Shown one piece after another: positions 1 to 64,000 of a stretch of 64,000 nt of DNA. Position 1 is the first letter of the stretch; the number at the start of each line of letters is the position of its first letter. Position numbers and translations under genes: made by a program. The DNA is from a virus. Lineage: Duplodnaviria > Heunggongvirae > Uroviricota > Caudoviricetes > Herelleviridae. The notes beneath the pieces are model-generated. The model was not told where the DNA came from, did not search any database, and saw only the letters and a list, made by a program, of their open reading frames with translations. Where the stretch lies: IMG/VR virus record IMGVR_UViG_2974542590_000001, positions 91,054 to 155,053 of that record; one strand, written 5' to 3'.

Positions 1-736
1 GTCCTGCTTTAACGTGTAAGATACCACGTGTTGTTCCTCCGTGAGAGAAAAATCGGTCATTAAACGTCTCGGTGTTTTCATGTGCAATAAACTGCTTCAA
101 GGCAATCTCTAGTTCTGGATAACCGTACTGACCTACTTCAATATCAGCACGTGGGTTACGAACAGCAAAAGCCATTTCACGTTCATTAAATTTGGCTACG
201 ATTCGATTGTCTAGTACTTGTACAAATCGTTCTCCCTTTTCAATAATCTTTCCTTTACCGTTAGTAGCTAAGAAGATTGTTGTGGGGTCTACGGTATCAA
301 ATTTGATAAAGTTACCATCTTTATCGAATACCTTCTCAAAGTTAACTTGGTCATACATATAAGTTGCACGTACCATCTTCTTACAAAAAGCAGTAAAATT
401 ATCCCTATTTTGGTCTTTGAATACTGCGGTATTTTCTAAAAAGCTTTCAATTCTTTTAATATTTGCAATGTCATGTGTGGATGGCTCTTGTTCAATATCT
501 TTCAGCCGAACCTCGTAACCTACACCTGTCTCAGAGTTTCTTGCAGGTTTACAATACATAGATACCTGATTTGACCGTGTATTAATAATTGAATTAAGAA
601 TGATATTATTACCAAACTTCTTCAACATTTTGTGTAAATCCTGAGAATTTCTAATAGAAGGTTTTGTCTTAAATCCGGGGTTTACTGACATGTCACCAAT
701 TATAGGTTGCATGTATGCTACCGGTTTACCATTCAT
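1..736 (-). CDS. portal-like structural protein; the C-terminus runs off the window edge
   Basis: Open minus-strand frame from the window edge up to the ATG at 736, preceded by an AGAAAGG RBS. Translation begins MNGKPVAYMQPIIGDMSVNPGF... and continues ...FSHGGTTRGILHVKAG, weakly portal-like. TTG/GTG starts further upstream (~840) are possible. Confidence 0.4.
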   Translation of the reverse strand, partial: MNGKPVAYMQPIIGDMSVNPGFKTKPSIRNSQDLHKMLKKFGNNIILNSIINTRSNQVSMYCKPARNSETGVGYEVRLKDIEQEPSTHDIANIKRIESFLENTAVFKDQNRDNFTAFCKKMVRATYMYDQVNFEKVFDKDGNFIKFDTVDPTTIFLATNGKGKIIEKGERFVQVLDNRIVAKFNEREMAFAVRNPRADIEVGQYGYPELEIALKQFIAHENTETFNDRFFSHGGTTRGILHVKAG

Positions 737-881
737 ACCTTTCTCTACCGTTTCTGTTAACGGCTGTGCTTGAATTTCTTTAAGCAAGGTTTGGTAGACT
801 TCTTCGCTTTTAACGATGTCAGTATCTTCTTCTACACCCAACACTTTATCTAACCATTTTGGCAACTTGATTACACCTACC

Positions 882-1226
882 TCATATATAAATTTTTATT
901 CTTTGTTTACCGTTGAAGCTACAACCTTCCGGAAGTGTTAGTTCGACTTTGTGCATATCACTATAAAAGAAGCCTTTCTGACTGTCATTGACTACTTCAT
1001 AGTCCTCTACAGCAACATTTCCTTCTCTATCAACTAATAAAACCTGTTTGTTATCTAAGATTCGTAGTATGCGGTAATTTTTATTATCTATAGCAGTATG
1101 AACTTGTACATTGTTTCCACCGTTTTCATAGTAGAGGTGAATAATTAGAATCCAGTCTCCTACAAAACCGTTTTGTTTAGCTAACTGTTTTACTGCTTGC
1201 CATGTATCGTCCTGTAAGTATGCCAC
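882..1226 (-). CDS. hypothetical protein
   Basis: 114-aa ORF co-oriented with its neighbours in the late cluster. Confidence 0.5.
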   Translation of the reverse strand: MAYLQDDTWQAVKQLAKQNGFVGDWILIIHLYYENGGNNVQVHTAIDNKNYRILRILDNKQVLLVDREGNVAVEDYEVVNDSQKGFFYSDMHKVELTLPEGCSFNGKQRIKIYI

Positions 1227-1355
1227 GTATTCTTACCCCCCAAGCATTTGTACTAGTTTAAGTATACCACAGGTAGCCCTGTAACCATTTTTCATCACTG
1301 TCTACTAATTTAATATAGCACAAAAAAGAGGGCTAAATAGCCCTCTTAAGTCATG

Positions 1356-2309
1356 TTACTTAAATGTACCCCATGCTTTCTTACCTACAGGTCGTATAGG
1401 GATGTAACGTCCATCGTTTGCATAAATCCAGATGTATCCCTCAGCAGACTTCCAACCAAGGTATCTCACAGATTGTCCCGGATACAATGGTGTAGCTGTT
1501 GGAGAAGATAAGCTTGGTTTGTTCTTACGGGTAGTAATAGGAGCATTACCATTAATAAACGTAGCTTCTTCCTTCGTAAATCCGGCAGGTAGTTTAGGTT
1601 TGCTTCCCCCAACTCTATCTGAACCATATCCACCTTCAATGTCTTGGGAAAGAACCCATCCAAGTACTGTTCCTTTATTTACAATCAAGTATTCTTGATT
1701 AGAGTAAGAATAAGAAATTGGTCGTTGTTGTTTAACGTCAAATGTACCGCCTTTGACAAAGCTTGCCATCTTAGAACCTTTACTTGATGGAGACCAGTTG
1801 GTAGCGTGTTTAAGTACTTTTACTTTTTTAGTGTTTGGTTTTGAAGGAGTGCTTCCACCGTTTAAACGATACACATACCAACCCATGCTATATGGACAAG
1901 TAGTTGCTTCGTTATCTACGTAAACACCGTTAGCCGTTGCTGATTTCCATGTACAGTGAATAATCTGTGTACTACTAATGAAGATAACCACGTGACCTGC
2001 GGAACCGCCACTTGCACCTTTTTTACCAAAGATAACAATGTCTCCACGTTTAGCTGACCATTCCTGATTTTGTGCAATCAGTTTAAAACCATTTTTTTCT
2101 AGCCAACTGTGCATACTATCTGTATTAAGTACCCAACCTGCATCACTAGCCCCTGCCTTACGTAAAGAATCATAGACAGTACCAGAGCAATCCCCTGTGC
2201 CATCTGCACCTGTTCGGGAGTAGTTCATTGAGTAAGTAATACCTCGTGCTTTCAGAGCGTACATGTTCGCAATTGCGGTTTCCATGTTAATGTTACTCAT
2301 AGCTATCAC
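1356..2309 (-). CDS. NlpC/P60-family peptidoglycan endopeptidase with C-terminal SH3b-like wall-binding domain
   Basis: A DCSG catalytic-Cys motif and a downstream GHVVIF His motif mark the N-terminal domain. The C-terminal ~120 aa ends ...YIPIRPVGKKAWGTFK, which is SH3b-like. Confidence 0.55.
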   Translation of the reverse strand: MIAMSNINMETAIANMYALKARGITYSMNYSRTGADGTGDCSGTVYDSLRKAGASDAGWVLNTDSMHSWLEKNGFKLIAQNQEWSAKRGDIVIFGKKGASGGSAGHVVIFISSTQIIHCTWKSATANGVYVDNEATTCPYSMGWYVYRLNGGSTPSKPNTKKVKVLKHATNWSPSSKGSKMASFVKGGTFDVKQQRPISYSYSNQEYLIVNKGTVLGWVLSQDIEGGYGSDRVGGSKPKLPAGFTKEEATFINGNAPITTRKNKPSLSSPTATPLYPGQSVRYLGWKSAEGYIWIYANDGRYIPIRPVGKKAWGTFK

Positions 2310-2403
2310 TTCCTGTTTGTTTTTAAGTTACAGTTATAATATAGCATAAGAAAAAGACCCCCTAAAAAGAGAGTCTTTTTTTAATCTATTAGTATTTATT
2401 ATT

Positions 2404-3048
2404 TTAGTACCAACCGTTAGCTAACCAGAAAGCTTGTGCATTTTCCCATGAACCATAACGTCCTGCAACATAAGCATCTGCTACACGTTCTTGGTTTTCT
2501 GGTGAGTAGTCACCGTTTAAGTAAGATGAATCTAGTTGGTAACGTCCAATGTAACGTCCGTTAGTAGCTGAGTAAGAACCGCTAGATTCTTTTTGTGCAA
2601 TCCATTCTTTTGCTGAGTTAGATGTAACGGCAGGAGCTTGTTCTACTGGTTCTTGAACAACTGGTGCCTGTTCAACTACAGGTGTTTCTTCTACTACAGG
2701 TGTTTCTTCTACTACAGGCGCTTGTTCTACAACTGGTGTTTGTTCTACAACTGGTGCTTCTTGCACTGGTTGAGCTACAGGAGCTTGAACTTCACCGTTT
2801 AATGGTAATAATAGTTTGTCTCCAACATAAATCAAGTTAGCATCTGAAACTTTGTCTGAGTTTGCTTGGTGAATTAGGTTAAAATCAATTCCGTAACGAT
2901 TACCAATAGTTGATAATGTATCTCCGGATTCTACTTGCCAGTAAGTTTGTCCATTTTCTTGGATTTCGTCTGCGTGAGCTTTAGCTCCCAATCCTAATGA
3001 TAGTCCTAGTCCTAAAAGTCCTAATGTTGCAATTGTCGTTTTCTTCAA
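2404..3048 (-). CDS. secreted LysM-domain protein with Pro/Glu/Val-rich linker and Apf-like C-terminal domain
   Basis: Signal peptide MKKTTIATLGLLGLGLSLGLGAKA. LysM signature ...YWQVESGDTLSTIGNRYG.... Repetitive linker (PVVEQ)n. C-terminus ...AQAFWLANGWY resembles the Lactobacillus aggregation-promoting-factor family. Confidence 0.55.
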   Translation of the reverse strand: MKKTTIATLGLLGLGLSLGLGAKAHADEIQENGQTYWQVESGDTLSTIGNRYGIDFNLIHQANSDKVSDANLIYVGDKLLLPLNGEVQAPVAQPVQEAPVVEQTPVVEQAPVVEETPVVEETPVVEQAPVVQEPVEQAPAVTSNSAKEWIAQKESSGSYSATNGRYIGRYQLDSSYLNGDYSPENQERVADAYVAGRYGSWENAQAFWLANGWY

Positions 3049-3205
3049 GTTGTCGTTCTCCTTTGGGTTGTTTTAGTTTTATGTGTTGCTTACAGGAACT
3101 AATATAGCAAATTAATATTACAAAGGTAGTCCTAAATCATTACAGTTCTATTACATATTATTACAGTAATAAAAAAGACCCACCCGAAGGTAGGTCATTG
3201 TACTG

Positions 3206-4474
3206 TTACAATTTGTTAGTTCCACCAAGTTGTAACTGGTCAGAAATTCCTGTATTCCCTAATGGGTCGGAGCAGTAACGACTTAGGATATAGATGTCTT
3301 TACCACGTGCAGGAGATTTAGCATCTAGTGCATGAGCAAAAGCAAATCTACAGTTTCCTCGTTGCGCAATCGTTCCGTCATATAGTTTTTGAATATCAGG
3401 AGAAGCCTTGAATGAAGATTTTGTAACATCAAAACGTACGATTTCTTTATTTGTTTTCTTATCCATAATGAATAAGAAATGTTTGTCAGTATCTCTACGT
3501 TTAGAAGATAAGTGCCATCCGTGTAGTGTTACCTGACCTTTGTCACCTCTGATTACGTCTAAACAACCACGGTTAATTAATGCAGGGGCTTTAAAGACTT
3601 TATCTTTTACGTAAAGCTCTTCTTTGCTATCGTTGTTATAACGTAACAAGAAGTAATACTCTTTACCCATAAGATTTTGTGGAGTTAAGCCATTAACAGT
3701 AAAACCAACTTCTGCCCCGTTAGGGTTAGATGGGTATACTTTTTTAACGTCTTCACGAACTACACGTTTACCTTGGAAACGCCCAATTTCTTTGTTTGTA
3801 GCTTTATCCATAAAGTACAACCAGATAGATTGCCCTTTTGTAGACTTGCTAGGAATGAACCATCCTTGTACGTTAAATGCACCAGAGTTTACATTCACAA
3901 TATCAAAGAATGCTTGACGACCGTTTGTTTGACTAGGCTTAGGTGCGCTGTTATTTCCACCTGCCATAAATTGTTTTGCTTGGCGTACAACTTCGTCTAC
4001 GTTCATACCTCCGGGACATGCTGTTGAAGTCACTTCGTTATGACCTAAGACATGTTGGCGGTCACATGGGATACCGTAACGTTTACAAATATCTGCTACT
4101 AATCGAGCACAGTTTGTAACCGTACGAGGGTCAATTGACCAGTTAGGAGCACCACTTGAATTTAAGTTTTCGATACCGATTGAGCGTTGGTTAGGGTTAG
4201 ACATCTTAGGAATATCTGCACCACCAGTTCCTCCTGCGTGCCACGCTGCATATTGTTCACCTACGCAACCGATAATCTCTGTTGGAGTAACCTCATAGTG
4301 AGCAGATGTACCTGCACTACCACCCGCTACCCATGTGTTCATAGCAACATCCTTGTTTGTTGTTGCGTTGTGATGTAGAACAATGCGGTCAATAGCAATA
4401 CCGTTACGACTACCAGAGTTCATCAGTTTAGGGTTAACGCTTGTAATTAAATTACTAAATACTTCGCCTGCCAT
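3206..4474 (-). CDS. N-acetylmuramoyl-L-alanine amidase (amidase_2/PGRP) endolysin with two C-terminal binding repeats
   Basis: The amidase_2 region reads ...IDRIVLHHNATTN...AHYEV...CPGG. Two ~60-aa paralogous C-terminal repeats (..WLYFMDKATNKEIGRF.. and ..FLFIMDKKTNKEIVRF..). AGGAGG RBS 7 nt upstream of the ATG at 4474; the ORF track's 4501 start lacks an RBS. Confidence 0.65.
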   Translation of the reverse strand: MAGEVFSNLITSVNPKLMNSGSRNGIAIDRIVLHHNATTNKDVAMNTWVAGGSAGTSAHYEVTPTEIIGCVGEQYAAWHAGGTGGADIPKMSNPNQRSIGIENLNSSGAPNWSIDPRTVTNCARLVADICKRYGIPCDRQHVLGHNEVTSTACPGGMNVDEVVRQAKQFMAGGNNSAPKPSQTNGRQAFFDIVNVNSGAFNVQGWFIPSKSTKGQSIWLYFMDKATNKEIGRFQGKRVVREDVKKVYPSNPNGAEVGFTVNGLTPQNLMGKEYYFLLRYNNDSKEELYVKDKVFKAPALINRGCLDVIRGDKGQVTLHGWHLSSKRRDTDKHFLFIMDKKTNKEIVRFDVTKSSFKASPDIQKLYDGTIAQRGNCRFAFAHALDAKSPARGKDIYILSRYCSDPLGNTGISDQLQLGGTNKL

Positions 4475-4576
4475 CTTGCAACCTCCTGTAAAAAAAGTCA
4501 CAAAAAAAGAGTTCTCTTTCCTTGTGCAATGTTAATATAGCACAAGTAAAAAAGACTCTTTTTTAATCAGGAAATA

Positions 4577-4933
4577 TTAATGTTGTTCTAAGAATTGCTC
4601 AATTTCATCAATTTTTGTCTCCCCTGTGTAATAGAAAATACATTCCAAGATAGTGGAATAACGTCCATCTGTAAGGGTTACTTTTTCTCCTGCTTCAATT
4701 GCCACATCTAACCCAAAAGATTTATCAGCTCTAATTAAACCGATATTTTTAATAAATTTTAGTACCTCTTTGTCACCATCTGTTACTAAAACATTAGGAA
4801 TTGGAATCATAACTGACTGGGGTTCTGGTACATGTAGATTGCTTGCAATCAAGGACTCTCTTTTTCCTTGAAGTGCACGCAATTCTTTGATTAATGCTTG
4901 GTTTAATGTTACTTTGGTTGTAGGGTTTGCCAT
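4577..4933 (-). CDS. hypothetical protein
   Basis: 118-aa ORF, start overlapping the stop of the upstream gene. Confidence 0.5.
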   Translation of the reverse strand: MANPTTKVTLNQALIKELRALQGKRESLIASNLHVPEPQSVMIPIPNVLVTDGDKEVLKFIKNIGLIRADKSFGLDVAIEAGEKVTLTDGRYSTILECIFYYTGETKIDEIEQFLEQH

Positions 4934-5761
4934 TTAGAAATACCTCATGCTTTCTTTAATTTGTTTAACGAGTTCTTGTAGTTCGTGTTTTTCTGCGACT
5001 TCATCCACTAATTCGTTAATGACAGCCTCAGCAAGACGTGCAGATTTAACCACGTTGTCTTTTTGGATTGCTAGTTCTTGTTGCTCTTTCTTCTGCTTTT
5101 CCATTTCAGCAGTTTTTTCTTCAATCAGCTCTTCTTTACGCTCCATGTATGCTTTAGGTGCGAATACAATGTTTACACGTACTTCTTGTGCTTGAAGGAT
5201 AGAACTGCATCCGGATAAGTTAGGGTCTACAATGGCATCCCCTAGTGGTAGTACCTCTCCGTTTTGTAAAGCTTCGACAAAGAGTTTATTGATTTTAATA
5301 TCGTCTAACCCACGGTCAATAGCTAATCGGAATAAATACTCATATTCGACAGGGTATTCCTCTCTAAAAACTTGGAACCCTAAAAAATAACCTGACATGA
5401 AATCATCGGGTTGTGGGTCTTGACGAAGAAATTGATAATTTGAATATAAATCCTTTACAATCTCTGTCAGTTTCTCAATGAACAATTTGTAGTCGGCATC
5501 GCTTGCTTTTTCGACTAGCAAGTCAGAGAGTGTTTGTTCGTTAATAATTACGTTTTCTTTCTCTGGCAACTCCTGTACATCCCCTTTCAGTATGTTTGTT
5601 AACTTCTTCGTTAGCTCAGTTGCTCTTTCAGTTAGCACAACTTGTGCCTTTTTTCTCAAATCAAAAATTGTCTTGACTGTTTGAGCTACAAAAAGATTAT
5701 AGCATATAAACACAGTTGTTGAGAAGGCTAAAATTAAAAATAACTCAAAAGTTGAAATCAT
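4934..5761 (-). CDS. membrane-anchored coiled-coil protein
   Basis: The ATG at 5761 (MISTFELFLILAF..., an N-terminal TM) overlaps the upstream stop as ATGA and has a GGGGAG RBS. The rest is Lys/Glu-rich coiled coil. Confidence 0.5.
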   Translation of the reverse strand: MISTFELFLILAFSTTVFICYNLFVAQTVKTIFDLRKKAQVVLTERATELTKKLTNILKGDVQELPEKENVIINEQTLSDLLVEKASDADYKLFIEKLTEIVKDLYSNYQFLRQDPQPDDFMSGYFLGFQVFREEYPVEYEYLFRLAIDRGLDDIKINKLFVEALQNGEVLPLGDAIVDPNLSGCSSILQAQEVRVNIVFAPKAYMERKEELIEEKTAEMEKQKKEQQELAIQKDNVVKSARLAEAVINELVDEVAEKHELQELVKQIKESMRYF

Positions 5762-6606
5762 GGCTCCCCAAGCGCTTCCAATAGGGAACTCTTGGAAATT
5801 ATATAACAACTACCACTTTTTTTAAGTCCGTATTCTTTAAATAATTCTAGTGCTAACGGGTCATCAGTAGCATCAATCTTAGCACCTAAGCCAAGTTTAC
5901 GAGCACGTAACAATAGTTGTGTAAATGCTACATAAGCCACTCCACTTGTAAGGTCGTCTGATTGATAGAAAGCTAAGTATAAATAGCTACCCTCTTTACG
6001 ATAACCTGCCACACCACCAAGTTCTCCGGTTTCTCCTTGAAGAACTAAGTATGAAGAACAATCAGTTGAAAATGCCCCATTTAAACTACCTGCCTCAGTT
6101 TTAAGTTTAGCAATTTGTTTTGGGTCTATACCATTATGGTCATCTCCAATAATTGTTTTGCTTAAATCTCTAGCATTTCTTGGCTCAACATTTTCCTCTG
6201 TTTGAGTGTCCTTATCTAATGGGTTTTTATTATCATCATCTTCTCCGGAACTGTCTTCGTAGATAGTAGTCGTCATCATTTTACCATTTCTCATTACTCG
6301 TCTTTTAACTGGCTTCAACTTTGATAAATCTTTTTGACCACCTTTAATTAAATAGTCATTTAGTGAATCACAACTATCAGCATAGCAGTATAGGTCATAA
6401 AAGGAGTTAAAACCATAAGCCTTCACAATATGTGAATAGTCTTTTGATAATTTTTCATTTTCTGATATAACGTACCCATAGTTTAACTTCTTACCTAGCA
6501 TACCTTCTAAAAAGGACTTACTAACTGTAGCTTCTACAGGTTTAATCTCTGGAACAGAACTAAGAAGATTATCAACAAGAGCTTGGTATTCTTGATTGTC
6601 ATTCAT
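5758..6606 (-). CDS. protein with acidic N-terminal region and C-terminal GNAT-like acetyltransferase fold
   Basis: R-x-x-G-x-G/A motif RARKLGLGAK and surrounding beta-strand pattern ...AYVAFTQLLL... suggest a GNAT fold. Weak call. Confidence 0.4.
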   Translation of the reverse strand: MNDNQEYQALVDNLLSSVPEIKPVEATVSKSFLEGMLGKKLNYGYVISENEKLSKDYSHIVKAYGFNSFYDLYCYADSCDSLNDYLIKGGQKDLSKLKPVKRRVMRNGKMMTTTIYEDSSGEDDDNKNPLDKDTQTEENVEPRNARDLSKTIIGDDHNGIDPKQIAKLKTEAGSLNGAFSTDCSSYLVLQGETGELGGVAGYRKEGSYLYLAFYQSDDLTSGVAYVAFTQLLLRARKLGLGAKIDATDDPLALELFKEYGLKKSGSCYIISKSSLLEALGEP

Positions 6607-6710
6607 GTAAACGTCTCCTTTATTGTTATGACAAGAAAAATAACTAGTGCTATTATTGACAAGTAGTATAATAGCATATTATTTTTTGTCAATCAATAGC
6701 TAATTTGATA

Positions 6711-6843
6711 AAAATGTCCTATTTTAAATTTTTGTCTCCCTTATATAATATATTATACTATATATACTTAATAACTAGATATAGGTATATAGATATATAG
6801 TATTAATATATAAGGACGTAGAAAAATTAAAATAGGACATTTT
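6711..6843. repeat. palindromic element: 22-bp inverted repeat (AAAATGTCCTATTTTAAATTTTT / AAAAATTAAAATAGGACATTTT) flanking ~88 bp of TATATA-rich DNA
   Basis: Arms read directly at 6711-6733 and 6822-6843. A second copy at 13804-13939. The core motif is also present as a palindrome inside terL intron 1 (7728-7750). Confidence 0.7.
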
Positions 6844-6849
6844 GCTTTT

Positions 6850-7488
6850 TTAAGTAAATTGAGTAAAAATATCAGGAGGTGTAGGGTTCAATTGAGTAGA
6901 AATCCAATCAGAGTTAAACCCGTAGTCATCTGCCCCTGTAAATACGTTCATCAAATGTTCATAACCTAACATGGAATAAACACTAGCTTGTGAATAGTGG
7001 TCATCACCTTTACGTCCAATAGTTTGTCGGAATCCTGTAGGAGATTTTTCATCCTCTTCATCACGAATTACTACATTTCCCCAGTGTTCAATGTAAAGCA
7101 TTAGTTCACTATCCATTTTATGGTAGAAACCAATAACTCCATCTTTCATGTTTGAGATGTATCGTTTATTCTGCATTAGCTTATCAGCAGATACCTTGTT
7201 ACCTTGAACATTCCAACTAGGCACTAAGTTACCTGTAGATTTAGGTGTAGATGGATATACACAACCAAATACACGGTCTTTACCATAAATCTGAATCAGT
7301 TTAGCAACTTTATCACCAGAGTCACCAACATCAGCAACGATAATATCAGGTTCATATGGTGCTAATTGTAATCGAATTGACTGAATATCTGTATCAATTG
7401 CATCAGGGTTTAACGGGTTAGCTTTACCTACAGAGAACAATTTAATTAAATCTACTTGACCATTCGTTCTAACGCCATGAATGGACAC
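6850..7488 (-). CDS. terL: terminase large subunit, last exon (nuclease domain); the reading frame probably continues upstream toward ~7676
   Basis: The ORF starts MSIHGVRTNG... and contains ...IIVADVGDSGDKVAKL..., an RNaseH-like terminase nuclease-domain pattern. Upstream of the first Met at least the next ~5 codons (to ~7503) are open. The stretch 7504-7676 was not verified stop-free and does contain in-frame-candidate stop triplets. Confidence 0.6.
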   Translation of the reverse strand: MSIHGVRTNGQVDLIKLFSVGKANPLNPDAIDTDIQSIRLQLAPYEPDIIVADVGDSGDKVAKLIQIYGKDRVFGCVYPSTPKSTGNLVPSWNVQGNKVSADKLMQNKRYISNMKDGVIGFYHKMDSELMLYIEHWGNVVIRDEEDEKSPTGFRQTIGRKGDDHYSQASVYSMLGYEHLMNVFTGADDYGFNSDWISTQLNPTPPDIFTQFT

Positions 7489-7676
7489 CCAGTGTCTGTT
7501 TCCCCAGTCAATACCTACAGAGATAAACTTGTAATCTCCACGGTCTCTAGGAGATTCTGGGAGGTCTCCACGTCTATTACGTTCTACGTCACTAGCATTA
7601 ACAGTAAGTTTCTGGTCAGCATATGGATACGAATTACCGCTACTTTCGTAGTATTTTGTTACTGCTCTTAGCAGTC

Positions 7677-7949
7677 GGACTAGACTATATCATAACCCTT
7701 AGTTTAGGTTAAGGGTTCTCTGCTTTACATGTCCTATTTAAAATAGGACATTTTTATCTAGTTCTTGGCTACTCCATTTAGTAGCTTACCTAGAAATTTA
7801 GTCGTTAGGCATTTATGCACTTACAGTGCAATTTAGCACGGGATTCCCACTGTCCTATTTTAGGATTTAGGGTCTCTTATCAGGATATTGGTTATTTTCC
7901 TATGCCCGTTTAACAGAGTTTTCGACAATTGTTACCAATTGAAGGGGCG
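7677..7949 (-). mobile_element. group I intron (td-like IA2 core, no ORF) within terL
   Basis: On the minus-strand RNA: ...GTAATCCCGTGCTAAATTGCACTGTAAGTGCATAAATGCCTAACGACTAAA... and a 3' ...GATATAGTCTAGTCCG. These match the AATCCCGTGCTAAATTG / GCCTAACGACTA / GATATAGTC blocks as I recall them from the T4 td intron (recalled sequence, not checked here). Boundaries approximate. Confidence 0.6.
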
Positions 7950-8360
7950 TTACTCACCCAATGTATAGTTATAGAACGCTTGTTTTGATAGTGATGTTAA
8001 TTCTTTTGTTTTTAATTGGTCAGCAGATACCCAAACAGCGTTCATTTGAGAAATCATGTATCCTCTAATACCTAAACCATTTTTAGTACGGTCTGGATAT
8101 TTAGGAACCCATATACCATTGTACCAACGGTCTAATGGTTCTCCACATTTTTGACAAACGAATTGGAAAGAGCCATCCACAACTGTTTTAGCAATTGGGT
8201 CTACCCCTTTAGGGTTTACACAAAGGATGTTCCCTCTACGTTCCACTGGTGCCTCTGGTACATAGTCTTCATAGTTCATTTGGTTATAATGATTACACTT
8301 ATCACATTTGTGTAGATACCAGTATTGGTCAGACTGTTCAAACAAAGCATGGATGCCCAC
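7950..8360 (-). CDS. terL: terminase large subunit, internal exon
   Basis: 136-aa ORF (..ILCVNPKGVDPIAKTVVDGS..) bounded on both sides by intron-core sequence. Confidence 0.55.
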   Translation of the reverse strand: MGIHALFEQSDQYWYLHKCDKCNHYNQMNYEDYVPEAPVERRGNILCVNPKGVDPIAKTVVDGSFQFVCQKCGEPLDRWYNGIWVPKYPDRTKNGLGIRGYMISQMNAVWVSADQLKTKELTSLSKQAFYNYTLGE

Positions 8361-9653
8361 ATCTGGTGCGCTCGAATGTACCGTAGCTTTCGCTATACTT
8401 TAACACTACCTTAGGTAGTCGGACTAGACTATATCATACCCTATCTGATAGGGCTTCTGCTTTACATTGATTTACCTTGTTAACAATATGTTGCTCAATA
8501 GATTTCTCAGTCATCAAATAATTCACACGTAGTAGGTTAATGTGATTTTCCTCTGCGTACTCTGTTTTTTGCTTGTCTCGTCTTTGTTGAGATGCTAATT
8601 TTTTATCTCCACCAAAGTAAGCCACAGGTTTAAAATGTTGCACACCATCATATTCGATTAACAAGTTGCAATCGGGGATATAGAAGTCGAATCTTAGGTA
8701 AGAGCCATTGTTCTTTAAATCTTCGTATCCTTTTTGTAACTCGTAAGGAATTTTATGATTGTCTAATATTTTAGTAACAAGTTGCTCTCCTTTGGATTGT
8801 TTACAACGGGGACAACGGTTACCTCTAAGAAAATCTTTAGGTGTAACAGCATAGGTAAACCCACAAGCTATATGAGTAACCTCTACTTTTGTATGATTAT
8901 TTTTGTACTGAGATACAAGCTTGTATTCACCATTTGACAGCTCAGTTACTTCCTGACTAAACTGTTCTGTACTTTTACGTTTCGTTCCATAACAGTTTGG
9001 ACATCTACGACCTCTTAAAAAGTCTTTCGGTGTCATTTCGAATGTAGTTCCACAAGTATGATGCAAAATTTTAATTTTTTTAAAGCTCCGTATATACGGA
9101 GTAATCTGTGTGTACTCTATACCCGCTACTTGCTTAAACCGTTCTGCAAAGTCTTTCGGGTCAGTAGTATTTATTTTGCAATGACATCTACGGTTATCGT
9201 AGATAAAGTGGTTAGTGGTTGTCTCAAATGTTTCTCCACATTCTGCATGGTAAAACGTAACTTTTTGGTTACCTCGCACATAATCTGAAACTCTTTTGTA
9301 CTCGGCTCCTACAAGGTCATATATCCTTTTGTCAATATCTTCATTAGTAATTTTTTTAGCCATTTCCTACCTCCTACAATGTATAATATAGCATACATAC
9401 CGTAGTTGGGGGCAGTTAGGCTAAACTGGTAAATCAACTTTTATAGGCTTAGCAAACTAGTGTTTACTGCACCTAAGTTTAGTCGTTAGGCATTTACAAG
9501 CTTACGCTTGATTTAGCACGGGATTACCTCTATCCTTTAAGGACTTAGGCTCTCTTATCAGCTTATTCCTCCTTACAAATGAGTAAGGTTGGTTATTTTT
9601 GTGTACTTTCAGCTTTGCCCGTTTAACAGAATTTTTCAAAGGTCATTACTGAC
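8361..9653 (-). mobile_element. group I intron within terL carrying a homing-endonuclease ORF
   Basis: The same conserved core blocks as the 7677-7949 intron (tagtcgttaggcatttacaagc...atttagcacgggattacctc... on the + strand), with the HE ORF 8434-9363 in a peripheral loop. Boundaries approximate. Confidence 0.55.
8434..9363 (-). CDS. intron-encoded homing endonuclease: tandem CxxC zinc-finger repeats plus C-terminal PD-(D/E)xK nuclease motif
   Basis: The zinc-finger repeats read HTCGTTFEMTPKDFLRGRRCPNC and IACGFTYAVTPKDFLRGNRCPRC. The C-terminal nuclease motif is ..RFDFYIPDCNLLIEYDGVQHF... Paralogous to the ORFs at 10124-11044 and 54471-55202. Confidence 0.6.
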   Translation of the reverse strand: MAKKITNEDIDKRIYDLVGAEYKRVSDYVRGNQKVTFYHAECGETFETTTNHFIYDNRRCHCKINTTDPKDFAERFKQVAGIEYTQITPYIRSFKKIKILHHTCGTTFEMTPKDFLRGRRCPNCYGTKRKSTEQFSQEVTELSNGEYKLVSQYKNNHTKVEVTHIACGFTYAVTPKDFLRGNRCPRCKQSKGEQLVTKILDNHKIPYELQKGYEDLKNNGSYLRFDFYIPDCNLLIEYDGVQHFKPVAYFGGDKKLASQQRRDKQKTEYAEENHINLLRVNYLMTEKSIEQHIVNKVNQCKAEALSDRV

Positions 9654-10034
9654 CTAAGCCCCAATTAGTTTAGGGGTGCTCCAACGAGTAACAATCTTAT
9701 ATGGAGAAGATGACATAGATTCCAATGCAGAAGCTTCGGCTAATGCAGGAACACGGTCGTACTCGTCCATAGATAGGTAATCAATATCGACCCCTTCTAC
9801 AGCTCCCGGTTTAGAACTTGAACGGAAGTATAAAAAGCTATTACGAATCTTCTTAGCCTTTAATGAGTCTACTTCTGGGTCAATAATCGTACTGTAGTAA
9901 CCACGTTGTAATACTGGGTCAAGACGTGTTTGTACAAATTTAGTCATTTGTTCATTTGTTGGGAAGGTATACAAACACTTAACTGCATCGTAACTATGTG
10001 TATCTGCAAAGTGTAGCATGGTTCCTACACCCAT
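9654..10034 (-). CDS. terL: terminase large subunit, internal exon (Walker B region)
   Basis: The pattern ...KIRNSFLYFRSSSKPGAVEGVDIDYLSMDEYDRVP is similar to the T4 gp17 Walker B neighbourhood. Confidence 0.55.
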   Translation of the reverse strand: MGVGTMLHFADTHSYDAVKCLYTFPTNEQMTKFVQTRLDPVLQRGYYSTIIDPEVDSLKAKKIRNSFLYFRSSSKPGAVEGVDIDYLSMDEYDRVPALAEASALESMSSSPYKIVTRWSTPKLIGA

Positions 10035-11333
10035 TTCACTTACGTTATACCCTCGGTTTCCCGATATTTATTAGGGGACTAGACTATATCATCAACCTAA
10101 TTTTTGGTTTAGGTTGCTCTGCTTTACTTTATATTTTCTTCTAAGAATTTTTTAACATCTGATAGAGTTTTAACCGTATATGGAACTTCAATTAGATTAA
10201 AACCTTTAGCTTTAGCGTACTCTCTTTTTAACTCATCATTAATTTGCTGTAACTCAAACTTAATCTGGGCTTTTTCTTTTGACATACCTCCGAAGTTCTT
10301 ACACTTGAAGTGTTGTTCTCCTTGGTATTCGATAAGCAGTTTCTTACTCGGAACATAAAAATCATAAGATAGCTTGTTTATATTCTTTAAGTCATCAAAT
10401 GTTTTTTGCATTTCAAAAGATAGTCCGAGTTGAGTTAACACAGATTTAACAAGTTTCTCTCCGTTAGGCATGTTGCAGTACTTGCAAGAAACACCTTTGT
10501 AAATAACATCTGATAGTCGAGTATATGATATGTTACCACACATTTCATGTAGTATAGCTACCTTAGTTTGCATATTAGTGTACTCACCAATAATTTTAAA
10601 GTCAGTACCTATTGTCTCTTGCATTTTTCGTTCAGCTTCTTCTTTGGTTAACCTTAATGAATCCTTAGCGCATTTCGCACATCTAGTACCACATAGAAAG
10701 TTACCTGCTGATATTTTACATAAGGTTCCACATTTGTTGTGAATAATATCGATAGGTGTAGCTCTGTTTACATATTTACCAACTACAGTGTATTCATCGC
10801 CAACTAGTGCAAACACTTCTTTACTAAAAGTCTTTGTGTCTTTTCTAGTAGCATTGTTACCAAAACATTGGGGACAACGACTCTTAGAAAGCCTGTTGGG
10901 TGTTGTGGTGTATATGTTTCCACAAGTATTATGTCTAACCTTGATTGGGACGTTTGACTTTATATAAGGTTCTAGTGGAGTGTATTCATCCCCGTATACC
11001 TTATACAAGTCAGCTAAAAATTCTTCATTTGTTTTTCTTCTCATTCGTGATGCAACTCCTTAGTGCTTTCTATATGTAATATAGCACACATTAAGTTTTG
11101 TCAGTTGACATCATAAGAAAATATATTTTTTTATCTAGTTCTCACTAACCCCATTTGGTTAGCTACCTAGAAATTTAGTCGTTAGGCATTTATGCACTTA
11201 CAGTGCAATTTAGCACGGGATTACCTCTATCCCTTTCGGGACTTAGGTTCTCTTATCAGCTTATTGGTTATTCAGCTATGCCCGTTTAACAGAGTTTTCT
11301 TTACAAATCGCTTTATAAAGGGGCTAATCTTAA
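10035..11333 (-). mobile_element. group I intron within terL carrying a homing-endonuclease ORF; inserted in the Walker A codons
   Basis: The conserved core lies at 11150-11300 (+ strand tagtcgttaggcatttatgcacttacagtgcaatttagcacgggatt). A 3' GATGATATAGTCTAGTCC lies at ~10070-10090. The exon-1 ORF ends ...IKSRQLG just upstream. Confidence 0.55.
10124..11044 (-). CDS. intron-encoded homing endonuclease (zinc-finger + PD-(D/E)xK family)
   Basis: Repeated C-x2-C motifs, and a C-terminal ..KLSYDFYVPSKKLLIEYQGEQHF.. matching the 8434-9363 paralog. Confidence 0.6.
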   Translation of the reverse strand: MRRKTNEEFLADLYKVYGDEYTPLEPYIKSNVPIKVRHNTCGNIYTTTPNRLSKSRCPQCFGNNATRKDTKTFSKEVFALVGDEYTVVGKYVNRATPIDIIHNKCGTLCKISAGNFLCGTRCAKCAKDSLRLTKEEAERKMQETIGTDFKIIGEYTNMQTKVAILHEMCGNISYTRLSDVIYKGVSCKYCNMPNGEKLVKSVLTQLGLSFEMQKTFDDLKNINKLSYDFYVPSKKLLIEYQGEQHFKCKNFGGMSKEKAQIKFELQQINDELKREYAKAKGFNLIEVPYTVKTLSDVKKFLEENIK

Positions 11334-11600
11334 CCCAAGCTGTCTACTTTTGATTACAGCTTTAGTTCGGTGTTGGTCATTAATAATTTTTACTTGCCAA
11401 GGTCTATGCGCTTGGGCTTTTTGTTGGTCACGTCCGGAAATCATAAATGTAATCGGATGATTACGAACGGAGTGGTTTCTTAGTAAATATGTGGACGGGG
11501 TTAACATGTCTGTGATGTAGGCAAGCTGTGCAGTTGTTATTTTGTCCGTCCCATACATTTCTTTTGCCATTTTAGCAATATGTTGTGCTTTATTTGTCAT
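11313..11600 (-). CDS. terL: terminase large subunit, first exon; the trailing 7 codons are intron sequence
   Basis: The ORF translation ends ...TKAVIKSRQLG LRLAPL*. SRQLG is the start of the SRQLGKT Walker A motif known from T4 gp17. The ATG overlaps the upstream stop. Confidence 0.55.
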   Translation of the reverse strand: MTNKAQHIAKMAKEMYGTDKITTAQLAYITDMLTPSTYLLRNHSVRNHPITFMISGRDQQKAQAHRPWQVKIINDQHRTKAVIKSRQLGLRLAPL

Positions 11601-12064
11601 TAAAACGTTGCTTCGTTTTCTTTGTTCATTTGGATTTCCTTATCCAATAGCATCTTATCAATTTCTTCATCCGATAATTTAGCTAATTCCTCCAACGAAA
11701 CAACTTCCTCCTCCTCTCCGTCTATGGTAGCCTTTTCAGTGCTTACCTTGTCTGCAATAATATCTTTTTGCGTAGCACTAAGAGCAGGTAATTGACCAGT
11801 TCCCTCTTGCATTCCTGCATTGATATTATTAATTTGCATGTAGATTTGGAATAGACGGGTTAAATCCCCAACGTCATCTATATCTATTGAACCTGCCATA
11901 ACTTTAGCCATGAACTGGTTAATTAACGTGAGAGAAGCGTTATTAAATGTGTCACGTAATCGTTGTTCGGATGTACGTTCCATTTTCTTTTGTTCAGCAT
12001 TTTCTTTAATACGGTCTGCCATACTCATGTGGCTATTCCTCCCCCTTTTTACTTGTATACGCAT
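11600..12064 (-). CDS. hypothetical acidic protein immediately upstream of terL (terminase small subunit candidate by position only)
   Basis: 154-aa ORF whose stop overlaps the terL start. Confidence 0.45.
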   Translation of the reverse strand: MRIQVKRGRNSHMSMADRIKENAEQKKMERTSEQRLRDTFNNASLTLINQFMAKVMAGSIDIDDVGDLTRLFQIYMQINNINAGMQEGTGQLPALSATQKDIIADKVSTEKATIDGEEEEVVSLEELAKLSDEEIDKMLLDKEIQMNKENEATF

Positions 12065-12320
12065 AGCAAGACCGTATGTCTTCGCACATGTTCAATCGTA
12101 CTAAATCTGACATCTTACAGCTTACATGTGCTGTAGTAACTATTGCAGAACCATTAGTAAGAACAAGTCTAGACAACGGTCTTCCACATACTGCACACAT
12201 CCGTGTAGCACTTGCTATGCGTTTATCCCCTTTTCGTATATTTGTTGTCTTTTGAGCTTTGCTAAAAATATACTGCCTTTTTTGCTTTATTTCTTCTCTT
12301 GTAAGGGACATATCCTCCAC
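12033..12320 (-). CDS. small zinc-ribbon protein
   Basis: CAVCGRP...C motifs. 32-nt overlap with the downstream gene. Confidence 0.4.
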   Translation of the reverse strand: MEDMSLTREEIKQKRQYIFSKAQKTTNIRKGDKRIASATRMCAVCGRPLSRLVLTNGSAIVTTAHVSCKMSDLVRLNMCEDIRSCYAYTSKKGEE

Positions 12321-12330
12321 CCCTTATTAA

Positions 12331-12600
12331 TTATTTTTTGATTAACGCTTTTATCTCTTTTAAATCACGCAGTGCTTCATGAAGCTGTTGCTGTAGATTA
12401 TCTTTCTTTTTCCTCTGCTCATAAGAATCAAAGATAATACTAGCTATCCAAGCCCACAAAGAACCCCCTACAAGCATTGTTGCTGTAAAGTGTTGTTCTA
12501 AGCCTAGCATATCTGCAATCAGCTTACTTGCACAAATCATGATGATAACAAAGATGGTGATAAAAATTGATTTGTATAATAATTTTTTCCGTACCTTCAC
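12331..12600 (-). CDS. small membrane protein (holin-like topology)
   Basis: Two predicted TM segments plus a charged C-terminus. Confidence 0.4.
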   Translation of the reverse strand: MKVRKKLLYKSIFITIFVIIMICASKLIADMLGLEQHFTATMLVGGSLWAWIASIIFDSYEQRKKKDNLQQQLHEALRDLKEIKALIKK

Positions 12601-12717
12601 TTTTTCTCACTCTTCCGTTTATATTTTTAGCCTACATATTTAATCTAGCACACCTGATTATAAAGGCTTTGGTGTACTATATTAAAGATAGCTCTAGGAA
12701 AGAAGAGAGGCGATAGA

Positions 12718-12975
12718 ATGTACCGACTAGCATTTATTGCTATGTTATTACTACAGTTGTTCGTTTACTCAGCATCCTACTATGTCACCCGAGCTATACA
12801 GTACAAAAAACTGCAAGCAGATTTAAGTCCTTTGGCATCGTATAAGTATCTTTTGATATTATACGGACTTAGTGTTGGTAGCGTGGTTATGCTCTTCATT
12901 GGGCTGTATACTCCAATTATTTACCTTGTCGGATGTATTCTGGGCATAGGCGGTTACATGTGGTTTTCTAACTGA
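12718..12975 (+). CDS. small membrane protein
   Basis: Two hydrophobic segments. GAGAGG RBS. Confidence 0.5.
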   Translation: MYRLAFIAMLLLQLFVYSASYYVTRAIQYKKLQADLSPLASYKYLLILYGLSVGSVVMLFIGLYTPIIYLVGCILGIGGYMWFSN

Positions 12976-13014
12976 CCGGGAGATTGAGCTATACAACCGA
13001 GAGGGGGAGCACAA

Positions 13015-13362
13015 ATGAACGATTACCAAATAGGTGACCTAGTATTAAGACTGCAACGATTGGAAGACAAGCTCCAGCATGGAGAACTAACTGAGAAGGG
13101 CATTAAACAGGACAACACAGAACTGAATAATGCAGTTAGTGAATTGAAGGACATCGTTAACAGTCTTGATAAAAGGTTAGCTGTTCATGAAGAGAAATAT
13201 TCACATCTTACGTACCAGATTACAAAACTGGAAGAAACCATTGATGCTCTCGAAGGTGTAAACGACAAAGAGTTTGACCATAAAAGGGACATCGTGGAAA
13301 ACATCTTCATGATTGTTCTCGGTGCGGTTGTGACTTACGTGTTCAGCATTTTTAAACCATAG
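13015..13362 (+). CDS. coiled-coil protein with C-terminal TM anchor
   Basis: GAGGGGGAG RBS. Heptad-like repeats followed by IFMIVLGAVVTYVFSIF. Confidence 0.5.
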   Translation: MNDYQIGDLVLRLQRLEDKLQHGELTEKGIKQDNTELNNAVSELKDIVNSLDKRLAVHEEKYSHLTYQITKLEETIDALEGVNDKEFDHKRDIVENIFMIVLGAVVTYVFSIFKP

Positions 13363-13416
13363 AATATGTTATACTTATACTGTAATTATAGCATATTCTG
13401 AAAGGAGAAATTATAA

Positions 13417-13755
13417 GTGAACTATCCAACACACGAAAAGGTCGCAGAAATTACAGTAGGTACTGACAAGGTTTACCTATTTCCACGCTATATGGGCGGA
13501 ACTGTAGTTGATGCACTAACACAAGCTAATGGCTCTGTCAGAGGTAAAGAATTAACTTTCTTGCCTGTTCATACAGGTACTGATAGAACAACAGGTATTC
13601 GATATTTAAATCTACGTCAAGCTACTTTTATTGACTACAAGATGGTAGAGGTACCTACTACAATTACTGACTTGTATTTAGCTCCTAAAGATGAAACTGA
13701 GGAAGCTAAAGAAGCTAGAGAGTATACAATCAAGGAATACTTTGAAACACGGTAA
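13417..13755 (+). CDS. hypothetical protein
   Basis: AAAGGAGA RBS. 112 aa. Confidence 0.5.
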   Translation: MNYPTHEKVAEITVGTDKVYLFPRYMGGTVVDALTQANGSVRGKELTFLPVHTGTDRTTGIRYLNLRQATFIDYKMVEVPTTITDLYLAPKDETEEAKEAREYTIKEYFETR

Positions 13756-13803
13756 GAGGGCATTTTGCTCTCTTTCTTTTTATCTAAAAGTGAATTGTCA
13801 GAA

Positions 13804-13939
13804 AAATGTCCTATTTTAATTTTTTGCAAGTCTTATATATATTAATAATATATAGTCTAATATTTATATAATTTAGATATATAGATTTAATATATAGTAT
13901 TAAGTATATAAGGAGGTCAAAAATTTAAAATAGGACATT
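13804..13939. repeat. second copy of the palindromic element (AAAATGTCCTATTTTAATTTTTT ... AAAAATTTAAAATAGGACATT)
   Basis: Arms at 13804-13826 and 13919-13939. Internal TATATAAGGAGG as in the 6711-6843 copy. Confidence 0.7.
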
Positions 13940-14146
13940 AATTTGAATATTCTGATAATTTAACTATTTATAATCTTTTTTGAACTTTTTGTATTTAGTT
14001 GTTGTCAGGATGATAAAAATGTTGTATACTTTAGTTAGTGATTGACATACCTCAATTACTTCCTCTTTCTTTAAGTCTTTAACTATTGAGTAAGTTGCTG
14101 AATCAGTAGTTAAGAAAAAAGTTGTTAAGTTTGTAAAAAAGTTGCT

Positions 14147-14181
14147 AGTTCTATCAGCTTTTGTGTTATAATGTTGATAGA
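14147..14181 (+). promoter_or_regulatory. sigma-A-type promoter (TTGCTA-N17-TGTTATAAT) overlapped by a 10-bp-arm palindrome
   Basis: The promoter and palindrome read agTTCTATCAgcttttgtgttataatgtTGATAGAAct. Confidence 0.5.
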
Positions 14182-14254
14182 ACTAAAATTCACCTATGAT
14201 GAAACGGTATCATGACTGGCTGTTTTTTCTGACCTGTAATATTGTTTAACTTTT

Positions 14255-14677
14255 ATGCTAAACTCAAAACAGATTGGAAATATAACAGAAATAAAATGTA
14301 TGCTTGCCTTTTTAGAACAAGGATACAACGTTTTAACCCCCTATGGAGATTGTGAAAGATATGATTTTGTTGCTGATATAAAAGGAAATCTTGTTAGAAT
14401 TCAAGTAAAAACTTCAAAATTAGCAAGAAGAGGGAATGGTTTCAATTTCTCAATGAGAAGTAGCAATCGACAAAATGGAGCAATACTTCATCACCGATAT
14501 ACCAAAGAAGAAATTGATTTCTTCGCAACATATTATCAAGATAAATGTTATCTAGTTCCCGTTGAAGAGTGTGGAGCAGAAAAAACATTAAGACTTGACC
14601 CACCAGAAAATGGTCAACGTTATTCGATGGCTGAAGATTATGAATTGGAGGTTATGTTGAAACGATATTATGGCTGA
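14255..14677 (+). CDS. PD-(D/E)xK-family nuclease
   Basis: The motif ..CERYDFVADIKGNLVRIQVKTS.. has a D...(D/E)xK arrangement. Confidence 0.45.
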   Translation: MLNSKQIGNITEIKCMLAFLEQGYNVLTPYGDCERYDFVADIKGNLVRIQVKTSKLARRGNGFNFSMRSSNRQNGAILHHRYTKEEIDFFATYYQDKCYLVPVEECGAEKTLRLDPPENGQRYSMAEDYELEVMLKRYYG

Positions 14678-14815
14678 TGTAGAAAGCAACCAGTTCTTGT
14701 AGGTTCAAGTCCTGCTAGGTGAGTTGCTAGTCAAGATTACTTGGTTAGCAGATTCGTGTTTGTTAATAGCATGATAACCTCCCTCTTCCCCAAATTTAGG
14801 GAGGTTCCACCTTTT

Positions 14816-14887
14816 TGTTAGGTCGTCTAACAGGTAAGACACAATTCTTCGGAAATTGTGATACAGGTTCGAACCCTGTCCTGACAG
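14816..14887 (+). tRNA. tRNA-Arg (anticodon TCG)
   Basis: Hand fold: acceptor TGTTAGG/CCTGACA (one GU pair), D stem GTCT/AGAC, anticodon stem CAATT/AATTG with loop CTTCGGA, T arm ACAGG-TTCGAAC-CCTGT. Confidence 0.6.
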
Positions 14888-14901
14888 TTGTACAGTTACG
14901 G

Positions 14902-14995
14902 CTGTACAAACTATGTTTCTATGTTATAATGGTTGTAGGCTTTTAGAGACATCTCTCTTACCCCTGTTTAATTACAGGGGTTCCCTTTTTGCTTT
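14902..14995 (+). terminator. two hairpins downstream of tRNA-Arg (TTGTACAG-ttacgg-CTGTACAA, and CCCCTGT-ttaatta-ACAGGGG followed by TTCCCTTTTT)
   Basis: Read directly. The second hairpin has a U-rich tail. Confidence 0.45.
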
Positions 14996-15000
14996 TGGAA

Positions 15001-15098
15001 GGTTACTCGAATGGTTAAGAAGTGTTTAATTTGGTATCAGCCAAAGATATTGCAAACAATGACAACATCAGAGTGCAATTACAGAATATCTTCCATCA
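15001..15098 (+). ncRNA. degenerate type-II (Ser-like) tRNA-like element
   Basis: 5' GGAAGGTTACTCGAATGGTTAAGAAG is near-identical to the 5' end of the tRNA-Ser at 21089. The 3' ATCTTCCA can pair with the 5' end, but no canonical T loop is found. Confidence 0.25.
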
Positions 15099-15119
15099 AA
15101 AAAAAATAAAAAAACTTAC

Positions 15120-16230
15120 AAAAAGGTGTTTACAACTTTGTAATGTTATGCTATATTAGTATTACACCACAAGTTAGTGGTTAAAAATTGAAAACTTAAT
15201 AGATTTTGAACCTAGTGCAGAAAGTTTGAACAGCTTGCTAGGATAACGTGGCGTGAATCTGGATGTAACCGAAGGTGCGATAGTGCTTTTGGTTGCAGGT
15301 AGGTCTTATGGTAACATAGGAGTAACTATTAGTAAAAGCTAATATCAGTTAAGCGTTATGTGGAGTATACATGGATTGTAAGGTACAAGACTCTTGGGGG
15401 ATACAATAGACGTTCCTGTGGAAAAGAATCCAAGTTAGGTGGAAGTGTGAGAAGCTTGGCAGACCTTGGAAAACTCAAAAGACTCCCTTTGACGAGAACT
15501 GTAGAAATACAGGTTTAACAAGAGACCTTGGTACAAGTAGCTTAAGTCAGCGTTGGATGAAAATATTACAGAAGACATAAGGATATATGTTAATTAATAC
15601 TTTTAATAGCTGAATGTTTAGGTGAACGTTGTTAGCCACCGTGCTAGACCATACATTAAAGGCAGAGAGAAGCTATCGGGTAGCTCCCGATGGTTCAGCC
15701 TCTCTGAGTATGTGACCGAATGCAGTGAGTGTATATGAAGCAGGAAGAAAAGCCCTTAATCTATTAAGTTTTGAGTTTTTAAACATGTCACTGTGGCGGA
15801 AGTAGAAAATGCTATGGTAGTAAACCTGTTATGAGTAGTTTTTATCTATTAAGTTAACACTTTAATAGGCGTGAGTGGGGCAGTACCACTCCAGTGACTT
15901 AAAGAACCTACGGAAACAATCAATCTTATCGGATGCCGATTGGTTGGCTGAATTAAGCAGTGTGTCTGTGAATCAGTTAATAGGCATAAAATACTAGCAC
16001 AGACGTGTGCCACTCTCAGGTGTAGGTTAGGAGAGAAACATTAGCAACCGAGGGTTGGAAATGGGCGCTCAAAGTACACGAGCAAGGCGATGTCGGTAGT
16101 AATCGACGGAATCGGTGTAGGTTGCTTGATAGAGCTATAACTGCATCTCGTTTATGCGATGTGTTTTTTACAGATTAAATCATTCTAAGAGTGGTATTTT
16201 TATTTTACATAAAGGAGAGAATTTTCTCTT
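15120..16230 (+). ncRNA. ~1.1-kb ORF-free, GC-elevated, highly structured region
   Basis: No ORF of 60 aa or more on either strand, although flanking DNA is densely coding. TTTACA-N17-TATATT promoter at its 5' end. Multiple inverted repeats, e.g. CAGAGAGAAGCTATCGGGTAGCTCCCGATGG...CTCTCTG. Confidence 0.3.
15789..15907 (+). ncRNA. tRNA-like element bounded by GTCACTG...CAGTGAC (paralog of the 20515-20644 element)
   Basis: 5' GTCACTGTGGCGGAAGTAG... and 3' ...AGTGG-ggcagta-CCACT-CCAGTGAC. The same closing helix and TGGCGGAA motif occur at 20515. Confidence 0.3.
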
Positions 16231-16249
16231 TATTATTTTTATAGAAAGT

Positions 16250-16285
16250 GTTGACTTTCTGTACAACACATGATACTATAAGTTT
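16250..16285 (+). promoter_or_regulatory. phage promoter GTGTTGACTT-N17-TATACT
   Basis: gtgttgactttctgtacaacacatgatactataag. It lies upstream of the tRNA block. Confidence 0.5.
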
Positions 16286-16422
16286 ACAAGGTAAGCAGTA
16301 AGGGCTTGTAAGGTTCGAATCCTTAATTACCTATTCCACTTTTAATAGTGGCATGATTTAATTTCTATCTCTCATTATCTTACATTTTTCGGAGGGTTGC
16401 TAGTCCCTCCCCTCCGAATCTT

Positions 16423-16494
16423 GCGCTGTTGGTGTAGTGGCTATCATTTCCGGCTCCAACCCGGAAGACGGGGGTTCGAATCCTTCACGGCGTG
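16423..16494 (+). tRNA. tRNA-Trp (anticodon CCA)
   Basis: Anticodon stem TCCGG/CCGGA with loop CTCCAAC, D loop GTAGTGG, T arm GGGGG-TTCGAAT-CCTTC, and the acceptor pairs with GU pairs. Confidence 0.6.
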
Positions 16495-16636
16495 TATTTT
16501 TGGACAGCGGTGATAGTTATAGTGTATTATCCTTCACAGGAATGAATTACTGGTATGTAGCACTCTACTGGTAATTGTTGAAGAATGTGACGTGTTTACA
16601 AGATTAAAGTCATTCCGCCCCTCTCCATTGAAACAA

Positions 16637-16710
16637 GCTGATATTCCGTAATTGGTAACGGGACACACTTGTAATGTGTATACTTCTAGGTTCGAGTCCT
16701 AGTATCAGCA
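16637..16710 (+). tRNA. tRNA-Thr (anticodon TGT)
   Basis: Acceptor GCTGATA/TATCAGC is a perfect pairing. Anticodon stem ACACA/TGTGT with loop CTTGTAA. T arm CTAGG-TTCGAGT-CCTAG. Confidence 0.7.
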
Positions 16711-16812
16711 TTGTGAGCGGAAACTCACAAATTTATGTTTTGGTTGATTAATTGGTTATCTAGTTAGTTAGCGTGAACATTGCATACAGTTATCTATATA
16801 GAATTTTATCAA

Positions 16813-16884
16813 TAAGCTAGTTTTGTGTCTAGTGGTCTATGTGAGCTTCATAACCTCATGGCGGTTCGATTCCGTAAGGCTTAA
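16813..16884 (+). tRNA. tRNA with CAT anticodon (Met or Ile2); the D arm is weak
   Basis: Anticodon loop TTCATAA in a 4-bp stem. T arm GGCGG-TTCGATT-CCGTA. Acceptor TAAGCTA/AGGCTTA. An alternative perfect pairing GCTAGTT/AACTAGC suggests an extended precursor helix. Confidence 0.4.
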
Positions 16885-16902
16885 CTAGCTATTGGTAATC
16901 TT

Positions 16903-16976
16903 ATCTCCTTAGCTCAGTTGGTGGTAGCACCTGATTCTTAATCAGGGGGTCACAGGTTCGAATCCTGTAGGGGATA
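16903..16976 (+). tRNA. tRNA-Lys (anticodon CTT)
   Basis: Acceptor ATCTCCT/AGGGGAT, D loop AGCTCAGTTGGTGGTAGC, anticodon stem CCTGA/TCAGG with loop TTCTTAA, T arm ACAGG-TTCGAAT-CCTGT. Confidence 0.7.
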
Positions 16977-16978
16977 TT

Positions 16979-17052
16979 CTCGAAGAGTTGGTGTATGGCT
17001 TTGGTAACACGCCTCTTAGGAGGAGCAGGCAGTTCAAATCTGTCAGTCGAGA
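16979..17052 (+). ncRNA. tRNA-like element (T arm + acceptor) with no recognisable anticodon arm
   Basis: T arm GGCAG-TTCAAAT-CTGTC and 5/7-bp acceptor pairing CTCGAAG/AGTCGAG. The central region folds as CCTC-ttag-GAGG rather than an anticodon stem-loop. Confidence 0.3.
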
Positions 17053-17110
17053 CCCTTAGTTTTTCTATTAGTAACGGTTTTTCGAGAGGGTTATCTTGAA
17101 AAACACAACT

Positions 17111-17184
17111 GTCTCCATAGCTCAATCGGCTAGAGCACTCGACTTTTAATCGAGGGGTTCGGGGTTCAAATCCCTGTGGGGACA
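17111..17184 (+). tRNA. tRNA-Lys (anticodon TTT)
   Basis: Acceptor GTCTCCA/TGGGGAC, D stem GCTC/GAGC, anticodon stem CTCGA/TCGAG with loop CTTTTAA, T arm CGGGG-TTCAAAT-CCCTG. Confidence 0.8.
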
Positions 17185-17284
17185 TCGGTTAGTACATTAT
17201 GGTGCCACGGGTGTTTTGTAAGAGGGCACTTACAAGATAAATAAAGCAAGACAGCTTGCTTCCTGCGTAATTACTAACCTAGAA

Positions 17285-17357
17285 CGGCAGTTCGTCCAAT
17301 TGGCTAGGATGCTAGACTACGAATCTAGTGATAGAGGTTCGATTCCTCTGCTGTCGG
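17285..17357 (+). tRNA. tRNA-Arg (anticodon ACG)
   Basis: Acceptor CGGCAGT/GCTGTCG, anticodon stem CTAGA/TCTAG with loop CTACGAA, T arm AGAGG-TTCGATT-CCTCT. Confidence 0.7.
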
Positions 17358-17365
17358 TTAACATA

Positions 17366-17463
17366 CGGGAGTGGCGTGAGGCATACGCACCGTGGAAGAC
17401 ACGGGGAAGTTAATAATTCATGAATAAACCTTCCAATATCGCAGGTTCGAATCCTGCCTTCCG
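17366..17463 (+). ncRNA. 98-nt tRNA-like gene with long extra arm and 5-nt loop where the anticodon loop is expected
   Basis: Acceptor ACGGGAG/CTTCCGT, D stem GCGT/ACGC, extra arm GGAAG...CTTCC, T arm GCAGG-TTCGAAT-CCTGC. The stem CCGTG/CACGG closes the loop GAAGA. Confidence 0.3.
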
Positions 17464-17469
17464 TATAAA

Positions 17470-17500
17470 ATGCGGGTGTCAGAGGTTCAAATCCTCTCAC
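17470..17500 (+). ncRNA. isolated tRNA 3' fragment (T arm AGAGG-TTCAAAT-CCTCT + CACAGGT) with no 5' partner
   Basis: Only ~18 nt separate it from the preceding gene, and no complementary 5' acceptor strand was found. Confidence 0.3.
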
Positions 17501-17593
17501 AGGTATTTGCCTTAATTGGAAAACTATGACCTGTCGTTAGTTTACGTCTTACACTTTTGTGAAGAAACGTTTTTCGGGAGGTAGCTTTTATAT

Positions 17594-18031
17594 ATGAATG
17601 GAGGGGCAATTATGACATATAAAGTGTTACACGGAGAGGACAGTTTAGCGCCTCTGCTATGGACATTTTTTATTAGAGACGGACTATCTGTATCAGAAAC
17701 AGAAAGTTATAAATGTGTTGGTCAACGAGGACTAAATACAGATTATGTTCCACATGAACTAAGCCTTGATACACCTGTTATCTTTTATGAAATGAAGAGT
17801 ACTGTAGTATTTAAATGTGTTAACGGTGTGCAGGAAAAAACACCTTGTTTATTTTTTGATACATCCGAAAAAACTTGTTGTATTACGGAAGAACTATATG
17901 ATATTCTTGAAGAACTATATGGAACTGATATTTATTTCCTAGCTAAAACACTTGACCCAGAATTAGCATTGTCCTCCGTTTATTCAGAAGGTTGGTTATC
18001 TACTTTTATAGAGTTGAGACAGCAGGTTTAG
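17594..18031 (+). CDS. hypothetical protein
   Basis: 145-aa ORF with a GGAGG RBS region. Confidence 0.45.
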   Translation: MNGGAIMTYKVLHGEDSLAPLLWTFFIRDGLSVSETESYKCVGQRGLNTDYVPHELSLDTPVIFYEMKSTVVFKCVNGVQEKTPCLFFDTSEKTCCITEELYDILEELYGTDIYFLAKTLDPELALSSVYSEGWLSTFIELRQQV

Positions 18032-18106
18032 CACACAATAATAAGGAGTGGTTCCTGTGAAGAAAGTATTGTCTAAATTGTAAGTATCTATTAAGGAGGA
18101 CTTACA

Positions 18107-18358
18107 ATGAGTAGAAGTTACAGAAAACCCTATTACCGTTATGTTTGTATGAAGGATTCAACTGTTCGAGACATAAAAAGAATGGTTAACAGAAATTACA
18201 GGCATAAATTAAATCAAGGTCGTTTTGATGACGAAGTAACATTGACACATCATAAACGAGTAGAAGAAACTTGTTGGACGTATGATATGAAAAAATTTTA
18301 TGCTCACGAGGAAGATTACAAGGATAATAATTTTTATCATAAATTGAGAAGAAAGTAG
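18107..18358 (+). CDS. hypothetical basic protein
   Basis: AAGGAGGA RBS. 83 aa, Arg/Lys/Tyr-rich. Confidence 0.5.
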   Translation: MSRSYRKPYYRYVCMKDSTVRDIKRMVNRNYRHKLNQGRFDDEVTLTHHKRVEETCWTYDMKKFYAHEEDYKDNNFYHKLRRK

Positions 18359-18366
18359 GTAATATC

Positions 18367-18588
18367 TTGAAAGCAGATTATGTAGTTGCAGGAGACTGGG
18401 AAGGCATTTATCTTGATGATAAGCTTCAAGTAGAAGGACACAGTATACAAACACCAGATGCAATGAAACTTACTATTGAAAACGAAGTAACGGAGTTAAC
18501 TGTTTACGAGATTGACCAAGAGTATATGGAAGAGCTAGGTTCTCTACCAGAAAGTTTCTCTCAATTAGATTCGTCAAAACTTTTTTAA
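18367..18588 (+). CDS. hypothetical acidic protein
   Basis: 73-aa ORF, start uncertain. Confidence 0.4.
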   Translation: MKADYVVAGDWEGIYLDDKLQVEGHSIQTPDAMKLTIENEVTELTVYEIDQEYMEELGSLPESFSQLDSSKLF

Positions 18589-18599
18589 ATAAATTTATA

Positions 18600-18635
18600 T
18601 GTAAGTGTTGACTTTCCTTACAAGATGCTGTATAG
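18600..18635 (+). promoter_or_regulatory. phage promoter GTGTTGACTT-N17-TATAGT upstream of tnpB
   Basis: gtgttgactttccttacaagatgctgtatagtaattc. Confidence 0.5.
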
Positions 18636-18808
18636 TAATTCTTGTAAGGAACACATGATGGTGACTGTAGCCTAATGGTAAGGCAGTGTTCTGTGGAAAG
18701 AAATGTTCTGGTCTAAAAATTTTTGTCTTTTGACAACCGGCGGTGCACCCATCGGCGTCATAAAGAAATATATTCAGAATCAAGGGAACAATCATAAATA
18801 GAAAGCAG

Positions 18809-19960
18809 GTGAGCCTTATGGAACGACTAAAAGCATACAAATTCAGAATCTATCCAACAGAAGAACAAGAAATATTCTTTGCCAAATCTTTTGGTTGTGT
18901 CCGTAAGGTCTACAATCTAATGCTTGATGACCGAATGAAAACTTATGAAGAAACGAAGAATGACCCCTCTAAAAAAATGAGTTTTCCAACACCTGCGAAA
19001 TATAAAAATGATTTTCCGTTTTTGAAAGAAGTGGACAGTCTTGCTCTAGCCAATGCCCAACTTAATTTAGATAAAGCATATAAGAATTTCTTTCGAGATA
19101 AATCCGTTGGATTTCCTCGATTCAAAAGTAAGAAGAATCCAGTTCAAAGTTATACGACTAATAATCAAAATGGAACAATTGCTTTGATTGATAATAAATT
19201 TATCAAAATTCCTAAGTTGAAGTCACTAGTTAGAATCAAACTTCATAGACAGCCTAAAGGAATCATTAAGTCAGCTACAATATCACGTCATTCAAGTGGT
19301 AAATATTATATTTCCTTATTGTGTAAAGAAGAAATTATAGAATTACCTAAAACTAATTCTACAATTGGTATTGACTTAGGTATTATGGACTTTGCGATTC
19401 TTTCTGACGGACAAAAAATTGATAATAATAAATTCACGTCCAAAATGGAAAAGAAATTGAAACGTGAACAACGTAAGTTGTCTAGACGAGCTTTGGTAGC
19501 TAAAAAGAAAGGCGTAAACCTTTCTGAAGCTAAAAACTACCAAAAACAAAAACGTAAAGTCGCTCGTTTACACGAAAAAGTAGTGAATCAACGTACTGAT
19601 TTTCTGAATAAGTTGAGTACAGAAATTATCAAAAACCACGATATTATCTGTATTGAAGACTTAAACACAAAAGGTATGTTGCGTAATCATAAATTAGCAA
19701 AAAGTATTTCTGATGTGTCTTGGTCTAGTTTTGTAACTAAATTACAATACAAGGCTGACTGGTATGGACGAAAAATCATTAAAGTAGATAAATGGTTTCC
19801 ATCAAGTCAAATTTGTTCAGAATGTGGACATAAAGATGGCAAGAAATCTCTCGAAATTCGAGAATGGACTTGTCCTATTTGCCATACCCGACATGACCGA
19901 GACATCAACGCTAGTATAAACATTCTGAACGAAGGTCTACGAATACAATCACTAGTTTAG
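18809..19960 (+). CDS. tnpB: TnpB (IS200/IS605-family OrfB, RNA-guided RuvC nuclease)
   Basis: N-terminus MERLKAYKFRIYPTEEQE. C-terminal zinc finger CSECGHKDG...CPICHTRHDRDINASINIL (RuvC-III). GAGCC RBS. No tnpA nearby. Confidence 0.8.
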   Translation: MSLMERLKAYKFRIYPTEEQEIFFAKSFGCVRKVYNLMLDDRMKTYEETKNDPSKKMSFPTPAKYKNDFPFLKEVDSLALANAQLNLDKAYKNFFRDKSVGFPRFKSKKNPVQSYTTNNQNGTIALIDNKFIKIPKLKSLVRIKLHRQPKGIIKSATISRHSSGKYYISLLCKEEIIELPKTNSTIGIDLGIMDFAILSDGQKIDNNKFTSKMEKKLKREQRKLSRRALVAKKKGVNLSEAKNYQKQKRKVARLHEKVVNQRTDFLNKLSTEIIKNHDIICIEDLNTKGMLRNHKLAKSISDVSWSSFVTKLQYKADWYGRKIIKVDKWFPSSQICSECGHKDGKKSLEIREWTCPICHTRHDRDINASINILNEGLRIQSLV

Positions 19961-20160
19961 ATAAAAACAATAACCGTAGGAACTACGGGGATAGCTTGGT
20001 AAATAAGAGACACCGCTGTTAGTAAAAAAATAAACTATCAAGTATGCTCTATTCCCAAGAAGCTCCCACTTCAAGCGTAAGAAACCGCTAGGTTTAGCTA
20101 AGTGGTGAGTAGTTCACCCCATTCATAAGAAAAATGTTGATATATAAAGTGGTATTTTTT
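19930..20160 (+). ncRNA. expected omega-RNA / right-end region of the TnpB element (boundaries undefined)
   Basis: Placed by inference from TnpB-system architecture: the guide RNA scaffold overlaps the 3' end of tnpB and the right end. The sequence here is ORF-free and structured. Confidence 0.25.
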
Positions 20161-20449
20161 CAGAAGTGGGAAATCATAAATAATCTAGTTCACAAAGTGA
20201 TTATGTGGGTATGGCGGAATTGGTATATGATGTGAACTTCTCAGTTCAAGTCTGGGTGGAGGTATTACACATATAAAATAAAGTGCGAGGTCAATCATAT
20301 CATTACGATAGTGGATTGAATGATTAGGGTAAAAGACTAACAATCTCCTAATCTAAGAATAGGTAAGTTCCGTTAAATGTCACCCGTGTCCGTCTAAGTA
20401 CGTAAGGTAGAAGTTACACAAAGACAACTTTATTTTATTGGTTCCTTAG

Positions 20450-20515
20450 TGTAGTGGTTATCACATCGCCCTGTCACGGCGAAGATCACAGATTAAATTC
20501 CCGTCAGTTCCATAG
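20450..20515 (+). pseudogene. degenerate tRNA-Asp (GTC)
   Basis: 5' two-thirds is canonical (GGTTCCTTAGTGTAGTGGTTATCACATCGCCCTGTCACGGCGAAG). The T arm (CACAG-ATTAAAT-TCCCG) and 3' acceptor (CAGTTCC instead of AGGAACC) are not. Confidence 0.4.
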
Positions 20516-20644
20516 TCACTGTGGCGGAATAGGTAGACGTATAAGTAGCCAATACTAAAAACGTAGGGTATTTGGAGCTTATTTGAGGGATAGATAGGCG
20601 ACGGCTCGTTCCCAACTGCAAGGTGCAAATCCTTGCCAGTGACA
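20515..20644 (+). ncRNA. tRNA-like gene (Leu-like 5' end GTCACTGTGGCGGAATAGGTAGACG) with ~60-nt internal insertion
   Basis: Perfect acceptor GTCACTG/CAGTGAC and T arm CAAGG-TGCAAAT-CCTTG. The interior is far longer than any variable arm. Confidence 0.3.
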
Positions 20645-20807
20645 TAGACTGCCTTTGTCAAGCAGTCGAATCTTAACTAATTTTTTCACTAAATAAATAT
20701 CGAATTGTGGCTGATTTCTACGGATTCAGAGCGGAGCATCCCCGCAGGTTGGGCATACTACAGTCCCCCCATGATGCTTCATGGGTTATACATAGTTAGG
20801 GGGTAAC

Positions 20808-20993
20808 ATGATGTATTTAAAATTCATTGGTTTAAACGGAAGTTTAGGTTTAGTGAAGGACAAGACATACTTTGTTACCTCTGAGATAAATGAACATTAT
20901 ATTATTTTGAGAATACATGGTGTTCACGGTAGGACAGTAATGTGTCCGTACGAAGCATTAGAAAAAGTGTTAGAAAATTGGCAGGTCTGTTAG
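20808..20993 (+). CDS. hypothetical small protein
   Basis: 61-aa ORF after a GGGGG RBS. Confidence 0.4.
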   Translation: MMYLKFIGLNGSLGLVKDKTYFVTSEINEHYIILRIHGVHGRTVMCPYEALEKVLENWQVC

Positions 20994-21088
20994 TATGCAG
21001 ATAGTAGGGTGTGCATAAAGCCTAGGGAACAATATGCACAGAAGATTAGGTATTGTGTACTTGACACAAACCCGCCTGCTCCCGAGAC

Positions 21089-21175
21089 GGAAGGTTACTC
21101 AAACGGTAAAGAGGCTTGGTTGGAAACCAAGTAGATGTGTAACAGCATGTGTGGGTTCGAATCCCATGCCTTCCA
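21089..21175 (+). tRNA. tRNA-Ser (anticodon GGA), type II
   Basis: Acceptor GGAAGGT/GCCTTCC, anticodon stem CTTGG/CCAAG with loop TTGGAAA, long variable arm, T arm GTGGG-TTCGAAT-CCCAT. Confidence 0.6.
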
Positions 21176-21193
21176 TAGAACATGTAAGGAGAG

Positions 21194-21454
21194 ATGGACA
21201 TGAGCTTTATGACTGAACATTTAGCAACCATAGCTAGTAACATTGAAAAAGAAGCATTTGAAAAAGAAATTGAAGCTTCTAAACAAAAGCAAGCAGTAAT
21301 TAAACGAGCTAACCGTAAATTTAATTATGTTGAACCTTGTAAGATTGACTTTACACCATATAAAGGGAATGTACGTAAGTTTAAATCGGTTAGACATAGA
21401 AAATCACCTATTATTAGTAAACGACTAGCATTAAATCTAGTTTGGTTTTGGTAA
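21194..21454 (+). CDS. hypothetical protein
   Basis: AAGGAGAG RBS. 86 aa. Confidence 0.5.
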   Translation: MDMSFMTEHLATIASNIEKEAFEKEIEASKQKQAVIKRANRKFNYVEPCKIDFTPYKGNVRKFKSVRHRKSPIISKRLALNLVWFW

Positions 21455-21565
21455 GTTGTTTATCTAAAAACCTAAATAATAACTACTAAAGCTGTTTAAA
21501 GAGTTCGGTTTAAGTAGTTCCGGTTGGCTAGTCAACTAACAGTACTAGTCAATCAGTTTCTTTTT

Positions 21566-21625
21566 CGGGGAGTATCATAAGTAGACGTGTAAAAGCGTTT
21601 GGGGGTTCGAGTCCCGCCTCCTCGG
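21566..21625 (+). ncRNA. 60-nt armless tRNA-like minihelix
   Basis: Acceptor CGGGGAG/CTCCTCG and T arm GGGGG-TTCGAGT-CCCGC, with only ~25 nt between them. Confidence 0.25.
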
Positions 21626-21651
21626 TTCATTAAAGATAATGGAGGCTAATC

Positions 21652-22020
21652 ATGAGTTTTCGTAAAGGTAAACACAAGGAGCCTTCTAAGTGGCAAAGAT
21701 TTATTAAATCAATCATGGAAGTAGAAGGTGAAAACATGGAGGACACATTGTTTGAAAAAGCTTTTGATTCTTGGAAAGCAGGAGATAAGAGTGAAGAAGT
21801 ACAACGAGTTTTACTAGATTCTGGTTTAGAACAGTATAAAACTGGTGGTAAATATAATGTGGATGCTGTTAGAGAAATCTGTGAGAAAGCCCATAAAGGT
21901 GAGACTGTTTACAGGAAAGACAAGCATATCTTACAAGATTTCTATGAATGTTTAGAATGGGAAAACTTCCATACTGAAATTGAAGCAATTGAATTGTTTA
22001 CAGGAGTATCCTATATATAG
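21652..22020 (+). CDS. hypothetical protein
   Basis: GGAGG RBS. 122 aa. Confidence 0.5.
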   Translation: MSFRKGKHKEPSKWQRFIKSIMEVEGENMEDTLFEKAFDSWKAGDKSEEVQRVLLDSGLEQYKTGGKYNVDAVREICEKAHKGETVYRKDKHILQDFYECLEWENFHTEIEAIELFTGVSYI

Positions 22021-22049
22021 CCATATTTATAAATTAGGGGGTAATTGTT

Positions 22050-22214
22050 ATGAAATACACAGTTAAAAAAGGTGACACATTGTATTCTATTGCTAGAAAA
22101 TATTATGGCAAGCCTTGGTTATGGAGACTAATTTGGTTACATGGTCAGAATAGAAGTATTAAAGACCCTAATAAAATTAGAATTGGTCAAACAATTTATA
22201 TTCCGTTTAAGTAA
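22050..22214 (+). CDS. small LysM-domain protein (54 aa)
   Basis: Below the ORF-track length threshold. MKYTVKKGDTLYSIARKYYGKPWLWRLIWLHGQNRSIKDPNKIRIGQTIYIPFK. GGGGG RBS. Confidence 0.5.
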   Translation: MKYTVKKGDTLYSIARKYYGKPWLWRLIWLHGQNRSIKDPNKIRIGQTIYIPFK

Positions 22215-22222
22215 GTATATCT

Positions 22223-22281
22223 CCGTAGGCTAATCTATCCAATAGGACAGTGTTATACGGGTTCGATTCCCGTCTTGCGGG
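22223..22281 (+). ncRNA. 59-nt armless tRNA-like minihelix
   Basis: Acceptor CCGTAGG/CTTGCGG and T arm ACGGG-TTCGATT-CCCGT around a single CTAT/ATAG hairpin. Confidence 0.25.
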
Positions 22282-22394
22282 TTGCCCCTGCGGGTGGCTG
22301 AATGGTTAAAGCACACTGTCCCGAATGGATAAATTAAAAAAACTTACAAATAGTTGTTGACAGTATGTAAGTTTGTGTTATAATATATACATAC

Positions 22395-22512
22395 TTATAC
22401 GGGGAGTTATACCGTAAGTAGTAGCGGGGCTGACTGTAAATCAGTTGCGAAAGCTCGGGTGGTGCAACTCCATCACTCCCCATTAAAATAAAATGACCGG
22501 AGGTCACATAAC
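22395..22512 (+). ncRNA. structured 5' leader closed by GGGGAGT...ACTCCCC
   Basis: Lies downstream of the TTGACA-N17-TGTTATAAT promoter at ~22360 and upstream of the CDS at 22513. Confidence 0.3.
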
Positions 22513-22737
22513 ATGTCTAAATTTTATGGAATTATTTCAACAACTTCTACTCGTACAGAAGAGTACGAACAAAAGTTAAAAAACGGAAAGACAGTTAAGA
22601 AAACTCGTGAAATTACTGTGCCAAAAGAAGTTACAGTACAGTCTTCTCAACCAGACCGTTTAGGTGCTCGTAAAGAGCTAGAAGCTTTTGCACGTAAATG
22701 CAAAGGTACTGTTAAATATATTGGAGCTTTTAAATAA
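22513..22737 (+). CDS. hypothetical basic protein
   Basis: GGAGG RBS. 74 aa. Confidence 0.5.
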   Translation: MSKFYGIISTTSTRTEEYEQKLKNGKTVKKTREITVPKEVTVQSSQPDRLGARKELEAFARKCKGTVKYIGAFK

Positions 22738-23009
22738 GTTTCAATATATTTAAATTAATACTTGACAGTTTAAATAGCTTATGCTATTATAATGACAAGT
22801 TAAACGGTGGCCGCTAAACCGAATGTTTAACTGTCGGTTATTTGAAACTCATTCTTAATTGAATGGGTTTTTTATTTATAAAAGGTGTTGACTTACATAA
22901 TATTACATGTTATAGTTATGTTAGACAAAACATTACCATACAAAGGAGAAATGTCAGATACCATTTCTAGACAACCTAAAAGAAGAAACAACTGTTGGAC
23001 ATACAGAAA

Positions 23010-23168
23010 ATGAAGCGGTTTGACGAAGGTGATGTTGCGTTAGTATCTGGGTTCTCCACAAACATCTTAACACAAGTGTTGGGCGGAGAAATTACTTCCC
23101 CAGAAGAAATGATGTTGTCTGTGTTAAATAAACCAGAATACGACTTTGTAAAAGAAGCACTTAAATAA
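23010..23168 (+). CDS. small hypothetical protein (52 aa)
   Basis: Starts MKRFDEGDVALVSGF.... Preceded by the promoter at ~22880. Weak. Confidence 0.3.
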   Translation: MKRFDEGDVALVSGFSTNILTQVLGGEITSPEEMMLSVLNKPEYDFVKEALK

Positions 23169-23211
23169 TCTGTTTGCCCTAGGATTTCCTAGGGCTGTAG
23201 TTACATATAGA

Positions 23212-23442
23212 ATGGAGGGGAGAATCGTGGAAAGCAAGCCAAAGCCCTTGGTGCTGAAACGTGTTCGTGAAGAAAAGCATGAATCCTTGCGTTCTGTAGC
23301 TAAAAAACTAGGTGTACACTGGTCAACTGTATCCTATTGGGAGCACGGAATCAAAAAACCCAGAGCAAATAATCAAGCTAAATTAGCTCGGATTTTTGAT
23401 ATGCCTGCGGACAAGCTATTAGAACCTGATGACAAAAACTGA
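23212..23442 (+). CDS. XRE-family HTH transcriptional regulator
   Basis: HTH ..LRSVAKKLGVHWSTVSYWEHG... An alternative GTG start at 23227 has a better GGAGGGGAG RBS. Confidence 0.55.
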   Translation: MEGRIVESKPKPLVLKRVREEKHESLRSVAKKLGVHWSTVSYWEHGIKKPRANNQAKLARIFDMPADKLLEPDDKN

Positions 23443-23535
23443 TTGCCAAATATTTTTTGGCAATTTTTTGTAAGATAGGTGTTGACTTTTATAATATGTA
23501 ATGATATACTTTGAGTATAGTAAAGAAAGGGAGAG

Positions 23536-23847
23536 ATGGTCATGAGACTAACAACTACAGAAGTAAAAGAAAAAGAATTAGAGCGCAACTTTAAGGAATA
23601 CAAACGTGTTCAGGAATTGCTTGATTCTTTAAACGAGCAAAGAGATGAACTTAGAAAAGAAATTCTTGAACAAATGATTCAACTTAAGAAAACAAAAGTT
23701 GAATCTCAATACGGAACATTCAAACTTATTAGCGCCTATGAACGCATTGGTGTAGACCGAAATACCCTAGAAAAATGTTATCCTAATGTATTTAAAAAGG
23801 TTAAGAAAATCACTGAGGTAAGTCAAAGCATTCAATATAAAAAATAA
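23536..23847 (+). CDS. hypothetical coiled-coil protein
   Basis: GGGAGAG RBS. 103 aa. Confidence 0.5.
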   Translation: MVMRLTTTEVKEKELERNFKEYKRVQELLDSLNEQRDELRKEILEQMIQLKKTKVESQYGTFKLISAYERIGVDRNTLEKCYPNVFKKVKKITEVSQSIQYKK

Positions 23848-23865
23848 TTAAGGGAGAGATGACAG

Positions 23866-24696
23866 GTGTCTAAAGAAAAGAAGCAAGATAAAGCAGTAAA
23901 ACAGGTCTATGAAACAGCAGACTTGTCTAAATTCAAACAACTAAAAGGAAATAGACCAGTTAAAATTTCTAAGGCTTTACAAGACTCAATTGCGAAACGT
24001 GGGGTTCTTACTGAGATTAAAGTAAATCGAAAGATGGAAGTTATTGACGGACAACACCGTTTAGCTGTAGCTCGTGAACTTGGGTTACCCATTACTTATA
24101 CGTTCGATGACAGTGACATTGACGTTGCAGAATTGAATAGTACAAGTAAATCATGGAAGGTCGAAGACTACATCCATAAGTATGCCGAATCAGGATACCA
24201 AAGTTATAAACAACTATTGAACTTGATGTCCACGTATCCGGCATTACGGGTGTCCTCTACTATTGCTACTGCGTTAGGCTATAGTAGTACAGCAGGAAGA
24301 AAAACAGATGTTGTACGTGATGGTGCGTTCCGTTTTCGTAACTATAAAGAATATGTCAAGTTTGCTCAGTCATATCAAAAGTTTATTGATTCAACAGATT
24401 TTAGGTCAAACACACAGTTGCAGGGAGTTTATTTCTTGTTATATACGCTAGACTCATTTAATGCAGAGCGTTTCACTAAGAAAGTTATTGCACATGACCT
24501 TGCTAGTAAACTAGTAGGGGTGACTTCTTTCCCTCGATTGTTCCGAGCATTTTTAGATGTTAACAATAATCGTTTGAAACCGAAGTCTCCTTACTGGATT
24601 TCCGTGGTAACGAATGAACTTGGGGAAGCTGTTATTTCTGGAAAGTTCAATAATAAACTTCTTGAAGCTATGCCTAAAATTAAATTAAAAGATTAA
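23866..24696 (+). CDS. ParB-like nuclease domain protein
   Basis: ParB/Srx-fold motif ..NRKMEVIDGQHRLAVARELG... Confidence 0.55.
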   Translation: MSKEKKQDKAVKQVYETADLSKFKQLKGNRPVKISKALQDSIAKRGVLTEIKVNRKMEVIDGQHRLAVARELGLPITYTFDDSDIDVAELNSTSKSWKVEDYIHKYAESGYQSYKQLLNLMSTYPALRVSSTIATALGYSSTAGRKTDVVRDGAFRFRNYKEYVKFAQSYQKFIDSTDFRSNTQLQGVYFLLYTLDSFNAERFTKKVIAHDLASKLVGVTSFPRLFRAFLDVNNNRLKPKSPYWISVVTNELGEAVISGKFNNKLLEAMPKIKLKD

Positions 24697-24707
24697 GAGG
24701 TGTAACT

Positions 24708-24977
24708 GTGGCAATTAAGAATAAAATCGGAGCTTATACAACTGAGGATGGTACAGTCAAGGTGCAAATGTCAGGTAGTCGAGAAGAACTACTAGGGCTT
24801 CTAGCTGTACTGAATGCAAAGTTCTTACTTGATGCGACATCTAGTGCCGAAGAGTACCGTAGAGCTTTTGAAAGACTACAAGTTGAGACTGGTAACAAGT
24901 ACTTAATGTTTAAGACAGATGAGTACAAACACAAGAAACCAGATAACGGAGAGGACTTCTTAGGGGAGCTAATCTGA
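24708..24977 (+). CDS. hypothetical protein
   Basis: 89-aa ORF after a GAGGTG RBS. Confidence 0.45.
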   Translation: MAIKNKIGAYTTEDGTVKVQMSGSREELLGLLAVLNAKFLLDATSSAEEYRRAFERLQVETGNKYLMFKTDEYKHKKPDNGEDFLGELI

Positions 24978-25126
24978 GAAAAAATTAATCAATTTGTAAT
25001 ATTTGTTGAAAAAGACTACAACTTAGTTTGTAGTCTTTTATTTTTTGTTAACAATTACATCTTGTAATGTAAGTATTGTTATGCTATACTAAATATACTA
25101 GATATTGTAAGAAAGGCGGAGTTTAA

Positions 25127-25657
25127 GTGCAAGCAACACAAGATGTAGATGTTAAGACAAAACAGATTTTTGTAGTTAAACGAGACGGAAGAACTGTCAA
25201 GTTTAATGAAGGAAGGATTGTACGTGCCGTAGGACGAGCTGAGAAGGATGCTACGGGCGCTAAAACAGATTTAGGAGAGATTATAGCTGAACGTGTTAAA
25301 CGCTTTGTAGTGAAGCATTACAGCGATACAGGACGTGTCGATATTGCAAAACTCCAAAGTATTGTAGAGCAGGAATTAATGAAATCTTTTGCTAAAAACG
25401 TAGCTAGAAACTATATTGAGTTTCGTTCTTTACGTGATGCTGAACGGGAGCAGGAAACAAACATTAACGTACGCTTGAAAAAATTACAAGAACGAGATAA
25501 GACAATTGTTAATGAAAATGCAAATAAAGACTCTCGTACATTTTCCACGCAACGAGATTTAACAGCAGGTACAGTAGCAAAGGCTGAGGGATTGAATATG
25601 CTACCGAAACATGTAGCTAACGCCCATTTAAAAGGGGATATCCATTTCCATAAGTAA
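25127..25657 (+). CDS. nrdD: anaerobic ribonucleoside-triphosphate reductase NrdD, exon 1 (ATP-cone)
   Basis: GTG start. ATP-cone ..IFVVKRDGRTVKFNEGRIVRAV... The ORF closes ..GDIHFHK* at the intron. Confidence 0.65.
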   Translation: MQATQDVDVKTKQIFVVKRDGRTVKFNEGRIVRAVGRAEKDATGAKTDLGEIIAERVKRFVVKHYSDTGRVDIAKLQSIVEQELMKSFAKNVARNYIEFRSLRDAEREQETNINVRLKKLQERDKTIVNENANKDSRTFSTQRDLTAGTVAKAEGLNMLPKHVANAHLKGDIHFHK

Positions 25658-26581
25658 TTGTGGCTTTCTATGGTAACATAGATTGAAAAACTACGTGAAC
25701 CTAGAAATCTAGGGTGTATAGTCTACGTAAAGGAGTACTAGGAAATGAGTACTAGAGACTATGCTAACAGGGAAATCTTAGAAAGACAATCCTGTGCCAA
25801 GCACAACCTCTATGTTATTCACTAGAAAGGCTGTGATAACATGAGACAACAACAAATGTATAACTATATTGTTTATGAGAATGGAGACGTATTCTCGCTA
25901 AAAAGGAACATATTCCTAAAACGCTTAATCGACAGCCACGGTTACTTTTATTACAGACTATATAATAACGGAAAGTCTGAGCATTGGTTTGAGCATAAGC
26001 TAATTGCAATTCACTTCATTCCAAAAATCAAAGGTAAAAATTTCGTTAATCATATAGACGGAAACAAACGTAACAATAGCATTTCAAATTTAGAGTGGGT
26101 AACAATACAAGAAAATAATCTCCATGCTCGAAAAACAGGTTTAAACAACGTCAGCAAATCAAACAGAGAGCGATGTAAGAATGAAGAATTTCAAAAACGT
26201 GTCTCAGAAAAGATATCAAGTACTAGGAAAGAAAGACAACTATGCGTTGGACGAAAAAATCCAAACACAAAAATTGATTTAATGTATCAAGGTAGCTTAT
26301 ATACCATAACAGAGTTGTCCACTCTTCTAGGAATCCCCCTTAGTACACTAAGCTCAATGAAGCGCAGTTTAAAAAGAGGCTTAATGCCTGAACGTTGTAA
26401 GAAATTAGGTATAACATATATAGGTTGTGAAGGTTAATCGACTATCGAAAACAGAACCTTTGTCGAGAGGACATAGGGGAGTAAGTGAGTAGAGTACCTA
26501 TTAGGTGAAACTCCTAGTGGGGAAGTGCGTAGGCACTTTAGATAACGCTAAAGTGTATGATATAGTCAGGCAGGTAAACTT
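25658..26581 (+). mobile_element. group I intron in nrdD carrying an HNH homing endonuclease
   Basis: Core-like blocks CAATCCTGTGCCAAGC (25785-25800) and ..ATAACGCTAAAGTGTATGATATAGTCAGG (26540-26570). Boundaries approximate. Confidence 0.55.
25841..26437 (+). CDS. HNH homing endonuclease (intron-encoded)
   Basis: ..FVNHIDGNKRNNSISNLEWVT.. is an HNH_3-type motif. The Lys/Arg-rich C-terminus is a likely DNA-binding region. Confidence 0.6.
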   Translation: MRQQQMYNYIVYENGDVFSLKRNIFLKRLIDSHGYFYYRLYNNGKSEHWFEHKLIAIHFIPKIKGKNFVNHIDGNKRNNSISNLEWVTIQENNLHARKTGLNNVSKSNRERCKNEEFQKRVSEKISSTRKERQLCVGRKNPNTKIDLMYQGSLYTITELSTLLGIPLSTLSSMKRSLKRGLMPERCKKLGITYIGCEG

Positions 26582-28237
26582 ATGTACCTGTTGGATTTAG
26601 ATTACTCACCTTATACTACAATGAGTAACTGTATGCTGATTGACTTTAAAGGTATGTTAGAACATGGCTTTGTCATGGGTAATGCAGAAATAAAGTCCCC
26701 ACGGTCTATTCAAACAGCAACAGCACAAGTGAGCCAGATATTAGCTAATGTCGCAAGTCAACAGTACGGGGGTTGCTCATTTGATAGAATGGATGAAGTA
26801 CTCGCACCCTACGCTGAAATGAATTATAAGAAGCATTTAGCGGATGCAGACAAGTACGATATCCCTAACAAAGAAGTATACGCAACAGAAAAAACGCAAA
26901 AAGATGTCTATGATGCTTTTCAGGCATTGGAGCATGAAGTAAACACTCTGTTTTCAAGCAACGGGCAGACCCCTTTTGTGACGGTAGGTCTTGGATTGGG
27001 AACAGGTCGTTGGGAACGTGAAATTCAAAGAGCTACTCTTAAGGTGCGAATGGCAGGTCTTGGAGATGGTAGAACCGCTATTTTTCCTAAGATTTTATTT
27101 ACTCATAGAAAGGGTGTTAACTTTTATCCAACAGACCCTAACTATGATATTAAACGATTAGCATTGAAGTGTGCGGCTAAGCGAGTATACCCAGATGTCC
27201 TCAACTATGATAAAATAGTGGAAATTACAGGAAGTTTTAAAGCCTCAATGGGATGTCGCTCATTTTTACAACAGTATGTTGACCCTAAAACAGGGGAAGA
27301 AGTTCACGCAGGCAGACAAAACATGGGAGTAGTAACTCTTAACTTACCCCGTATCGCAATTGAGTCGGGTGGAGATAAGAAAGTATTCATGGAGCTTTTA
27401 GATGAACGTTTAGGTGTAATTCGAGATGCGCTAGTATTTAGAATTAACCGAGTGTTAGAAACGAAACCAGAAAATGCACCTATCCTCTATAAATACGGTG
27501 CAACAGGTGGTTGGTTGAATGACGGGGAGTCTATTGAACCACTAGTTAAAAACAAACGTGCTACTGCCTCTATTGGGTATATTGGGCTTTATGAAGTCGG
27601 AGTACTACTGTTTGGTGAAGATTGGCAAACAGACCACTATGTAGACCCCGTAGCAAAAGAGTTCCTAAAAGAAGTTATGCAACACATGAAGGATAAAGCA
27701 CTAGAATGGTCAAATGAATACGATGTCTGGTTTAGTGTTTATGGCACACCTTCAGAAAGTTTAACAGATAGATTCTGTCGGCTAGATACTGAAAAGTTTG
27801 GAGAAATTCACCGTGTTACCGATAAAGGTTTTTACGTTAACTCATTCCATTACAGTGAAGAATTAAAGCCTACCCCATTTGAAAAAATGGACTTTGAGGG
27901 TGAGTTCCAACCACTGTCATCTGGTGGATTCATCAGCTACGTTGAAGCACCTAGCCTAATAAACAACTTAGATGCTATGGAATCACTGTGGAACTACAGT
28001 TACGACAAAGTAGGATATTTTGGTGTTAACTCACCAGTAGACAAATGCTTTGAGTGTGGTTTTGAGGGCGAATTTATTCCGACAGTTAACAGCTACGAAT
28101 GTCCTAAATGTGGGAATCATGACCCGGCTAAAGCGGATGTAATCCGCCGTCAATGTGGTTACCTCGGACAACCACTAGCACGCCCTAACGTTAGTGGTCG
28201 TAAGAAAGAAATAGATGCACGTGTGAAACATATGTAA
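26582..28237 (+). CDS. nrdD: NrdD, exon 2 (catalytic and glycyl-radical domains)
   Basis: C-terminal ..VIRRQCGYLG.. is the glycyl-radical motif, and a Cys-rich zinc ribbon precedes it. The exon probably begins a few codons from the listed ATG. Confidence 0.65.
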   Translation: MYLLDLDYSPYTTMSNCMLIDFKGMLEHGFVMGNAEIKSPRSIQTATAQVSQILANVASQQYGGCSFDRMDEVLAPYAEMNYKKHLADADKYDIPNKEVYATEKTQKDVYDAFQALEHEVNTLFSSNGQTPFVTVGLGLGTGRWEREIQRATLKVRMAGLGDGRTAIFPKILFTHRKGVNFYPTDPNYDIKRLALKCAAKRVYPDVLNYDKIVEITGSFKASMGCRSFLQQYVDPKTGEEVHAGRQNMGVVTLNLPRIAIESGGDKKVFMELLDERLGVIRDALVFRINRVLETKPENAPILYKYGATGGWLNDGESIEPLVKNKRATASIGYIGLYEVGVLLFGEDWQTDHYVDPVAKEFLKEVMQHMKDKALEWSNEYDVWFSVYGTPSESLTDRFCRLDTEKFGEIHRVTDKGFYVNSFHYSEELKPTPFEKMDFEGEFQPLSSGGFISYVEAPSLINNLDAMESLWNYSYDKVGYFGVNSPVDKCFECGFEGEFIPTVNSYECPKCGNHDPAKADVIRRQCGYLGQPLARPNVSGRKKEIDARVKHM

Positions 28238-28306
28238 GGTTTATTAGAGCCTGCTAGTCAGGCTCTTAATATTGTCAAAAATAAGAAAAAGTTAGAGGAG
28301 ATGGTT

Positions 28307-29122
28307 ATGATAATTACATTAGCCGGAGTTATTGGTGTAGGTAAATCATCAATGACAGAAATATTAGCAAATCTTTTAAATACAAAAGCAGTTTATGAAC
28401 CTGTAGAGGAAAATCCAATGCTTGAATTGTTCTACCAAGATAAAGCAAAGTATGGACTGCTTTTTCAAATAGACATGCTGTCTAAACGATTCGAAATGAT
28501 TCAAGAAGCTATGAGTGTAGATAATGGAATTTTAGACCGTTCTATTTTTGAAGACAGTATCTTCTTAGACCAACTAGTACAAGAGGGTCATGTTACAGAA
28601 ATGGAACAGGGAGTTTATCACCGATTGCTTAATCGTATGTTAAAAGAATTAGAACCATTACCTAAAAAGACTCCCGATTTAATGATTGTATTAAATTGTT
28701 CTTTTGAAGAAGAAATCAAACGAATCAATGCACGTGCCCGTGAGTTTGAGAAAGTAGAAGAGGGTACTGAATTATACGAATACTTTAAACGCCATCATGA
28801 GAACTATCAAAATTGGTTACAAAAAGACATGGGATTCCCTAAAATTGTTTTAGATGTAACAGATAAAGACTTTGTGAATGATAAAGGAGACCGTGTTTAC
28901 TTGTTAACAATTATTTTGAGTAAGTTGTGTGAAGTCGGGGCACTATCTACTGTAGATACGGTTAAATGTTTATGTGAGTTAAATGGCTTACCTTGGTGTA
29001 AAGACCACGCTACACAAGTTGCATTGAAGCTATACAATAGATTAGAGGGTAAACTACCTTTCCATGAATTAAGCAAGTTTACTGACAATCAAGACTTATA
29101 CACACTAGAGAAAGCTATTTAA
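28307..29122 (+). CDS. deoxynucleoside kinase
   Basis: P-loop ..LAGVIGVGKSS.. and dNK-family pattern ..ILDRSIFEDSIF... The second ATG (28307) has proper RBS spacing. Confidence 0.6.
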   Translation: MIITLAGVIGVGKSSMTEILANLLNTKAVYEPVEENPMLELFYQDKAKYGLLFQIDMLSKRFEMIQEAMSVDNGILDRSIFEDSIFLDQLVQEGHVTEMEQGVYHRLLNRMLKELEPLPKKTPDLMIVLNCSFEEEIKRINARAREFEKVEEGTELYEYFKRHHENYQNWLQKDMGFPKIVLDVTDKDFVNDKGDRVYLLTIILSKLCEVGALSTVDTVKCLCELNGLPWCKDHATQVALKLYNRLEGKLPFHELSKFTDNQDLYTLEKAI

Positions 29123-29139
29123 TGGAGGAAAAATAACAA

Positions 29140-29904
29140 ATGGACAAGTTAAAAAAGTTTTGGAAAGATAACAAAGAAAATATTGAAAAATTATTCACTT
29201 ACGAATATTATAAAGATGGTTTAACTGGTTGGAACAAATCAGCTCGTGTATTATGGTTTGTCGGAATTGCAGTCCAAGTATTCACCGGTATTATTCTACC
29301 TATGCTACAAGGTCAAGGGTTAACAATGACAGGGTTTACTGCTACAATTGCAGGAATTATTGGATTTACATGTACTGTAACAATTACAATGGGTAAATCA
29401 ATTAATGGTATTTTAGGATTTATTTCTGCTATTTTATTAATCGGTGTAGCAACTGTAACAGGTAACTACAGTGATATTATTATGCAAACTGCTTATATTG
29501 TTTTGTTAGATATTCCTATCATCTTCTCTAAACAATGGAATGAGGGTTTGAAACCTCGTAAAATGCAACCTGTACACATGCTTAAAACATTAGGTCTTAT
29601 TGTTGTTTTCTGGGTTGCTTTATACTTATTAGATACGGTTGTTTTACACTCACCGCAGGCTTTCTTAGATGCAACAAGTGCAATGATTGGTTTAGTTGGA
29701 GCTGTACTGTGTGTGAAAGGCTTTAGAGCACAATATTACTTCTGGACTTTCCAAGGTCTAATGTCAGTAGCTCTATGGATTCAAACAGCTTTACATGGAC
29801 ATGCGGTTTATGTACTAATGCTAACTTACATGTTATATCTAGCAAATGATGTATTAGCATTTACAAACTCTAAATGGTTTAAAAAGGAGGCTCCTCATGC
29901 CTAA
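29140..29904 (+). CDS. pnuC: PnuC-like nicotinamide riboside transporter
   Basis: ~250-aa polytopic membrane protein with N-terminal ...FTYEYYKDGLTGWNKSARVLWF... and Trp-rich TM helices typical of PnuC. Confidence 0.45.
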   Translation: MDKLKKFWKDNKENIEKLFTYEYYKDGLTGWNKSARVLWFVGIAVQVFTGIILPMLQGQGLTMTGFTATIAGIIGFTCTVTITMGKSINGILGFISAILLIGVATVTGNYSDIIMQTAYIVLLDIPIIFSKQWNEGLKPRKMQPVHMLKTLGLIVVFWVALYLLDTVVLHSPQAFLDATSAMIGLVGAVLCVKGFRAQYYFWTFQGLMSVALWIQTALHGHAVYVLMLTYMLYLANDVLAFTNSKWFKKEAPHA

Positions 29905-30136
29905 AGTAACAGTCTACTCAAAAAATGGTTGTGGTCAGTGTACATTCGTGAAACGTATGCTTGAAGGGGAGAAAATTCTCTTTGAAGAACGAAACATTGA
30001 TGAAGACCCAACAGCCAGAGAGTACCTAGTTAACAAATCTGTGACATCTTTACCTTATGTAGAGACATCTACAGGTATTAGTTTTACTGGAGTACAAATT
30101 GGTAAAATCAAAGAAATTAAAAAATCTTACAATTAA
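29897..30136 (+). CDS. nrdH: NrdH-like glutaredoxin
   Basis: KVTVYSKNGCGQCTFVKRML has a CxxC thioredoxin-fold start. 79 aa. Confidence 0.55.
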   Translation: MPKVTVYSKNGCGQCTFVKRMLEGEKILFEERNIDEDPTAREYLVNKSVTSLPYVETSTGISFTGVQIGKIKEIKKSYN

Positions 30137-30305
30137 TTTGTAAGATAGTGTTGACTTAATGACACTCGTAAGGTATACTTCTTCTTGTAACAAAGAGGGG
30201 TATACCTTTTTTATTCGTTGAAAAATTTCATGAAAAATTGTTGACTATACTATAAAGTTTGGTATAGTTAATTATAGTAAAAAATACCTAAAAGGAGGAA
30301 GTAAA

Positions 30306-30617
30306 ATGAATGAAAAAGAACTAGAGCAGTTTAATGCTGAAAGTGCTAGAAAGCTGTATACAGAAGAAAATTATATAAAAGAGCTTAATCATATCTTGCG
30401 TTTAATCAAAGAACAAGCCCCACACAGTAGAGAATTAATTTTAGCTTCAAATAGAAATGCGTTAGCGTGGAAGATGTTTTATAGTCAGGAGCAAGTTCTG
30501 TCAGAGGTTTTGGCAGAAAGAGGTTTTACAGTAAATGCTAAAACGCATAGTTACATCAATGGGGAACCGGTAAGAGTAGTTATAATTTCTTGGGCAAAAA
30601 CAAAGGAGGAGAAATAA
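30306..30617 (+). CDS. hypothetical protein
   Basis: AGGAGGAAG RBS. Confidence 0.5.
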   Translation: MNEKELEQFNAESARKLYTEENYIKELNHILRLIKEQAPHSRELILASNRNALAWKMFYSQEQVLSEVLAERGFTVNAKTHSYINGEPVRVVIISWAKTKEEK

Positions 30618-30708
30618 TATGAAAGCATTTATGGACAATATTCCACTAGCTAATGGAAAGTGGCAAATTAAATAAACAAAAAGTTATTGAATAAATGGAG
30701 GAATTAAC

Positions 30709-31176
30709 ATGATTGAAAAAGTAGGATTTAACATTACGTTATTACCATTAAGATACCGTCCCGAAACAGGAGGTATGGTGTTGCTACACCGAGTTCAAGA
30801 AGGGGTATACGAAATACCTAATGCTTTCTTGGGAGCTACGGATACACCTGAAATGACTGCACACAGTGTTTTAGAGGAGCTTGGTTTAGATGGTCAAGAA
30901 GAATCAATTAGTGCATCAACCATCTTCGGAGAACCTTCTAGAGACCCATCAGGACATAATGTAGCTCAGTTTTACGTTGCTCAAATGAAACAAGATGCTG
31001 AACGTAAAACAGATGAAACAGATAGTGATTATGTATGGTTTGTTGCTACTTCTCACGAAGCAAAAGTAGACCTTTCTACTGATGATACTACAATTATCTT
31101 GTATCGTGATGGTAGAATTACAGGAGATGCAACATTAGCCCTAGACCATAGCAACATGTTTACAACAATTTTCTAA
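30709..31176 (+). CDS. hypothetical protein
   Basis: GGAGG RBS. 155 aa. Confidence 0.5.
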   Translation: MIEKVGFNITLLPLRYRPETGGMVLLHRVQEGVYEIPNAFLGATDTPEMTAHSVLEELGLDGQEESISASTIFGEPSRDPSGHNVAQFYVAQMKQDAERKTDETDSDYVWFVATSHEAKVDLSTDDTTIILYRDGRITGDATLALDHSNMFTTIF

Positions 31177-31249
31177 TACAGTGTTGACTTTATTCCTTAC
31201 AGATGATATATTACTTACTGTAAGGAATATTTTTTTAGGAGGAAATATC

Positions 31250-31999
31250 ATGACCGAAAACTTAACAACTAAATCAGTAGAGGAACTTTCACCAACAGAA
31301 TTTTTCGAACGGGTGAAACAAAGTAAAAAAGAAAACCAAGATGCTGACCTAGACCGTTATTACGCAAATGCACTACGTATGCTAGAGAAAGCAATTAAAA
31401 CGAAGCAAGACCGACAAATATCATTGCTACGTCATCACATTCGAACGATTCAACTAGAAAAAGAAATTCGTGATATGGGTATTACAACCTTTGTATACTC
31501 AGAAGACGTTGAGAATTTTATTGAAAACGTAGAAAATCGCACAGTTAAACTAGCTGACCTTAAAGATTTTCCTCGTGAAATACCGGATGAGGTTGTTCCT
31601 GTAATTGAACGTGTACAAGATAAATTTGACCGTCTGGTTGTCATGTTTACAGACTATACAGATGAAGTAGGTCAACAAGTAGCAAAAGATAGTAGAGACA
31701 AAGACCCAATTTTATTTGGTGTATTCTTAGATGAAACATCAGATTATGTCATGGAGCGTATGTATTTCTTAGCTGACTGGGAAGACGAGTATTGTGATTT
31801 GACTCTTGATAAATTGATTGAAGAAAATAGAGAGCTAACTGGGGAAGAGATTGCTTTTTATTGTGAAACAGTGAACCCTGATGAACTGCTAACACTTGCA
31901 GATAATTACAATGATAAATTAAAACGTACAAATTCTGAGTACAAGGAACCTGAAAAGAAACCTCCTTTCAGTAAAGTGCGTTCATGGCTAGGTTTGTAA
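31250..31999 (+). CDS. hypothetical acidic protein
   Basis: The ATG at 31250 follows AGGAGGAAATATC. The track's 31181 start lies inside the promoter. Confidence 0.5.
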   Translation: MTENLTTKSVEELSPTEFFERVKQSKKENQDADLDRYYANALRMLEKAIKTKQDRQISLLRHHIRTIQLEKEIRDMGITTFVYSEDVENFIENVENRTVKLADLKDFPREIPDEVVPVIERVQDKFDRLVVMFTDYTDEVGQQVAKDSRDKDPILFGVFLDETSDYVMERMYFLADWEDEYCDLTLDKLIEENRELTGEEIAFYCETVNPDELLTLADNYNDKLKRTNSEYKEPEKKPPFSKVRSWLGL

Positions 32000-32000
32000 T

Positions 32001-32630
32001 ATGCAAGGTATAGACTACACACGAGGACGTTTATTCACAAAGAAAAGACGTAAACGTATAACAGATGTTCGGGTGTTAGCAGACCGAGAAGAACGCAATG
32101 TAGTTACTCCGGTAATTAGCCCCTCTGGAACAATTAGTTTTTCTTTTAATTTTGATGGTAATGACCCAGTTGGTGTTAAGGTTAAGAAAAACAAAATAGT
32201 ACTAAGGAAAAGAGTTAAAATAACTCAAACTAAATTGAGGCTTACACCAAAGTCACCTCGTAAGGGTGTAAACTACTATGAACTTAATTATGGAACTGAG
32301 TGCATACGTTGTGGTAGAACCCTACCAGATTTGAGTGTGCTAAATAGGAAAAAAGAGCCGGAGGAGCTGTGTAAGGGATGCAAAAAGTTATTTCCTCCAA
32401 AACCTACTATTTCACGATTAATGCTTATAGGTAATACTGGCGGGGTAAACAAGATTATTGACGTCATAGACAAAAACAAACCATTAGTATTCAAACGTAA
32501 AAAACGGGAAGAAGTCAAGAAGTGGTATGGTTCTTTAAAAGCAATTGCGCAAGAAGAGCACAATAGCTACACAGATTGGGTACGCAGAAAAGGGTACACA
32601 GATGCTATCAATATAGTTAGACGAACATAG
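32001..32630 (+). CDS. basic protein with CxxC...CxxC zinc ribbon
   Basis: CIRCGR....CKGCKK. Confidence 0.5.
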   Translation: MQGIDYTRGRLFTKKRRKRITDVRVLADREERNVVTPVISPSGTISFSFNFDGNDPVGVKVKKNKIVLRKRVKITQTKLRLTPKSPRKGVNYYELNYGTECIRCGRTLPDLSVLNRKKEPEELCKGCKKLFPPKPTISRLMLIGNTGGVNKIIDVIDKNKPLVFKRKKREEVKKWYGSLKAIAQEEHNSYTDWVRRKGYTDAINIVRRT

Positions 32631-32645
32631 AGAAGGAGAATATAC

Positions 32646-33605
32646 ATGAGTTTTGATAATATTTACGCTGACCTTGTGTTAGCTATCAAAGAAAAGGGTA
32701 TTTTGCAAAACCCCGATGAAGTACGAGCACACTATGAAGATGGGGAACCTGCTCCTGCATATGCAATTGAAGGTGTAAGCTTTGAAATTACACCAGACAT
32801 GGGACTGCCAATTCTTAAGAGTAAGTTTGTAGGCTCTAAGTGGGCGTTTACAGAGTTAGAATGGATTTGGCAAGCAATGTCTAACGATGTCAAGTGGTTA
32901 CAGGAACGAGGAGTTACTATTTGGAACGAGTGGGTGCAAGAGGACGGAACAATTGGAAAAGCTTATGGTTGGCAGTTACGTAATAAAGAACGATTTGTTG
33001 CATCAGGCGATGGGATTACGTTAGCTAAAAATCGGTTAGAAGATTGCCCAATTACAAAGTTTGTACCACTGGATGGTTACAATTTAGGTAGTTACCAACC
33101 TTATATAAAGCTGAATCAGGTAGAGGCAGTTATTGCACAGCTTAAAAACAACCCAAGTTCACGAAGAATTATGACTACTTTATGGGATGTCGAAGACTTA
33201 GATGACATGGCTTTAGAGCCTTGTGTATGGGCTACGCATTGGACTGTACAAAATGGTAAGTTAAACCTACATGTTAAACAGCGTAGTTCAGATTGTTGCT
33301 TAGGACTCCCATTCAATGTACTACAGTACCATGCTTTACAGGTAGTTATGGCTAAGGTATCTGGTTTAGAGTTGGGTACAATGTTCTGGAATATCGACAA
33401 TGCACATATCTACGACCGGCATATGGAACGAGCTGTCGAACAAGTAACTGCTCCTATGACAGAGGAAGTTTTAAACGCAGAACCTAAGCTAGTATTACCT
33501 TGGGAAGAAGCTGATATGACTAACTTTTTTGAGTGTCCTCTGTCTGAACTTAAGGTTGAAGGCTACAAACATAACGGAAGATTTAATTACGAGGTGGCAA
33601 TTTAA
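32646..33605 (+). CDS. thyA: thymidylate synthase (ThyA), no intron
   Basis: The active-site Cys pattern ..LEPCVWATHW.. and the ..RSSDCCLGLPFNVLQYHAL.. block are present. Full-length 319 aa. Confidence 0.75.
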   Translation: MSFDNIYADLVLAIKEKGILQNPDEVRAHYEDGEPAPAYAIEGVSFEITPDMGLPILKSKFVGSKWAFTELEWIWQAMSNDVKWLQERGVTIWNEWVQEDGTIGKAYGWQLRNKERFVASGDGITLAKNRLEDCPITKFVPLDGYNLGSYQPYIKLNQVEAVIAQLKNNPSSRRIMTTLWDVEDLDDMALEPCVWATHWTVQNGKLNLHVKQRSSDCCLGLPFNVLQYHALQVVMAKVSGLELGTMFWNIDNAHIYDRHMERAVEQVTAPMTEEVLNAEPKLVLPWEEADMTNFFECPLSELKVEGYKHNGRFNYEVAI

Positions 33606-33898
33606 TGAATACAGCTTCCTCTTTACAAAATCTTTTAGCTATTGCAGAGTCTGCAATTCTACATGAAGAGCGTAGACATCTTGCAAAGAAAGAACGATTA
33701 ATCAAGCAACGAAACGAAATATTAAATGCGCTACAAAAAGCGTGTACCCACCAAGATGAAGACGGGGAAGACCAAGTGGTTCCGTATAATAATCTAGGGT
33801 ACAAAGCCTATAAGTGTGCAATTTGCCAAGCTAAGTTTACCCAATCAGGGTATGACGAAGGCTTACATGTTAAGAAAGAAGGAAATACAGATGAGTAA
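33605..33898 (+). CDS. hypothetical protein with C-terminal Cys pair
   Basis: 97-aa ORF. Confidence 0.45.
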   Translation: MNTASSLQNLLAIAESAILHEERRHLAKKERLIKQRNEILNALQKACTHQDEDGEDQVVPYNNLGYKAYKCAICQAKFTQSGYDEGLHVKKEGNTDE

Positions 33899-34505
33899 AG
33901 ACCCAATGACATGGACAGCAGAAAGATTGTCTAAGGGTAAATATGCTGATTACAAGTTTCCTGTAATGGTAGACGGTATCGGGGTACGTGGAAGTATCTA
34001 CGTCTCCGGTTGCCCTTTTAATTGTTTAGGATGTTACAATAAAAAGGCACAAAACTTTAGTTGGGGAAAAGACTATACCCAAGAAGTAGAAGACCAAATC
34101 CTTAAAGATATTTCACAAGATTATTGTGATGGTATTACTTTGTTAGGCGGAGAACCTTTCTTAAATACACAAGTCCTATTGCCTTTAGCTAAACGTATTA
34201 AATCGGAGCTAACAGGTAAAACAATATGGTCATGGTCAGGTTACACATTTGAAGAGCTTACAGATTCTAACGCTGAAAACTGGGAAGATAAGCTTGAACT
34301 ATTATCTTACGTAGATGTACTCGTAGATGGGCGTTTTGAGCAGGATAAATTCAACCCTAACCTTGTTTTCCGTGGTTCATGGAATCAACGTATCATTGAT
34401 GTACAGAGAAGCCTAGAGAAAAGCTCAGTGGTCTTGTGGGAAGATGGTAAATATCTTGAAGGAGAAGACCATACACCCATTAAATTATTTTCTACAAGAA
34501 AATAA
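33891..34505 (+). CDS. nrdG: anaerobic RNR activating protein NrdG (radical SAM)
   Basis: CPFNCLGCYN is a CxxxCxxC cluster motif. ATG at 33891 after AAGAAGGAAATACAG. Confidence 0.65.
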   Translation: MSKDPMTWTAERLSKGKYADYKFPVMVDGIGVRGSIYVSGCPFNCLGCYNKKAQNFSWGKDYTQEVEDQILKDISQDYCDGITLLGGEPFLNTQVLLPLAKRIKSELTGKTIWSWSGYTFEELTDSNAENWEDKLELLSYVDVLVDGRFEQDKFNPNLVFRGSWNQRIIDVQRSLEKSSVVLWEDGKYLEGEDHTPIKLFSTRK

Positions 34506-34602
34506 AAAAAGTTGTTGACTTGTTATAAAGTGTAAGGTATACTATTATTTGTAAGGGGAAAACTTACACATAAAAAACTAAATATTGGAGGAATTATTTT
34601 TT

Positions 34603-35460
34603 ATGAGCGAGAAGACGTTTAAACGCCTAGTCGTAACCGGAGTGGTTGCAGTTATTTTATTGATTGGAGGTACAATCGGTGCGTTCCGTTTCTTCGAACG
34701 AATCGACAACGGTTATGTAGGTGTACGTTTCTCACCTAACGGTGGTGTTAAATCCGAAGCATTACAGCCCGGTGTTAAATGGGTAGGTATTGACAAAGTA
34801 ACACAATACCCAATCCGTTTACAAACTATCCAAGCTAAAGATGTTGCGGTTTCTACATCTGACGGTAAGAAAACTGTAGTTAACATTAAGTATGACTACA
34901 AAGTAGACCCTAAACAAGCAACTAAAATGTACAAAGAGTTCGGTAACGTAACATCTGAGGATATTGAAAAAGGTTGGTTGAAATCTCGTCTACAAAAGAC
35001 TGCTCGTGAAGTTTACTCTAAGTACAGCTTGCTAGATGTTCTTTCAGGTAAGTCTTCTGAGGTTGAGGGAGAAGTGCTAGCTCGTTTCTCTGATTCAGTT
35101 GAAGGTAAAGGTTTCTTAGTTGAAAACGTAACGGTAGGTGTACCTGACGTTGACCCAGAAACACAAAAATCAATTGATGCAATCATCCGTTCAGGACAAG
35201 AAGCTAAAAAAGCTGAGTTAGATGCTAAAACTCAAAAAACACAAGCAGAAACTGAGGCTACAAAAGTTACTTTGAAAGCCCAAGCAGAAGCCCAAGCTAT
35301 TAAAGACAAAGCTAATGCACAAGCAGAAGCTAACAAGAAAATTGCAGAATCTGTTACGGATGAACTAGTTCGTTACGAAGAAGCACAAGGACGTAAGGAA
35401 CACGGTTGGGTTACTACAATCGTAGGTGACGGACAAGCAATCGTGGACACTGATAAGTAA
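34603..35460 (+). CDS. SPFH/band-7 (prohibitin/HflC-like) membrane protein
   Basis: N-terminal TM, an SPFH core and a C-terminal KAQAEAQA coiled coil. ATG at 34603 after GGAGGAATTATTTTTT. Confidence 0.55.
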   Translation: MSEKTFKRLVVTGVVAVILLIGGTIGAFRFFERIDNGYVGVRFSPNGGVKSEALQPGVKWVGIDKVTQYPIRLQTIQAKDVAVSTSDGKKTVVNIKYDYKVDPKQATKMYKEFGNVTSEDIEKGWLKSRLQKTAREVYSKYSLLDVLSGKSSEVEGEVLARFSDSVEGKGFLVENVTVGVPDVDPETQKSIDAIIRSGQEAKKAELDAKTQKTQAETEATKVTLKAQAEAQAIKDKANAQAEANKKIAESVTDELVRYEEAQGRKEHGWVTTIVGDGQAIVDTDK

Positions 35461-35663
35461 TGGGATTCTTCATTGCTAAATTCTTTATCGCTCTTATTAT
35501 ACTGTTGCTTGGGGGTATAGCTTTCTCTATTGGTTACTACTTTGTCAAGAAAAATAAAGAAGAGCAACCAGAGGAAGATGAGCATGTTAATGTTAAGAAC
35601 ATTAAAGGTAAAGAACACTACACAGATGATTCTTATGATAAAGATGATTGGTGTGATTTTTAG
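35460..35663 (+). CDS. small membrane protein
   Basis: One TM plus an acidic tail. Confidence 0.45.
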   Translation: MGFFIAKFFIALIILLLGGIAFSIGYYFVKKNKEEQPEEDEHVNVKNIKGKEHYTDDSYDKDDWCDF

Positions 35664-35755
35664 GACAGCAGAAATGCTGTTCTTTTTTTTGTAAAAAAAG
35701 TGTTGACTTACTGATACCATAGAGGTATACTGTATACATGAGAGGTGAGGAAATC

Positions 35756-36142
35756 ATGAGTAAGGTTTTAGTACCGGATAACTGTCCTTACTGTGGAGCT
35801 AAAGTTATTTGGACAAGTAATGAAATATTATACGGGAAAGTTTACGGTAATGGTAAATGTTATTACTGTACAGGTTGTGGTGCTAGTGTAGGGACTCACA
35901 AGAACAGACCAAAAGAACCACTAGGTATCTTAGCTACACCACCTATGAAACGATGGAAAAAATTATGTCACAGTTTATTCGACCCTGTATGGAAATCTAG
36001 ACAGATAAGTAGAGGGGAGCTGTACAGTGTGTTAGCCTGTAAGCTTGGTATTCCTAAAGAGGACTGTCATTTTGGACATTTCAATGAAGAACAACTAAAA
36101 AGAGCGTGGCAAGTTATTAAAGAACCTAACTGGTGGAGGTAG
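35756..36142 (+). CDS. zinc-ribbon protein
   Basis: CPYCGAKV....CYYCTGCG. GAGGTGAGG RBS. The earlier ATG at 35738 sits at the transcription start. Confidence 0.5.
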   Translation: MSKVLVPDNCPYCGAKVIWTSNEILYGKVYGNGKCYYCTGCGASVGTHKNRPKEPLGILATPPMKRWKKLCHSLFDPVWKSRQISRGELYSVLACKLGIPKEDCHFGHFNEEQLKRAWQVIKEPNWWR

Positions 36143-36278
36143 ACATGGACACATTGATTATTCATAAGAACTTCAAGAAAAATTATGAAGATATGTGTAA
36201 ATTATCGAAGAAAGCTGATGAATTTGAATTTGGTGTTGAATTAGACAGAAAATTTGGGGATTTAAAGGAGGAATAATA

Positions 36279-36809
36279 ATGAATCACATTGAACATGCAA
36301 TTGATGAAATTGAACGAGTTTTGATTGGTAATAAAAGTCGGGATGTCGAAGAAGTTTACTTACAAAATGCTATTCGTTCGCTAAAAGAGTATCAGGACAA
36401 CTATCAGAAGGTTATAGCATACCGAGCGGATAAGTGGCATGAAGACATGGGAGATGTTCTTTGGTGGGAGTCTCCTATTAGGGAAGCGCCTTATTGCGGT
36501 ACCCCATTAGACGATGGCTTCCCAGAGTACAAAACGCACTTTACAATAATTAAATTCCCAGATGAGGTAGAGCCAGTATCTAAATGGGAAGTGAATATTG
36601 GGGACTTAGTTATCCGTAAAGGTAAACACGAAGCAAAGGTATACTTTGTTGAAGGCGTAGACGATGACGGGGTGCTTTTAGTTAACGGAATAAAAGATGA
36701 ATTTTACACTGATGAAGACGATGGGGCTATCGGTGACGAAACTTTAGATTATTTTTATACTAATTTTCGGTTACTAGCTAAGAGTGAGAATTTAGAGGAG
36801 GAAAATTAA
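36279..36809 (+). CDS. hypothetical acidic protein
   Basis: AAGGAGGA RBS. Confidence 0.5.
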   Translation: MNHIEHAIDEIERVLIGNKSRDVEEVYLQNAIRSLKEYQDNYQKVIAYRADKWHEDMGDVLWWESPIREAPYCGTPLDDGFPEYKTHFTIIKFPDEVEPVSKWEVNIGDLVIRKGKHEAKVYFVEGVDDDGVLLVNGIKDEFYTDEDDGAIGDETLDYFYTNFRLLAKSENLEEEN

Positions 36810-36810
36810 G

Positions 36811-37374
36811 ATGAGTGAACCATTAAAGTTGTATGTTGCAGTAAGAGAAGACGGTTTTTATAAAACAGGATACAACAGTGCTTCTGGAACAATGGTACGG
36901 GATGCCCTAATGTGTAGTTATCTTGGAGCTAAAGATAGACTACGTACACCAAATGAAGTAGAAAAAGGTAAAGTAGTCGAGGTTGTTGTAGTAGAAAAAG
37001 AACACTATGATAGTTTAAAACATTCAAATGAACTACGTATGAAAAAAGGCGTAATGGACTACGTAACACCTTTCTTTAACTTAACAGGAATTAAGTTCTA
37101 TGAAGTAACTAGTCCTTATTTTGCTCTTATATCAGCTTATAGTCCTAGCAAAGCTTTAGAGATATACAAAGAGCAAGCCTATGTGGATGACGAAGACAAT
37201 ACCTCTGTTGAACTAAAAGAGGTCTCCCAAGTTCATGCAATACGGATTTTAGCTAAGACTTATTCCGAGGATACGAATACAACTATTTCACTGGATGAAG
37301 CAGTTAATCAAGTAGAAGAAGCTGTAAAAGATAAGTATTCTGGTATACTAAGTATTTCGTTAGAACTTGTGTAA
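36811..37374 (+). CDS. hypothetical protein
   Basis: GAGGAGG RBS. Confidence 0.5.
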   Translation: MSEPLKLYVAVREDGFYKTGYNSASGTMVRDALMCSYLGAKDRLRTPNEVEKGKVVEVVVVEKEHYDSLKHSNELRMKKGVMDYVTPFFNLTGIKFYEVTSPYFALISAYSPSKALEIYKEQAYVDDEDNTSVELKEVSQVHAIRILAKTYSEDTNTTISLDEAVNQVEEAVKDKYSGILSISLELV

Positions 37375-37387
37375 AGGAGATTCTGTT

Positions 37388-37570
37388 ATGCGCAACAAGT
37401 ATCCGGGTTACTGTTATCGGTGTGGTACCTTTGTAGAGAAAGGTCGAGGTCATTTTGAAAGAAAGAATGGCTATTGGAGACTACAGCACGCTGACTGTGC
37501 TATTAAGTATAGGGGAACAAAAGTACAAGGAAACGGAACAAGACCAACAAAAGGGAGGAATAGCAATTGA
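37388..37570 (+). CDS. small zinc-ribbon protein
   Basis: CYRCGTF....HADC. AAAGGAG RBS. Confidence 0.45.
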   Translation: MRNKYPGYCYRCGTFVEKGRGHFERKNGYWRLQHADCAIKYRGTKVQGNGTRPTKGRNSN

Positions 37571-37932
37571 TTAAACTAAAGGAACACAAGAACCTGCTGT
37601 GTAAAAAGACATTTGTGCAGGGAAGTCATACATTGTTTGTAAAAGGTAAATACTACCCTGTCGAACACATTGGTTGCGTGAGTTATCTAACAGATGAATT
37701 AGACCAACCGTGGGATCAGGAATGGTATAATAAATTAGTCTACAGAGCGTTTGAACCAGAAGTAACATCTGAACCAGAAGTAACATCAGAGGTTAAAATA
37801 CCAGTTAGCAAAGTATTAGCTAGAATCATGGTTTCATCAAATATGGTTGAACTTGAAACTTGGCTTAAAGCTTACCGAGAAGGTTATAACGATTGCAGGG
37901 AGGAACAGGAATGGACTGGTTTAACTTTATAA
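37567..37932 (+). CDS. hypothetical protein
   Basis: Internal tandem repeat EPEVTSEPEVTSE. Confidence 0.45.
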   Translation: MIKLKEHKNLLCKKTFVQGSHTLFVKGKYYPVEHIGCVSYLTDELDQPWDQEWYNKLVYRAFEPEVTSEPEVTSEVKIPVSKVLARIMVSSNMVELETWLKAYREGYNDCREEQEWTGLTL

Positions 37933-38135
37933 AAAAGAAGCCAGAGCCTTACGTATACGAAAGAACAAACATCATACAATATGATGAAATGGGATACCCT
38001 TTAAGACTGTTTCGAATGAGTGATGGTAGTAAACGTTGGCTTGATACAATTGAGGAATCGGGAGATGTTGTTCTTAGACGGACAACAGAGTTCATTCCGT
38101 TAGAGAAACTATTAGATGAGGGTGGTAGAATATAA
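37911..38135 (+). CDS. hypothetical protein
   Basis: GGGAGGAACAGGA RBS. Confidence 0.45.
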   Translation: MDWFNFIKKKPEPYVYERTNIIQYDEMGYPLRLFRMSDGSKRWLDTIEESGDVVLRRTTEFIPLEKLLDEGGRI

Positions 38136-38485
38136 TGACACCATATATTACTATGTTTGTTATGTTAGTAGGAGCACATGCTGTAGGAGATTACGCACTA
38201 CAAAGTGAATATATTGCAAGAGAAAAAACAAAAGACTTGTATGTGTTATTTATTCATGCAACTATTTGGACTTTTACAATTGCTATGACAGGCTACCTAA
38301 TTGGTTTGTCTATTACATTAGTACACATTTTACTTGTTCTATGGTTACCACACTTTGTAATGGACTATTTCAAAGCACAAAGTACATGGTTTCCTTCGAT
38401 AGTACCAGACCCCAAAACACAATTAACAATTGACCAAACAGTTCATTACCTTCAATTGCTAGTTCTATTAATAGTCACAACATAA
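38135..38485 (+). CDS. polytopic membrane protein
   Basis: Three to four TM helices. Confidence 0.5.
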   Translation: MTPYITMFVMLVGAHAVGDYALQSEYIAREKTKDLYVLFIHATIWTFTIAMTGYLIGLSITLVHILLVLWLPHFVMDYFKAQSTWFPSIVPDPKTQLTIDQTVHYLQLLVLLIVTT

Positions 38486-38512
38486 TCATAATTAAATTGC
38501 ATAGAGGAGTAA

Positions 38513-39046
<534 letters not shown>

Positions 39047-39622
39047 ATGAGTAAGATTTGGTTCACGTCTGATACACACTTTGGGCAAGAGCGTACTTTT
39101 AAATATTCTATGCGAGGTATGTATTTTGATAATGTAGAACATGCTGATTTAGCTATGATAGAACGGTGGAACGATGTTGTAGATGAAGAAGACACTGTTT
39201 ACCATTTAGGAGATTTCGGTAACTTCGAAGTAGCTAAACAGCTTAAAGGTAAAATTCATTTATTATTTGGTAACTATGAACGGGATGGTAAAGGTGGATT
39301 TATTACTCCGGAACAAGAAAAATATTTTGAATTTGTTCGAAAAGGAGAAGTTGTCACTCTTGTAGACCAAAAATTAGTTCTTGTCCATGAGCCTTCCCAT
39401 ATGAGTTATTCAGAAGATAAAATCAAAGATGGGTACTTTGGCTTATTCGGACATATTCATGAAAAGCAAAAAGTAAAACGTAATGCTCTTAACGTAGGGG
39501 TAGACGTACACAACTTCACCCCAGTTAGTCTGGAGACTGTAGAGTTCTATCGGAATGCCATTCAAAATGTATACAATGCAGAGTGTTTCGATAACTTTGA
39601 ATTGGGAGGGTTGCTAGAATGA
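39047..39622 (+). CDS. calcineurin-like metallophosphoesterase
   Basis: ..WFTSDTHFG.., ..HLGDFGN.., ..GNYE.. and ..GHIHE.. metal-ligand motifs are all present. Confidence 0.6.
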   Translation: MSKIWFTSDTHFGQERTFKYSMRGMYFDNVEHADLAMIERWNDVVDEEDTVYHLGDFGNFEVAKQLKGKIHLLFGNYERDGKGGFITPEQEKYFEFVRKGEVVTLVDQKLVLVHEPSHMSYSEDKIKDGYFGLFGHIHEKQKVKRNALNVGVDVHNFTPVSLETVEFYRNAIQNVYNAECFDNFELGGLLE

Positions 39623-40227
39623 AAACATACGTAATTTCAGACATGCACTTCAATCATCACAATATTTGTGGAGAAGATGGCTTTGTAGAGACAAGGCGCC
39701 GGTTTGCTAATGTAGACGAAATGAATGAATATTTAATTAAGACATGGAATAAACGAGTTCGTCCGGAAGATACTGTGTACCATCTAGGGGACTTTGCTAT
39801 GAACCAGAAACCAAAGGATACCCTAGAGATTCTTCGTAAGCTAAACGGTACCATTATCATGGTTAAAGGTAACCACGACAGTACTAAGCTTTTAAAAACA
39901 ATTAATCGGGATGAGGAATTACGTGAACGAGTATTTTGGAGTGATGTGGGCGTAATACTAAAGCAAGAAAGAAAAATCATCCATTTAACGCACTATCCAC
40001 TTATTATTGGTAGTCGAGGAAACCGAGTAAACTTACATGGACACATCCACGAAATGGCTTATCAAGAACCTAACTTATTAAATGTAGGTGTCGATTCACC
40101 AGAATTAACTTTACATCCTTTTGGGACACCATACACAATTAAAGAGTGTATTGACCTGATTGAAGAAAAGGAAAAGCGTTTCAATGAGTCCGGCTTAACT
40201 TATACGAAACATGGTACAATAGAATGA
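39619..40227 (+). CDS. calcineurin-like metallophosphoesterase (paralog)
   Basis: ..VISDMHFNHHN.., ..HLGDFAMN.., ..GNHD.. and ..GHIHE.. motifs are present. Confidence 0.6.
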   Translation: MKTYVISDMHFNHHNICGEDGFVETRRRFANVDEMNEYLIKTWNKRVRPEDTVYHLGDFAMNQKPKDTLEILRKLNGTIIMVKGNHDSTKLLKTINRDEELRERVFWSDVGVILKQERKIIHLTHYPLIIGSRGNRVNLHGHIHEMAYQEPNLLNVGVDSPELTLHPFGTPYTIKECIDLIEEKEKRFNESGLTYTKHGTIE

Positions 40228-40481
40228 GACCGACATACGAACATGTTTTAGGAAAGAGGTACCGTCCTAAAAAGCGGTACCCTAAATTATTAATGCGAGA
40301 AGTCATTCCAACAAGAGTTTACTATGATTACCCTCGCAGACTTCCTTGGGAACCAATAGACCCTCATGCAGTTAAACACAAATACGTTGAGTTTACATTT
40401 ATGTACGAGAGTAAGCAGGTTACTGAACGATATGATTGGTATGCGTTCTTTCGATATTTTGAGAAAGTAGAGGACGATTAA
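40224..40481 (+). CDS. hypothetical basic protein
   Basis: 85-aa ORF. Confidence 0.45.
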   Translation: MRPTYEHVLGKRYRPKKRYPKLLMREVIPTRVYYDYPRRLPWEPIDPHAVKHKYVEFTFMYESKQVTERYDWYAFFRYFEKVEDD

Positions 40482-41221
40482 TGAGCAAGGAGAAAGCGTT
40501 CGTAGTATCAGATATACATGGTATGTACGATGAGTTTATGGAGTTATTAAAATATTGGAATCGTGAAGAACAAGAATTGGTTCTTTTAGGAGACTATGTA
40601 GACAGAGGTCTCCAATCAAAAGAAGTTCTAGGGTTTGTTTATGAGCACATGGCTTCTGGTGGCACAGCAATTAAAGGGAACCATGACCAGATGTTGTTAG
40701 ATTTCCTTAGTTTTCCTTTGGTACGAGATGCCGATTTTGAGGATTTAAAAGATATATATTCAGTATGGTACAATCAGGGAGGTCGAGAGACTGCTGATTC
40801 TATTCTGGAGGTGAATACAGCTTCTTGGAGTGCCCTAGCGTTACGTATGGAGCTTCTTAGCAAGTCTAACTTAAAAGACACCCTAGAACTGCTAGAACCT
40901 TACTACGAGTTCGGTAACGTGCTATTTGTACATGGTGGTATTCCTAGATGGAGACAACCAGACTGGAAAACAGCAGAAGAACATGAAATGCTTTGGACTA
41001 GACCAAATCCACTTCAAAAGAACGAGACAAGTAAAACTATCATTGTTGGACATACCCCTACAGTGAACTTTCATAAAGGCAATAACTGTGATATTTATTT
41101 AGGAGACCGTACAATATATATTGATGGTGCCTGTGCCTATGGCGGACAGTTAAACGGCATTGTTGTAGATAAAGACGGCAATATTCAAGAGAAATATTTT
41201 GTACCGAAAAAACATACTTAG
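40481..41221 (+). CDS. PPP-family metallophosphatase (PrpE/ApaH-like)
   Basis: ..VVSDIHGMYDE.., ..LGDYVDRG.., ..GNHD.. and ..VGHTP.. motifs are present. Confidence 0.55.
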   Translation: MSKEKAFVVSDIHGMYDEFMELLKYWNREEQELVLLGDYVDRGLQSKEVLGFVYEHMASGGTAIKGNHDQMLLDFLSFPLVRDADFEDLKDIYSVWYNQGGRETADSILEVNTASWSALALRMELLSKSNLKDTLELLEPYYEFGNVLFVHGGIPRWRQPDWKTAEEHEMLWTRPNPLQKNETSKTIIVGHTPTVNFHKGNNCDIYLGDRTIYIDGACAYGGQLNGIVVDKDGNIQEKYFVPKKHT

Positions 41222-41294
41222 TTGTATGTTTTTTTATTTTATTGTTGACTTTTGTAAGGCTTAACATGTATACTATGTACATGGAGGTGAAAAC

Positions 41295-41615
41295 ATGTTA
41301 GACAGGTTAAAGAAGCGGTTTAACCAAAAACTAGATAACTGGGCATTTTCTCGAGTTGGGAAGAGTCCTCTTATAGGGGAACCCCTAACAGTCACCCGTG
41401 TACACCAACAAGTATTACCTTACAGAGTAAGGTTAGATGTGAGTGTATTTGACAGTGATGAACTTGTAAACTTACGAATGCTAGAAGCTTCGCATAAGTT
41501 AGGAGAAGGACTGCTAAGAGAAGGTGTAATCAAGAAGGTCAGAGATGAAGTACACGAAATAGAACCTATTAGAACCATTGTATTAGAGGCATATGTTGCA
41601 AAAGAAGAGAGATAA
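41295..41615 (+). CDS. hypothetical protein
   Basis: GGAGGTG RBS. Confidence 0.5.
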   Translation: MLDRLKKRFNQKLDNWAFSRVGKSPLIGEPLTVTRVHQQVLPYRVRLDVSVFDSDELVNLRMLEASHKLGEGLLREGVIKKVRDEVHEIEPIRTIVLEAYVAKEER

Positions 41616-41624
41616 GAGAGGTAA

Positions 41625-43265
41625 TTGGATGTGGCAAAAGAATCGAAAACTGTGATAGTACACTATAGAAAACACTGCAAAAATATAAACAGACCACAAT
41701 ATGAGAGTGATTTTACTAAACGTATAAATGAGCTTGAAGCTATCGGCATAGTTGTTCAGGACATTTATTTTTCTAAGTCTAGTGAATCTGTTTATGTAAC
41801 GTTTACCCTAGGAAATCGTAATGAAAACCGTTTAAATTTAAAAGGTAAACGATATATTGGGCAGTTTGCTATTTCGAGTCATGAACGTTTCTATGATACG
41901 ACAATCAGAACATTTAAGACTCAGAAGGCAAAAGATGCAAATGATTTATTTAAACAGATTTTGCAAGAGATGAACACCGCTTTAGCTTATGAAAACAAAA
42001 TCAGTCAGTATGTTGTAACTATTGAGGAACGAGAATTAGAGGCACTTCGTATAATTGATAAACTAGGCAGACAAAAACGTGGGTTAGAGGTGGAGCACGC
42101 AGCTTTTGTTAAGCAAAAGAACTTCCCTGTCTTCTATATGGAGTATGGATATAAACAAATATTAAAACTTATTGAAGATAAAGCAACGAACGCTATGTTA
42201 CTTTCTTTGCGATATAAAGGGTGTATTCAAGATTACAACGAAGGTATCAATAGTCGAGGTAAGGTTACATTAACTTCAATTGGAAAGCAGATGTTATTGC
42301 AATATGGAGAAGACCCGAGTGATACATTATGGAGAGAGTTTTGTCTCCGTAAAACATTTGATTTATGGGATAATGATTTAGATAGCATGGAAGTTGAGGA
42401 AGACACGTCTGCTACTATTGATGTTCCAGTAGATGAAGAATTAACTAAACTAAAAATTTCCGAAGATTGGTATACTGCGTTTGACCTTCTGTTCTATAAA
42501 CTTCAAAAGAAAGAAGCACTAGTCAAGGACGAGAAGTTCTTATGGAAAGAACTTCTAGGTAGTTTTATTGAGTCACATCTACCAGAAACCCAAGAATTTA
42601 TCCATGTAGGATTTGTCCCAAGTAGCTTCTTAACTACTATTTTTATCGGGGAAGACAGCGACCTAGAGGGAGCTACTATATATGGAATCTCTTGTGCAAA
42701 AGAGGTAATAAATACGTCTGACTATATCAGTATTTCTTACTCTGGTAAGAGACCTGTAACCTTCTTAAGTAGCATTGTAGAATGGATAAATGCAGACCAT
42801 TCAAAATACCAAAAATCATTCTCAGAAGATGACTTGCGATGCTATTTACAGCTTAAGTTCCTAGAACAATCAAAGGTTGGTTTAACTACTACAGAGTACT
42901 TCTTAAATAGTGATACTACAATGAAGTTATCTGCACAAGCAATTCCAATTTATATGGAACAACGATTGAAGAAGAAAATAACATATTCTCCGGCTTTAGA
43001 AGACGAAAACATTACAAGAATGTTTAAGTTGTTATGTAAGCTAAGTAAAAATCAGGCAATTATAGCAAACCCTACGGATAAGAAACGGATACGATTAATA
43101 ACAACGGGTAGTTCAGATGCTATCTTCCGTTATGTTGAATCAGAGATGCTATATGTACGAGATAACATCATGTATGAAGACAAAGCAGAGTACCCGATTG
43201 TCCAGGACGTAGAAAAGGGTTTGATTACTTACATTAACGTAGCTTCCTTATTATCTGTACAGTAA
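41625..43265 (+). CDS. large hypothetical protein (546 aa)
   Basis: No recognisable motif. Confidence 0.5.
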   Translation: MDVAKESKTVIVHYRKHCKNINRPQYESDFTKRINELEAIGIVVQDIYFSKSSESVYVTFTLGNRNENRLNLKGKRYIGQFAISSHERFYDTTIRTFKTQKAKDANDLFKQILQEMNTALAYENKISQYVVTIEERELEALRIIDKLGRQKRGLEVEHAAFVKQKNFPVFYMEYGYKQILKLIEDKATNAMLLSLRYKGCIQDYNEGINSRGKVTLTSIGKQMLLQYGEDPSDTLWREFCLRKTFDLWDNDLDSMEVEEDTSATIDVPVDEELTKLKISEDWYTAFDLLFYKLQKKEALVKDEKFLWKELLGSFIESHLPETQEFIHVGFVPSSFLTTIFIGEDSDLEGATIYGISCAKEVINTSDYISISYSGKRPVTFLSSIVEWINADHSKYQKSFSEDDLRCYLQLKFLEQSKVGLTTTEYFLNSDTTMKLSAQAIPIYMEQRLKKKITYSPALEDENITRMFKLLCKLSKNQAIIANPTDKKRIRLITTGSSDAIFRYVESEMLYVRDNIMYEDKAEYPIVQDVEKGLITYINVASLLSVQ

Positions 43266-43340
43266 AAAAGTTACCTAGAGTGTTGACAGATGCTCTGGGT
43301 TTTGATATACTTTAGGTAACAGGTAAGGAGGAACTAAATC

Positions 43341-43604
43341 ATGGCAAGTGGCACAAAGGAAGAATTTGTACAAATCTGTGACCTATTACAGGAGTTGTAT
43401 GACTTAAAAGGACACCACATAAGATTCCATCAGTTTATGTATCATGTTAACCATGAGTTCTATAGACGTATTGGTGTGGACTATGCGTATCATAGAGAAC
43501 TAGGAGCCGTATATGTTCAAGATATGTTTAATATAGAAAATCCAAGGTACATTAATTTTTTACAAAGTGAAATTCAAAAAGCGAAGGAGGAGCAACATGT
43601 GTAA
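43341..43604 (+). CDS. hypothetical protein
   Basis: AAGGAGGAA RBS. Confidence 0.5.
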   Translation: MASGTKEEFVQICDLLQELYDLKGHHIRFHQFMYHVNHEFYRRIGVDYAYHRELGAVYVQDMFNIENPRYINFLQSEIQKAKEEQHV

Positions 43605-43989
43605 TTGGTGTGAGGGTGGAGCATTACTTTATAATTTAGAGGACGAATCCGGAGGTATCGGAGTAGACATAGACCATAATGTACTACGTGTACAATTTGG
43701 CTTCCATAGTTATGGGAATGTTCGTACGACAATGACCGCAGAAGCTAGAACATTTATTAAGTTTTGCCCAATGTGCGGTAAGTACCTTAAGGGAGTATTT
43801 AACATTGGAGATTGGGTTCTCTACTCACCGTCAGGACTTTATACAAGAAATGAACAACTAATGGGAGCTAATTTAATAATTATTGGGTATGATGAAGATA
43901 AACTTAGAGTAGCAGTTCTTAATAAAGACGGAATTAGGGGTGAAGAACATTATTCAGTATCACCAACAGACCTCATTTTAAGACAGTAG
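43597..43989 (+). CDS. zinc-ribbon protein
   Basis: CNWCEG....CPMCG. GAAGGAGGAG RBS. Confidence 0.5.
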   Translation: MCNWCEGGALLYNLEDESGGIGVDIDHNVLRVQFGFHSYGNVRTTMTAEARTFIKFCPMCGKYLKGVFNIGDWVLYSPSGLYTRNEQLMGANLIIIGYDEDKLRVAVLNKDGIRGEEHYSVSPTDLILRQ

Positions 43990-44175
43990 CAAACCGGGCG
44001 TGTCACACTAACGGTATGTATAGGGTGTGTTTATCCTTAGCCCTTACCTAGATAGTAACCTCCGCTGTTAGCGGACAGGTCTAGGTACGAGGCTTTTATC
44101 CGAGTCTAATCAAGTAAGCTTTCAGCTAAGGTGTGTATCTTAGACTCTATTCACGCACACCGGAAAGGAAAATAT

Positions 44176-44622
44176 ATGGATTTAGGAGCAAATGAAACAG
44201 AGAATCGTATTACTCTTCTATTAGACTATACAAAAGACCATCTATACGAAATAGACAATCGTCTCAAGATGGCTTACTATAAACCAGTCTTTTATGATGC
44301 GCAATATGACCAATTGATTATTCGATTACGCTTTTCTATCTATGATAAATACACAGTTGAACGAGTCCTCATTATTGGCAGTAATACCATTGACTATTAC
44401 ATGTTAGCTACTGATGAATATTACCTAGCTAAATATGTAGGTGAAAAGTTACGTGCAGAGATTGACTATTGTTCTTCTCTTGCAGATATGTTTGAACGCC
44501 AATCAGACAAGAAGATTCGGCTTAAACGTAAGTATCAGGAAGTCAAGCGCAACACCCGTGTTTTACCACGTAAATTTAAACCTCATACAGGGAACCAACG
44601 AATGAAAGGGAGAGAGAAATAA
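44176..44622 (+). CDS. hypothetical protein
   Basis: GAAAGGAAAATAT RBS. Upstream, 44000-44130 is a GC-elevated structured leader. Confidence 0.45.
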   Translation: MDLGANETENRITLLLDYTKDHLYEIDNRLKMAYYKPVFYDAQYDQLIIRLRFSIYDKYTVERVLIIGSNTIDYYMLATDEYYLAKYVGEKLRAEIDYCSSLADMFERQSDKKIRLKRKYQEVKRNTRVLPRKFKPHTGNQRMKGREK

Positions 44623-44918
44623 TGTTAAACATGAAAGTATTAGACTACCGCATTACTAGTGATGCAGACAACGTAACCGTAAGACGGGTAGTTCGTAATG
44701 AGAAGGGTGAGATTACCTACAATAAAAAAGGAAATGAAAACACCTCTTTAGTCGGTTACCAAACAAACCTTACCAAAGCGCTACACATGATTCAACGTAA
44801 CTGGGTCTTAGGTGGGAATGGGAAAGAAATTACAACTATCCGAGAATACCAAGAAGCCATTGAAGAAATCACTGAAATCGCAAAACGTGAACTTGATTTA
44901 GACGAAGCGTTTAAGTAG
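44622..44918 (+). CDS. hypothetical protein
   Basis: 98-aa ORF. Confidence 0.45.
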   Translation: MLNMKVLDYRITSDADNVTVRRVVRNEKGEITYNKKGNENTSLVGYQTNLTKALHMIQRNWVLGGNGKEITTIREYQEAIEEITEIAKRELDLDEAFK

Positions 44919-44929
44919 GGGGAGTCACT

Positions 44930-45160
44930 ATGTATAAAGGGTACATTATAGAAGAGAGGGAACTGTACCCCACTTGTCCATTTTGTAAGGAAACTATGAA
45001 AGATGAGGAAGACCTGTATCATTCTGGAATCTATAGTTCCGAGAATACGGAGGAGGGGGCAATTTGGGAAACAACTTGTCCAAATTGTGATAAGGTTTTT
45101 TATGTTAGAACACAGGTTCACTACTCCTATGAAACGTTTAAAGAAGAAGATTGTATTTAG
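44930..45160 (+). CDS. small zinc-ribbon protein
   Basis: CPFCKE....CPNCDK. Confidence 0.45.
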   Translation: MYKGYIIEERELYPTCPFCKETMKDEEDLYHSGIYSSENTEEGAIWETTCPNCDKVFYVRTQVHYSYETFKEEDCI

Positions 45161-45288
45161 GGAAAGGTTTCAATGCCCTAGAGAGATAAAAAATCCCAGT
45201 ATTTACTGGGATTTTTTTATTTAAAGTTGTTGACGTACTGAAAGGTATCTGATATACTATAGGTATAGATAGTTAAGGGGGAGAAAAC

Positions 45289-45771
45289 ATGCTTAAATCA
45301 TCGAATTTAAAACATGGAGACACTATTAAATATTTGTCTAGTACCAATGACAAGTTTATAAAGAACAAAGTATATCTAGTATGGGTAGTTGACCATAGCG
45401 GGATTCCAGTTGTACTATCAGAAGAACAGAACTATGTGTCTGTCATTGATTTAAACCCGCAGAACTGGGAGAGTAGTAAAGGACAAGTAATGGAAAAGAT
45501 TAACTTGAATGAAGTAGTTACTGAACTAGGTGTTAATAAAGATGATACAGAAGAGTATACACGTGCTTTATCTGATACACTACGAGGATATATTCACAGC
45601 GCAAGAGAAGAGCAAGGGTTATCGCAACGGGCATTAGCTACGAAGGCAGGCATTACACAAAAAGCCATTTCTACATATGAAAATGGGTTAACTGTAATTA
45701 GCTTACCATCCTTGTTCAAGATTATGGCTGTGTTAGGTATAGAAGTTACAATTTCAATTCCGGAGGAGTAA
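45289..45771 (+). CDS. protein with C-terminal XRE-type HTH
   Basis: ..LSQRALATKAGITQKAISTYENG... Confidence 0.5.
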   Translation: MLKSSNLKHGDTIKYLSSTNDKFIKNKVYLVWVVDHSGIPVVLSEEQNYVSVIDLNPQNWESSKGQVMEKINLNEVVTELGVNKDDTEEYTRALSDTLRGYIHSAREEQGLSQRALATKAGITQKAISTYENGLTVISLPSLFKIMAVLGIEVTISIPEE

Positions 45772-45773
45772 TA

Positions 45774-46088
45774 GTGACTGTTGTAAATAATACTATACTA
45801 GATAACTTGTCTTTTATTAACATGACAGAACGGGCGTTACTGCTACACAGTTATCTGTACTATGAATTAGATGCAATTAAAATCTCTGACCACCAGTTTG
45901 ACCATCTTATGTATCGAATGGTTGAACTAAAGAAATGGGACGAATTTAAAGAATCAGAGTTCTATGAAGAATTTAAAGACTTCGAAGGTGCTACAGGAAT
46001 GGACTTAGACTATGATAAACCTTTTTGTCGTAAATGGGCACATATATGGGGTCTAGATAAAGATAAAGCAGGAGGAAAGAAAAAATGA
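45774..46088 (+). CDS. hypothetical protein
   Basis: GTG start after GGAGGAG. Confidence 0.4.
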   Translation: MTVVNNTILDNLSFINMTERALLLHSYLYYELDAIKISDHQFDHLMYRMVELKKWDEFKESEFYEEFKDFEGATGMDLDYDKPFCRKWAHIWGLDKDKAGGKKK

Positions 46089-46939
46089 GTAATGAGTCTT
46101 TAGTAGGAAAATGGATGTGTGCAAGTGATACAGATGTGGAAGTTTGGAGAGCTTGTGCTTATTTCGACACCAAAGAAGATGCTATCCATGCAGGTAAACT
46201 AGCTGTAGATGCAATTAGAAATGGAAAAACTTTTGTAGAGGAGATTTGGGAACATGTAGAGGACATTTTAGGTTTTCTTCCAGAAGAACCAATCAACAGT
46301 TTTGTAGTTGGAAGAGTGGCTCCAGTTTACCTTCCTGTAGATGTTACGTCATTATTAGAACAAACCCAAGAAATGATTTATCAAGAGGTTGGGGAAGTTG
46401 CAGATTCTTATTACTTAACGGATGAGATTCCAGAAGACAAACAGGATGAATTACAATCTCTAATCATAGGTTGGTTTGCTAAGAATGGCTATGACTGCCC
46501 ATTTACTAAGATTGTAGATATTGAACCCGTATACATTTCAAGAGATGATTCTTTATATTTAGTTGGTGTACGAGTAGATGTTAGACCATCAGAAGTAATC
46601 GAAGGGGGCTTTACATGTACCACTCGTGTAATGAAAGTCCGAGAAGAAGACTTGAAAATTACTGAGAAACAGATTGAAAACCGTAGTAAAGAGCCAGACT
46701 ATCTGTTTAAAACTCGTGTGCTAAAAAGTGAGTTGGATACACCTCTTTGGGCATTTTGTAAAGATAACATCACAATGTATTCACTAGTGCGGGAAGCATA
46801 TGTAGATTCAAAAGCATCTGAATTTGAAAATAACATTAAAACGTTGCTAGCTTTTCATTATACCGAACAAGCTAACATGTTTAACAATAAAATCAAATCT
46901 CTAAAACTAGGAAAAGAGATTGGAGTGGGTGTGCAGTGA
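46085..46939 (+). CDS. hypothetical protein (284 aa)
   Basis: No recognisable motif. Confidence 0.5.
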   Translation: MSNESLVGKWMCASDTDVEVWRACAYFDTKEDAIHAGKLAVDAIRNGKTFVEEIWEHVEDILGFLPEEPINSFVVGRVAPVYLPVDVTSLLEQTQEMIYQEVGEVADSYYLTDEIPEDKQDELQSLIIGWFAKNGYDCPFTKIVDIEPVYISRDDSLYLVGVRVDVRPSEVIEGGFTCTTRVMKVREEDLKITEKQIENRSKEPDYLFKTRVLKSELDTPLWAFCKDNITMYSLVREAYVDSKASEFENNIKTLLAFHYTEQANMFNNKIKSLKLGKEIGVGVQ

Positions 46940-47319
46940 TGTCAGCAGATGAGGCTCGTAACAAGGTAGCCAACAGGGAACAAGAAATAAAGGAGAAAAT
47001 AGCTCGGAAATCCGCAGACTTCATTAATAATAAAGTACTACCTAGTATCAATAAAACAATAGAACTTGGCGGGTACTCTTGTAGAATTTCTGGTAATGAG
47101 TTAACTGAGCAGGAGCTTACAGCTATTAAAAAGGTACTAACAGCCAAAGGTTATAAAGTAACCATTTGGTCAGAAGAGTCTGTACGCTATGTTTGTGGCG
47201 GTCGCAAAGTGACAGGAAGAGATAGAGGACTAGAAATAACATGGTTTCCGCCAGAACCAGAGCCTGATAAGGTTGGATTACTAACCAAGTTGTATAATAA
47301 AATAACAGGAGGAAACTAA
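46936..47319 (+). CDS. hypothetical protein
   Basis: 127-aa ORF. Confidence 0.45.
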   Translation: MMSADEARNKVANREQEIKEKIARKSADFINNKVLPSINKTIELGGYSCRISGNELTEQELTAIKKVLTAKGYKVTIWSEESVRYVCGGRKVTGRDRGLEITWFPPEPEPDKVGLLTKLYNKITGGN

Positions 47320-47320
47320 T

Positions 47321-47563
47321 ATGAAATACATGGCGTTTTACATTGCTGACTTCTTATACCCAGATGAAAGAATCGGGGACTTATGCTTTTTCTATAATAA
47401 AGACACTGGCATGTTTGAAATGGAGTGTGACCCTGAAACAGCATACGAACCTACCGTTGTCTGCGATATGCCAGAGTTCTTACTGTTTAAAGTTCAAGGA
47501 ACCGAGGAAGAAGGAACAATAAAGCCAGTGGACAAAACTAAATTTTTAGAGGAGATTAAATAA
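47321..47563 (+). CDS. hypothetical protein
   Basis: AGGAGGAAACTAAT RBS. Confidence 0.5.
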   Translation: MKYMAFYIADFLYPDERIGDLCFFYNKDTGMFEMECDPETAYEPTVVCDMPEFLLFKVQGTEEEGTIKPVDKTKFLEEIK

Positions 47564-48318
47564 TGAAACTACGTACACTATTTGGTGGAAATAAAACCGC
47601 AGAAGAACTAGCTAGCCAGATTGCAGAAGTACCTGCAGATACAAACATCATGGTAACAAAATTACCTTTAGACGTGTTCTATGCGTTACCTTTCGAAACA
47701 ACACAGGTTCTCTCTTGGGGGGAAATTATAGATAAAGCAGAGGAATTAGAGGAACCAGATTGGATAGATAACTGGGGAGAAGGAAGCCCTTTCGTATATT
47801 GCAAGTCAAGTCAAACAGCTTTTTACCGTGCAAACCCTGTAGAGAGTGACCTATCCGTGGCAATTACCTCTGCGGGCGTAGCAGACCGAGACATTGTAGA
47901 CGAAGCTTACTTAACTGTATTCTTAAGTGGGTATGTTCCTGTGTCATTTCATGATATTGGTGTAAATGACTTGAAAAAACTAATGGCTTCTACAGATGCT
48001 ATTACAAAAAGTAATGTAGTTGTATCTGTACAAGGATTTGAAGGGGCGTTACCTGTAGTCCTTGCAGGTTTAATTGATTTACCTATTATTGCTGTACCGA
48101 CTTCAACAGGTTACGGTATCTCAGCAGATGGCTACACTGCATTAAACACTGCACTAACTAGTTGCACTTCTGGTATTTCTGTTGTGAATATCAATAATGG
48201 TTTTGGTGGTGCATCACAAGCTGTACGTATACTAGAACAGATAGAAAAAGCTAGAGAAGTCTTCTTTAAAAATGAAGGTACTCAACGTGTAGGGGGAGTA
48301 CAAAATGCCGTTTGTTGA
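47563..48318 (+). CDS. protein with C-terminal PurE (N5-CAIR mutase)-like / LarB-like domain
   Basis: Residues ~150-240 ..VVVSVQGFEGALPVVLAGLIDLPIIAVPTSTGYG...ALNTALTSCTSGISVVNINNGFGGASQAVRIL align by pattern to the PurE block ..VIIAGAGGAAHLPGMIAA.T..PVLGVPV...G.DSL.SIVQMP.G.PV.T.AI...A.NAALLAAQIL. Recall-based and unverified. Confidence 0.4.
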   Translation: MKLRTLFGGNKTAEELASQIAEVPADTNIMVTKLPLDVFYALPFETTQVLSWGEIIDKAEELEEPDWIDNWGEGSPFVYCKSSQTAFYRANPVESDLSVAITSAGVADRDIVDEAYLTVFLSGYVPVSFHDIGVNDLKKLMASTDAITKSNVVVSVQGFEGALPVVLAGLIDLPIIAVPTSTGYGISADGYTALNTALTSCTSGISVVNINNGFGGASQAVRILEQIEKAREVFFKNEGTQRVGGVQNAVC

Positions 48319-48895
48319 TGAAAAACATTTCGATTTTATTAAGTTTGTAGAAGCTCAGCATAACTTAAACATGCGAGGTGCACGTGAAGTTGTTCCATTT
48401 GATTACTTCCCATTTAAAGAGGGTGACATTGTTGAGTACATCGGAGCAGGGGTAGATAAGAGCCTTGAAGATACGGAGGTACCCTTAGTTAAAGGGAGAA
48501 AATACGTTATTGCTAAGGCTAAGTATAAATTTGAGAATGGTCGGTTTTGGTATCCAAATAGTCCGCTCATCTATCTTTATATTGACCGTCCAGATGAAAT
48601 AGAAAAAGCGAGCGCAGAAAGCTTACTGCGAAAATCAGAAGCAAGTGTAAGGGCAAGTTACTTTAATATTAGACCTGTACCTACAAAATTAGACATTGAC
48701 TTAAATAAACTAGACCCAGACCAACTTATCAGATATGTTGAGTTGATAACTGAATATAAAAAAATACTCAATGCCAGAGTACAGCAAGAACGTATTGAAC
48801 GTGAACTATGTCAGTTATTTGGTGCAACAACACCTAAAGACGTTGATGACGTTTTTAACCTTATTAAAAAGAAAACGGGGGAAGAATCTGTTTAA
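48305..48895 (+). CDS. hypothetical protein
   Basis: 196-aa ORF. Confidence 0.45.
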   Translation: MPFVDEKHFDFIKFVEAQHNLNMRGAREVVPFDYFPFKEGDIVEYIGAGVDKSLEDTEVPLVKGRKYVIAKAKYKFENGRFWYPNSPLIYLYIDRPDEIEKASAESLLRKSEASVRASYFNIRPVPTKLDIDLNKLDPDQLIRYVELITEYKKILNARVQQERIERELCQLFGATTPKDVDDVFNLIKKKTGEESV

Positions 48896-48983
48896 AAAAA
48901 TATAGCAAGTAGTGTAAAAACTGCTTGCTTCTTTTTATCTTACATGATATACTTTAAGTATAAAAAACAAGGAGGTACTTGTA

Positions 48984-49172
48984 ATGGAATTTGAAGCTAC
49001 ACCATTTACACGTAAATTAGAAGAACTAACTACAGAAGAACTATTTGCTTATGCTAAGTATAAAAAACAGCGTGAACACCATGCAAAGCTAGCTCAGGAA
49101 CAACAAGAGATTATACAGAGACTAGACGAAAAGATGAAGAAAGTATTAGTGGGGGAGAAAACTGATGAATAA
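48984..49172 (+). CDS. small hypothetical protein
   Basis: AAGGAGG RBS. Confidence 0.45.
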   Translation: MEFEATPFTRKLEELTTEELFAYAKYKKQREHHAKLAQEQQEIIQRLDEKMKKVLVGEKTDE

Positions 49173-50409
49173 CTTAATTGAACTTAACGGTAAGTATACC
49201 GATGCGAAAATGTTTATTAACACGGTGGATGAAGGCACTATCGGTCAGGTTACAACAATGATTAATGAACCGGTAACAGACGGTGGCATTGTTAGAATTA
49301 TGCCAGATGCACACTATGGTAAAGGTTCTACAGTTGGGACAACAATTCATTATCCAGATGGTATCAATCGAGTTGTACCCTCTATTGTTGGCGTAGATGT
49401 AGGTTGTGGTATTATGGTAGCTCAAATTGAAAAGCCAGAAGACACGACAGATACCGAATGGGCTAAATTGGATGCAGTGATTAACAAAGTGGTTCCTTCT
49501 GGGTTTAACATTAGAGAAACTTTGGACGAACTTCATCCTACTGTACCGAATACGATTAAGCACATGTTAGAATCTATGACGTTTAAAGGTGCAACAGAAG
49601 AACCATTTATTGAACGTGTTACCTTGTCTTTAGGTACTTTAGGTGGTGGAAATCATTTTATCGAATTAAGTAAAGATGACGAAAACAACTACTATTTGTT
49701 AGTTCATACAGGTTCCCGTTCTTTAGGACTTAAAGTAGCCCAATATCACCAGAAGAAAGCGGATTTATACCATGAACGTGATGACAAAGGTTTAGCAACT
49801 ATGATTGAGACACTTAAGCAAGAAGGCAGACAGTCAGAAATTCAAGAGGCTATTAAGAATTTTAAAGCTGTCAATGTTAAACCGCAATTGCCATACTTAG
49901 AAGGTTCCGCAGTGGATGACTATTTAAACGATATGAAACTAGCACAACGTTATGCTTACATGAATCGTAAAACTATCATTGATAAGATTGTTACTAATAT
50001 GGGGTGGACTGTAGTTGATTTATTTGACTCTATTCATAATTACATTGATGTAGACTCCAACACTATTCGTAAAGGTGCCACAGATGCACAGAAGGGTGTT
50101 AGACTTGTTATTCCTTTAAACATGAAAGAAGGTTCTATCATCGGTGTAGGAAAAGGAAACACTGATTGGAATAATTCTGCACCTCATGGAGCAGGACGTG
50201 TATTGTCTCGTTCTAAAGCAAAAGAACTGCTTGACTTAGACGAATTTAAACAAACAATGTCTGGTATCTATACAACATCTGTTGTTCAAAGTACATTAGA
50301 CGAAGCACCAAAAGCATACAAGAATGCTGACGAAATCAAAGAAATCATCAAAGATACAGTAGATATTCAAAAGATTGTCAAACCTGTATATAATTTTAAA
50401 GCGAAATAG
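49165..50409 (+). CDS. rtcB: RtcB RNA ligase (3'-phosphate/5'-OH)
   Basis: Full RtcB signature set: ..IMPDAHYGKG.., ..GVDVGCGIM.., ..GGGNHFIEL.., ..HTGSRSLG.. and ..APHGAGRV... Confidence 0.75.
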   Translation: MNNLIELNGKYTDAKMFINTVDEGTIGQVTTMINEPVTDGGIVRIMPDAHYGKGSTVGTTIHYPDGINRVVPSIVGVDVGCGIMVAQIEKPEDTTDTEWAKLDAVINKVVPSGFNIRETLDELHPTVPNTIKHMLESMTFKGATEEPFIERVTLSLGTLGGGNHFIELSKDDENNYYLLVHTGSRSLGLKVAQYHQKKADLYHERDDKGLATMIETLKQEGRQSEIQEAIKNFKAVNVKPQLPYLEGSAVDDYLNDMKLAQRYAYMNRKTIIDKIVTNMGWTVVDLFDSIHNYIDVDSNTIRKGATDAQKGVRLVIPLNMKEGSIIGVGKGNTDWNNSAPHGAGRVLSRSKAKELLDLDEFKQTMSGIYTTSVVQSTLDEAPKAYKNADEIKEIIKDTVDIQKIVKPVYNFKAK

Positions 50410-50472
50410 AGGAGGACAATTAGAAGAAGCAAACTATCAAAAGAGTAATTAGGTATAAGAGGAGAGGTTATC

Positions 50473-50910
50473 ATGGTTATTTTAGCAGAAGAAACTGTGG
50501 CGTTCAATTTGGGACTGAGAGATACCATCTTTATTGGGGCATCAGAACTTAAACGTGTTGTACGGGAGCATTTTGCAACTTCTGTAGGCAAGAATGGCAT
50601 ATTTGTTGTTTCTAAATTGGAACAACTAGCTAAGTTTTCTAAATTATCAGGAAAACATGGAAAAGATTATGCACTAGGAATTATGCTAGGTTATCCACCA
50701 AAGTGTGTAAACTGGTTTGTCAATAGTACTATGGAAGAGCATATAGCTTGCAAAGATGTAGATGGCGGTTCATTTAGTTTTAAGTGTCCAGAGCATTTAT
50801 TTGATTATGCAAAAACCTACATGAAAGAGAATCATAATGTAGAGTTGCATTATGCTACTCCGCTAGAAGACATTTTTGTTATAAGAAACGATATATTCCT
50901 ATGGGAGTAA
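50473..50910 (+). CDS. hypothetical protein
   Basis: AGAGGAGAGG RBS. Confidence 0.5.
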   Translation: MVILAEETVAFNLGLRDTIFIGASELKRVVREHFATSVGKNGIFVVSKLEQLAKFSKLSGKHGKDYALGIMLGYPPKCVNWFVNSTMEEHIACKDVDGGSFSFKCPEHLFDYAKTYMKENHNVELHYATPLEDIFVIRNDIFLWE

Positions 50911-50932
50911 TACCCAACAAGGAGGAGAAACA

Positions 50933-51316
50933 ATGGCAGTAACCTATTATTTAGAAAGACTAGACAATATTTGGATACCAGATAAAGCAAGAGGGTTAAC
51001 TGATTGGCGGTTACTTGAATATGGAGATGCTTATATTGAACACTACCCCGAAAAATACCAAGTAATTGAAAAGGTGGATTTTAAAGGACACATTCGTATT
51101 CTAGACTCCTACAAGGGTCGTTCAGCATCAGGAGCGCATGTACTTGTAGAGGGGCACCCATTTGGTAAGTCTTTTATTGCTAATATGAGTAGTGCTAATT
51201 TAGTTAAGCTACTTAAAAACGAGGTAGTAACTAAAGGGGAAGCTACAGGTATGTTTACCCTAGCTAAACAAGGGGCAAACTACTTTGTACAATATATTGG
51301 AGGTATACAAGAATGA
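50933..51316 (+). CDS. hypothetical protein
   Basis: AAGGAGGAGAAACA RBS. Confidence 0.5.
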   Translation: MAVTYYLERLDNIWIPDKARGLTDWRLLEYGDAYIEHYPEKYQVIEKVDFKGHIRILDSYKGRSASGAHVLVEGHPFGKSFIANMSSANLVKLLKNEVVTKGEATGMFTLAKQGANYFVQYIGGIQE

Positions 51317-51735
51317 TTGAATTAATTAAACATACTGTGGTCATTACAGAGGCTGAGCACCCAGAGGTAGATAGTGACGACCTAGATGTAATAATGGAAC
51401 ATGCTGATTTCCAAACGAGATACGAGCAACTATATTTACCAGAGGAATTTACTCACGAAAAAATTAAAACATATTTACAGGAACGTGACCTATCATTTAC
51501 TAAATACTACTACAATGTGCAGTTTTTAGCTAGTAAACCTGTTAAAGCCTATATAGCTGACGAACTCGTAGACGAATTAACTGAGGCTATAAAAGATAGT
51601 CTTGATGGTTACCACGTAGGGCATGGTAACTTTTATGACAGCCAGTCAGATTGGACGTATGAACCTCCGACAGAAGAAGAAAAGACTGAGACTGTTACAG
51701 AAATTCTTAAAGAGGTCGGACTATATGAATACTGA
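51313..51735 (+). CDS. hypothetical acidic protein
   Basis: 140-aa ORF. Confidence 0.5.
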   Translation: MIELIKHTVVITEAEHPEVDSDDLDVIMEHADFQTRYEQLYLPEEFTHEKIKTYLQERDLSFTKYYYNVQFLASKPVKAYIADELVDELTEAIKDSLDGYHVGHGNFYDSQSDWTYEPPTEEEKTETVTEILKEVGLYEY

Positions 51736-51889
51736 GTTATGTTGTGCTGATTGCGGGAGATTAGTAAGTGAGTTAGACTGTGACTTCGATTACACCTTCG
51801 AAACCTGTTATAGTTGTATAGACAGAGACATAGAACTACAAGAAGACATGGCTATTTATGAAGAGCAAGAAAGGTACAGTGGTGTGTAA
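51725..51889 (+). CDS. small Cys-rich protein (54 aa)
   Basis: MNTELCCADCGRLV....CYSC. The track's 51623 start overlaps the previous gene out of frame. Confidence 0.35.
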   Translation: MNTELCCADCGRLVSELDCDFDYTFETCYSCIDRDIELQEDMAIYEEQERYSGV

Positions 51890-52086
51890 TGGAGCCAGTA
51901 CGCATTGTTAACAAAGTTTTTAGTATTGCGGAAGCTAGTAGTTTTATACGGGAAGAATGCCTCTACACTGTACGCTTGTATGAAGTAATAAGCTATAGTC
52001 CCTACGTTATCATAGGCAGGAACATTCATACACGTAAAGTAGTGGTGTTCCGCCCACAACAAAATAGAAAGATTTCATGGGTATAG
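51889..52086 (+). CDS. hypothetical protein
   Basis: 65-aa ORF. Confidence 0.4.
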   Translation: MEPVRIVNKVFSIAEASSFIREECLYTVRLYEVISYSPYVIIGRNIHTRKVVVFRPQQNRKISWV

Positions 52087-52098
52087 GAGGAATTAATT

Positions 52099-52617
52099 AT
52101 GGCTATTGTGTCTTTTTGGGGGCATATTACTAAAAATCCAAACAAAATAGGAAAAGAATGTTTATCACAATGGTATCCTGCATCATTCACTAACTTAGAA
52201 GGTACCATATCTTTCCCTACATGCGAACATTTTATGATGTATAACAAAGCTATTTATTTTGGTGATTTTGAGACAGGAAGTAAGATATTACAAGTTGCTA
52301 CACCTAAAGAAGCAAAGGCATTAGGGAGACAAGTGAAGAACTTCGATGAATCTGAATGGCAACTTGTTAGAGAACGTATTGTTTACTATGGTAACTTTTA
52401 TAAGTTTACACAGAATAAGGAACTGTTAGACTTCCTGTTAAGCTTTCCGAAGGATACAGTATTTGTTGAAGCTAGCCCTTACGATAGAATTTGGGGTGTT
52501 GGACTAAAAGAGAATGACCTACGTATTAACTACCCAGAACAATGGCAGGGGCTAAACTTGTTAGGTAAAGCTCTTAGCAAGGTTCGAATGGATGCAGACT
52601 ATTTGAGTGGAGAGTAA
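52099..52617 (+). CDS. NADAR-domain (YbiA-like) protein
   Basis: ..VSFWGH.., ..SQWYPASF.., ..FPTCEHFMMYNKA.. and ..EASPYDRIWGVG.. match conserved NADAR blocks. Confidence 0.6.
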   Translation: MAIVSFWGHITKNPNKIGKECLSQWYPASFTNLEGTISFPTCEHFMMYNKAIYFGDFETGSKILQVATPKEAKALGRQVKNFDESEWQLVRERIVYYGNFYKFTQNKELLDFLLSFPKDTVFVEASPYDRIWGVGLKENDLRINYPEQWQGLNLLGKALSKVRMDADYLSGE

Positions 52618-52620
52618 CTT

Positions 52621-52785
52621 ATGAAAAAGAAGATTACCTTATTTTTATTATATGCCTATTTATCATCATTAATTTTTGAAGTTATTTTGATGTTGGTAAC
52701 TTCATGGTTACCAAGTAGAGTAAACATTGTATTGATACATTTTCTTGCGATGTTATCCATTATTATGGTAATAAAGGAGGAATAA
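52621..52785 (+). CDS. small membrane protein (54 aa)
   Basis: MKKKITLFLLYAYLSSLIF.... Below the track threshold. Weak RBS. Confidence 0.3.
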   Translation: MKKKITLFLLYAYLSSLIFEVILMLVTSWLPSRVNIVLIHFLAMLSIIMVIKEE

Positions 52786-52786
52786 C

Positions 52787-53014
52787 ATGATTTATATACA
52801 CAAGTTAACAGGTGAACGTTACGAACTATTAGACACGGAGAAGACTCCATTGTTTGTAGTGGACAAAGACGGAAACTCTCGTGAAGACGGGGAAGAGGTC
52901 ACATACAAGTTAAGACAAGTGACAGGTAGTAGAGAAGGAGAAATCACTTATGTAAACAAGTATGCAATCTCCGACTTCTACCTGCAAGACTCATTAAATA
53001 CGGAGGAAGACTAA
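52787..53014 (+). CDS. hypothetical protein
   Basis: AAAGGAGGAATAAC RBS. Confidence 0.5.
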   Translation: MIYIHKLTGERYELLDTEKTPLFVVDKDGNSREDGEEVTYKLRQVTGSREGEITYVNKYAISDFYLQDSLNTEED

Positions 53015-53239
53015 ATGAAGTATTATACAGAATTATATGACGTTGTTCAAATAGTCCCGCATTTTGATGCTGTATTTGGGGGATGTTTTGCTACAGTAAC
53101 CGAAGTCAAAGACTGGGGTGTAGTTGCTTACGTATGTTCTCCGGGAGTGTTGGGAGTTAATTATAAGTATGTAAGGTTAAAAGAAAAGGAATATGCACCA
53201 TTAAAGGCTAAAGCAAAATTTATATTGGGGGAAGATTAA
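53015..53239 (+). CDS. hypothetical protein
   Basis: GGAGG RBS. Confidence 0.5.
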   Translation: MKYYTELYDVVQIVPHFDAVFGGCFATVTEVKDWGVVAYVCSPGVLGVNYKYVRLKEKEYAPLKAKAKFILGED

Positions 53240-53464
53240 ATGAAGTATCTAATCTATGTTTTATTAACAATCGAGGGGGCACTCCTCTTATTTGCTTCCT
53301 GTGCACTCGGATATGGCACATACTGGGAGTTAACAAATGAAGCAAGTAGACCTACGCCTTGGCTCGTTATTATATTATGCGCAGTCGGGATACTAGTGCT
53401 AATTGCTACATTTATTCTACAAATAATCATTTTTAGAAAAATAAACAGAATGGACAAATTTTAA
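53240..53464 (+). CDS. small membrane protein
   Basis: Two TM helices. Confidence 0.5.
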   Translation: MKYLIYVLLTIEGALLLFASCALGYGTYWELTNEASRPTPWLVIILCAVGILVLIATFILQIIIFRKINRMDKF

Positions 53465-53477
53465 GGAGGAAAAACAA

Positions 53478-53888
53478 ATGGAAAACAAAAAACAAGAAAA
53501 CTGGGAAGAACGCTTAGAAGGCGCAAAGTATATAGGGAAGATTATCATGCAAGGTAACCGAACTACTATTACGCTTCAAGGTATCGTAGACGAAGAAAGC
53601 CTAATGGTTATTCTTGGAGGGTTCCATGCAGAAGAGATTTATTCCCATACAGAAGCAGATAACCTATGGATGGGTATTCGAGCTAATCACTTCGCTGTAG
53701 AAATTGGTACGATTGAGCATAATCTAGAATACTTAGGGCTTGATGACTTAGGTGTTACAGAAGCCTTACATCACGTAGAGGACGGTATCTACGAAGGAGA
53801 GTCCGCACAGTTCTGCTTGGTAACAGGTAACCATAAGGGTACTCGAGTTACTACTATATGGTTATTAAAAGACACACTTAAATTTTAG
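53478..53888 (+). CDS. hypothetical protein
   Basis: AAGGAGGAAAAACAA RBS. Confidence 0.5.
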   Translation: MENKKQENWEERLEGAKYIGKIIMQGNRTTITLQGIVDEESLMVILGGFHAEEIYSHTEADNLWMGIRANHFAVEIGTIEHNLEYLGLDDLGVTEALHHVEDGIYEGESAQFCLVTGNHKGTRVTTIWLLKDTLKF

Positions 53889-53905
53889 TAGTTAGGAGCA
53901 TTAGC

Positions 53906-54178
53906 ATGAAGAAACGATACAGATATTACACATATAGAGGGTTCGACATAAACCTTAAGGACGACACCCTTATTAATGGTAAACCTTGTATACGTGTAAT
54001 TGTGAGATATAGTGACACACAGGCAATCTACGATGAAGAAGTCTACTGGAGGGGAGAACCTATGGATGTAGTCAAGGCACTTGTCCAATCTTCATTAGAG
54101 GCGTACCTATATGACCTATATGGACATGAACCAGATTTTGTACCCTATGCAGAGAAAATGGTTGTACGTAAGAATTAA
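53906..54178 (+). CDS. hypothetical protein
   Basis: AGGAG RBS. Confidence 0.5.
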   Translation: MKKRYRYYTYRGFDINLKDDTLINGKPCIRVIVRYSDTQAIYDEEVYWRGEPMDVVKALVQSSLEAYLYDLYGHEPDFVPYAEKMVVRKN

Positions 54179-54470
54179 TAAAAAGACCTCATCCCTATAG
54201 GGAACCAAGTATACAGAAGAACGGATTAAGATTACTTTTTATAAAGGAAATGAGGTACAACATGGAATTAACACAAAGAGAAAAAAATATAATAAAGCTA
54301 AGTCTGAAGAAGCGGGGTGGAATTTCATTGAGAAATCAGGAGACTATTTTATTCTGACATGTCAAAAAGAGCATAGATTTAAATTCAGACTAGATGGGCA
54401 TTATACTCCTAGACATGATTGTGTCTTTTGTAGAGGTAAAAGACATACAGAAAAGGACTTTAGAACTAAA

Positions 54471-55202
54471 ATGCAAATTAAAGGTTGTACAGTAATAGAT
54501 GTAGTTAGTATTGTAGATACTCATGGTAATACAACTGTACGAATGAGGGATAAAGTAACCTTTATGTGTAGTAGGGGTCATGAACAAACTAGAAGAGTCT
54601 ATCAGTGTCTACAGGAAGGCAGTCCCTGTACAGCATGTAAAGGTACGGTTGGGTATACAGGATACTCAAGGTCAGAAGAGATAATATCTAGGGTACTGTC
54701 ATACCATGGTGTAGAACACTTAAGAGAACACAAAATCGTGCACGAAGGGGAGTTACTAAGGGTAGATTTTTACATCCCCAGTATAAATACAATAATAGAG
54801 TATGATGGTAAACAGCATAAGATAGGTAGACCTAAACAAGAAAGTATGAGTGTAGAAGAGCGCACAAGACGAGATAATCTACGTGATGAATACGCACGTT
54901 TACATGGTGTAACTATGATACGTATAGACGACAAAGAAAAAGGAAATAGACTTATTCAGCATATGGCAAAGATATTTCCCGAAATGGGTATTAACCCTCA
55001 GAGTACAGATATGATAGATATAACTCGTGAAGTGTATAACCAGTCAGCAGAAATGTTTGGGTGGACTTCTTATGATGAATTGGAGCGAATAAGTAATATG
55101 CAGAAGCAGTATGGCATTAAAGAAACTATGCGGCTGACAGGTCTGACAAGTTCCCCTATAGGCAGAGCAGTGCATGTTGTAAGAGGTAAAAGTGGGTGTT
55201 GA
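54471..55202 (+). CDS. free-standing homing endonuclease of the zinc-finger + PD-(D/E)xK family; the N-terminal region is frameshifted
   Basis: ..LLRVDFYIPSINTIIEYDGKQHKIG.. matches the two terL-intron HEs. The homologous N-terminal coding continues upstream in the same frame (54309-54470: ...GDYFILTCQKEHRFKFRLDGHYTPRHDCVFCRGKRH) without a start codon. A start-bearing ORF (MELTQREKNIIKLSLKK...) sits in another frame at 54262-54356. Confidence 0.5.
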   Translation: MQIKGCTVIDVVSIVDTHGNTTVRMRDKVTFMCSRGHEQTRRVYQCLQEGSPCTACKGTVGYTGYSRSEEIISRVLSYHGVEHLREHKIVHEGELLRVDFYIPSINTIIEYDGKQHKIGRPKQESMSVEERTRRDNLRDEYARLHGVTMIRIDDKEKGNRLIQHMAKIFPEMGINPQSTDMIDITREVYNQSAEMFGWTSYDELERISNMQKQYGIKETMRLTGLTSSPIGRAVHVVRGKSGC

Positions 55203-55241
55203 CTTTTAGTGTTGACTTTTAGTGTTGACTTTCCAAATTTC
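55203..55241 (+). repeat. triple tandem GTGTTGACTTTTA (three stacked -35 elements)
   Basis: Read directly: gacttttagtgttgacttttagtgttgactttcc. Confidence 0.6.
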
Positions 55242-55371
55242 TAGAAAAAATTTCTAGCTCCCAAAAAATAAGCCCGAGGGTGCGCCCTGCCCTGATAACC
55301 CCCACCCCTAGTAGGGAAAATTTAGTACGGGGTGGGGTTAACTGGTCTAGTCCTATAATACTGGTCTAGTC

Positions 55372-55515
55372 CTATTCGGTTACCTCTTCGAGTTCTTCGA
55401 TTAGTCTTTGGAATGCTTGGTAAACTTCTTCTGAATAATCATCTATATCCATCAAATCATTTTGTAATAGTTCCACTTCTTTTAATAGTCTTTCATATGC
55501 TTTGTTAGTTTCCAT
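55372..55515 (-). CDS. small acidic protein (47 aa)
   Basis: METNKAYERLLKEVELLQNDLMD.... Preceded by the TTGACA-N17 cassette and an AAAGAGAG RBS. Confidence 0.4.
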   Translation of the reverse strand: METNKAYERLLKEVELLQNDLMDIDDYSEEVYQAFQRLIEELEEVTE

Positions 55516-55818
55516 TCTTAACACTCTCTTTCATTTGTTTTATTTATCTTACAAATATAGAATACCAAAGTCATTGCTTAATGTCAATAAAAAAGACTAA
55601 ATGATTAGATAATAATTTTATAGCCCGATTTTAATACTGTACTAATCTTACAATCTGGCAAGCCTAACACCTCCATAGCAAAACCCGCCCGCCATGCTTC
55701 TTTACTCACTAGCCACCTAACGCCCTCATTTTCCACCGTAAGCACCTTATATCCTCCTTTAAGGTATTTATATGTAAAGCCCGCTAAAACCTCGCTACGG
55801 GCTTTATATGCCGTTATA

Positions 55819-56085
55819 TTATAGTCCTAGTTCTGAAAATAACTCTTTTTCATTTGGGTAGATAAGACTTACATTCTTATAAACAAATACTAATTCCGAT
55901 AACTCCTTGTTTTCTAGTTCTTCATTTGATATTTCTACGCTGTAAGCTCCTTGCATGTAAGCAATCAAAACCGGATTTGGATCTACTATGTTCCCTCTAG
56001 TTAGTTCATAGCCTCCTAACTCGTTATATGCTTCTAGTGTAGCGCCTTTGTGTTCTGCTAGTTTGATGAAGTCTTTTAGTTTCAT
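55819..56085 (-). CDS. hypothetical small protein
   Basis: AGAAAGGGAATGAAT RBS. 88 aa. Confidence 0.5.
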   Translation of the reverse strand: MKLKDFIKLAEHKGATLEAYNELGGYELTRGNIVDPNPVLIAYMQGAYSVEISNEELENKELSELVFVYKNVSLIYPNEKELFSELGL

Positions 56086-56137
56086 TTTTATTCATTCCCT
56101 TTCTTGTGTGAGTGAGAGAGGCTTTCCCCTCTCTCTC

Positions 56138-56284
56138 TTATTCTGGATACCGTCCCGTGTCTGCTAGTGTGTTCCCGTCTTCTTCGTCCTTGAATTGGTC
56201 AAAAAATCCCTCGTTTTCTAGTTCGTCCATGAAGTCCTTGAATTCTTTACTATCTAATAACTCGTCTAGTGTCTTGTATTCCAT
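56138..56284 (-). CDS. small acidic protein (48 aa)
   Basis: MEYKTLDELLDSKEFKDFMDELENEGFF.... GGAGGAAACAAC RBS. Replaces the antisense ORF-track call 56112-56321. Confidence 0.45.
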   Translation of the reverse strand: MEYKTLDELLDSKEFKDFMDELENEGFFDQFKDEEDGNTLADTGRYPE

Positions 56285-56496
56285 GTTGTTTCCTCCTTTT
56301 CGTGCATATCTTTTAGTTTAAATTGATAATTTGTTCTATTATTTAAATAATCAATTGTCCATTGTCCGCCATAATCATCAACGAAGTACATTTCACCATA
56401 TTTATTTACTACTACATTATACTCTTTACCTGTCGTCCACCAAGGTGTATCTGACTTCATACATACATATGTTTGCCCTTCGTTTGCGTTTAACAT
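56266..56496 (-). CDS. hypothetical small protein
   Basis: AGGAGGAAAACAAA RBS. Confidence 0.5.
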   Translation of the reverse strand: MLNANEGQTYVCMKSDTPWWTTGKEYNVVVNKYGEMYFVDDYGGQWTIDYLNNRTNYQFKLKDMHEKEETTWNTRH

Positions 56497-56570
56497 TTTG
56501 TTTTCCTCCTCTTTATCTTATGAACTAAGTATAGCATGAGTTGACAATGGTCTCAACTCGTGCTATGATG

Positions 56571-56831
56571 TTAGATATATTCATAAGCTAATTTATCTAA
56601 CCATTTTAGCATCTTTATTTCAGTGCTAACGTCGTTCCCTACCTCTCTTTCTGCTTCTAGCGCGTTCGCAACGTCTTTACAAGCTAATAAATAAGCGCCT
56701 TCGCAACTGAATGGATTTTTGATTGGTTCGATAAAATTGCCGTCTTCGTCGATATGGATGAATGGGTTGTTTTGCTCGTTTTCAATAATTCTGTCATATG
56801 CTTCGTAGTACGCTTCTTTTAAAGTTGTCAT
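56571..56831 (-). CDS. small protein; its N-terminus (MTTLKEAY) is paralogous to the ORF at 59019-59402
   Basis: ATG at 56831 after the AAAGAAAGAGGGAACTAAAA cassette. Confidence 0.55.
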   Translation of the reverse strand: MTTLKEAYYEAYDRIIENEQNNPFIHIDEDGNFIEPIKNPFSCEGAYLLACKDVANALEAEREVGNDVSTEIKMLKWLDKLAYEYI

Positions 56832-56841
56832 TTTTAGTTCC

Positions 56842-56905
56842 CTCTTTCTTTTATTTATCTTACAAATATAGAATACCAAAGTTATCTCTTTTTGTCAATA
56901 GAAAA
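56842..56905 (-). promoter_or_regulatory. representative early-promoter/RBS cassette (TTGACA-N17-TATTCT... AAAGAAAGAGGGA)
   Basis: Minus-strand reading of the region gives ...ctaTTGACAaaaagagataactttggTATTCTatatttgtaagataaataaaagaaagaggga. The cassette is present before 16 minus-strand genes. Confidence 0.55.
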
Positions 56906-57457
56906 GTATAAATTTTTTTCTTTGTGTGGTCGTGCTCGTTTTCCTGTAAGGTTTAACCCTAACCACACCTTTATATTATCATGTATGTTTTAACTTGTCA
57001 AGTATTAAACTCAACTTTTTTTGTTTTGTTTCTCGTCCGATTAGATGCCTCTCTCTTAACTATCTATACTATACCATGTATAGAGATGAAATGCAAGTAT
57101 AAACTATTAAATATTTCAATTTATTTTAAGCTATTTTGAAGCATTCTAACATAGTTCTGTTTATTTATGGATAATTATATATAAATCTATGTAAAACCCC
57201 GCTACGGGCTTTCTGTGGCTTCCTGTGGCTATTATACGCCCTCCAGCTTCCTATTTGTGCTAGAATGATAGAAAAAACAGTGTGCGCCTCTATAAGCGGG
57301 TTCCAAAAAGCTCGACTTTTGAAAATCTGGGGCTTTAGGTCTTTTTAGTTCTTTGGTCTTTTTTCTTATTTTGCTCCTTTTAGGTCTTTTTTTTGAGTTC
57401 CTTGCTCCTTTGCTCCTCTCTCCCTCCCCTCTCTCTCCCTCTCCCTCTCTTATGTCT

Positions 57458-57784
57458 CTATCTACCCCCCTTTGCTCGTCTTTCTGCTCGATTTCTTGAT
57501 ACGGTGCTATATAGTTGCATTTGTCTTTCTGCTTTCTTAAGTTTTTGGCATAGTCGTTTCTGTTCCTGTTCTGATAAGTTCCCTATTGATGTAATACCCC
57601 TCATTCCTTGTATAGTTGCATTTCTCGGGTCTAGTTCTTGCTGTTCTTGCTGTTCATGTTCTAAAATCATTACAAGCCCCTCCCCTTGTCCTTGTCCTTG
57701 TCCTTTTCCTCTCTCTCTTTCCTTATCAAGTTTATTTCTTTTTGTTTGTTTGTTTGTGGTTACATTTAAGAACGTACTCCGCAA
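57458..57784 (-). CDS. possible Gly/Gln/Glu-rich low-complexity protein
   Basis: 108-aa ORF across a polypurine tract. Could be a non-coding compositional artefact. Confidence 0.2.
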   Translation of the reverse strand: MRSTFLNVTTNKQTKRNKLDKERERGKGQGQGQGEGLVMILEHEQQEQQELDPRNATIQGMRGITSIGNLSEQEQKRLCQKLKKAERQMQLYSTVSRNRAERRAKGGR

Positions 57785-58001
57785 TCAATTCAAGCTCCCC
57801 GTCAGTATTTGTAGGAATGTATACACGTTTATAGAATTGTGCTGTATGAAATAGGTAACCGCTACGCCCGTGCAAGCGTAACCGAAAAGCAATAAACTCC
57901 TTTAGGCTTTCTTTTTCCTTTTCTGTGAGTGGTTCTTTTGTTATTGACTCGCAAGCCTTTAAAATGCCACCAATCAAAAGTTCCTCTTTCGTTTGTTTCA
58001 T
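57732..58001 (-). CDS. hypothetical small protein
   Basis: ATG at 58001 after the cassette (..AAGAAAGAGAGTGATAAGA). Confidence 0.5.
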   Translation of the reverse strand: MKQTKEELLIGGILKACESITKEPLTEKEKESLKEFIAFRLRLHGRSGYLFHTAQFYKRVYIPTNTDGELELIAEYVLKCNHKQTNKKK

Positions 58002-58123
58002 TCTTATCACTCTCTTTCTTATTTATCTTACAAGTTAATTGTACCAAGTTTATCTCTTTTTGTCAATAGATAAACATAAAAATTTTTAATTTTAGAAAGA
58101 GGGGTTTCCCCCTCCCCCCTTTG

Positions 58124-58537
58124 TTATGCCTGTACCCGGTTAAATTCATTTATAACGGCGTTTTCCCCGTGTTCGTCTAAATAGATTTCTTGTCTTTCCC
58201 CGTCCTTGTAAGTGAATAACCAAAAGCCACCATTTACAGGTTTATAACCAAAGTCAAAATTTTGAAAACCTAACTCAGATAAGAAAGTTGCCACGCTATC
58301 ACTATCAGAACGGCTTTCCCCGTATACCTCTATTAGTTGCATGTTTTCAAGGTCAACTTTTGCGGTTAGTGTTTCATAGTGGTATAAGCTTACTGTTTTA
58401 CCGTTGTTTTCTACTCTATACACTTCTTGTAAGTCCCCCACGCCCCACATGTCTCTTTGTCTTGCTCGTTTGATTGCTTTCCCTTTCTTTTCTGCTCGTT
58501 TCATTAGTGTGATAACTGTTTCAACTTTTTTACTCAT
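58124..58537 (-). CDS. hypothetical protein
   Basis: Cassette-driven. 137 aa. Confidence 0.55.
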   Translation of the reverse strand: MSKKVETVITLMKRAEKKGKAIKRARQRDMWGVGDLQEVYRVENNGKTVSLYHYETLTAKVDLENMQLIEVYGESRSDSDSVATFLSELGFQNFDFGYKPVNGGFWLFTYKDGERQEIYLDEHGENAVINEFNRVQA

Positions 58538-58623
58538 TTTTTAGTCCCTCTTTCTTTTATTTATCTTACATGCTTATTGTATCAAGTTTATCTCTTTTTG
58601 TCAATAACTTTTTTTAAATTTTT

Positions 58624-58902
58624 TTATTCGTGTTTATTCACGTTTTTCCCTAGTTCGTTGCCTAGTTGGTTTTTTACACTTCTAATATATAACTCCAATG
58701 AGCATGCAAGGTTAGAAAGTTCGTTCATTTCTTTCGCTAGTTCTTCCAGTTGTTTGGCTACGTGTTCCGGTGTAGCTCCTTTTCTTGTCTGGTTCTTTAA
58801 GTTGTTAATTTCTTGCTTGTGTAATACTGATAAACGTTTAACGTCGTTTATTGGGTAAAAACTTCTTTCTAGTTGCTGATATAAATATTCTATATTTAAC
58901 AT
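58624..58902 (-). CDS. hypothetical coiled-coil protein
   Basis: AGAAAGGGAGCATAAGA RBS. Confidence 0.5.
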   Translation of the reverse strand: MLNIEYLYQQLERSFYPINDVKRLSVLHKQEINNLKNQTRKGATPEHVAKQLEELAKEMNELSNLACSLELYIRSVKNQLGNELGKNVNKHE

Positions 58903-58992
58903 TCTTATGCTCCCTTTCTATGTCTTTATATTATCAAATTTATTTCTTTTTGTCAATAGATAAACATAAAAAATTTTTATTTTTTTATGTAA

Positions 58993-59011
58993 GGCGGGAA
59001 CACGTCCCGCC
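58993..59011 (-). terminator. rho-independent terminator hairpin GGCGGGAC-gtgt-TCCCGCC
   Basis: Identical copies at 60846-60864 and 61724-61742, each directly downstream of a minus-strand gene and followed (minus sense) by an A/T-rich run. Confidence 0.55.
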
Positions 59012-59018
59012 GTGTTTG

Positions 59019-59402
59019 TTATGCTTCTTCTAGTTCGTCAAGTTCTTGTCTTGCTAGTTCTTCCACCGCAAACCATGCCAGTAAGTTTTGGTTGTTTTGG
59101 TCTGCTAACGGATCTAGGTCGTCCGCTTCTTCTTCTAACAAGTCTTCCCAATCGTTCCACTTGTCACCAAAAAGCCCTTTTTCGTCTAGCCCTGTATCTT
59201 CTTTTAGTTCGTGTAACATTGCAAGAATCTCGTCACGGTGTTCGTTAAAAAATTGAGTTGTTTCGTGGTAGTAAATCAAACCGCCAACCATTCCACTGAT
59301 TGCCCCGTGTTGTGTTAAGTCCTGTAAGTATGTTTTTCGTTCTTCTGGTTCGTTTAGGTTGCTTCCAATAATTTCGTTATATGCTTCTTTTAAAGTTGTC
59401 AT
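59019..59402 (-). CDS. hypothetical acidic protein (MTTLKEAY... paralog)
   Basis: Cassette-driven. 127 aa. Confidence 0.55.
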   Translation of the reverse strand: MTTLKEAYNEIIGSNLNEPEERKTYLQDLTQHGAISGMVGGLIYYHETTQFFNEHRDEILAMLHELKEDTGLDEKGLFGDKWNDWEDLLEEEADDLDPLADQNNQNLLAWFAVEELARQELDELEEA

Positions 59403-59576
59403 TTTTAGTTCCCTCTTTCTTTTATTTATCTTACAAGTTTATTGTATCAGGTCTATTTCTTTTTGTCAATAACTTTGACTAAAATTTTTATACTCTTTTT
59501 TGAGTTCGTCCGAATAAGTGTTTCCTTTGTTTACATGTATAATGTTACCATGTATGTTTTTATTTGTCAACTTTTT

Positions 59577-59750
59577 TTATTCTCGTTTTTTAATTCCTTT
59601 GAGTCGTTTTCTTTCTTCCATGAAATAGTACATTTCTTCTTGTGTGTAGTTACCGTTGTAAATAAATTCGATTGGCTTTTTGATTGTCTCCCGGGCTAAC
59701 TTTTCCATTCTAGCCCGTTTCAAAAATTCTAGTTTTTTGTTCGGTTTCAT
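59577..59750 (-). CDS. small basic protein (57 aa)
   Basis: MKPNKKLEFLKRARMEKLARE.... AAAGGGGGGACGG RBS. Confidence 0.4.
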   Translation of the reverse strand: MKPNKKLEFLKRARMEKLARETIKKPIEFIYNGNYTQEEMYYFMEERKRLKGIKKRE

Positions 59751-59771
59751 ATCGTCACACCGTCCCCCCTT

Positions 59772-60149
59772 TTAATCTCTTTCAATGTACACAAGCCCGT
59801 CAAGTGTAAACACGTTATAAATTTCGGTGTAAGCTCGTATATAATCCCACTTTGTCAAGTCGGTGCTTTCTTCCATTTCGTCTATCATACTATAGGAATC
59901 TGTTTCGTGTAGGTCTGTGTAAATAGCTTCCAAAATGTTTTCATCTGTTAACTCGAAAAACGTGTTTTTTTGTGTAGCCCCGTTGTAGGTTGATAGTGTA
60001 ATGTTTTGGATGTAACCATCTGCGATTTTTTCGTTGAAATCGGCTTGCGCTTCTTCTGGTGTTTCATGGGCTTGTTTGTAGTCATTCATATCCTTATAAC
60101 GTGTAACGTTTGCCAATGCTAGTTGAATATTAGAATTTTTATTTGTCAT
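59772..60149 (-). CDS. hypothetical acidic protein
   Basis: AAGGAGGAACTAAAAA RBS. Confidence 0.55.
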   Translation of the reverse strand: MTNKNSNIQLALANVTRYKDMNDYKQAHETPEEAQADFNEKIADGYIQNITLSTYNGATQKNTFFELTDENILEAIYTDLHETDSYSMIDEMEESTDLTKWDYIRAYTEIYNVFTLDGLVYIERD

Positions 60150-60163
60150 TTTTTAGTTCCTCC

Positions 60164-60418
60164 TTAGAATGTTTCCGCAATAAGTTCCGCTATTACGTCG
60201 TTAACAGTTAACCAAGTCCGGTCACTCTCCGGATATTTATAGCCCGCAAGCTTTACCGCTTTTTTGCTTTTTTCATAGAAATATTTATTTGTAACACCGT
60301 TGTATTTTAGTTCTGAAATTGGTCGACTTGCTAACCATGAATTTTGCACCTCTGCTTTAAAACCTGTAAAATCTACATTTTTTCTTAGATAGTTTTTTAC
60401 CTTTGCTTTTTTACTCAT
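60164..60418 (-). CDS. hypothetical basic protein
   Basis: Cassette-driven. Confidence 0.55.
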   Translation of the reverse strand: MSKKAKVKNYLRKNVDFTGFKAEVQNSWLASRPISELKYNGVTNKYFYEKSKKAVKLAGYKYPESDRTWLTVNDVIAELIAETF

Positions 60419-60503
60419 TTTTTTAGCCCCTCTTTCTTTTATTTATCTTACAAATATAGAATACCAAAGTTATTTCTTTTTGTCAATAACTTTTTTTATT
60501 TTT

Positions 60504-60740
60504 TTATTCTTCTTCTAACGTTTTCCAACTGTTTTCCTTTATTAAGTCTATATCTAAGTTTTGCAAGTCTGAAAATAAAAGGTTTAAATCATACTTTTCT
60601 AGCTCCTGTTGATTGTCTGCCACGTCACCAATATCAATAAGATAGTCTTTTCCCGTTTCTTTTTCGATTAGATGATAATTCATATCCCACGAATTTAATG
60701 GATATTTTAATAAATATTTTTCGTTTTCTGCAATAATCAT
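60504..60740 (-). CDS. hypothetical acidic protein
   Basis: Cassette-driven. Confidence 0.55.
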   Translation of the reverse strand: MIIAENEKYLLKYPLNSWDMNYHLIEKETGKDYLIDIGDVADNQQELEKYDLNLLFSDLQNLDIDLIKENSWKTLEEE

Positions 60741-60876
60741 TTTTTTAGTCCCTCTTTCTTTTATTTATCTTACAAGTTTATTATATAGTGTTTATTTCTT
60801 TTTGTCAATAGATAAACATAAAAATTTTTAATTTTTTTTATGTAAGGCGGGAACACGTCCCGCCGTGTTTGTTATG

Positions 60877-61167
60877 CTAGTAATAAATAGCGTTGTCCCT
60901 ATATTGTTTGACTTCTCTTTGTAGCACGTCTTTCGCTTTGCATGTATTTGCGACTATTCCTCTAGTGCTTGCGGTCGTGCTGTAAAGCTCGTAAACTGTT
61001 CCATCGTTCATCGTTACATATTGATAAACGTAGTGACTGCCGTAGCTAGTTGGTCTTGATTGGATAAAATATGATTGTTCTTGATTGATTTGTGTAGTAT
61101 CTAGGTAGCCCTCACTTCTCCATTCTGTAGCCTTTAACATATGTTTTTGATTGAATTGTTTTTCCAT
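60877..61167 (-). CDS. hypothetical protein
   Basis: Cassette-driven, followed by the terminator. Confidence 0.55.
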   Translation of the reverse strand: MEKQFNQKHMLKATEWRSEGYLDTTQINQEQSYFIQSRPTSYGSHYVYQYVTMNDGTVYELYSTTASTRGIVANTCKAKDVLQREVKQYRDNAIYY

Positions 61168-61252
61168 TTTTAGTTCCCTCTTTCTTTTATTTATCTTACA
61201 AATACATTGTATAGCGTTTATTGTCTTTTGTCAATAACTTTTTTAAATTTTT

Positions 61253-61441
61253 TTATTTATTTTTTACTGTATAATCTAAATCATCGAAAATCATAAAAGC
61301 AAAAATGAACGAAGTTAGTCCGATAATTAGTGACACTGTAAACGAAAATACTGCCGTAACAACTGAACCAAGTAAAAACATGACAGCAAAGGCAGCCAAC
61401 TTTTTATAAAAATTTCTTTTCTTGTATAGTTTCTTTTGCAT
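61253..61441 (-). CDS. small membrane protein
   Basis: AAGGAGGAAAAAGAAAC RBS. One to two TM segments. Confidence 0.5.
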   Translation of the reverse strand: MQKKLYKKRNFYKKLAAFAVMFLLGSVVTAVFSFTVSLIIGLTSFIFAFMIFDDLDYTVKNK

Positions 61442-61752
61442 GTTTCTTTTTCCTCCTTGTTTTACCTTACATCTTTATTATATAGTGTTTATTTCTTTTT
61501 GTCAATAGTTTTGTATAAGTTTTTTATTTAAATTTTTAAGCTCGTTTATTGCCTTGCTTCTTGTCTGTAAAATTTCTTTTATTTCTCTCTTTTCCCTCCT
61601 TGCGATAAAAAAGGTTTTTGCTTTTTTCATGTTTTCCCCTCTCTTTCTATGTCTTTATAATATCAGGTCTATTTCTTTTTGTCAATAGATAAACATAAAA
61701 ATTTTTAATTTTTTTTTATGTAAGGCGGGAACACGTCCCGCCGTTTTATATG

Positions 61753-62028
61753 TTAGTTTTCTGTAATTAGTAAAGCATTTTCCAAAGCTTTTAAGGCGTT
61801 TTCTTTTTGCTCGTTTGTTCCTAAAAATAAGTTGTCAAGTGTTTTACGTGTATAATGTAAGTCCATGTTTACGGTGTCGGGATTGATTGTTTTCATTGCT
61901 AACTTGATACCGTTATACATGCCAACAAGTTCGCTGTGAGTTTCGTTTTCAGATTTTAAACCTCTGTTTACCATTTTAATATTTTTTTCAATCTCTTTTA
62001 AAAAGTTTACAATAATTTGTTTTTCCAT
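61753..62028 (-). CDS. hypothetical protein
   Basis: Cassette-driven, followed by the terminator. Confidence 0.55.
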   Translation of the reverse strand: MEKQIIVNFLKEIEKNIKMVNRGLKSENETHSELVGMYNGIKLAMKTINPDTVNMDLHYTRKTLDNLFLGTNEQKENALKALENALLITEN

Positions 62029-62320
62029 TTTTAAGTCCCTCTTTCTTTTATTTATCTTACAAGTTTATTATATAGTGTTTATTTCTTTTTGTCAATAACT
62101 TTTTTTAAATTTTTTTATTTATTTTTTTGTTAGCTCCTTTCTTTAACTGTCTATACTATACCATGCTTATTTCTTAATGTCAATATAAAACACTAAAAAA
62201 GATGAAAAACTTTTTTCTTCTATATATAAGGAAAAAACGGGTTTGAGTGGTGGCGGATCGAACGGGCAAAGGTGGCAGGTCTGGCGGTCGGATGCCACGC
62301 TTCGAAACTTTATAAGCTGT

Positions 62321-62459
62321 TTGTAGCCCGCTACTTAGAGGATTTTTGTAGCCTGCTACTTAGGGTTTTTTACTGTAGCCCGTTACTTAGAAGATTTTAG
62401 CTAACCTGCTACTTAGAAGAAAAAAGCTAGCCTGCTACTTAGGCTAGCCTGTTACTTAG
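62321..62459. repeat. iteron array: 7 copies of TAGCCYGYTACTTAG at ~20-25-bp spacing
   Basis: The copies read gtagcccgctacttag / gtagcctgctacttag / gtagcccgttacttag / ctaacctgctacttag / ctagcctgctacttag / gctagcctgttacttag. A GC-rich island lies just upstream (62230-62300). Confidence 0.7.
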
Positions 62460-62905
62460 TTATCATATGGTATTGTAAACGTCCCTTGTTCTAATTGAGT
62501 GGCAAGCTGTTCAGCAATGATTAGAAGCCCTAAACGAGCCACCAGACCACGATTGTGTTCTTCTAGTACTAATGGGTCATAATCTTCCCACATCCAACCT
62601 GAGCGCTCGTCAGCTACCTTATTGAATGTAGCTCCTGCACGTAATTCATCTGTGTAATCTCTAAGTATTTCGTTTAGCTCTTCTGTGTAGCCTGTGTACA
62701 CATCTACCAGTTCAGCAGGAGTATCTACATGTAATAAGTCTGCTAGATTCGTGCAACGGTCTTTCCAATTATCTACTGTCAGATTATCAACCTCTTCCTT
62801 CCATACGTCTAAGCTTTGTGTGTCTCTCTCGTCCTCACTAATTTGGTTATGAATTACGGCTACTAAATACTCTCTAAGTGAATCATATTCTGCTGTACCT
62901 AACAT
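62456..62905 (-). CDS. hypothetical acidic protein
   Basis: 149-aa ORF flanked by the two iteron arrays. Confidence 0.5.
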   Translation of the reverse strand: MLGTAEYDSLREYLVAVIHNQISEDERDTQSLDVWKEEVDNLTVDNWKDRCTNLADLLHVDTPAELVDVYTGYTEELNEILRDYTDELRAGATFNKVADERSGWMWEDYDPLVLEEHNRGLVARLGLLIIAEQLATQLEQGTFTIPYDN

Positions 62906-62923
62906 TGTATCATATCCCCTTTC

Positions 62924-63045
62924 ATCCTATCCTAAGTGTATCCTATCCTAAGTGCATCCTATCCTAAACCTATCCTATCTTATCCTAAATGTATCCTATC
63001 TTATCCTATCCTAATAGCTATTCATCCTCGTATATCCTATCTATA
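62924..63045. repeat. second iteron array: ~8 copies of ATCCTATCCTAA(G/A)TG and TATCCTATCT variants
   Basis: Read directly. Confidence 0.7.
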
Positions 63046-63506
63046 ACTAGTCTTAGCGCCTCTGATGGGGTTTCCTCATATGCACCAAGATATGCACGTA
63101 AAGCATCTAACAGTTGTTTATTTCCTATCATAGGAACCTGCTTACCATCTCCACCTTTTTTATGGAAAAGGCTATTATATTCCCCACTCATTGCATTAAA
63201 GATAATAGAATCAACTACCTCCTTAATTGGCTTTCCTTCCTTTTCAGCTTGTTGGACTATTCTTTCTCTCTGTCTCTTCGTTATTGCAAAAGTACTAATG
63301 TCTGTTCGTTTCTCATCAATTTCGTGCTTTCTTGGTCTACCAGCTTTAGGTCTAATCTTATTTAACGAGGTTTCTCGTTTGTATATCTGTTGTACTCGTT
63401 GTTGAGAGATGTTATACTCAGAAGCAATATCCTTAAACGTTCTTCCTGCCTGTCTCATACGTACAATTGCTTGATTTCTTTTCTTTTTAGTTACCATATC
63501 ATGCAT
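63018..63506 (-). CDS. DNA-binding protein with N-terminal HTH
   Basis: ..IVRMRQAGRTFKDIASEYNISQQRVQQIYKR.. has a Hin/sigma-4-like helix-turn-helix. Confidence 0.5.
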   Translation of the reverse strand: MHDMVTKKKRNQAIVRMRQAGRTFKDIASEYNISQQRVQQIYKRETSLNKIRPKAGRPRKHEIDEKRTDISTFAITKRQRERIVQQAEKEGKPIKEVVDSIIFNAMSGEYNSLFHKKGGDGKQVPMIGNKQLLDALRAYLGAYEETPSEALRLVIDRIYEDE

Positions 63507-63519
63507 TAGTCTTAACCTC

Positions 63520-63852
63520 CTATTCTACTCCAAAACTTTCTAGTAAACCTGTCCAATCAATGTCCAAGCTGTTTGCAAAATCTGCAAGACCTGCTTCTTC
63601 ATAGTACTCTACAATCTCGTCTAAGTCCATATATACTAATACTTCTTTTTCCGTCATATCTTTAAAGTGTTCAATAGCTTCCGTGTCTCCGTCATCCTTC
63701 TTGTCTGCGACCCACTGTTTGAACAAAGCTAGTTTCTTCTTGTCACTCGATTCTAGTTCAGCAATAATATGTTCTACCACTGCATCGTCATATTCTCCAT
63801 CTCTAATAATATCCTCTACTGTTACATGTTTGTTAAAGTTTAACATTGTCAT
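63520..63852 (-). CDS. hypothetical acidic protein
   Basis: 110-aa ORF. Confidence 0.45.
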   Translation of the reverse strand: MTMLNFNKHVTVEDIIRDGEYDDAVVEHIIAELESSDKKKLALFKQWVADKKDDGDTEAIEHFKDMTEKEVLVYMDLDEIVEYYEEAGLADFANSLDIDWTGLLESFGVE

Positions 63853-64000
63853 CTCTCCCTTTCCTTATCTTCATACATAGTATAACTCTTATATTGTTTA
63901 TTGTCAATAGGTTTGTATAAATAAAATTCTACCGCACATTCCTGTTAAATATACGGTAGAATTAGGACTTCTACGCTGTTAAGATGAAACCGCGTCTTCA

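Follow-up and report, generated by a model that had tools for sequence, protein, structure and literature searches.

Inverted boxes around AT-rich tracts in Enterococcus phage EFP01 as candidate replication-origin modules

What function could be served by an AT-rich intergenic element of about 130 bp with inverted arms, present in more than one copy in a phage genome? This question is raised by Enterococcus phage EFP01 (Schiekvirus, Herelleviridae; 155,053 bp), of which a stretch of 64,000 nucleotides, hereafter the window, corresponds to positions 91,054 to 155,053 of the record. The original prediction had located two full copies in the window, at 6711-6843 and 13804-13939, with inverted arms around an AT-rich middle, both at transitions between gene blocks. 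It had offered four roles without choosing among them, namely a binding site for a phage regulator, a bidirectional terminator or late promoter, a MITE-like mobile element, and a replication origin with an extruded cruciform. Both copies and their setting were confirmed, a third copy was added, and the interpretation is partly supported.

Three elements and an intron palindrome

Copy A (record position about 97.8 kb) is 82% AT overall and 86% AT in its 59-bp core, and lies between two genes of the minus strand, the last exon of terL (stop codon at 6850-6852) and the virion gene gp096 (start at 6606). Its left box, TGTCCTATTT, is found at 6715-6724 on the plus strand, with TATATA starting 17 nt further on, and its right box occupies 6830-6839 on the minus strand, reading AAATAGGACA on the plus strand. 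A SigmaA-type promoter directed at gp096 (TTGACA-16-TATACT, 6665-6692, minus strand; 11/12 consensus matches) is situated 19 nt outside the left end. Copy B, or site B (record position about 104.9 kb), has a 62-bp core of 92% AT between boxes of the same sequence at 13807-13816 on the plus strand and 13928-13937 on the minus strand. It is found 3′ of the gp106-108 mini-operon, which encodes a membrane protein, a hemolysin-like protein and a virion protein, and 5′ of gp109, the tRNA genes and the ROOL RNA. The conventional intrinsic terminator of the gp106-108 operon (13754-13774, plus strand) immediately precedes copy B, and a SigmaA-type promoter directed at gp109 and the tRNA array (TTGTCA-17-TATACT, 14002-14030, plus strand) follows 63 nt past it. 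Copy C, at 48,178-48,308 of the record and thus outside the window, lies between gp060 and the helicase gene gp059, immediately 5′ of an operon of helicase, Rep-like, DnaB-like and primase genes.

In each element, two inverted boxes bracket 57-62 bp of 86-93% AT, and when all 130-bp windows of the genome are ranked by lowest GC, B comes first, C second and A fourth. The inverted arms extend over 40 nt with 83% complementarity in A and over 48 nt with 77% in B. Each element combines one arm of type 1 with one of type 2 in an orientation that is not uniform, the order in A being inverted relative to B and C. The spacer from box to TATAT tract varies in sequence and is constant in length in all arms, at 17 nt (16 in Listeria phages). 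In the whole genome, all eight exact copies of the 11-mer ATGTCCTATTT fall in the three elements or in the terL-intron palindrome, and nine matches with at most one mismatch were counted in the window versus 2.3 ± 1.5 in shuffled sequence, where 0 of 100 shuffles reached nine.

The perfect 23-nt palindrome ATGTCCTATTT-A-AAATAGGACAT announced for terL group I intron 1 is indeed present, at 7729-7751, one base off the 7728-7750 first given. It lies in a peripheral loop, consists of two head-to-head boxes without the AT core, and matches the left end of copy A over 23 nt, including the flank GATAAAA. In homologous introns (phage 113; EFP01 introns 2 and 3) this loop is the position of the homing-endonuclease ORF, and in the ORF-less intron of EF1TV the position is taken by a small hairpin of unrelated sequence, CCTCTTAAGAGG. 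A half-site had also been proposed at 7852. This isolated TGTCCTATTT (7851-7860, plus strand; 11-mer CTGTCCTATTT at 7850-7860) belongs to a hairpin within the intron, one that the terL intron of Listeria phage CKA15 also has. Chance should yield about 0.6 such 10-mers per genome, or one or two by another estimate, so the isolated box is probably coincidental and would not belong to the system.

Conservation of the box and of site B

A search of relatives for the motif recovered the box at the syntenic site B in Listeria and Bacillus phages, past the hemolysin-like gene and ahead of the tRNA/ROOL array. Two tandem copies are found there in Enterococcus phage phiEF24C and two copies in Listeria phages CKA15 and P100. 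The site carries the box in P100/A511-type phages and in SPO1-like and Bastille-like Bacillus phages, where, as in BM15, Bcp1 and SIOphi, the boxes form iteron-like arrays. In these arrays, direct repeats 56 bp apart are followed by an AT core and then by inverted repeats, the whole being located 5′ of a divergent XRE-family HTH gene. At site B, Kochikohdavirus, Listeria Pecentumvirus and Bacillus Bastillevirinae all keep the 10-mer without any change, and SPO1-like phages have one-mismatch variants, although the proteins of these phages are only 38-54% identical. Among 30 IMG/VR loci with the hemolysin-like gene, at least two boxes clustered downstream at 22, and the box was lacking at three full-length Bacillus-phage loci (L166-L168). 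The order of terminator and then element at site B is kept in phiEF24C and in phage K.

Occupancy and copy number vary by genus. Site A is filled in all 31 Schiekvirus records (92-100% identity) and empty in phiEF24C, which has a canonical terminator and promoter there instead. Ordinary terminators take the place of A and C in phiEF24C and CKA15. Among 185,579 bacterial species genomes, the box was found in none except three contigs of one MAG, in which the element interior is GC-rich and unrelated.

Hairpin, mobile element or operator

Several readings compete for this architecture. According to the first, the transcribed element would fold into an AU-rich bidirectional terminator or RNase III site of about 60 bp, or would extrude as a DNA cruciform. 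Fold prediction gives very stable structures (-43.1, -45.1 and -39.2 kcal/mol; z = -9.0, -9.9 and -6.0), T-runs follow copy A on both strands, the palindrome is terminator-like on the plus strand, and copies A and C are placed where a terminator would stand. However, the arms are kept as sequence and not as pairs. A variable segment of 5-7 nt is non-complementary in every element, and no arm has its own partner as best match (similarity 0.67, versus 0.72 to same-genome arms of other copies), so arm complementarity is not under selection. The C copy of phiEF24C folds poorly (z = -2.8) and retains its boxes, neither copy C nor copy B is followed by a T-tract, nor are the elements of several relatives, and Rfam gave no matches. 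The direct-repeat boxes of the Bacillus phages are unable to pair, so a hairpin cannot account for those arrays. Additionally, the syntenic region of phage K is untranscribed (PMC9241854), and the box is unlike the late-promoter motif reported for CKA15, TGCTATATTA (PMC12282133). The T-tracts are inconsistent between copies, which counts against the suggested bidirectional terminator or late promoter, and the hairpin reading as a whole is considered very improbable.

It is also conceivable that the element is a selfish, MITE-like one, a transposable or homing cassette that is non-autonomous, has terminal inverted repeats of about 37 bp and spread to intergenic sites and to the intron loop. Bacterial MITEs such as Neisseria Correia elements and the pneumococcal RUP are intergenic, measure 100-150 bp and end in inverted repeats, and they may contain promoters or terminators and give rise to hairpins sensitive to RNase III. 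The EFP01 elements share terminal inverted repeats and an AT-rich interior over 110-135 bp, and their copies are unlinked and differ entirely in their flanks. The genus-level differences in occupancy, with the tandem pairs at B, fit this reading, as do a contig (L034) in which the arms of copy A are 100% identical to those of its two B copies and the location of the solo palindrome exactly at the homing-endonuclease ORF insertion point. On the other hand, in contrast to Correia and RUP elements, no target-site duplication was found in the element flanks, no presence/absence polymorphism was seen within the genus, the element was not found in host or other bacterial genomes, and at one syntenic site the element tips are kept from one phage subfamily to another. 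No candidate transposase was found. Site B is occupied across all subfamilies with a strictly conserved box, direct-repeat arrays included, which points to function rather than parasitism. Although rare ancient copy-paste events must have occurred, a MITE-like element, as had been suggested, is improbable.

A third alternative, regarded as unlikely although less so than the former two, is that of an operator or insulator. The boxes would bind a conserved phage transcription regulator that represses, times or insulates the abutting sigmaA promoters and blocks read-through from upstream late operons, the AT core acting as a bending or UP-like element. Each EFP01 copy has a strong sigmaA-type promoter 0-63 nt outside it, and in loci L138 and L141 outward -35 boxes are found 3-5 nt from both element ends. 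The elements are located at boundaries of temporal classes, as in CKA15, where a late operon lies upstream and the tRNAs belong to the middle class (PMC12282133). Copies A and C begin 0-7 nt past a stop codon without any other terminator, and the terminators that replace them in phiEF24C and CKA15 fit a transcription-boundary role equally well. The divergent XRE-family gene downstream of the Bacillus arrays and the silence of the phage K locus, compatible with a repressed zone, could be read in the same way. However, the distance from box to -35 ranges from 0 to 63 nt without phasing, and the box-to-box spans (122-133 bp) differ from each other by half turns. The box occurs at only one to three loci per genome, a very small regulon for a factor conserved across subfamilies, the XRE gene was not found at site B outside Bacillus phages, and an operator needs neither an extreme AT core nor a fixed box-17-TATAT geometry.

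Candidate origins of replication

The reading that is best supported, considering the synteny with the proposed origin of phage K, the iteron-like box arrays of relatives and the very low GC of the cores, is that a conserved phage protein, possibly the Rep-like wHTH protein gp058, binds the elements as modules of origin type, which in Schiekviruses have multiplied to three sites. It is held tentatively, with a confidence slightly short of even. The predicted origin thus stands as a protein-binding box with an unwinding tract and not as an extruded cruciform, since arm pairing is unselected, and the predicted binding site for a phage protein would be part of it.

Site B of phage K is the 450-bp gp190-gp191 gap, the sole untranscribed locus of that genome and its lowest in GC (PMC9241854). 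Within it are two direct repeats to which Rep is proposed to bind, labelled 'ori' (PMC9241854; PMC11598898, the latter citing Lobocka et al. 2012 on the proposed origin of phage K/Kayvirus). Both loci are non-coding, are the lowest-GC spot of their genome, have repeated units (two in K), and follow a hemolysin-like gene, a small operon and a terminator, ahead of tRNA genes and a ROOL-like lncRNA. In both, a short motif ending in TCCT(T)ATTTT adjoins an AT tract of about 70 bp. However, the repeats of K are 28-mers in direct orientation that have a small palindrome (AATAGGAG..CTCCTTATT) beside them and do not bracket the AT core, and K has one locus versus three dispersed loci and an intron palindrome in EFP01. 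Because the K repeat (CTCCTTATTTT...) resembles the box weakly, at about 7/11 positions, homology is argued from synteny and architecture, and the K 'ori' and the EFP01 elements are alike proposed origins.

Similar arrangements are known from other systems. In iteron-type theta origins (phage lambda ori, plasmid Rep_3/RepA_N), repeated initiator boxes adjoin an AT-rich unwinding element, and phage T4, which has several origins, pairs a promoter in oriF and oriG with an unwinding element downstream of it. Both kinds are often near an initiator or helicase gene, with promoters feeding in or abutting. EFP01 resembles them in its repeated boxes, AT-rich tract, nearby helicase gene and abutting promoters. 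It differs in having only two inverted boxes per element, true arrays being found only in the Bacillus relatives, in a putative rather than a known initiator, and in a box that is not a general phage promoter element. In the herpes simplex virus oriL and oriS, present in several copies per genome between divergent promoters, inverted sites for the origin-binding protein UL9 flank a central A+T tract in a palindrome of about 45-144 bp. The analogy is one of architecture only, as virus, proteins and sequence are unrelated and palindromy beyond the boxes is unselected in EFP01.

The genome-wide minimum of cumulative GC skew is found at window position 12,654, 1.15 kb from copy B and at the major transcription divergence, and is confounded by the gene-orientation switch with which it coincides; no skew step was seen at copy C, where the flanking genes are on the same strand on both sides. 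The gene for gp058 is located just 3′ of copy C, beside UvsW-like and DnaB-like helicases. Its N-terminal winged helix has a recognition helix and wing that are highly conserved in homologues down to 26% identity, and its fold search gave generic winged-helix matches only, transcription factors scoring equal to plasmid initiators, DnaD and ORC. Box exclusivity, the conserved 10-mer, the fixed spacing, the skew minimum, the position of copy C and gp058 were taken as supporting an origin. The intron box pair without obvious origin function, a 10-bp initiator site unchanged across subfamilies, which is unusually conservative for origins, the L166-L168 loci, the confounded skew, the weak K repeat likeness and the generic gp058 matches were taken as counting against it.

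It is inferred from this architecture that a conserved phage protein, for which gp058 is the best candidate, would occupy the inverted TGTCCTATTTWAWWTTT boxes head to head and melt the AT tract between them, which would serve as the DNA-unwinding region, perhaps aided by the sigmaA promoters abutting every copy. The phage helicase and primase would then be loaded, and bidirectional replication would start at the elements. Site B would represent the ancestral, family-wide locus, from which the module may have been copied to the helicase upstream region (C) in Brockvirinae and additionally to the terL-gp096 gap (A) in Schiekviruses, and a core-less box pair would have landed in a terL intron.

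Three AT-rich elements and an intron palindrome in EFP01

Over a 9-kb stretch around the elements, the window is 100% identical to the genome of Enterococcus phage EFP01 (NC_047796.1; Herelleviridae, Brockvirinae, Schiekvirus), and record positions are converted to window positions by subtracting 91,053. The elements are real, non-random and conserved. Both elements of about 130 bp described in the original prediction were confirmed at their places: copy A (6711-6843) occupies the gap that separates virion gene gp096 from the final exon of terL, which ends on the minus strand with a stop codon at 6850-6852, and copy B (13804-13939) lies 3' of the gp106-108 mini-operon, whose terminator (13754-13774) precedes it, and is followed by gp109, tRNA genes and a ROOL RNA. 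A genome-wide motif search revealed a third full element, copy C (record 48,178-48,308), extending from the gp060 stop codon into the -35 hexamer of the gp059 promoter, gp059 being the UvsW-like helicase gene. With at most one mismatch allowed, 9 occurrences of the motif ATGTCCTATTT were counted in the window (2.3 expected), a number reached by none of the shuffles, and all exact copies of the motif in the genome (8/8) fall inside the elements or the intron palindrome, in agreement with the predicted non-random occurrence.

When copies A, B and C were aligned, the mean column identity was 78%. The inverted arms detected by a repeat finder measure 40 nt in A (83% complementary) and 48 nt in B (77%), each arm being composed of the 10-bp box TGTCCTATTT (as in the box-bearing sequence TGTCCTATTTTAAATTTTTG), a spacer of 17 nt, variable in its last 5-7 nt, and the start of a TATATA-rich core. 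The cores span 57-62 bp with 86-93% AT, beginning a fixed 17 nt from each box, and the three EFP01 elements, each with two inverted boxes, include the lowest-GC 130-bp windows of the 155-kb genome (B first, with 13.1% GC, C second and A fourth). No ORF of at least 40 aa was found inside the elements, and a small ORF following AAGGAGG in the right arm was rejected because a start codon at usable distance is absent. Looping between phased sites is unlikely, considering that the distances spanned from box to box (122, 125, 127 and 133 bp) are out of helical register. A sigmaA-type promoter was observed 0-63 nt past every copy, directed outward in the local direction of transcription. A general class of phage promoter was rejected, since the box is found nowhere else in the genome; it does not match the CKA15 late motif TGCTATATTA and is not known to match the SPO1 middle and late consensus sequences.

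Among the neighbouring features, gp109 (14300-14677, plus strand), which adjoins copy B, encodes a PD-(D/E)XK endonuclease (PF11645, E = 1e-27) and seems to be an EFP01-specific insertion, because the homology of other Schiekviruses to this region ends near 14224. The tRNA array downstream of B contains a full-length ROOL RNA (15187-15773, plus strand; RF03087, 264.8 bits, E = 2.8e-60). The UvsW-like helicase gene (record 45,064-48,114; 1-2214 of L003, part of the rest of the EFP01 genome) harbors an intein with a LAGLIDADG endonuclease domain, its product having 1016 aa in EFP01 versus about 590 aa in the phiEF24C homologue.

The terL gene (6850-12064, minus strand) has four exons and three group I introns. 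HNH endonuclease ORFs are found in introns 2 and 3 (8434-9363 and 10124-11044), each with, as judged by eye, an apparent promoter and ribosome-binding site of its own; intron 1 (7489-7949) carries no ORF and is the only one to reach the Rfam E-value threshold, with 24.7 bits, which is below the gathering score. The perfect palindrome predicted in this ORF-less intron was indeed present, at coordinates shifted by one base (7729-7751). Rfam assigns it to a peripheral insertion of this group I intron. When the intron was aligned with its homologues from phage 113, EF1TV and CKA15 and with introns 2 and 3 of EFP01, the palindrome fell in the exact loop that holds a homing-endonuclease ORF or its remnant in the other introns compared, a small unrelated hairpin being found at this place in the ORF-less EF1TV intron. 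Together with its flank GATAAAA, the palindrome shares 23 nt with the left end of copy A at a distance of 1 kb, and among 50,697 phage records an ORF-less intron with the palindrome was found only in EFP01. We infer that, once the endonuclease gene had been lost, the palindrome arose through repair or template switching that drew on copy A. The lone half-site at 7850, previously counted with the palindrome, was rejected as a member of the system, since it is part of an inherited intron hairpin, which Listeria phages have in their introns as well, and since such a site could be expected by chance.

Arm complementarity and the box

Predicted RNA folding of the EFP01 copies yields very extended hairpins, with -39 to -45 kcal/mol and z-scores from -6 to -10, as would be expected if the elements acted as RNA or DNA hairpins. 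Across 15 elements from 7 phages, the best match of any arm was never its own partner, and the mean similarity outside the box was 0.67 between own partners versus 0.72 when arms were compared between copies of one genome. Moreover, the variable segment is non-complementary within every element examined, and two arm types were distinguished, each element having one of each. These observations show that the arms are complementary merely as a consequence of their similarity to each other and not through selection; covariation of arms with their partners was not found. In the diverged phiEF24C copy C, the boxes are kept and folding is poor (z = -2.8). The T-tracts 3' of the hairpin also vary between copies, a U-tract being present after A and absent or weak after B, C and the B2 and C copies of phiEF24C. 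Taken together, the arm, folding and T-tract data disfavour a terminator, RNase III site or cruciform as the primary function, and a hairpin role is highly improbable. The bidirectional terminator initially proposed is at odds with this uneven U-tract and with AU-rich stems, which differ from the G+C-rich stem directly followed by a U-tract of rho-independent terminators; a terminator scan flagged the intron palindrome only, on the antisense strand. A known RNA family was likewise rejected, as Rfam gave no match over the elements, its matches in 6000-15000 being limited to tRNAs and the group I intron. The defining feature of the elements is a predicted protein-binding box, not the hairpin.

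Distribution of the elements and of the box

Site A, the gap between terL and gp096, is occupied in 31/31 Schiekvirus records, with 92-100% identity. In phiEF24C (Kochikohdavirus), two tandem elements are found at site B (after the hemolysin-like gene and before the tRNA array), and site C (upstream of the helicase gene) has a diverged copy with the symmetric change TTGTCC...GGACAA; at its site A the element is absent, an ordinary terminator and promoter being found instead. At site C, the Listeria phage CKA15 likewise has a terminator in place of the element. The elements resemble a MITE-like cassette in that they are short, non-coding, multicopy and bounded by terminal inverted repeats. No target-site duplication was seen in their flanks, filled and empty sites differ only between genera and not among Schiekvirus records, and no cognate autonomous element or transposase with the same inverted repeats was found in 185,579 bacterial and archaeal species (one genome each). 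In the same genomes, the paired-box pattern turned up in a single MAG only, on three contigs where the interior of the elements is GC-rich and unrelated, and a host MITE or host repeat was rejected on this basis. The related IMG/VR matches are all Herelleviridae-type intergenic elements, not ORF-bearing ones, and a MITE-like cassette is considered a very unlikely reading. Two other IMG/VR matches were discarded as unrelated: L008, an inverted-repeat contig, and L139, whose neighbouring ORFs (a P-loop ATPase and others) are unlike any Herelleviridae gene. Genome termini or a pac site were also rejected, since in iF6 roughly 44 kb separate site B from the left end and the direct terminal repeats of this phage (2,108 bp) have been mapped experimentally (PMC10054541). 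The partial genome of Enterococcus phage vB_Efa29212_3e (OP559179.1) stops within a site B element (49718-49778), indicating that such AT-rich inverted repeats break assemblies.

Outside Brockvirinae, the box was located at the syntenic site B by IMG/VR scans and BLAST. The Listeria phages P100, A511 and CKA15 have two elements there, those of CKA15 being the lowest-GC windows within the CKA15 regions retrieved, and 5-7 boxes are found in the Bacillus Bastillevirinae (BM15, Hobo, Bcp1) and in the SPO1-like SIOphi. The Bacillus arrays are iteron-like: direct repeats 56 bp apart are followed by an AT core, whose distance from the inner box is a constant 17 nt, and then by inverted boxes. At least two clustered boxes were found downstream in 22/30 loci encoding the hemolysin-like protein; five of the remaining eight are truncated and three are full-length without a box. 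Protein identity between these phages is only 38-54%, and an unchanged 10-mer at such divergence points to a conserved sequence-specific reader of the box. A variant of the box in SPO1-like phages is TGTCATATTT, and CTCCTTATTT would be its variant in Kayvirus. In a full-text literature search, the box sequence returned unrelated primers only and no phage papers. In Bastillevirinae, a divergent XRE-family HTH gene adjoins the box array at site B (BM15 gp61, L148 2595-2915); such a gene is absent from this site in the Enterococcus, Listeria and Staphylococcus phages examined.

Other repeats were observed at the far end of the window. Tandem-repeat blocks at 62320-62459 and 62924-63028, (TAGCCTGCTACTTAGAAGATTTTAGC)n and (ATCCTATCCTAAGTGT / TATCC)n, have counterparts of the same two types in CKA15 (L181 30344-31400), CTAAGTAGCAGGCTACAG and (TAGGA)27/(TAGGA)33, which fill a 1.2-kb 'transcriptional dead zone'; these blocks are a second conserved non-coding repeat region, and TCCTAT is common to the tandem repeats and the box. 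At 55500-62200 (minus strand), almost the same promoter/5'-leader cassette (repeat families D1-D4) recurs in each of about 10 small genes, several of which have a common terminator GGCGGGAACACGTCCCGCC (D8), and the cluster looks like a host-takeover or terminal-repeat region.

A possible origin-type module and its candidate binder

To our knowledge, no phage of the Herelleviridae has a replication origin mapped to the sequence; the origin proposals found, one for phage K and one for another locus in CKA15, are low-GC arguments only. The EFP01 elements combine multiple box copies with an adjacent AT-rich tract, a putative unwinding element, as in iteron-plus-DUE origins, and copy B is the lowest-GC, ORF-free segment of the genome, as is the putative origin of the phage K type. 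Among the roles first suggested, a replication origin is the best supported when understood as a box-plus-AT-tract module, and its extruded-cruciform version is not supported, because arm complementarity is not selected. It is nearly an even call that the elements are origin-type modules, with inverted initiator boxes around an unwinding tract. Site B would be the ancestral locus, and the module would have been multiplied to C and A in Brockvirinae and Schiekvirus.

The phage K homologue of the hemolysin-like gene is gp189, and the order gp189/gp190, terminator, ori region, gp191, lncRNA and tRNAs in phage K corresponds to gp107/gp108, terminator, copy B, tRNA-Arg and ROOL in EFP01. Only copy B occupies this location between the hemolysin-like mini-operon and the tRNA/lncRNA genes, A and C lying elsewhere. 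A ROOL/GOLLD-like lncRNA is abundant in phage K at the syntenic place, and a 450-bp region was described there as the sole untranscribed locus and that of lowest GC, 'strongly suggesting' an origin, its two direct repeats being putative Rep-binding sites (PMC9241854). The repeats AAAAAGTACGTATTTAGAAAATAAGGAG were placed at 39,181-39,208 and 39,371-39,398, in a locus marked 'ori' after Lobocka et al. 2012 (PMC11598898). Silence across the region during infection is reported for phage K only (PMC9241854, PMC11598898). In the phage K sequence, the non-coding stretch between gp190 and gp191 consists of two units of about 190 bp, each with an AT tract of about 70 bp followed by AATAGGAG..CTCCTTATTTTCTAAATACGTACTTTTT, which coincide exactly with the published repeat coordinates. 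The phage K repeats are direct and begin with CTCCTTATTTT, whereas the EFP01 boxes are inverted; the two are built alike, but no homology can be demonstrated at the sequence level, and the link rests on synteny and architecture because the repeat-box resemblance is weak (about 7/11 identical). The origin proposed by the CKA15 authors, an AT-rich 185 bp downstream of CKA15_188, was set aside as it lacks boxes; two TTGAC-type promoter-like sequences were seen in it by eye.

The cumulative GC-skew minimum of the genome lies at window position 12,654, 1.15 kb from copy B. Since this minimum coincides with a switch in gene orientation and copy C shows no skew step, GC skew neither proves nor disproves firing. 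Copy C is directly upstream of an operon for helicase, Rep-like, DnaB-like, exonuclease and primase proteins. At its N terminus, the Rep-like protein gp058 (phrog_1098) carries a winged helix (HTH_36); strong conservation of its recognition helix and wing extends to homologues with as little as 26% overall identity. Its AlphaFold model (pLDDT 85.6) matches generic winged helices only, transcription factors scoring equal to RepA_N initiators, DnaD and ORC, and gp058 is a candidate box binder, nothing more. A rival reading is that the elements are operators or insulators acting on the sigmaA promoters that adjoin them; the outward promoter past every copy agrees with this role and the iteron-like arrays with an origin, and regulation as the function of the elements is considered unlikely. 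If it were true, a conserved regulator-operator pair would control the tRNA/ROOL and replication operons.

Within the origin-type reading, a broader and somewhat unlikely proposal is that the box TGTCCTATTT could be a family-wide initiator code marking the origins of SPO1-, Bastille-, P100- and phiEF24C-type phages, with the Brockvirinae module as a copy-and-paste cassette and the Schiekviruses as three-origin phages. In that case, a core-less box pair would have been left in a group I intron, at the usual spot of a homing endonuclease. The Herelleviridae include phage-therapy workhorses such as phage K, P100/A511 and the Enterococcus myophages. A short box conserved in four or more subfamilies, which is found at a single syntenic site and brackets the lowest-GC DNA, provides mutable targets and a short list of candidate binders, so that the origin question in this family becomes directly testable; for phage engineering, three short Schiekvirus regions would be best left undisturbed and not used for insertions.

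Follow-up and report, generated by a model that had tools for sequence, protein, structure and literature searches.

Evidence that three td-like group I introns interrupt terL, the large terminase gene, in Enterococcus phage EFP01

Does the large terminase gene of a Herelleviridae phage, found as four separate reading frames, encode several fragments or one interrupted protein? The window analysed here, a stretch of 64,000 nucleotides, is 100% identical to Enterococcus phage EFP01 (Herelleviridae, Brockvirinae, Schiekvirus). In RefSeq and GenBank this locus is annotated, without any intron, as four 'terminase large subunit' CDSs plus two 'HNH endonucleases', and the N-terminal TerL piece of the close relative iF6 was deemed a dead remnant (PMC10054541). 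A preliminary description had read four minus-strand ORFs (11313-11600, 9654-10034, 7950-8360 and 6850-7488), all of which are present, as consecutive TerL segments separated by three td-like group I introns. We consider it very probable that EFP01 terL is one gene into which three mobile group I introns have been inserted, all belonging to the IA type of phages (T4 td-like).

Exons and the conceptually spliced terminase

We set the exon/intron boundaries by aligning the gene to terL of phage vB_Edu_21C1, which is uninterrupted, and by conceptual splicing (Table 1). Joining of the four exons restores a continuous frame of 1836 nt, the same length as the uninterrupted gene, encoding a TerL of 611 aa with 0 aa differences from that of vB_Edu_21C1. 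The ORFs are thus consecutive segments of one TerL; of the 'four or more' pieces proposed earlier, there are four and no more. The predicted spliced junctions (marked ^) are GGGT^TAAGTG, CCCT^AGCGCA and GGGT^TATCCA, and QLGLSEMGVGTMLHFADTHSYDAVK is an example of a junction-spanning TerL peptide. The ends of the ORFs differ from the ends of the exons. In RefSeq, the CDS of exon 4 starts at GTG 7488, while the true start of the exon is 141 nt upstream, so that 47 codons (7629-7489) including FISVGIDWG are lost.

Table 1. Features of the interrupted terL gene of EFP01 (positions in the window)
Feature	Position	Strand	Length	Description
terL exon 1	11333..11600	-	268 nt	aa 1-89 and first base of codon L90; alignment and splice
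Intron 1	10043..11332	-	1290 nt	group I, IA type; homing endonuclease gene (HEG) inserted at P7.2 position; ends in G10043
Intron 1 guide sequence	11324-11321	-		GCCC
Intron 1 ribozyme, 5' half	~11299-11133	-
Intron 1 ribozyme, 3' half	10128-10048	-		
Intron 1 ORF	10124..11044	-	306 aa	predicted homing endonuclease; SD AAGGAG upstream
terL exon 2	9672..10042	-	371 nt	remainder of codon 90 through aa 213
Intron 2	8373..9671	-	1299 nt	group I, IA type; ends in G8373
Intron 2 guide sequence	9662-9659	-		GGGG, pairs with exon CCCU
Intron 2 ribozyme, 5' half	9635-9445	-
Intron 2 ribozyme, 3' half	8466-8379	-
Intron 2 ORF	8434..9363	-	309 aa	VSR-like predicted homing endonuclease; SD AGGAGG
terL exon 3	7956..8372	-	417 nt	aa 214-352
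Intron 3	7630..7955	-	326 nt	group I, without ORF; ends in G7630
Intron 3 guide sequence	7948-7945	-		GCCC
Intron 3 P7	7803-7799 with 7687-7683	-		explicit fold
Intron 3 P7.2 hairpin	7751-7729	-		explicit fold
terL exon 4	6850..7629	-	780 nt including stop	aa 353-611; C-terminal region

The 3' end of exon 1 reads AAA AGT AGA CAG CTT GGG T, or KSRQLG(L), with T as its last base. Intron 1 therefore lies within the Walker A codons, as had been proposed, and interrupts codon L90 (KSRQLG^LS). The expected continuation of SRQLG by K(T/S) was not found: LSE comes next instead, and GK(T/S) is absent from the spliced TerL. The EFP01 motif is a deviant Walker A of the lambda type, K-S-x-x-x-G-x-S (KSRQLGLS), whose counterpart in lambda is KSA-R-VGYS (PMC6379665 Table 1). 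Together with a Pfam GpA_ATPase (PF05876) match at aa 75-250 (E 1.9e-15), this identifies the protein as a large terminase of the lambda gpA type. The Walker B-like motif assigned to the second segment is found in exon 2 as YLSMD-E, which includes the catalytic Glu, and this exon ends in RWSTP. Exon 3 contains CxxC...CxxC and ends in FYNYTLG. Pfam gave no match to a nuclease domain in exon 4; the putative nuclease domain described there is consequently called from its position and the conserved GIDWG motif only.

Group I fold and guide pairing

The preliminary description had noticed the same block of ~150 nt in all three gaps, and nhmmer indeed finds one copy per gap, in two halves. The 5' half (~170-190 nt) matches in the three gaps with E values of 5e-50, 1e-45 and 6e-35, and the 3' half (~85-95 nt) with 8e-24, 2e-19 and 5e-18. 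Across the 64-kb window, no further copies of this terL intron family and no other group I introns at E <= 0.05 were found. Two gaps contain an ORF and the third contains none, as described before. However, the span of the ORF-less gap had been given as 7677-7949; it is corrected to that of intron 3 in Table 1, because its limits are now taken from the exon ends by alignment and not from the ORF ends. Intron 3 is the ORF-less form of the site-3 intron of phage 113, which carries an endonuclease gene.

Boundaries, guides, a covarying fold and homologs support the division of terL into four exons by three group I introns of the T4 td type (IA with P7.1/P7.2), and the earlier assignment holds in this respect. 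All three 5' exons end in T (U) and all three introns end in G (omega G), the latter being found likewise in 11 homologous introns with resolvable boundaries. At the splice site, P1 has a U.G pair, the helix being GGGU/GCCC in introns 1 and 3 and CCCU/GGGG in intron 2. Guide and exon covary over at least five exon contexts (GGGT/GCCC, CCCT/GGGG, ATTCCCT/GGGGAAT, TCGT/GCGA and GTCTGGAT/GTTCAGAC); the P1 pairings of SIOphi introns 1-2 and of SBSphiJ6 were read by eye from the alignment only, owing to protein indels.

A hand-specified IA fold comprising P2-P9.1, the P7 pseudoknot, P7.1 and P7.1a was evaluated by counting the pairing on 15 introns drawn from phages of Enterococcus, Listeria, Staphylococcus, Bacillus and Lactobacillus. 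In this set 93.4% of cells are paired, compared to 31-43% with slid partners, and 48 pairs are changed on both sides (compensatory), compared to 12-15 in the slid controls; none of 500 shuffles matched the observed values. In P7.1 and P7.1a the paired fraction is 97-100%, and compensatory changes occur in them. P7.2 is a hairpin in intron 3, and the same position is the insertion point of the HEG in introns 1 and 2 and in phage 113. P7 itself is uninformative for covariation because it is invariant. RNAalifold independently recovers P3, P4, P5, P5a, P5b, P6, P6a, P7.1a, P8, P9.0 and P9.1, with 36 of 51 pairs compensatory, and intron 3 alone has an MFE z of -6.5.

A search with the Rfam model RF00028, proposed earlier as a check, gave no match in the three introns at the gathering score (50 bits), but each intron has a sub-threshold match: 24.7 bits for intron 3 (a full-length model match), 20.4 bits for intron 1 (on its 3' part) and 14.3 bits for intron 2. 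Since T4 td, used as a control, reaches 40.3 bits and 12 of 12 homologs of the terL intron family score 20-49 bits, all under the cut-off, the miss, although formally the outcome that had been named earlier as a refutation, is uninformative, and we rejected it as evidence of intron absence. These scores indicate that RF00028 is insensitive to the IA td-like subgroup and to ORF-containing introns.

The comparison to T4 td (IA2; M12742.1) was also made directly. The core blocks ascribed to td in the preliminary description, AATCCCGTGCTAAATTG (P4'-P6), GCCTAACGAC (P6'-J6/7-P7) and GATATAGTC (J8/7-P7'), are all exact in td and identical in the EFP01 introns. Both have P7.1/P7.2 between P7 and P3', and td shares the 5' exon end UUGGGU with introns 1 and 3. 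In contrast, there is no overall similarity by blastn (no T4 matches), and nhmmer finds short blocks only. The EFP01 introns have a two-hairpin P5 region, unlike td, and the ORF of td encodes a GIY-YIG endonuclease (I-TevI) in P6a, whereas the predicted VSR-like ORFs of EFP01 are placed at P7.2 and run into P3'/P8.

Predicted endonucleases encoded in the introns

The homing-endonuclease ORFs described in two of the gaps are borne out at the sequence level, as both products match phrog_559, the intron 1 ORF with E 5e-76 and the intron 2 ORF with E 5e-88. The two are 33% identical to each other, and the intron 1 ORF is 99% identical to the 'VSR endonuclease' of iF6. The phrog_559 family has been assigned to the CATH VSR fold and is found in terL introns (PMC11878797). 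A Pfam HNH match was found in neither intron ORF, and a Pfam DUF559 match was obtained only for the iF6 paralog. Judged from these profile matches, both ORFs are predicted to be VSR-like and not HNH as annotated.

In the intron 1 ORF, three treble-clef/CapR-type repeats precede a predicted C-terminal VSR-like nuclease, and the UAA stop lies inside the conserved GUAAAGCAGAG block (J7.2/3-P3'). PDB sequence and profile searches with the HEGs and TerL returned nothing useful, and the HEGs match no PDB chain by sequence. An AF2 model of the intron 2 ORF (pLDDT 70.7, medium confidence) was searched by Foldseek, in which 3r3p, the catalytic domain of I-Bth0305I, is the highest-probability structural match for the C-terminal domain (prob 0.95, TM 0.55, E 0.09). 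I-Bth0305I (EDxHD/VSR-like) is an intron-encoded phage endonuclease, and the EFP01 ORFs may share its VSR-like catalytic domain; unlike I-Bth0305I, their N-terminal DNA-binding region would consist of the three treble-clef/CapR-type repeats.

Splicing, alternative readings and related introns

We propose that the primary transcript would fold into three ribozyme cores, in each of which the internal guide may pair with the 3'-terminal 4 nt of the preceding exon. Each intron would be excised in two transesterification steps that depend on guanosine, its own terminal G setting the 3' site, and the ligated mRNA would be translated into the 611-aa lambda-gpA-type large terminase. The VSR-like (I-Bth0305I-type) HEGs of introns 1 and 2, each with its own putative ribosome-binding site, presumably cleave intron-less terL alleles in co-infection, and repair would spread the intron and co-convert the exon flanks. 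Intron 3 would be an endonuclease-less form of such an element.

The closest known system is the group of terL introns in Bastillevirinae, notably those of Bacillus phage SIOphi (Weglewska et al., NAR 2025, PMC11878797). SIOphi is likewise a Herelleviridae phage with three terL introns; its introns a and b align with the EFP01 introns as homologs and have the same IA core, its intron 1 occupies the identical KSRQLG^L site, and predicted VSR-fold endonucleases of phrog_559 are common to EFP01 and the Bastillevirinae (PMC11878797). EFP01 differs in its subfamily (Brockvirinae/Schiekvirus) and Enterococcus host, and the splicing experiments are those on SIOphi. Site 1 alone is common to the two phages: EFP01 sites 2 and 3 are at aa 213/214 and 352/353, compared to ~305 and 395/396 for the others in SIOphi. 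Twort orf142 is also a single gene of a Herelleviridae phage with three IA-type group I introns, and the core of EFP01 intron 3 was matched under the Twort terL annotation. However, Twort belongs to another subfamily, orf142 encodes the tail tube protein, and its introns are without ORFs.

We infer that EFP01 terL is spliced; how it is spliced could vary among the introns. The introns may be genuine while at least one of them does not self-splice, requiring a phage or host protein as cofactor or reacting inefficiently, which would limit or time TerL. We regard this as possible, though not the favored reading. In the published work on Bastillevirinae, splicing was confirmed for eight genes, but for four of them it was seen in infected cells alone and not in vitro (PMC11878797), and autocatalysis therefore cannot be assumed for each intron. 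By inspection, P1 in EFP01 has a length of only 4 bp, and P10 is weak or missing. In addition, because the last ~11 codons of the intron 2 ORF traverse P3' and P8 into J8/7, translation and folding could compete. On the other side, the intron core, with its invariant P7, is strongly conserved, and the homologous terL introns of SIOphi self-splice in vitro, the gene being self-spliced in vivo as well (PMC11878797). Alternative splicing by exon skipping, giving extra functional TerL isoforms of the kind reported for SIOphi terL and Twort orf142, appears unlikely. In its favor, exon skipping is the dominant in vitro product of SIOphi terL (PMC11878797), the 3' ends of introns 2 and 3 are near-identical (CGGUACAUUCG and CGGUAAUUCG), and the guide sequences of introns 1 and 3 are the same. 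Skipping of exon 3 keeps the frame, since its boundaries at nt 639 and 1056 are codon boundaries, but part of the gpA ATPase region would be deleted, making a functional product doubtful; with exon 1 ending in phase 1, the frame is lost when exon 2, or exons 2 and 3 together, are skipped. It is also quite improbable that the three introns are more than a parasitic load and form a regulatory device (GTP- or folding-gated terminase timing) or, as the skipping in SIOphi terL hints, provide an exon 3-skipped second isoform. If true, splicing would confine terminase production to the right infection stage or yield a second TerL-derived isoform.

A truly fractured gene, with the four ORFs translated separately and assembled or with only the largest piece working, is highly improbable. 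It agrees with the four database CDSs, with the report on the iF6 homolog that only the long CDS is functional (PMC10054541), and with the in-frame ATG/GTG codons that occur in exons 2-4. However, separate fragments would divide Walker A over two polypeptides and, as annotated, lack the 47 conserved codons of exon 4, whereas exact excision yields a protein identical to the uninterrupted homolog. The RNA between the exons folds as a ribozyme whose pairs covary, and the -1 base of the exon is held to U only where the intron is present, being T at all occupied sites and C, A or A in the empty alleles at three sites. Other types of insertion were rejected as well: an intein by the in-frame stops 1-6 codons past every 5' splice site, and a free-standing endonuclease insertion without an intron by the covarying fold. 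A group II intron is not supported: there is no reverse-transcriptase ORF, and the core is of group I.

The three-intron terL of EFP01 is real, but it is nothing out of the ordinary for Herelleviridae, where such genes have been documented before. It had been called unusual in the preliminary description, a view that we do not share: terL genes with two or three group I introns, VSR-type endonucleases and insertion at this Walker A site are also found in phages of Bacillus and Listeria and in further phages of Enterococcus, and the intron family, the Walker A site and a three-intron terL have been published for sister subfamilies (PMC11878797). At least eight terL insertion sites were seen, several within catalytic motifs, and EFP01 is a Brockvirinae example of terL as a hot-spot of IA-type introns in Herelleviridae. 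The main value is an annotation correction, with current understanding unchanged. It affects uses of TerL in packaging-strategy prediction, phylogeny and proteome clustering of therapeutic Enterococcus phages.

EFP01 and its relatives also provide natural intron-plus/intron-minus allele sets useful for homing studies. Synonymous exon differences pile up at the junctions: of 52 differences, 21 lie within nt 231-273 and a further 10 within nt 631-648, and the recoding of these exon flanks follows intron presence in four alleles.

Exon and intron boundaries of terL

Over 4.85 kb, the terL region matches Enterococcus phage EFP01 (KY549443.1 / NC_047796.1; Herelleviridae, Brockvirinae, Schiekvirus) at 100% identity. 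In several close relatives terL is uninterrupted, e.g. in vB_Edu_21C1, where it is a single 1836-nt CDS, and the junctions were set by aligning the window to this gene. The four minus-strand ORFs that a preliminary description had read as terL segments were found as described, but their limits are not those of the exons, and the boundaries have been corrected. Conceptual splicing joins the exons to 1836 nt and restores a TerL of uninterrupted length, whose 611 aa are identical to those of 21C1. The exon-final base is T and the intron-final base is G in all three introns, and a stop codon lies 1-6 codons inside each when the exon frame is read on.

Coordinates of terL exons, introns and intron features in the window
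Feature	Position	Strand	Length	Basis
terL exon 1	11600-11333	minus	268 nt	alignment to 21C1
Intron 1	11332-10043	minus	1290 nt	alignment to 21C1
terL exon 2	10042-9672	minus	371 nt	alignment to 21C1
Intron 2	9671-8373	minus	1299 nt	alignment to 21C1
terL exon 3	8372-7956	minus	417 nt	alignment to 21C1
Intron 3	7955-7630	minus	326 nt	alignment to 21C1
terL exon 4	7629-6850	minus	780 nt	alignment to 21C1
Intron 1 ORF	10124-11044	minus		phrog_559, E 5e-76
Intron 2 ORF	8434-9363	minus		phrog_559, E 5e-88
Conserved upstream element ATGT(G/A)TGCTATATTA	11072-11091 and 9379-9398	minus		~30 nt 5' of EFP01 intron ORFs

RefSeq lists four 'terminase large subunit' CDSs for EFP01 with two 'HNH endonuclease' CDSs between them, and no intron features are annotated for this terL in RefSeq/GenBank. 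Since the RefSeq CDS of the last piece begins at GTG 7488, 47 conserved codons of exon 4 are left out, FISVGIDWG among them. These codons (7489-7629, minus strand) lie in no RefSeq/GenBank CDS.

The protein encoded by the joined exons is a terminase of the lambda gpA type (PF05876, aa 75-250, E 1.9e-15). Walker A motifs are KSA-R-VGYS in lambda and LS-R-QLGKT in T4 (PMC6379665, Table 1), and that of EFP01, K84-S-R-Q-L-G-L-S91, follows the deviant pattern of lambda. Codon L90 of this motif is divided by intron 1, so an intron does interrupt the P-loop codons as first proposed; the GK(T/S) predicted after SRQLG proved wrong, the residues that come next in the conceptual splice being LSE. YLSMD-E in exon 2 would fit Walker B plus the catalytic Glu, and RWSTP, just before intron 2, is possibly the ATPase coupling motif. 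A Pfam search of exon 4 returned no nuclease match.

Group I fold and exon-guide pairing

Direct-repeat analysis and profile searches found one copy of a common element per gap, bearing out the earlier claim of the same block in all three, and no further copies across the 64-kb window. Its 5' half spans ~170-190 nt (nhmmer E 5e-50, 1e-45 and 6e-35 for the three copies) and its 3' half ~85-95 nt (E 8e-24 to 5e-18). Rfam model RF00028, named beforehand as a check, gave no match in the three gaps at the gathering score (50 bits); at relaxed thresholds, full-length or partial matches on the correct strand were obtained in all three (24.7, 20.4 and 14.3 bits). These scores show a sensitivity problem of the search, because the T4 td intron (40.3 bits) and all 12 family homologs in loci from other phages (L005-L015; 20-49 bits) also fall under the cut-off. 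An adjacent SIOphi terL intron of a different type scores 73 bits.

The fold was therefore tested directly. An explicit IA-type fold was drawn for intron 3 (P2, P3, P4, P5, P5a, P5b, P6, P6a, P7 pseudoknot, P7.1, P7.1a, P8, P9.0, P9, P9.1) and projected on a MAFFT alignment of 15 introns, comprising the three of EFP01 (ORFs removed from two) and homologs from Enterococcus, Listeria, Staphylococcus, Bacillus and Lactobacillus phages. Standard pairs occupy 93.4% of cells, compared to 31-43% with partners slid 1-3 columns, and both sides change in 48 of 73 pairs, compared to 12-15 in the slid controls; none of 500 shuffles attained any observed pairing measure. P7 is invariant across the alignment, and covariation occurs at every position of P8, P7.1a, P9.1 and P6a. 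RNAalifold, blind to the hand-drawn fold, recovered P3, P4, P5, P5a, P5b, P6, P6a, P7.1a, P8, P9.0 and P9.1, with 36 of 51 pairs compensatory. Intron 3 folded alone (-87.4 kcal/mol, z = -6.5) reproduces most of the drawn helices.

With a P7.1/P7.2 pair lying between P7 and P3', the EFP01 introns fall in subgroup IA. The three core blocks named in the preliminary description are exact in T4 td (M12742.1), at corresponding places. The likeness to td is confined to these short blocks, and the td ORF sits in P6a whereas the EFP01 ORFs are at P7.2, running into P3'/P8. The internal guide sequence is complementary to the last 5' exon bases, with U.G at the junction, and varies with exon context across sites: GGGT/GCCC, CCCT/GGGG, ATTCCCT/GGGGAAT, TCGT/GCGA and GTCTGGAT/GTTCAGAC. 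The fold with its covariation, the exon-guide pairing and the td blocks support three td-like group I introns in terL, at corrected coordinates.

The EFP01 and 21C1 exons differ at 52 nucleotides, all synonymous and clustered at junctions (21/52 in nt 231-273, 10/52 in nt 631-648). Among four terL alleles, with introns at no site, site 3 only, sites 1 and b, and sites 1, 2 and 3, exon recoding coincides exactly with intron presence; the -1 base is T at all occupied sites and C, A or A at sites 1, b and 2 in empty alleles. The recoding and the -1 T are the signature expected from co-conversion plus the splice-site requirement. Mere gene fracture would not yield intron-tracking recoding and the -1 T pattern.

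Putative intron-encoded endonucleases

The products of the two intron ORFs share 33% identity; both contain treble-clef/CapR-type repeats, and Shine-Dalgarno sequences precede both genes. It should be mentioned that phrog_559 is labelled 'HNH' yet is reported to have a CATH VSR fold and to occur specifically in terL introns (PMC11878797). For an AlphaFold model of the intron 2 ORF (pLDDT 70.7), the top-probability PDB match is the I-Bth0305I catalytic domain (3r3p; prob 0.95, TM 0.55 on target, E 0.09). With moderate confidence, both are putative VSR-like homing endonucleases; they are named 'HNH endonuclease' in RefSeq/GenBank, and the evidence favours a VSR-like nuclease.

The intron 2 ORF spans P3' and P8 and enters J8/7, and the stop of the intron 1 ORF is the UAA of a conserved GUAAAGCAGAG block. 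The site-3 intron of phage 113 matches intron 3 on either side of a ~980-nt endonuclease cassette, which takes the place of the 21-nt P7.2 hairpin seen in intron 3; GenBank already labels the ORF in phage 113 'group I intron-associated VSR homing endonuclease'. A TGCTAT-containing element ~30 nt upstream of the endonuclease genes is common to intron 1, intron 2 and phage 113, reading TGCTATATT in both EFP01 introns. Judged by resemblance, this is possibly an extended -10 promoter, which suggests that the endonuclease genes could have a promoter of their own. In phage 113 the related TGCTATTATAAT element occupies the equivalent position (L003 ~1820-1835).

Distribution of the intron family and other elements in the window

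The family is present in 332 phage records, all of Herelleviridae-type hosts. Mapped onto EFP01 TerL, the homologs occupy at least 8 insertion sites: aa 73/74 (BE04, BE07), 89/90 in Walker A (EFP01, iF6, Listeria VEfB7, Bacillus SIOphi), 117/118 (EF24C, PSU6, iF6), 213/214 (EFP01, SBSphiJ6), ~305 (SIOphi), ~330 (Lb338-1), 352/353 (EFP01, phage 113, EF19G, PSU4) and 395/396 (SIOphi). Considering this spread, with the Walker A site also occupied in iF6, VEfB7 and SIOphi, the earlier claim that a terL with three introns is unusual finds no support. Splicing of SIOphi terL has been demonstrated in vitro and in vivo, exon skipping included (PMC11878797), and older findings include introns in Twort terL and a Twort gene with three introns. 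The EFP01 introns belong to an already known kind. All three occur together only in the two EFP01 records of a 50,697-record collection, and no paper describing them was found. Their value lies in annotation correction and in the naturally occurring terL alleles with and without introns.

The same architecture in iF6 was taken for a truncated gene, its 95-aa N-terminal CDS being treated as a non-functional remnant (PMC10054541); this account misreads an intron architecture. The iF6 terL has two endonuclease-bearing introns (L004 819-2108 and 2192-3483), one in the Walker A motif and one at aa 117/118, and the exon between them is 83 nt long.

An intron of the family in Enterococcus phage vB_Efa29212_3e (L014 153-455; RF00028 29.1 bits; guide GCCGT, exon ACGGT) has flanks that encode no part of TerL; the family is therefore also in at least one other gene. 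In Staphylococcus phages BE07 (L008) and BE04 (L009), the P6a loop of the ORF-less terL intron contains a near-consensus sigma-70 promoter (TTGACA, 16-nt spacer, TGATATAAT; columns ~240-280 of the 15-intron alignment), and TTGACA is also part of an insert at P7.2 of SIOphi intron a.

Elsewhere in the window, a full-length ROOL RNA lies at 15187-15773 (plus strand; RF03087, 264.8 bits, E 2e-59), adjoined by eight tRNA genes clustered at 14816-21175 (plus strand). An AT-rich intergenic element of ~140 bp, present in two copies (6702-6845 and 13800-13945; 83% identity) and delimited by ~18-nt inverted repeats AAAAATGTCCTATTTTAA / TTAAAATAGGACATT, may serve as a terminator/promoter module or represent a small mobile element. 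There are 7 occurrences of the motif ATGTCCTATTTTA, where 0.27 would be expected. The intron 3 P7.2 hairpin (7729-7751) is the same inverted repeat with its arms directly joined, and related introns hold the endonuclease gene exactly there.

Follow-up and report, generated by a model that had tools for sequence, protein, structure and literature searches.

The sister phages of Enterococcus phage EFP01 carry an island of 23-25 tRNAs callable by ARAGORN together with a tmRNA, and the same island also harbors a ROOL RNA, YrlA-like RNAs and a Ro60-like protein. The window, i.e., the whole stretch of 64,000 nucleotides that was analysed, matches EFP01 (Schiekvirus) at 100%, and the region described here is the tRNA/non-coding-RNA island of this phage. 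Compared with its sister phages, about two thirds of the tRNAs are gone from EFP01, with 7-8 callable ones left. The window has 18 matches to the T-loop motif GTTCRANYC, versus 7.0 ± 2.4 in shuffles, and 16 of the 18 lie on the plus strand between 14.7 and 22.3 kb. With a probability of roughly 0.6, we read the region as an eroded tRNA island, in which wreckage, as comparison with the sister phages shows, lies among conserved tRNA-shaped RNAs incapable of decoding (the GTCACTG elements and 17365-17464), the function proposed below included. The initial annotation had described canonical tRNAs mixed with aberrant tRNA-like genes, and had offered pseudogenes, intron-containing tRNAs or a family of tRNA mimics as explanations. 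The observation is borne out in part, all aberrant loci being present at or near the positions first given, although several needed correction; the interpretation is likewise partly supported, with each of the three readings fitting a different subset.

Two elements share the same closing helix:
15787-15898, plus strand: GTCACTG tRNA-like RNA copy 1, subtype B, 112 nt, with a 60-nt cassette
20515-20643, plus strand: GTCACTG tRNA-like RNA copy 2, subtype C, 129 nt, with a 77-nt cassette

This pair, originally placed at 15789-15907 and 20515-20644, is real, as both copies contain the 15-mer GTCACTGTGGCGGAA and close with CAGTGAC. The 15-mer occurs exactly twice in the window against 0.05 expected with up to two mismatches. 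It is present in more than 118 viral contigs among the matches listed, and in 104 of 135 instances the acceptor complement closes 87-248 nt downstream. The genomic contexts vary, including prophages and 150-kb lytic phages, and neighboring conserved genes are co-oriented with the elements. No Rfam family matches, and the sequence was not found in the literature searched. The pair belongs to a large family that Rfam lacks, spread over more than 100 phage contigs.

The family derives from phage tRNA-Leu, and its body consists of a tRNA-Leu-like acceptor (7-bp stem of fixed sequence), D arm and T arm (6 bp). The one canonical relative, a tRNA-Leu(taa), has the same acceptor and encodes CCA; family members encode no CCA and nearly always carry U at position 74. 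In place of the anticodon region, members have either a short capped stem or a hypervariable structured cassette of 34-196 nt. Over the 40 distinct scaffolds, pairing holds in 98.4% of cells versus 29-44% with slid partners, four of the six T-stem pairs are changed on both sides, and the G-U pairs fit RNA of the plus strand alone. D-loop type goes with T-loop type. The smallest members (87-88 nt) form a class II cloverleaf with a 4-nt loop, with 8 of 28 pairs compensatory. The acceptor 5' strand was part of the search pattern, so that the invariance of the acceptor is partly circular; a search with the T arm of one subtype (A) returned no further members with other acceptors.

The cassettes fall into 28 classes, some of which recur across scaffold types. 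A comparison of phiSHEF16 with phiSHEF13 gives 97% and 91% identity for the flanks and only 26% for the cassette, pointing at a cassette swapped between otherwise near-identical phages; alternatively, the hypervariability could reflect an absence of constraint. Copy 1 is 99-100% identical in phiSHEF16, 21C1 and CCS1. The elements are dispensable, since phiSHEF13 and EfsSzw-1 lack copy 1 and CCS1 lacks copy 2. The cassette of copy 2 is unlike those of the sister phages and is common to a genomic copy in E. malodoratus.

Further tRNA-like loci display unusual interiors:
17365-17464, plus strand: class II tRNA-shaped RNA whose 'anticodon' loop has 5 nt and whose variable arm is enlarged (fold, variants)
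16979-17052, plus strand: tRNA-like RNA in which a 4-nt loop (CCTC-TTAG-GAGG) substitutes for the anticodon loop (fold)
16289-16340, plus strand: minihelix of ~52 nt, acceptor plus T arm (fold)
16817-16893, plus strand: degenerate CAT 'tRNA', called by no tool

The first, reported earlier as 17366-17463, has the 5-nt loop then described, and this loop spans 3-6 nt in its family. Among its seven variants, which include one from the 72-kb phage EH802P2, 7 of 25 pairs are changed on both sides and 89.9% of cells are paired versus 34-47% with slid partners. All five helices are kept via compensatory changes in EH802P2, a phage of another lineage, and such changes across phage lineages support the predicted fold. 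The remaining three loci show little variation among relatives and may be either functional RNAs or fixed pseudogenes: 16979-17052 is 97-100% conserved, with the relatives' two substitutions outside the cloverleaf stems drawn by eye; the minihelix, directly preceded by a promoter-like site (16251-16279), is 98-100% conserved; and 16817-16893 is 97-100% identical in all relatives. The last is the sole candidate for the CAT tRNA that had been counted as clean, which is not confirmed, as it yields neither an ARAGORN call nor an Rfam tRNA match at E<=10. By eye, its anticodon stem is mismatched and the gap between T stem and acceptor is 7 nt too long. Short capped 'anticodon' stems recur with differing sequences.

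The tRNA-shaped RNAs have structured neighbors:
15129-15157, plus strand: promoter-like site ahead of ROOL (TTTACA-17-TATATT, TG-extended)
15187-15773, plus strand: ROOL RNA, 587 nt (Rfam RF03087, 264.8 bits, cut-off 99.1)
16043-16126, plus strand: AGCAACCGAGG...GTGTAGGTTGCT module (sequence comparison)
16144-16169, plus strand: weak terminator-like hairpin with a T run (read from sequence)
22232-22336, plus strand: YrlA-like (Y RNA-like) RNA, 105 nt (Rfam RF02553, 27.6 bits, E=5.6e-4)

The ROOL RNA, overlooked at first, is 94.7-99.7% identical in the seven related loci that hold it. It ends 13 nt before copy 1, and in loci without copy 1 a tRNA-Met begins 26 nt past ROOL; the tmRNA of relatives stops 2 nt short of copy 2. 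In the module, a variable core is enclosed by another conserved closing helix, and in prophages, too, the module comes after subtype-B elements. The hairpin closes the unit of ROOL, tRNA-like RNA and module; its stem pairs better in sister phages, and it does not appear in the scan that gave the promoter-like sites. The YrlA-like RNA aligns through a T arm, a stem-loop and a D arm closed by a long helix, and relatives contain orthologs as well as further copies upstream of the Ro60-like gene.

We think that the GTCACTG elements and 17365-17464 are stable RNAs processed as tRNAs, with the cassettes as their working part. They would be transcribed together with their neighbors. RNase P would cleave at the 5' end and RNase Z after the discriminator, followed by CCA addition, at ends that we infer; these cleavages would release stable tRNA-shaped RNAs and generate the 3' ends of the upstream ROOL RNA and tmRNA. 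The tRNA body would be a handle for processing and stability, and the variable cassette would most plausibly bind host factors in phage-host conflict. The RNAs might instead serve as decoys or sponges for tRNA-attacking or tRNA-modifying enzymes of the host, with the acceptor/D/T body doing the work and the cassette an unconstrained filler. Strong conservation of the acceptor sequence and D/T elbow around a free center fits this idea, as does the co-occurrence with RNA-repair or RNA-surveillance genes (an RNA ligase 2 gene in EH802P2, the Ro60-like protein in sister phages). However, part of the acceptor invariance is imposed by the search pattern, and this analysis tied no defence gene to the elements. 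An anticodon-nuclease decoy is awkward, since the anticodon loop is absent and the cut site cannot be mimicked, and cassettes that are structured and common to different scaffolds suggest that the cassettes matter. We consider decoys unlikely.

It is less probable still that every non-canonical element, the GTCACTG pair and 17365-17464 among them, is a functionless decaying pseudogene whose conservation reflects nothing but close kinship of the phages. Most of the listed loci are indeed wrecks specific to EFP01, the three nearly invariant loci (16979-17052, 16289-16340 and 16817-16893) would agree with kinship, and some sister phages lack a GTCACTG copy. Against it, the GTCACTG scaffold carries unrelated cassettes in differing gene contexts, its T stem changes in a compensatory manner at 98% pairing, the five helices of 17365-17464 persist in EH802P2, and the capped stems recur. 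Decay accounts for 15001-15098, 20450-20515, 21566-21625 and the 5' end of 22223-22281, as initially suggested, but not for the GTCACTG pair or 17365-17464; wide distribution and compensatory changes support a tRNA-mimic family for the latter.

The wrecks, identified by alignment, are as follows:
15001-15098, plus strand: wreck of tRNA-Ser(gct), ends kept, interior an insertion remnant
17469-17505, plus strand: 3' 37 nt of tRNA-Ile(gat)
20196-20262, plus strand: chimera of the 5' part of tRNA-Leu(taa) and an unrelated T-arm-like tail
20440-20514, plus strand: Asp-like tRNA with a tmRNA-like 3' end (also Rfam tRNA)
21566-21625, plus strand: tRNA-Ser(tga) with a 27-nt internal deletion
22216-22231, plus strand: first 16 nt of tRNA-Arg(tct)

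Each corresponds to an intact tRNA in sister phages that is deleted, fused or interrupted in EFP01 alone; 17469-17505 and 20196-20262 are pseudogenes beyond those first listed. The losses comprise at least six deletions with ends inside tRNA genes, seen in a single assembly, and three mobile-element events, and the alignments indicate that these deletions and insertions gave rise to the 'shells', 'minihelices' and chimeras. The insertion behind the tRNA-Ser(gct) remnant is a full ORF in phiSHEF16, with a sub-threshold HNH match (Pfam, 17.2 bits, cut-off 21.4), and EfsSzw-1 has a 579-nt HNH endonuclease gene annotated at this position. Beside 17469-17505, tRNA-Val and the 5' half of tRNA-Ile are deleted. 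The 3' end of the Asp-like tRNA, previously called broken, aligns to the last ~15 nt of the sister phages' tmRNA at the same place; 20440-20512 passes the Rfam tRNA model (37.6 bits, cut-off 29). The tRNA-Ser(tga) deletion has its junction between two TCATA repeats. A deletion of ~420 nt left the tRNA-Arg(tct) stub fused to the YrlA-like RNA, and 22223-22281, taken for a free minihelix, is this stub plus the 5' half of that RNA.

Two of the mobile-element events leave tRNA genes split:
14190-14224, plus strand: 5' part of tRNA-Asn(gtt), to anticodon position 36 (alignment to phiSHEF16 tRNA-Asn)
14225-14687, plus strand: 463-nt insertion in the tRNA-Asn anticodon loop (alignment, Pfam)
14688-14724, plus strand: 3' part of tRNA-Asn (alignment, ARAGORN)
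18660-18699, plus strand: 5' half of tRNA-His(gtg), ending just past the anticodon loop (alignment)
18700-20117, plus strand: IS200/IS605-type element (NCBIfam, Pfam)

Together with the endonuclease-insertion scar in tRNA-Ser, the comparison points to a PD-(D/E)XK gene inserted in tRNA-Asn and a TnpB element in tRNA-His. The former (ORF 14255-14677; Pfam PF11645, 112.8 bits) is present in none of the 35 matching Enterococcus phage records except the two of EFP01. The latter contains a TnpB ORF (18809-19960; NCBIfam NF038281, 510.9 bits; Pfam) and a structured 3' end (19961-20117), and stands in for the tRNA-His 3' half and ~90 nt. Neither the tRNA-Asn insertion nor the TnpB insertion sequence (~18700-20117) had been noticed initially. 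Assembly artefacts, i.e., collapse or mis-joining across repeated tRNA sequence, are a very improbable source of the EFP01-specific lesions. The junctions do lie in repetitive tRNA sequence and the pattern is confined to EFP01 among about 100 records, but collapse cannot produce unique inserted DNA such as the endonuclease gene and the TnpB element, both of them complete. Moreover, the junctions fall at differing tRNA positions and not in the T-loop repeat that the tRNAs share, one junction has a 5-nt microhomology, and the copy 2 cassette is a different, real sequence, as its E. malodoratus counterpart attests.

Working tRNAs restored by intron splicing deserve hardly any credence: ARAGORN in intron mode does join 14190-14224 to 14688-14724 across an insertion lying exactly in the anticodon loop, forces 17364-17466 with a 13-nt 'intron' (the sole default-threshold intron call at a listed locus) and needs the lowered -ps80 threshold to give 20443-20643, with an 'intron' of 119 nt, but the 87-88 nt GTCACTG members already have class II tRNA length and leave no room for an intron, the island has no group I/II intron signal at E<=10 save a group II fragment (12.2 bits, cut-off 49), and the tRNA-Asn insertion, which lies off the list, is an endonuclease gene (91% ORF) that has no group I intron match at E<=10 and has C as its last base, where a group I intron would require G. 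The intron reading is hence supported at no listed locus.

Seven of the hand-folded clean tRNAs, i.e., all but the CAT tRNA, are recovered by both ARAGORN and Rfam, and an unusual one follows downstream:
14815-14888, plus strand: tRNA-Arg(tcg)
16422-16495: tRNA-Trp
16637-16710: tRNA-Thr
16902-16977: tRNA-Lys-ctt
17110-17186: tRNA-Lys-ttt
17285-17357: tRNA-Arg-acg
21089-21175, plus strand: tRNA-Ser(gga)
22401-22482, plus strand: unusual tRNA-Tyr(gta) (ARAGORN, lowered threshold; Rfam 27.7 bits, cut-off 29)

In the sister phages, the positional ortholog of the tRNA-Arg(tcg) is tRNA-Gln(ttg); the two differ at nine positions, among them the middle base of the anticodon and anticodon-stem sites at which both pairing partners changed. 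The tRNA-Tyr(gta), whose D loop and T loop (TGCAACT) both deviate from the standard, is preceded by a perfect consensus promoter (22357-22384), and is 100% conserved in the five sister-phage loci covering this position.

The island spanning 14700–22500 is a 100% match to Enterococcus phage EFP01 (KY549443 / NC_047796; Herelleviridae, Schiekvirus), no other record covering more than 70% of it, and the EFP01 record annotates no RNA genes across this region. Five sister phages (phiSHEF16, vB_Edu_21C1, CCS1, phiSHEF13 and EfsSzw-1), ~92–97% identical, carry a syntenic island with 23–25 ARAGORN-callable tRNAs and a 348-nt tmRNA (tag AKNEELLAVA*). These islands served as the yardstick for each odd EFP01 element. 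On the 64-kb window ARAGORN finds 7 tRNAs, every one inside the island, and Rfam returns the same 7 plus a weak eighth at 20440–20512 (37.6 bits). The tRNAs folded by hand in the initial annotation are thereby recovered by both programs in seven cases; its CAT tRNA at 16817–16893 is recognised by neither and, by eye, displays a mismatched anticodon stem and additional bases ahead of the 3′ acceptor strand. T-loop-like motifs (GTTCRANYC) number 18 against 7.0 ± 2.4 in shuffles, 16 of them lying on the + strand within the island. The tRNA-Arg(tcg) at 14815–14888 occupies, as positional ortholog, the place of tRNA-Gln(ttg) in the sister phages. The two show 9 differences, the middle anticodon base among them, and paired, compensating changes occur in the anticodon stem. 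This has the look of an altered tRNA identity, not of decay.

The initial annotation's observation of aberrant loci is confirmed in part, and its readings of them as pseudogenes, intron-containing tRNAs or tRNA mimics are supported in part. Most of these loci can be mapped as EFP01-specific wrecks by alignment to the sister phages (BLAST block map, per-element mapping and base-level alignments).

Wrecked tRNA loci of the EFP01 island
15001–15098, wreck of tRNA-Ser(gct) with the first 26 nt and last ~11 nt kept
17469–17505, 3′ 37 nt of tRNA-Ile, with tRNA-Val deleted
20196–20262, 5′ part of tRNA-Leu(taa) with a foreign T-arm-like tail
20440–20514, Asp-like 5′ body ending in ~15 nt that match the tmRNA 3′ end of the relatives
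21566–21625, tRNA-Ser(tga) missing 27 nt between two TCATA repeats
22216–22231, first 16 nt of tRNA-Arg(tct), joined to the next RNA by a ~420-nt deletion

The interior of 15001–15098 is the start of an insertion that forms a complete ORF in phiSHEF16 and is annotated as an HNH endonuclease in EfsSzw-1, so this locus can be regarded as an insertion scar. The tmRNA is gone from EFP01: ARAGORN makes no tmRNA call, and the ~15 nt of its 3′ end alone can still be aligned. Judged from these alignments, the bulk of the non-canonical tRNAs is ordinary wreckage in an unusually eroded island. The simple EFP01 deletions could possibly be assembly errors, but inserted genes and varied junction positions argue for genuine events. 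Islands of this kind can be heavily eroded, and a strange tRNA calls for comparison with sister genomes before it is annotated.

Two further tRNAs are interrupted by mobile elements. The tRNA-Asn is split exactly after anticodon position 36 (between 36 and 37) by a 463-nt insertion (14225–14687), 423 nt of which are an ORF (14255–14677) encoding a PD-(D/E)XK endonuclease (PF11645, 112.8 bits). Among 35 matching Enterococcus phage records the insertion is present in EFP01 only. A group I intron was considered and rejected: the Rfam model Intron_gpI has no match at E ≤ 10 in 14000–23500 or in 14170–14740 searched alone, no ribozyme signal was found in the insertion, and its last base is C where the last intron base should be G. 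The final ~30 nt of the insertion resemble a diverged copy of the 5′ part of this tRNA. An IS200/IS605 element (18700–20117) interrupts the tRNA-His directly behind its anticodon loop and has replaced the 3′ half of the tRNA and ~90 nt more. Its TnpB (NF038281, 510.9 bits against a cut-off of 425) contains OrfB_IS605 and Cas12f-like TNB domains in Pfam. A structured stretch of 158 nt 3′ of the TnpB ORF (19961–20117, folding energy −39 kcal/mol) overlaps a weak Rfam match to the Enterococcus sRNA Ref70, and may be the guide RNA of the element.

The tRNA-mimic reading of the initial annotation fits another part of the island: its GTCACTG pair, together with 17365–17464, belongs to conserved, anticodon-less, tRNA-shaped families without an Rfam match.

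Further RNA elements of the island
15187–15773, ROOL RNA
15787–15898, GTCACTG copy 1 (subtype B)
16043–16126, AGCAACC module
17365–17464, 17365-type RNA
20515–20643, GTCACTG copy 2 (subtype C)
22232–22336, YrlA-like RNA

As the initial annotation had noticed, the two GTCACTG copies share their closing helix: the 15-mer GTCACTGTGGCGGAA occurs exactly twice in the window against 0.05 expected, and CAGTGAC closes both copies. A scan of viral contigs places the 15-mer at at least 118 viral loci, and among the matches listed the acceptor complement closes 104 of 135 instances, 87–248 nt downstream. In species-representative genomes, nearly all listed matches to the 15-mer are chance, and among them only two copies in Enterococcus malodoratus are real. 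The host range that could be traced comprises Enterococcus-type phages, with one locus lacking a known relative.

The fold of the scaffold (acceptor, D arm and T arm) is supported by pairing. Over 40 distinct scaffolds, standard base pairs occupy 98.4% of cells, a share that drops to 29–44% once the partners are slid, and 4 of 6 T-stem pairs have changed on both sides. The 7-bp acceptor, D arm and T arm have covariation support in both the GTCACTG family and the 17365-type RNA. G-U pairs are present in the acceptor, D and T stems of the GTCACTG family and fit an RNA read from this strand. Since such pairs work on one strand only, a DNA-level role as inverted repeat or packaging site was judged unlikely. 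The D loop co-varies with the T loop, defining three scaffold subtypes.

Scaffold subtypes of the GTCACTG family
Subtype A, D loop GAAAGGGTAGA, T loop TTCGATT
Subtype B, D loop GAAGTAGAAGA, T loop GGCAGTG or similar
Subtype C, D loop GAATAGGTAGA, T loop TGCAAAT

A search with the subtype-A T arm on other acceptors returned unrelated tRNA fragments and minihelices of 45–95 nt, with no new members carrying a Leu-type D arm.

The smallest GTCACTG members, at 87–88 nt, have the overall size of a class II tRNA-Leu and fold as a class II cloverleaf whose 'anticodon' stem is capped by a 4-nt loop, with compensatory change in 8 of 28 pairs. ARAGORN calls a tRNA in 1 of 100 GTCACTG elements, and this one (locus L087) is a canonical tRNA-Leu(taa) that encodes its CCA and shares the family's acceptor and D arm, which points to descent of the family from a phage tRNA-Leu. 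Both have the 7-bp GTCACTG/CAGTGAC acceptor, the U8-G9 linker, a 3-bp D stem and a T arm, and their GG-containing 11-nt D loops differ at two positions. Unlike tRNA-Leu, the GTCACTG elements have a 6-bp T stem, a discriminator that is mostly U and no encoded CCA; in place of the 7-nt anticodon loop they carry either the 4-nt loop or, replacing the whole arm, a variable cassette of 34–196 nt. In the tRNA-shaped RNAs examined, the anticodon-loop position holds 3, 4, 5 or 6 nt or a long cassette in place of a 7-nt loop. Neither an ARAGORN call nor an Rfam tRNA match at E ≤ 10 was obtained for 15787–15898, 16979–17052, 17365–17464 or 20515–20643.

The GTCACTG RNAs also bear a likeness to tmRNA (RF00023), in which both ends form a tRNA-like acceptor and T arm that close a large insert at the place of the anticodon arm. 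Unlike tmRNA, they have, by eye, no G3:U70 pair and a true D stem, and they are 87–250 nt long; they give no match to the Rfam tmRNA model. At all thresholds tried, the elements stayed without a matching Rfam family, and the literature, searched by keyword and by sequence, yielded no description of them. They are put forward as a candidate new, widespread RNA family, tRNA-shaped and apparently unable to decode.

The 17365-type RNA is a second conserved tRNA-shaped RNA. It has a 7-bp acceptor, a Leu-type D arm and a T arm; its variable arm is enlarged, and its 'anticodon' loop is 5 nt long. We compared 7 variants, from sister phages, two viral contigs and the 72-kb E. hirae phage EH802P2, in which a consensus promoter precedes the element and an RNA ligase 2 gene lies ~2.6 kb downstream. 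All helices are kept despite sequence change, with a stub loop of 3, 5 or 6 nt; 7 of 25 pairs have changed on both sides, and 89.9% of cells are paired compared with 34–47% for slid partners. The 21C1 ortholog is alone in reaching the Rfam tRNA model, at 35.2 bits. The 20-nt loop of the variable arm, TTAATAATTCATGAATAAAC (window 17409–17428), is identical in EFP01 and the unrelated EH802P2 (locus L329, 4548–4656), and in phiSHEF13 its central CATG has become CGCG with the palindrome retained. This palindrome may be a site of loop-loop dimerisation. The 3′ end was also tried as an element-specific probe and rejected; it retrieves an ordinary tRNA-Pro(tgg) of gut phages, and its acceptor and T arm are therefore no hallmark of the element. 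Searches with the variable-arm loop and with the pattern of 16979–17052 retrieved Schiekvirus fragments only. The latter element has a 4-nt loop, and 16289–16340 is a minihelix of the same flavour; both are 97–100% identical in all relatives, which is too little variation to weigh conservation. Minihelices of 45 nt, similar in kind to 16289–16340, occur in the unrelated viral contigs L250, L252, L258, L268 and L278, with a 7-bp acceptor, an AATGGTT-type loop and a common 6-bp T arm, GCAAGG-TTCGATT-CCTTGC.

The central cassette of the GTCACTG family, which lies between the D and T arms, is highly variable. The 64 distinct full-length sequences have cassettes of 28 unrelated classes, 34–196 nt long, some of which are found in more than one scaffold subtype. 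Comparison of the sister phages marks the copy 2 locus as a hotspot of replacement. Identity between phiSHEF16 and phiSHEF13 is 97% and 91% in the flanks, 92% and 88% in the scaffold, and only 26% in the cassette. EFP01 copy 2 holds a third cassette, common to the E. malodoratus genomic copies, and CCS1 is without a copy 2 element. Copy 1 and the AGCAACC module are both absent from phiSHEF13 and EfsSzw-1. Cassette replacement amid near-identical flanks is typical of loci in conflict with the host. This turnover makes the GTCACTG pair and 17365–17464 worth experimental follow-up.

In prophage-like contigs, the GTCACTG elements lie co-oriented between an ArpU-like regulator and HNH or small-terminase genes, and 78 of 100 have no tRNA within 1 kb. 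The usual order is subtype A, a ~109-nt spacer, subtype B, an AGCAACC/GGTTGCT module and a terminator. This module, a closing helix AGCAACCGAGG...GTGTAGGTTGCT around a variable core, is present at window 16043–16126 and in 24 prophage-like loci (e.g. L011, L013, L018), usually 3′ of subtype B and followed by the terminator. Its core falls into at least 7 classes, that of the window module being common to prophage loci L018 and L055, and it has no Rfam match. The corresponding unit of the window runs from a promoter-like site (15129–15157) through ROOL, copy 1 and the module to a weak terminator-like hairpin. The 144 nt between copy 1 and the module (15899–16042) show several hairpins by eye and no + strand ORF of more than 40 aa, and sit in a block 98.5% identical to phiSHEF16. 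Five prophage arrays (L011, L024, L045, L079 and L109) have as their last module before the terminator an abiF-RNA-like hairpin (26.2 bits, cut-off 37, loop CCUCUYAACRAUG), which is found in no other of the 330 loci examined and not in the window. The hairpin hints at antitoxin mimicry and gives a weak lead toward counter-defence.

Odd ARAGORN calls accompany the elements in several GTCACTG-bearing prophage-like contigs (L074, L077, L079, L105, L109, L112, L114; L023, L110), including tRNAs with stop or selenocysteine anticodons (tta, tca), and one tRNA has an apparent 8-nt anticodon loop by eye (TTTTTTAA).

The position of the two window copies relative to large RNAs offers a view of how they might be processed. 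The ROOL RNA, which the initial annotation had not seen, matches RF03087 at 264.8 bits (cut-off 99.1) over model positions 1–574. Such RNAs have been described near phage tRNA islands (PMC12286853, PMC5737381). At 587 nt, and not itself tRNA-like, ROOL differs from the GTCACTG RNAs, and none was found in the 14 GTCACTG-bearing viral loci searched. Copy 1 follows ROOL after 13 nt, and in loci lacking copy 1 a tRNA-Met begins at a distance of 26 nt from ROOL; copy 2 begins 2 nt after the tmRNA in sister phages. That a tRNA or tRNA-like RNA always directly follows ROOL, and copy 2 the tmRNA wherever present, suggests how the 3′ ends of the large RNAs form. The base after the GTCACTG discriminator is almost always U and CCA is not encoded, a combination that Bacillus RNase Z prefers. 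We infer that RNase P and RNase Z would release the tRNA-shaped RNAs, thereby forming the ends of their large neighbours, and that CCA would be added after release. The tRNA body would confer stability, while the cassette would act as effector.

A tRNA-like fold without a decoding loop is conserved and its cassettes are replaced, and several functions can be weighed against this. The decoy idea, the example that the initial annotation gave for mimicry, is possible for the GTCACTG and 17365-type RNAs, but fits poorly with a missing anticodon loop and with cassettes that are structured and shared. Charging by leucyl-tRNA synthetase has lost its support and is improbable with a discriminator that is mostly U, where the E. 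coli enzyme needs an A. A bolder and tentative reading, to which we give little more than one chance in four, groups the GTCACTG and 17365-type RNAs with the AGCAACC module in a new class of phage non-coding RNA. In it, a tRNA-Leu-derived body would serve only as a processing and stability handle, and an exchangeable, fast-turnover cassette would be the effector, for instance by binding or mimicking partners of host defence proteins. Should the cassettes prove to be effectors, these RNAs would parallel engineered tRNA scaffolds in nature and open a new source of RNAs for phage counter-defence.

Phage tRNA islands are usually viewed as codon-usage helpers or as a means of escape from tRNA-cutting defences. 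In phage T4, the stable RNAs species 1 and 2 of the tRNA cluster, and in murine gammaherpesvirus 68, its tRNA-like RNAs, have tRNA-like ends, are processed by the tRNA machinery and do not decode, and in these traits they can be likened to the GTCACTG RNAs. To our knowledge, a cassette-swapping architecture has not been described for either. The Bacillus cereus tRNA-Other, a pseudo-tRNA on a mobile element in a Firmicute, is likewise tRNA-shaped and has no role in translation; unlike the GTCACTG family it is a single chromosomal gene, and the passages of PMC3399842 that describe it mention no variable cassette.

A different tRNA mimic accounts for the minihelix that the initial annotation had placed at 22223–22281, which is in fact the tRNA-Arg stub plus the 5′ half of a 105-nt YrlA-like RNA. 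This RNA (22232–22336) scores 27.6 bits with Rfam YrlA (RF02553), below the gathering cut-off of 69 (E = 5.6e-4 on a 371-nt search). The cmscan alignment and minimum-energy fold display the YrlA layout of T arm, closed 'acceptor' stem-loop and D arm, and a long helix encloses the RNA and holds both of its ends. At the position of the Ro-binding motif GNCGAAN0-1G on the 5′ strand, the sequence is UCCAAUAG, which is non-consensus. Bacterial Y RNAs such as YrlA (RF02553; Chen et al. 2014, PMC4201824) mimic tRNA through their T and D arms and are found in phages. Their ends lie at the anticodon side, in the Ro-binding helix, and their 'acceptor' is a closed stem-loop, whereas the GTCACTG and 17365-type RNAs end at the acceptor, like tRNA.

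In vB_Edu_21C1, three YrlA-like matches (30.1, 34.4 and 47.8 bits) lie upstream of the gene for a 511-aa DUF2828+DUF7788 protein, and in an unrelated 138-kb contig a YrlA-like match (35.6 bits) lies directly upstream of a DUF2828 homolog. The 12 best PDB matches of the protein model (pLDDT 91.3) are Ro60/TROVE structures (best E = 4e-7, TM up to 0.61), including Thermus phage Ro60 and Deinococcus Rsr. A sequence search of the protein against PDB returned nothing, and the relation is visible by fold comparison alone. By predicted fold, DUF2828 proteins are Ro60/TROVE relatives, and scoring of 8000 candidates yielded 4624 homologs, many of them on contigs of phage size. The fold match and the YrlA-like matches upstream of the gene indicate that sister phages carry a Ro60-like protein with YrlA-like RNAs. 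Among the conserved neighbour clusters within 4 kb of prophage GTCACTG elements, the few scanned against Pfam contained no Ro-like genes. EFP01 appears to have kept one YrlA-like RNA and lost two copies along with most of the Ro60-like gene: Rfam finds no second YrlA match in the island, only the first ~60 nt of the gene could be located, and no long ORF remains there. The site of the apparent loss is window 22805–23016, compared with 11386–12921 of sister-phage locus L005.

The tRNA-Tyr(gta) at 22401–22482 is 100% conserved in the 5 sister-phage loci covering the position and is preceded by a perfect promoter, TTGACA-16-TATAAT, at 22357–22384. It scores 27.7 bits in Rfam, slightly under the tRNA threshold of 29. 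Its elbow is odd, with a D loop TAAGTAGTAG without GG and a T loop TGCAACT, and resembles that of scaffold subtypes B and C.
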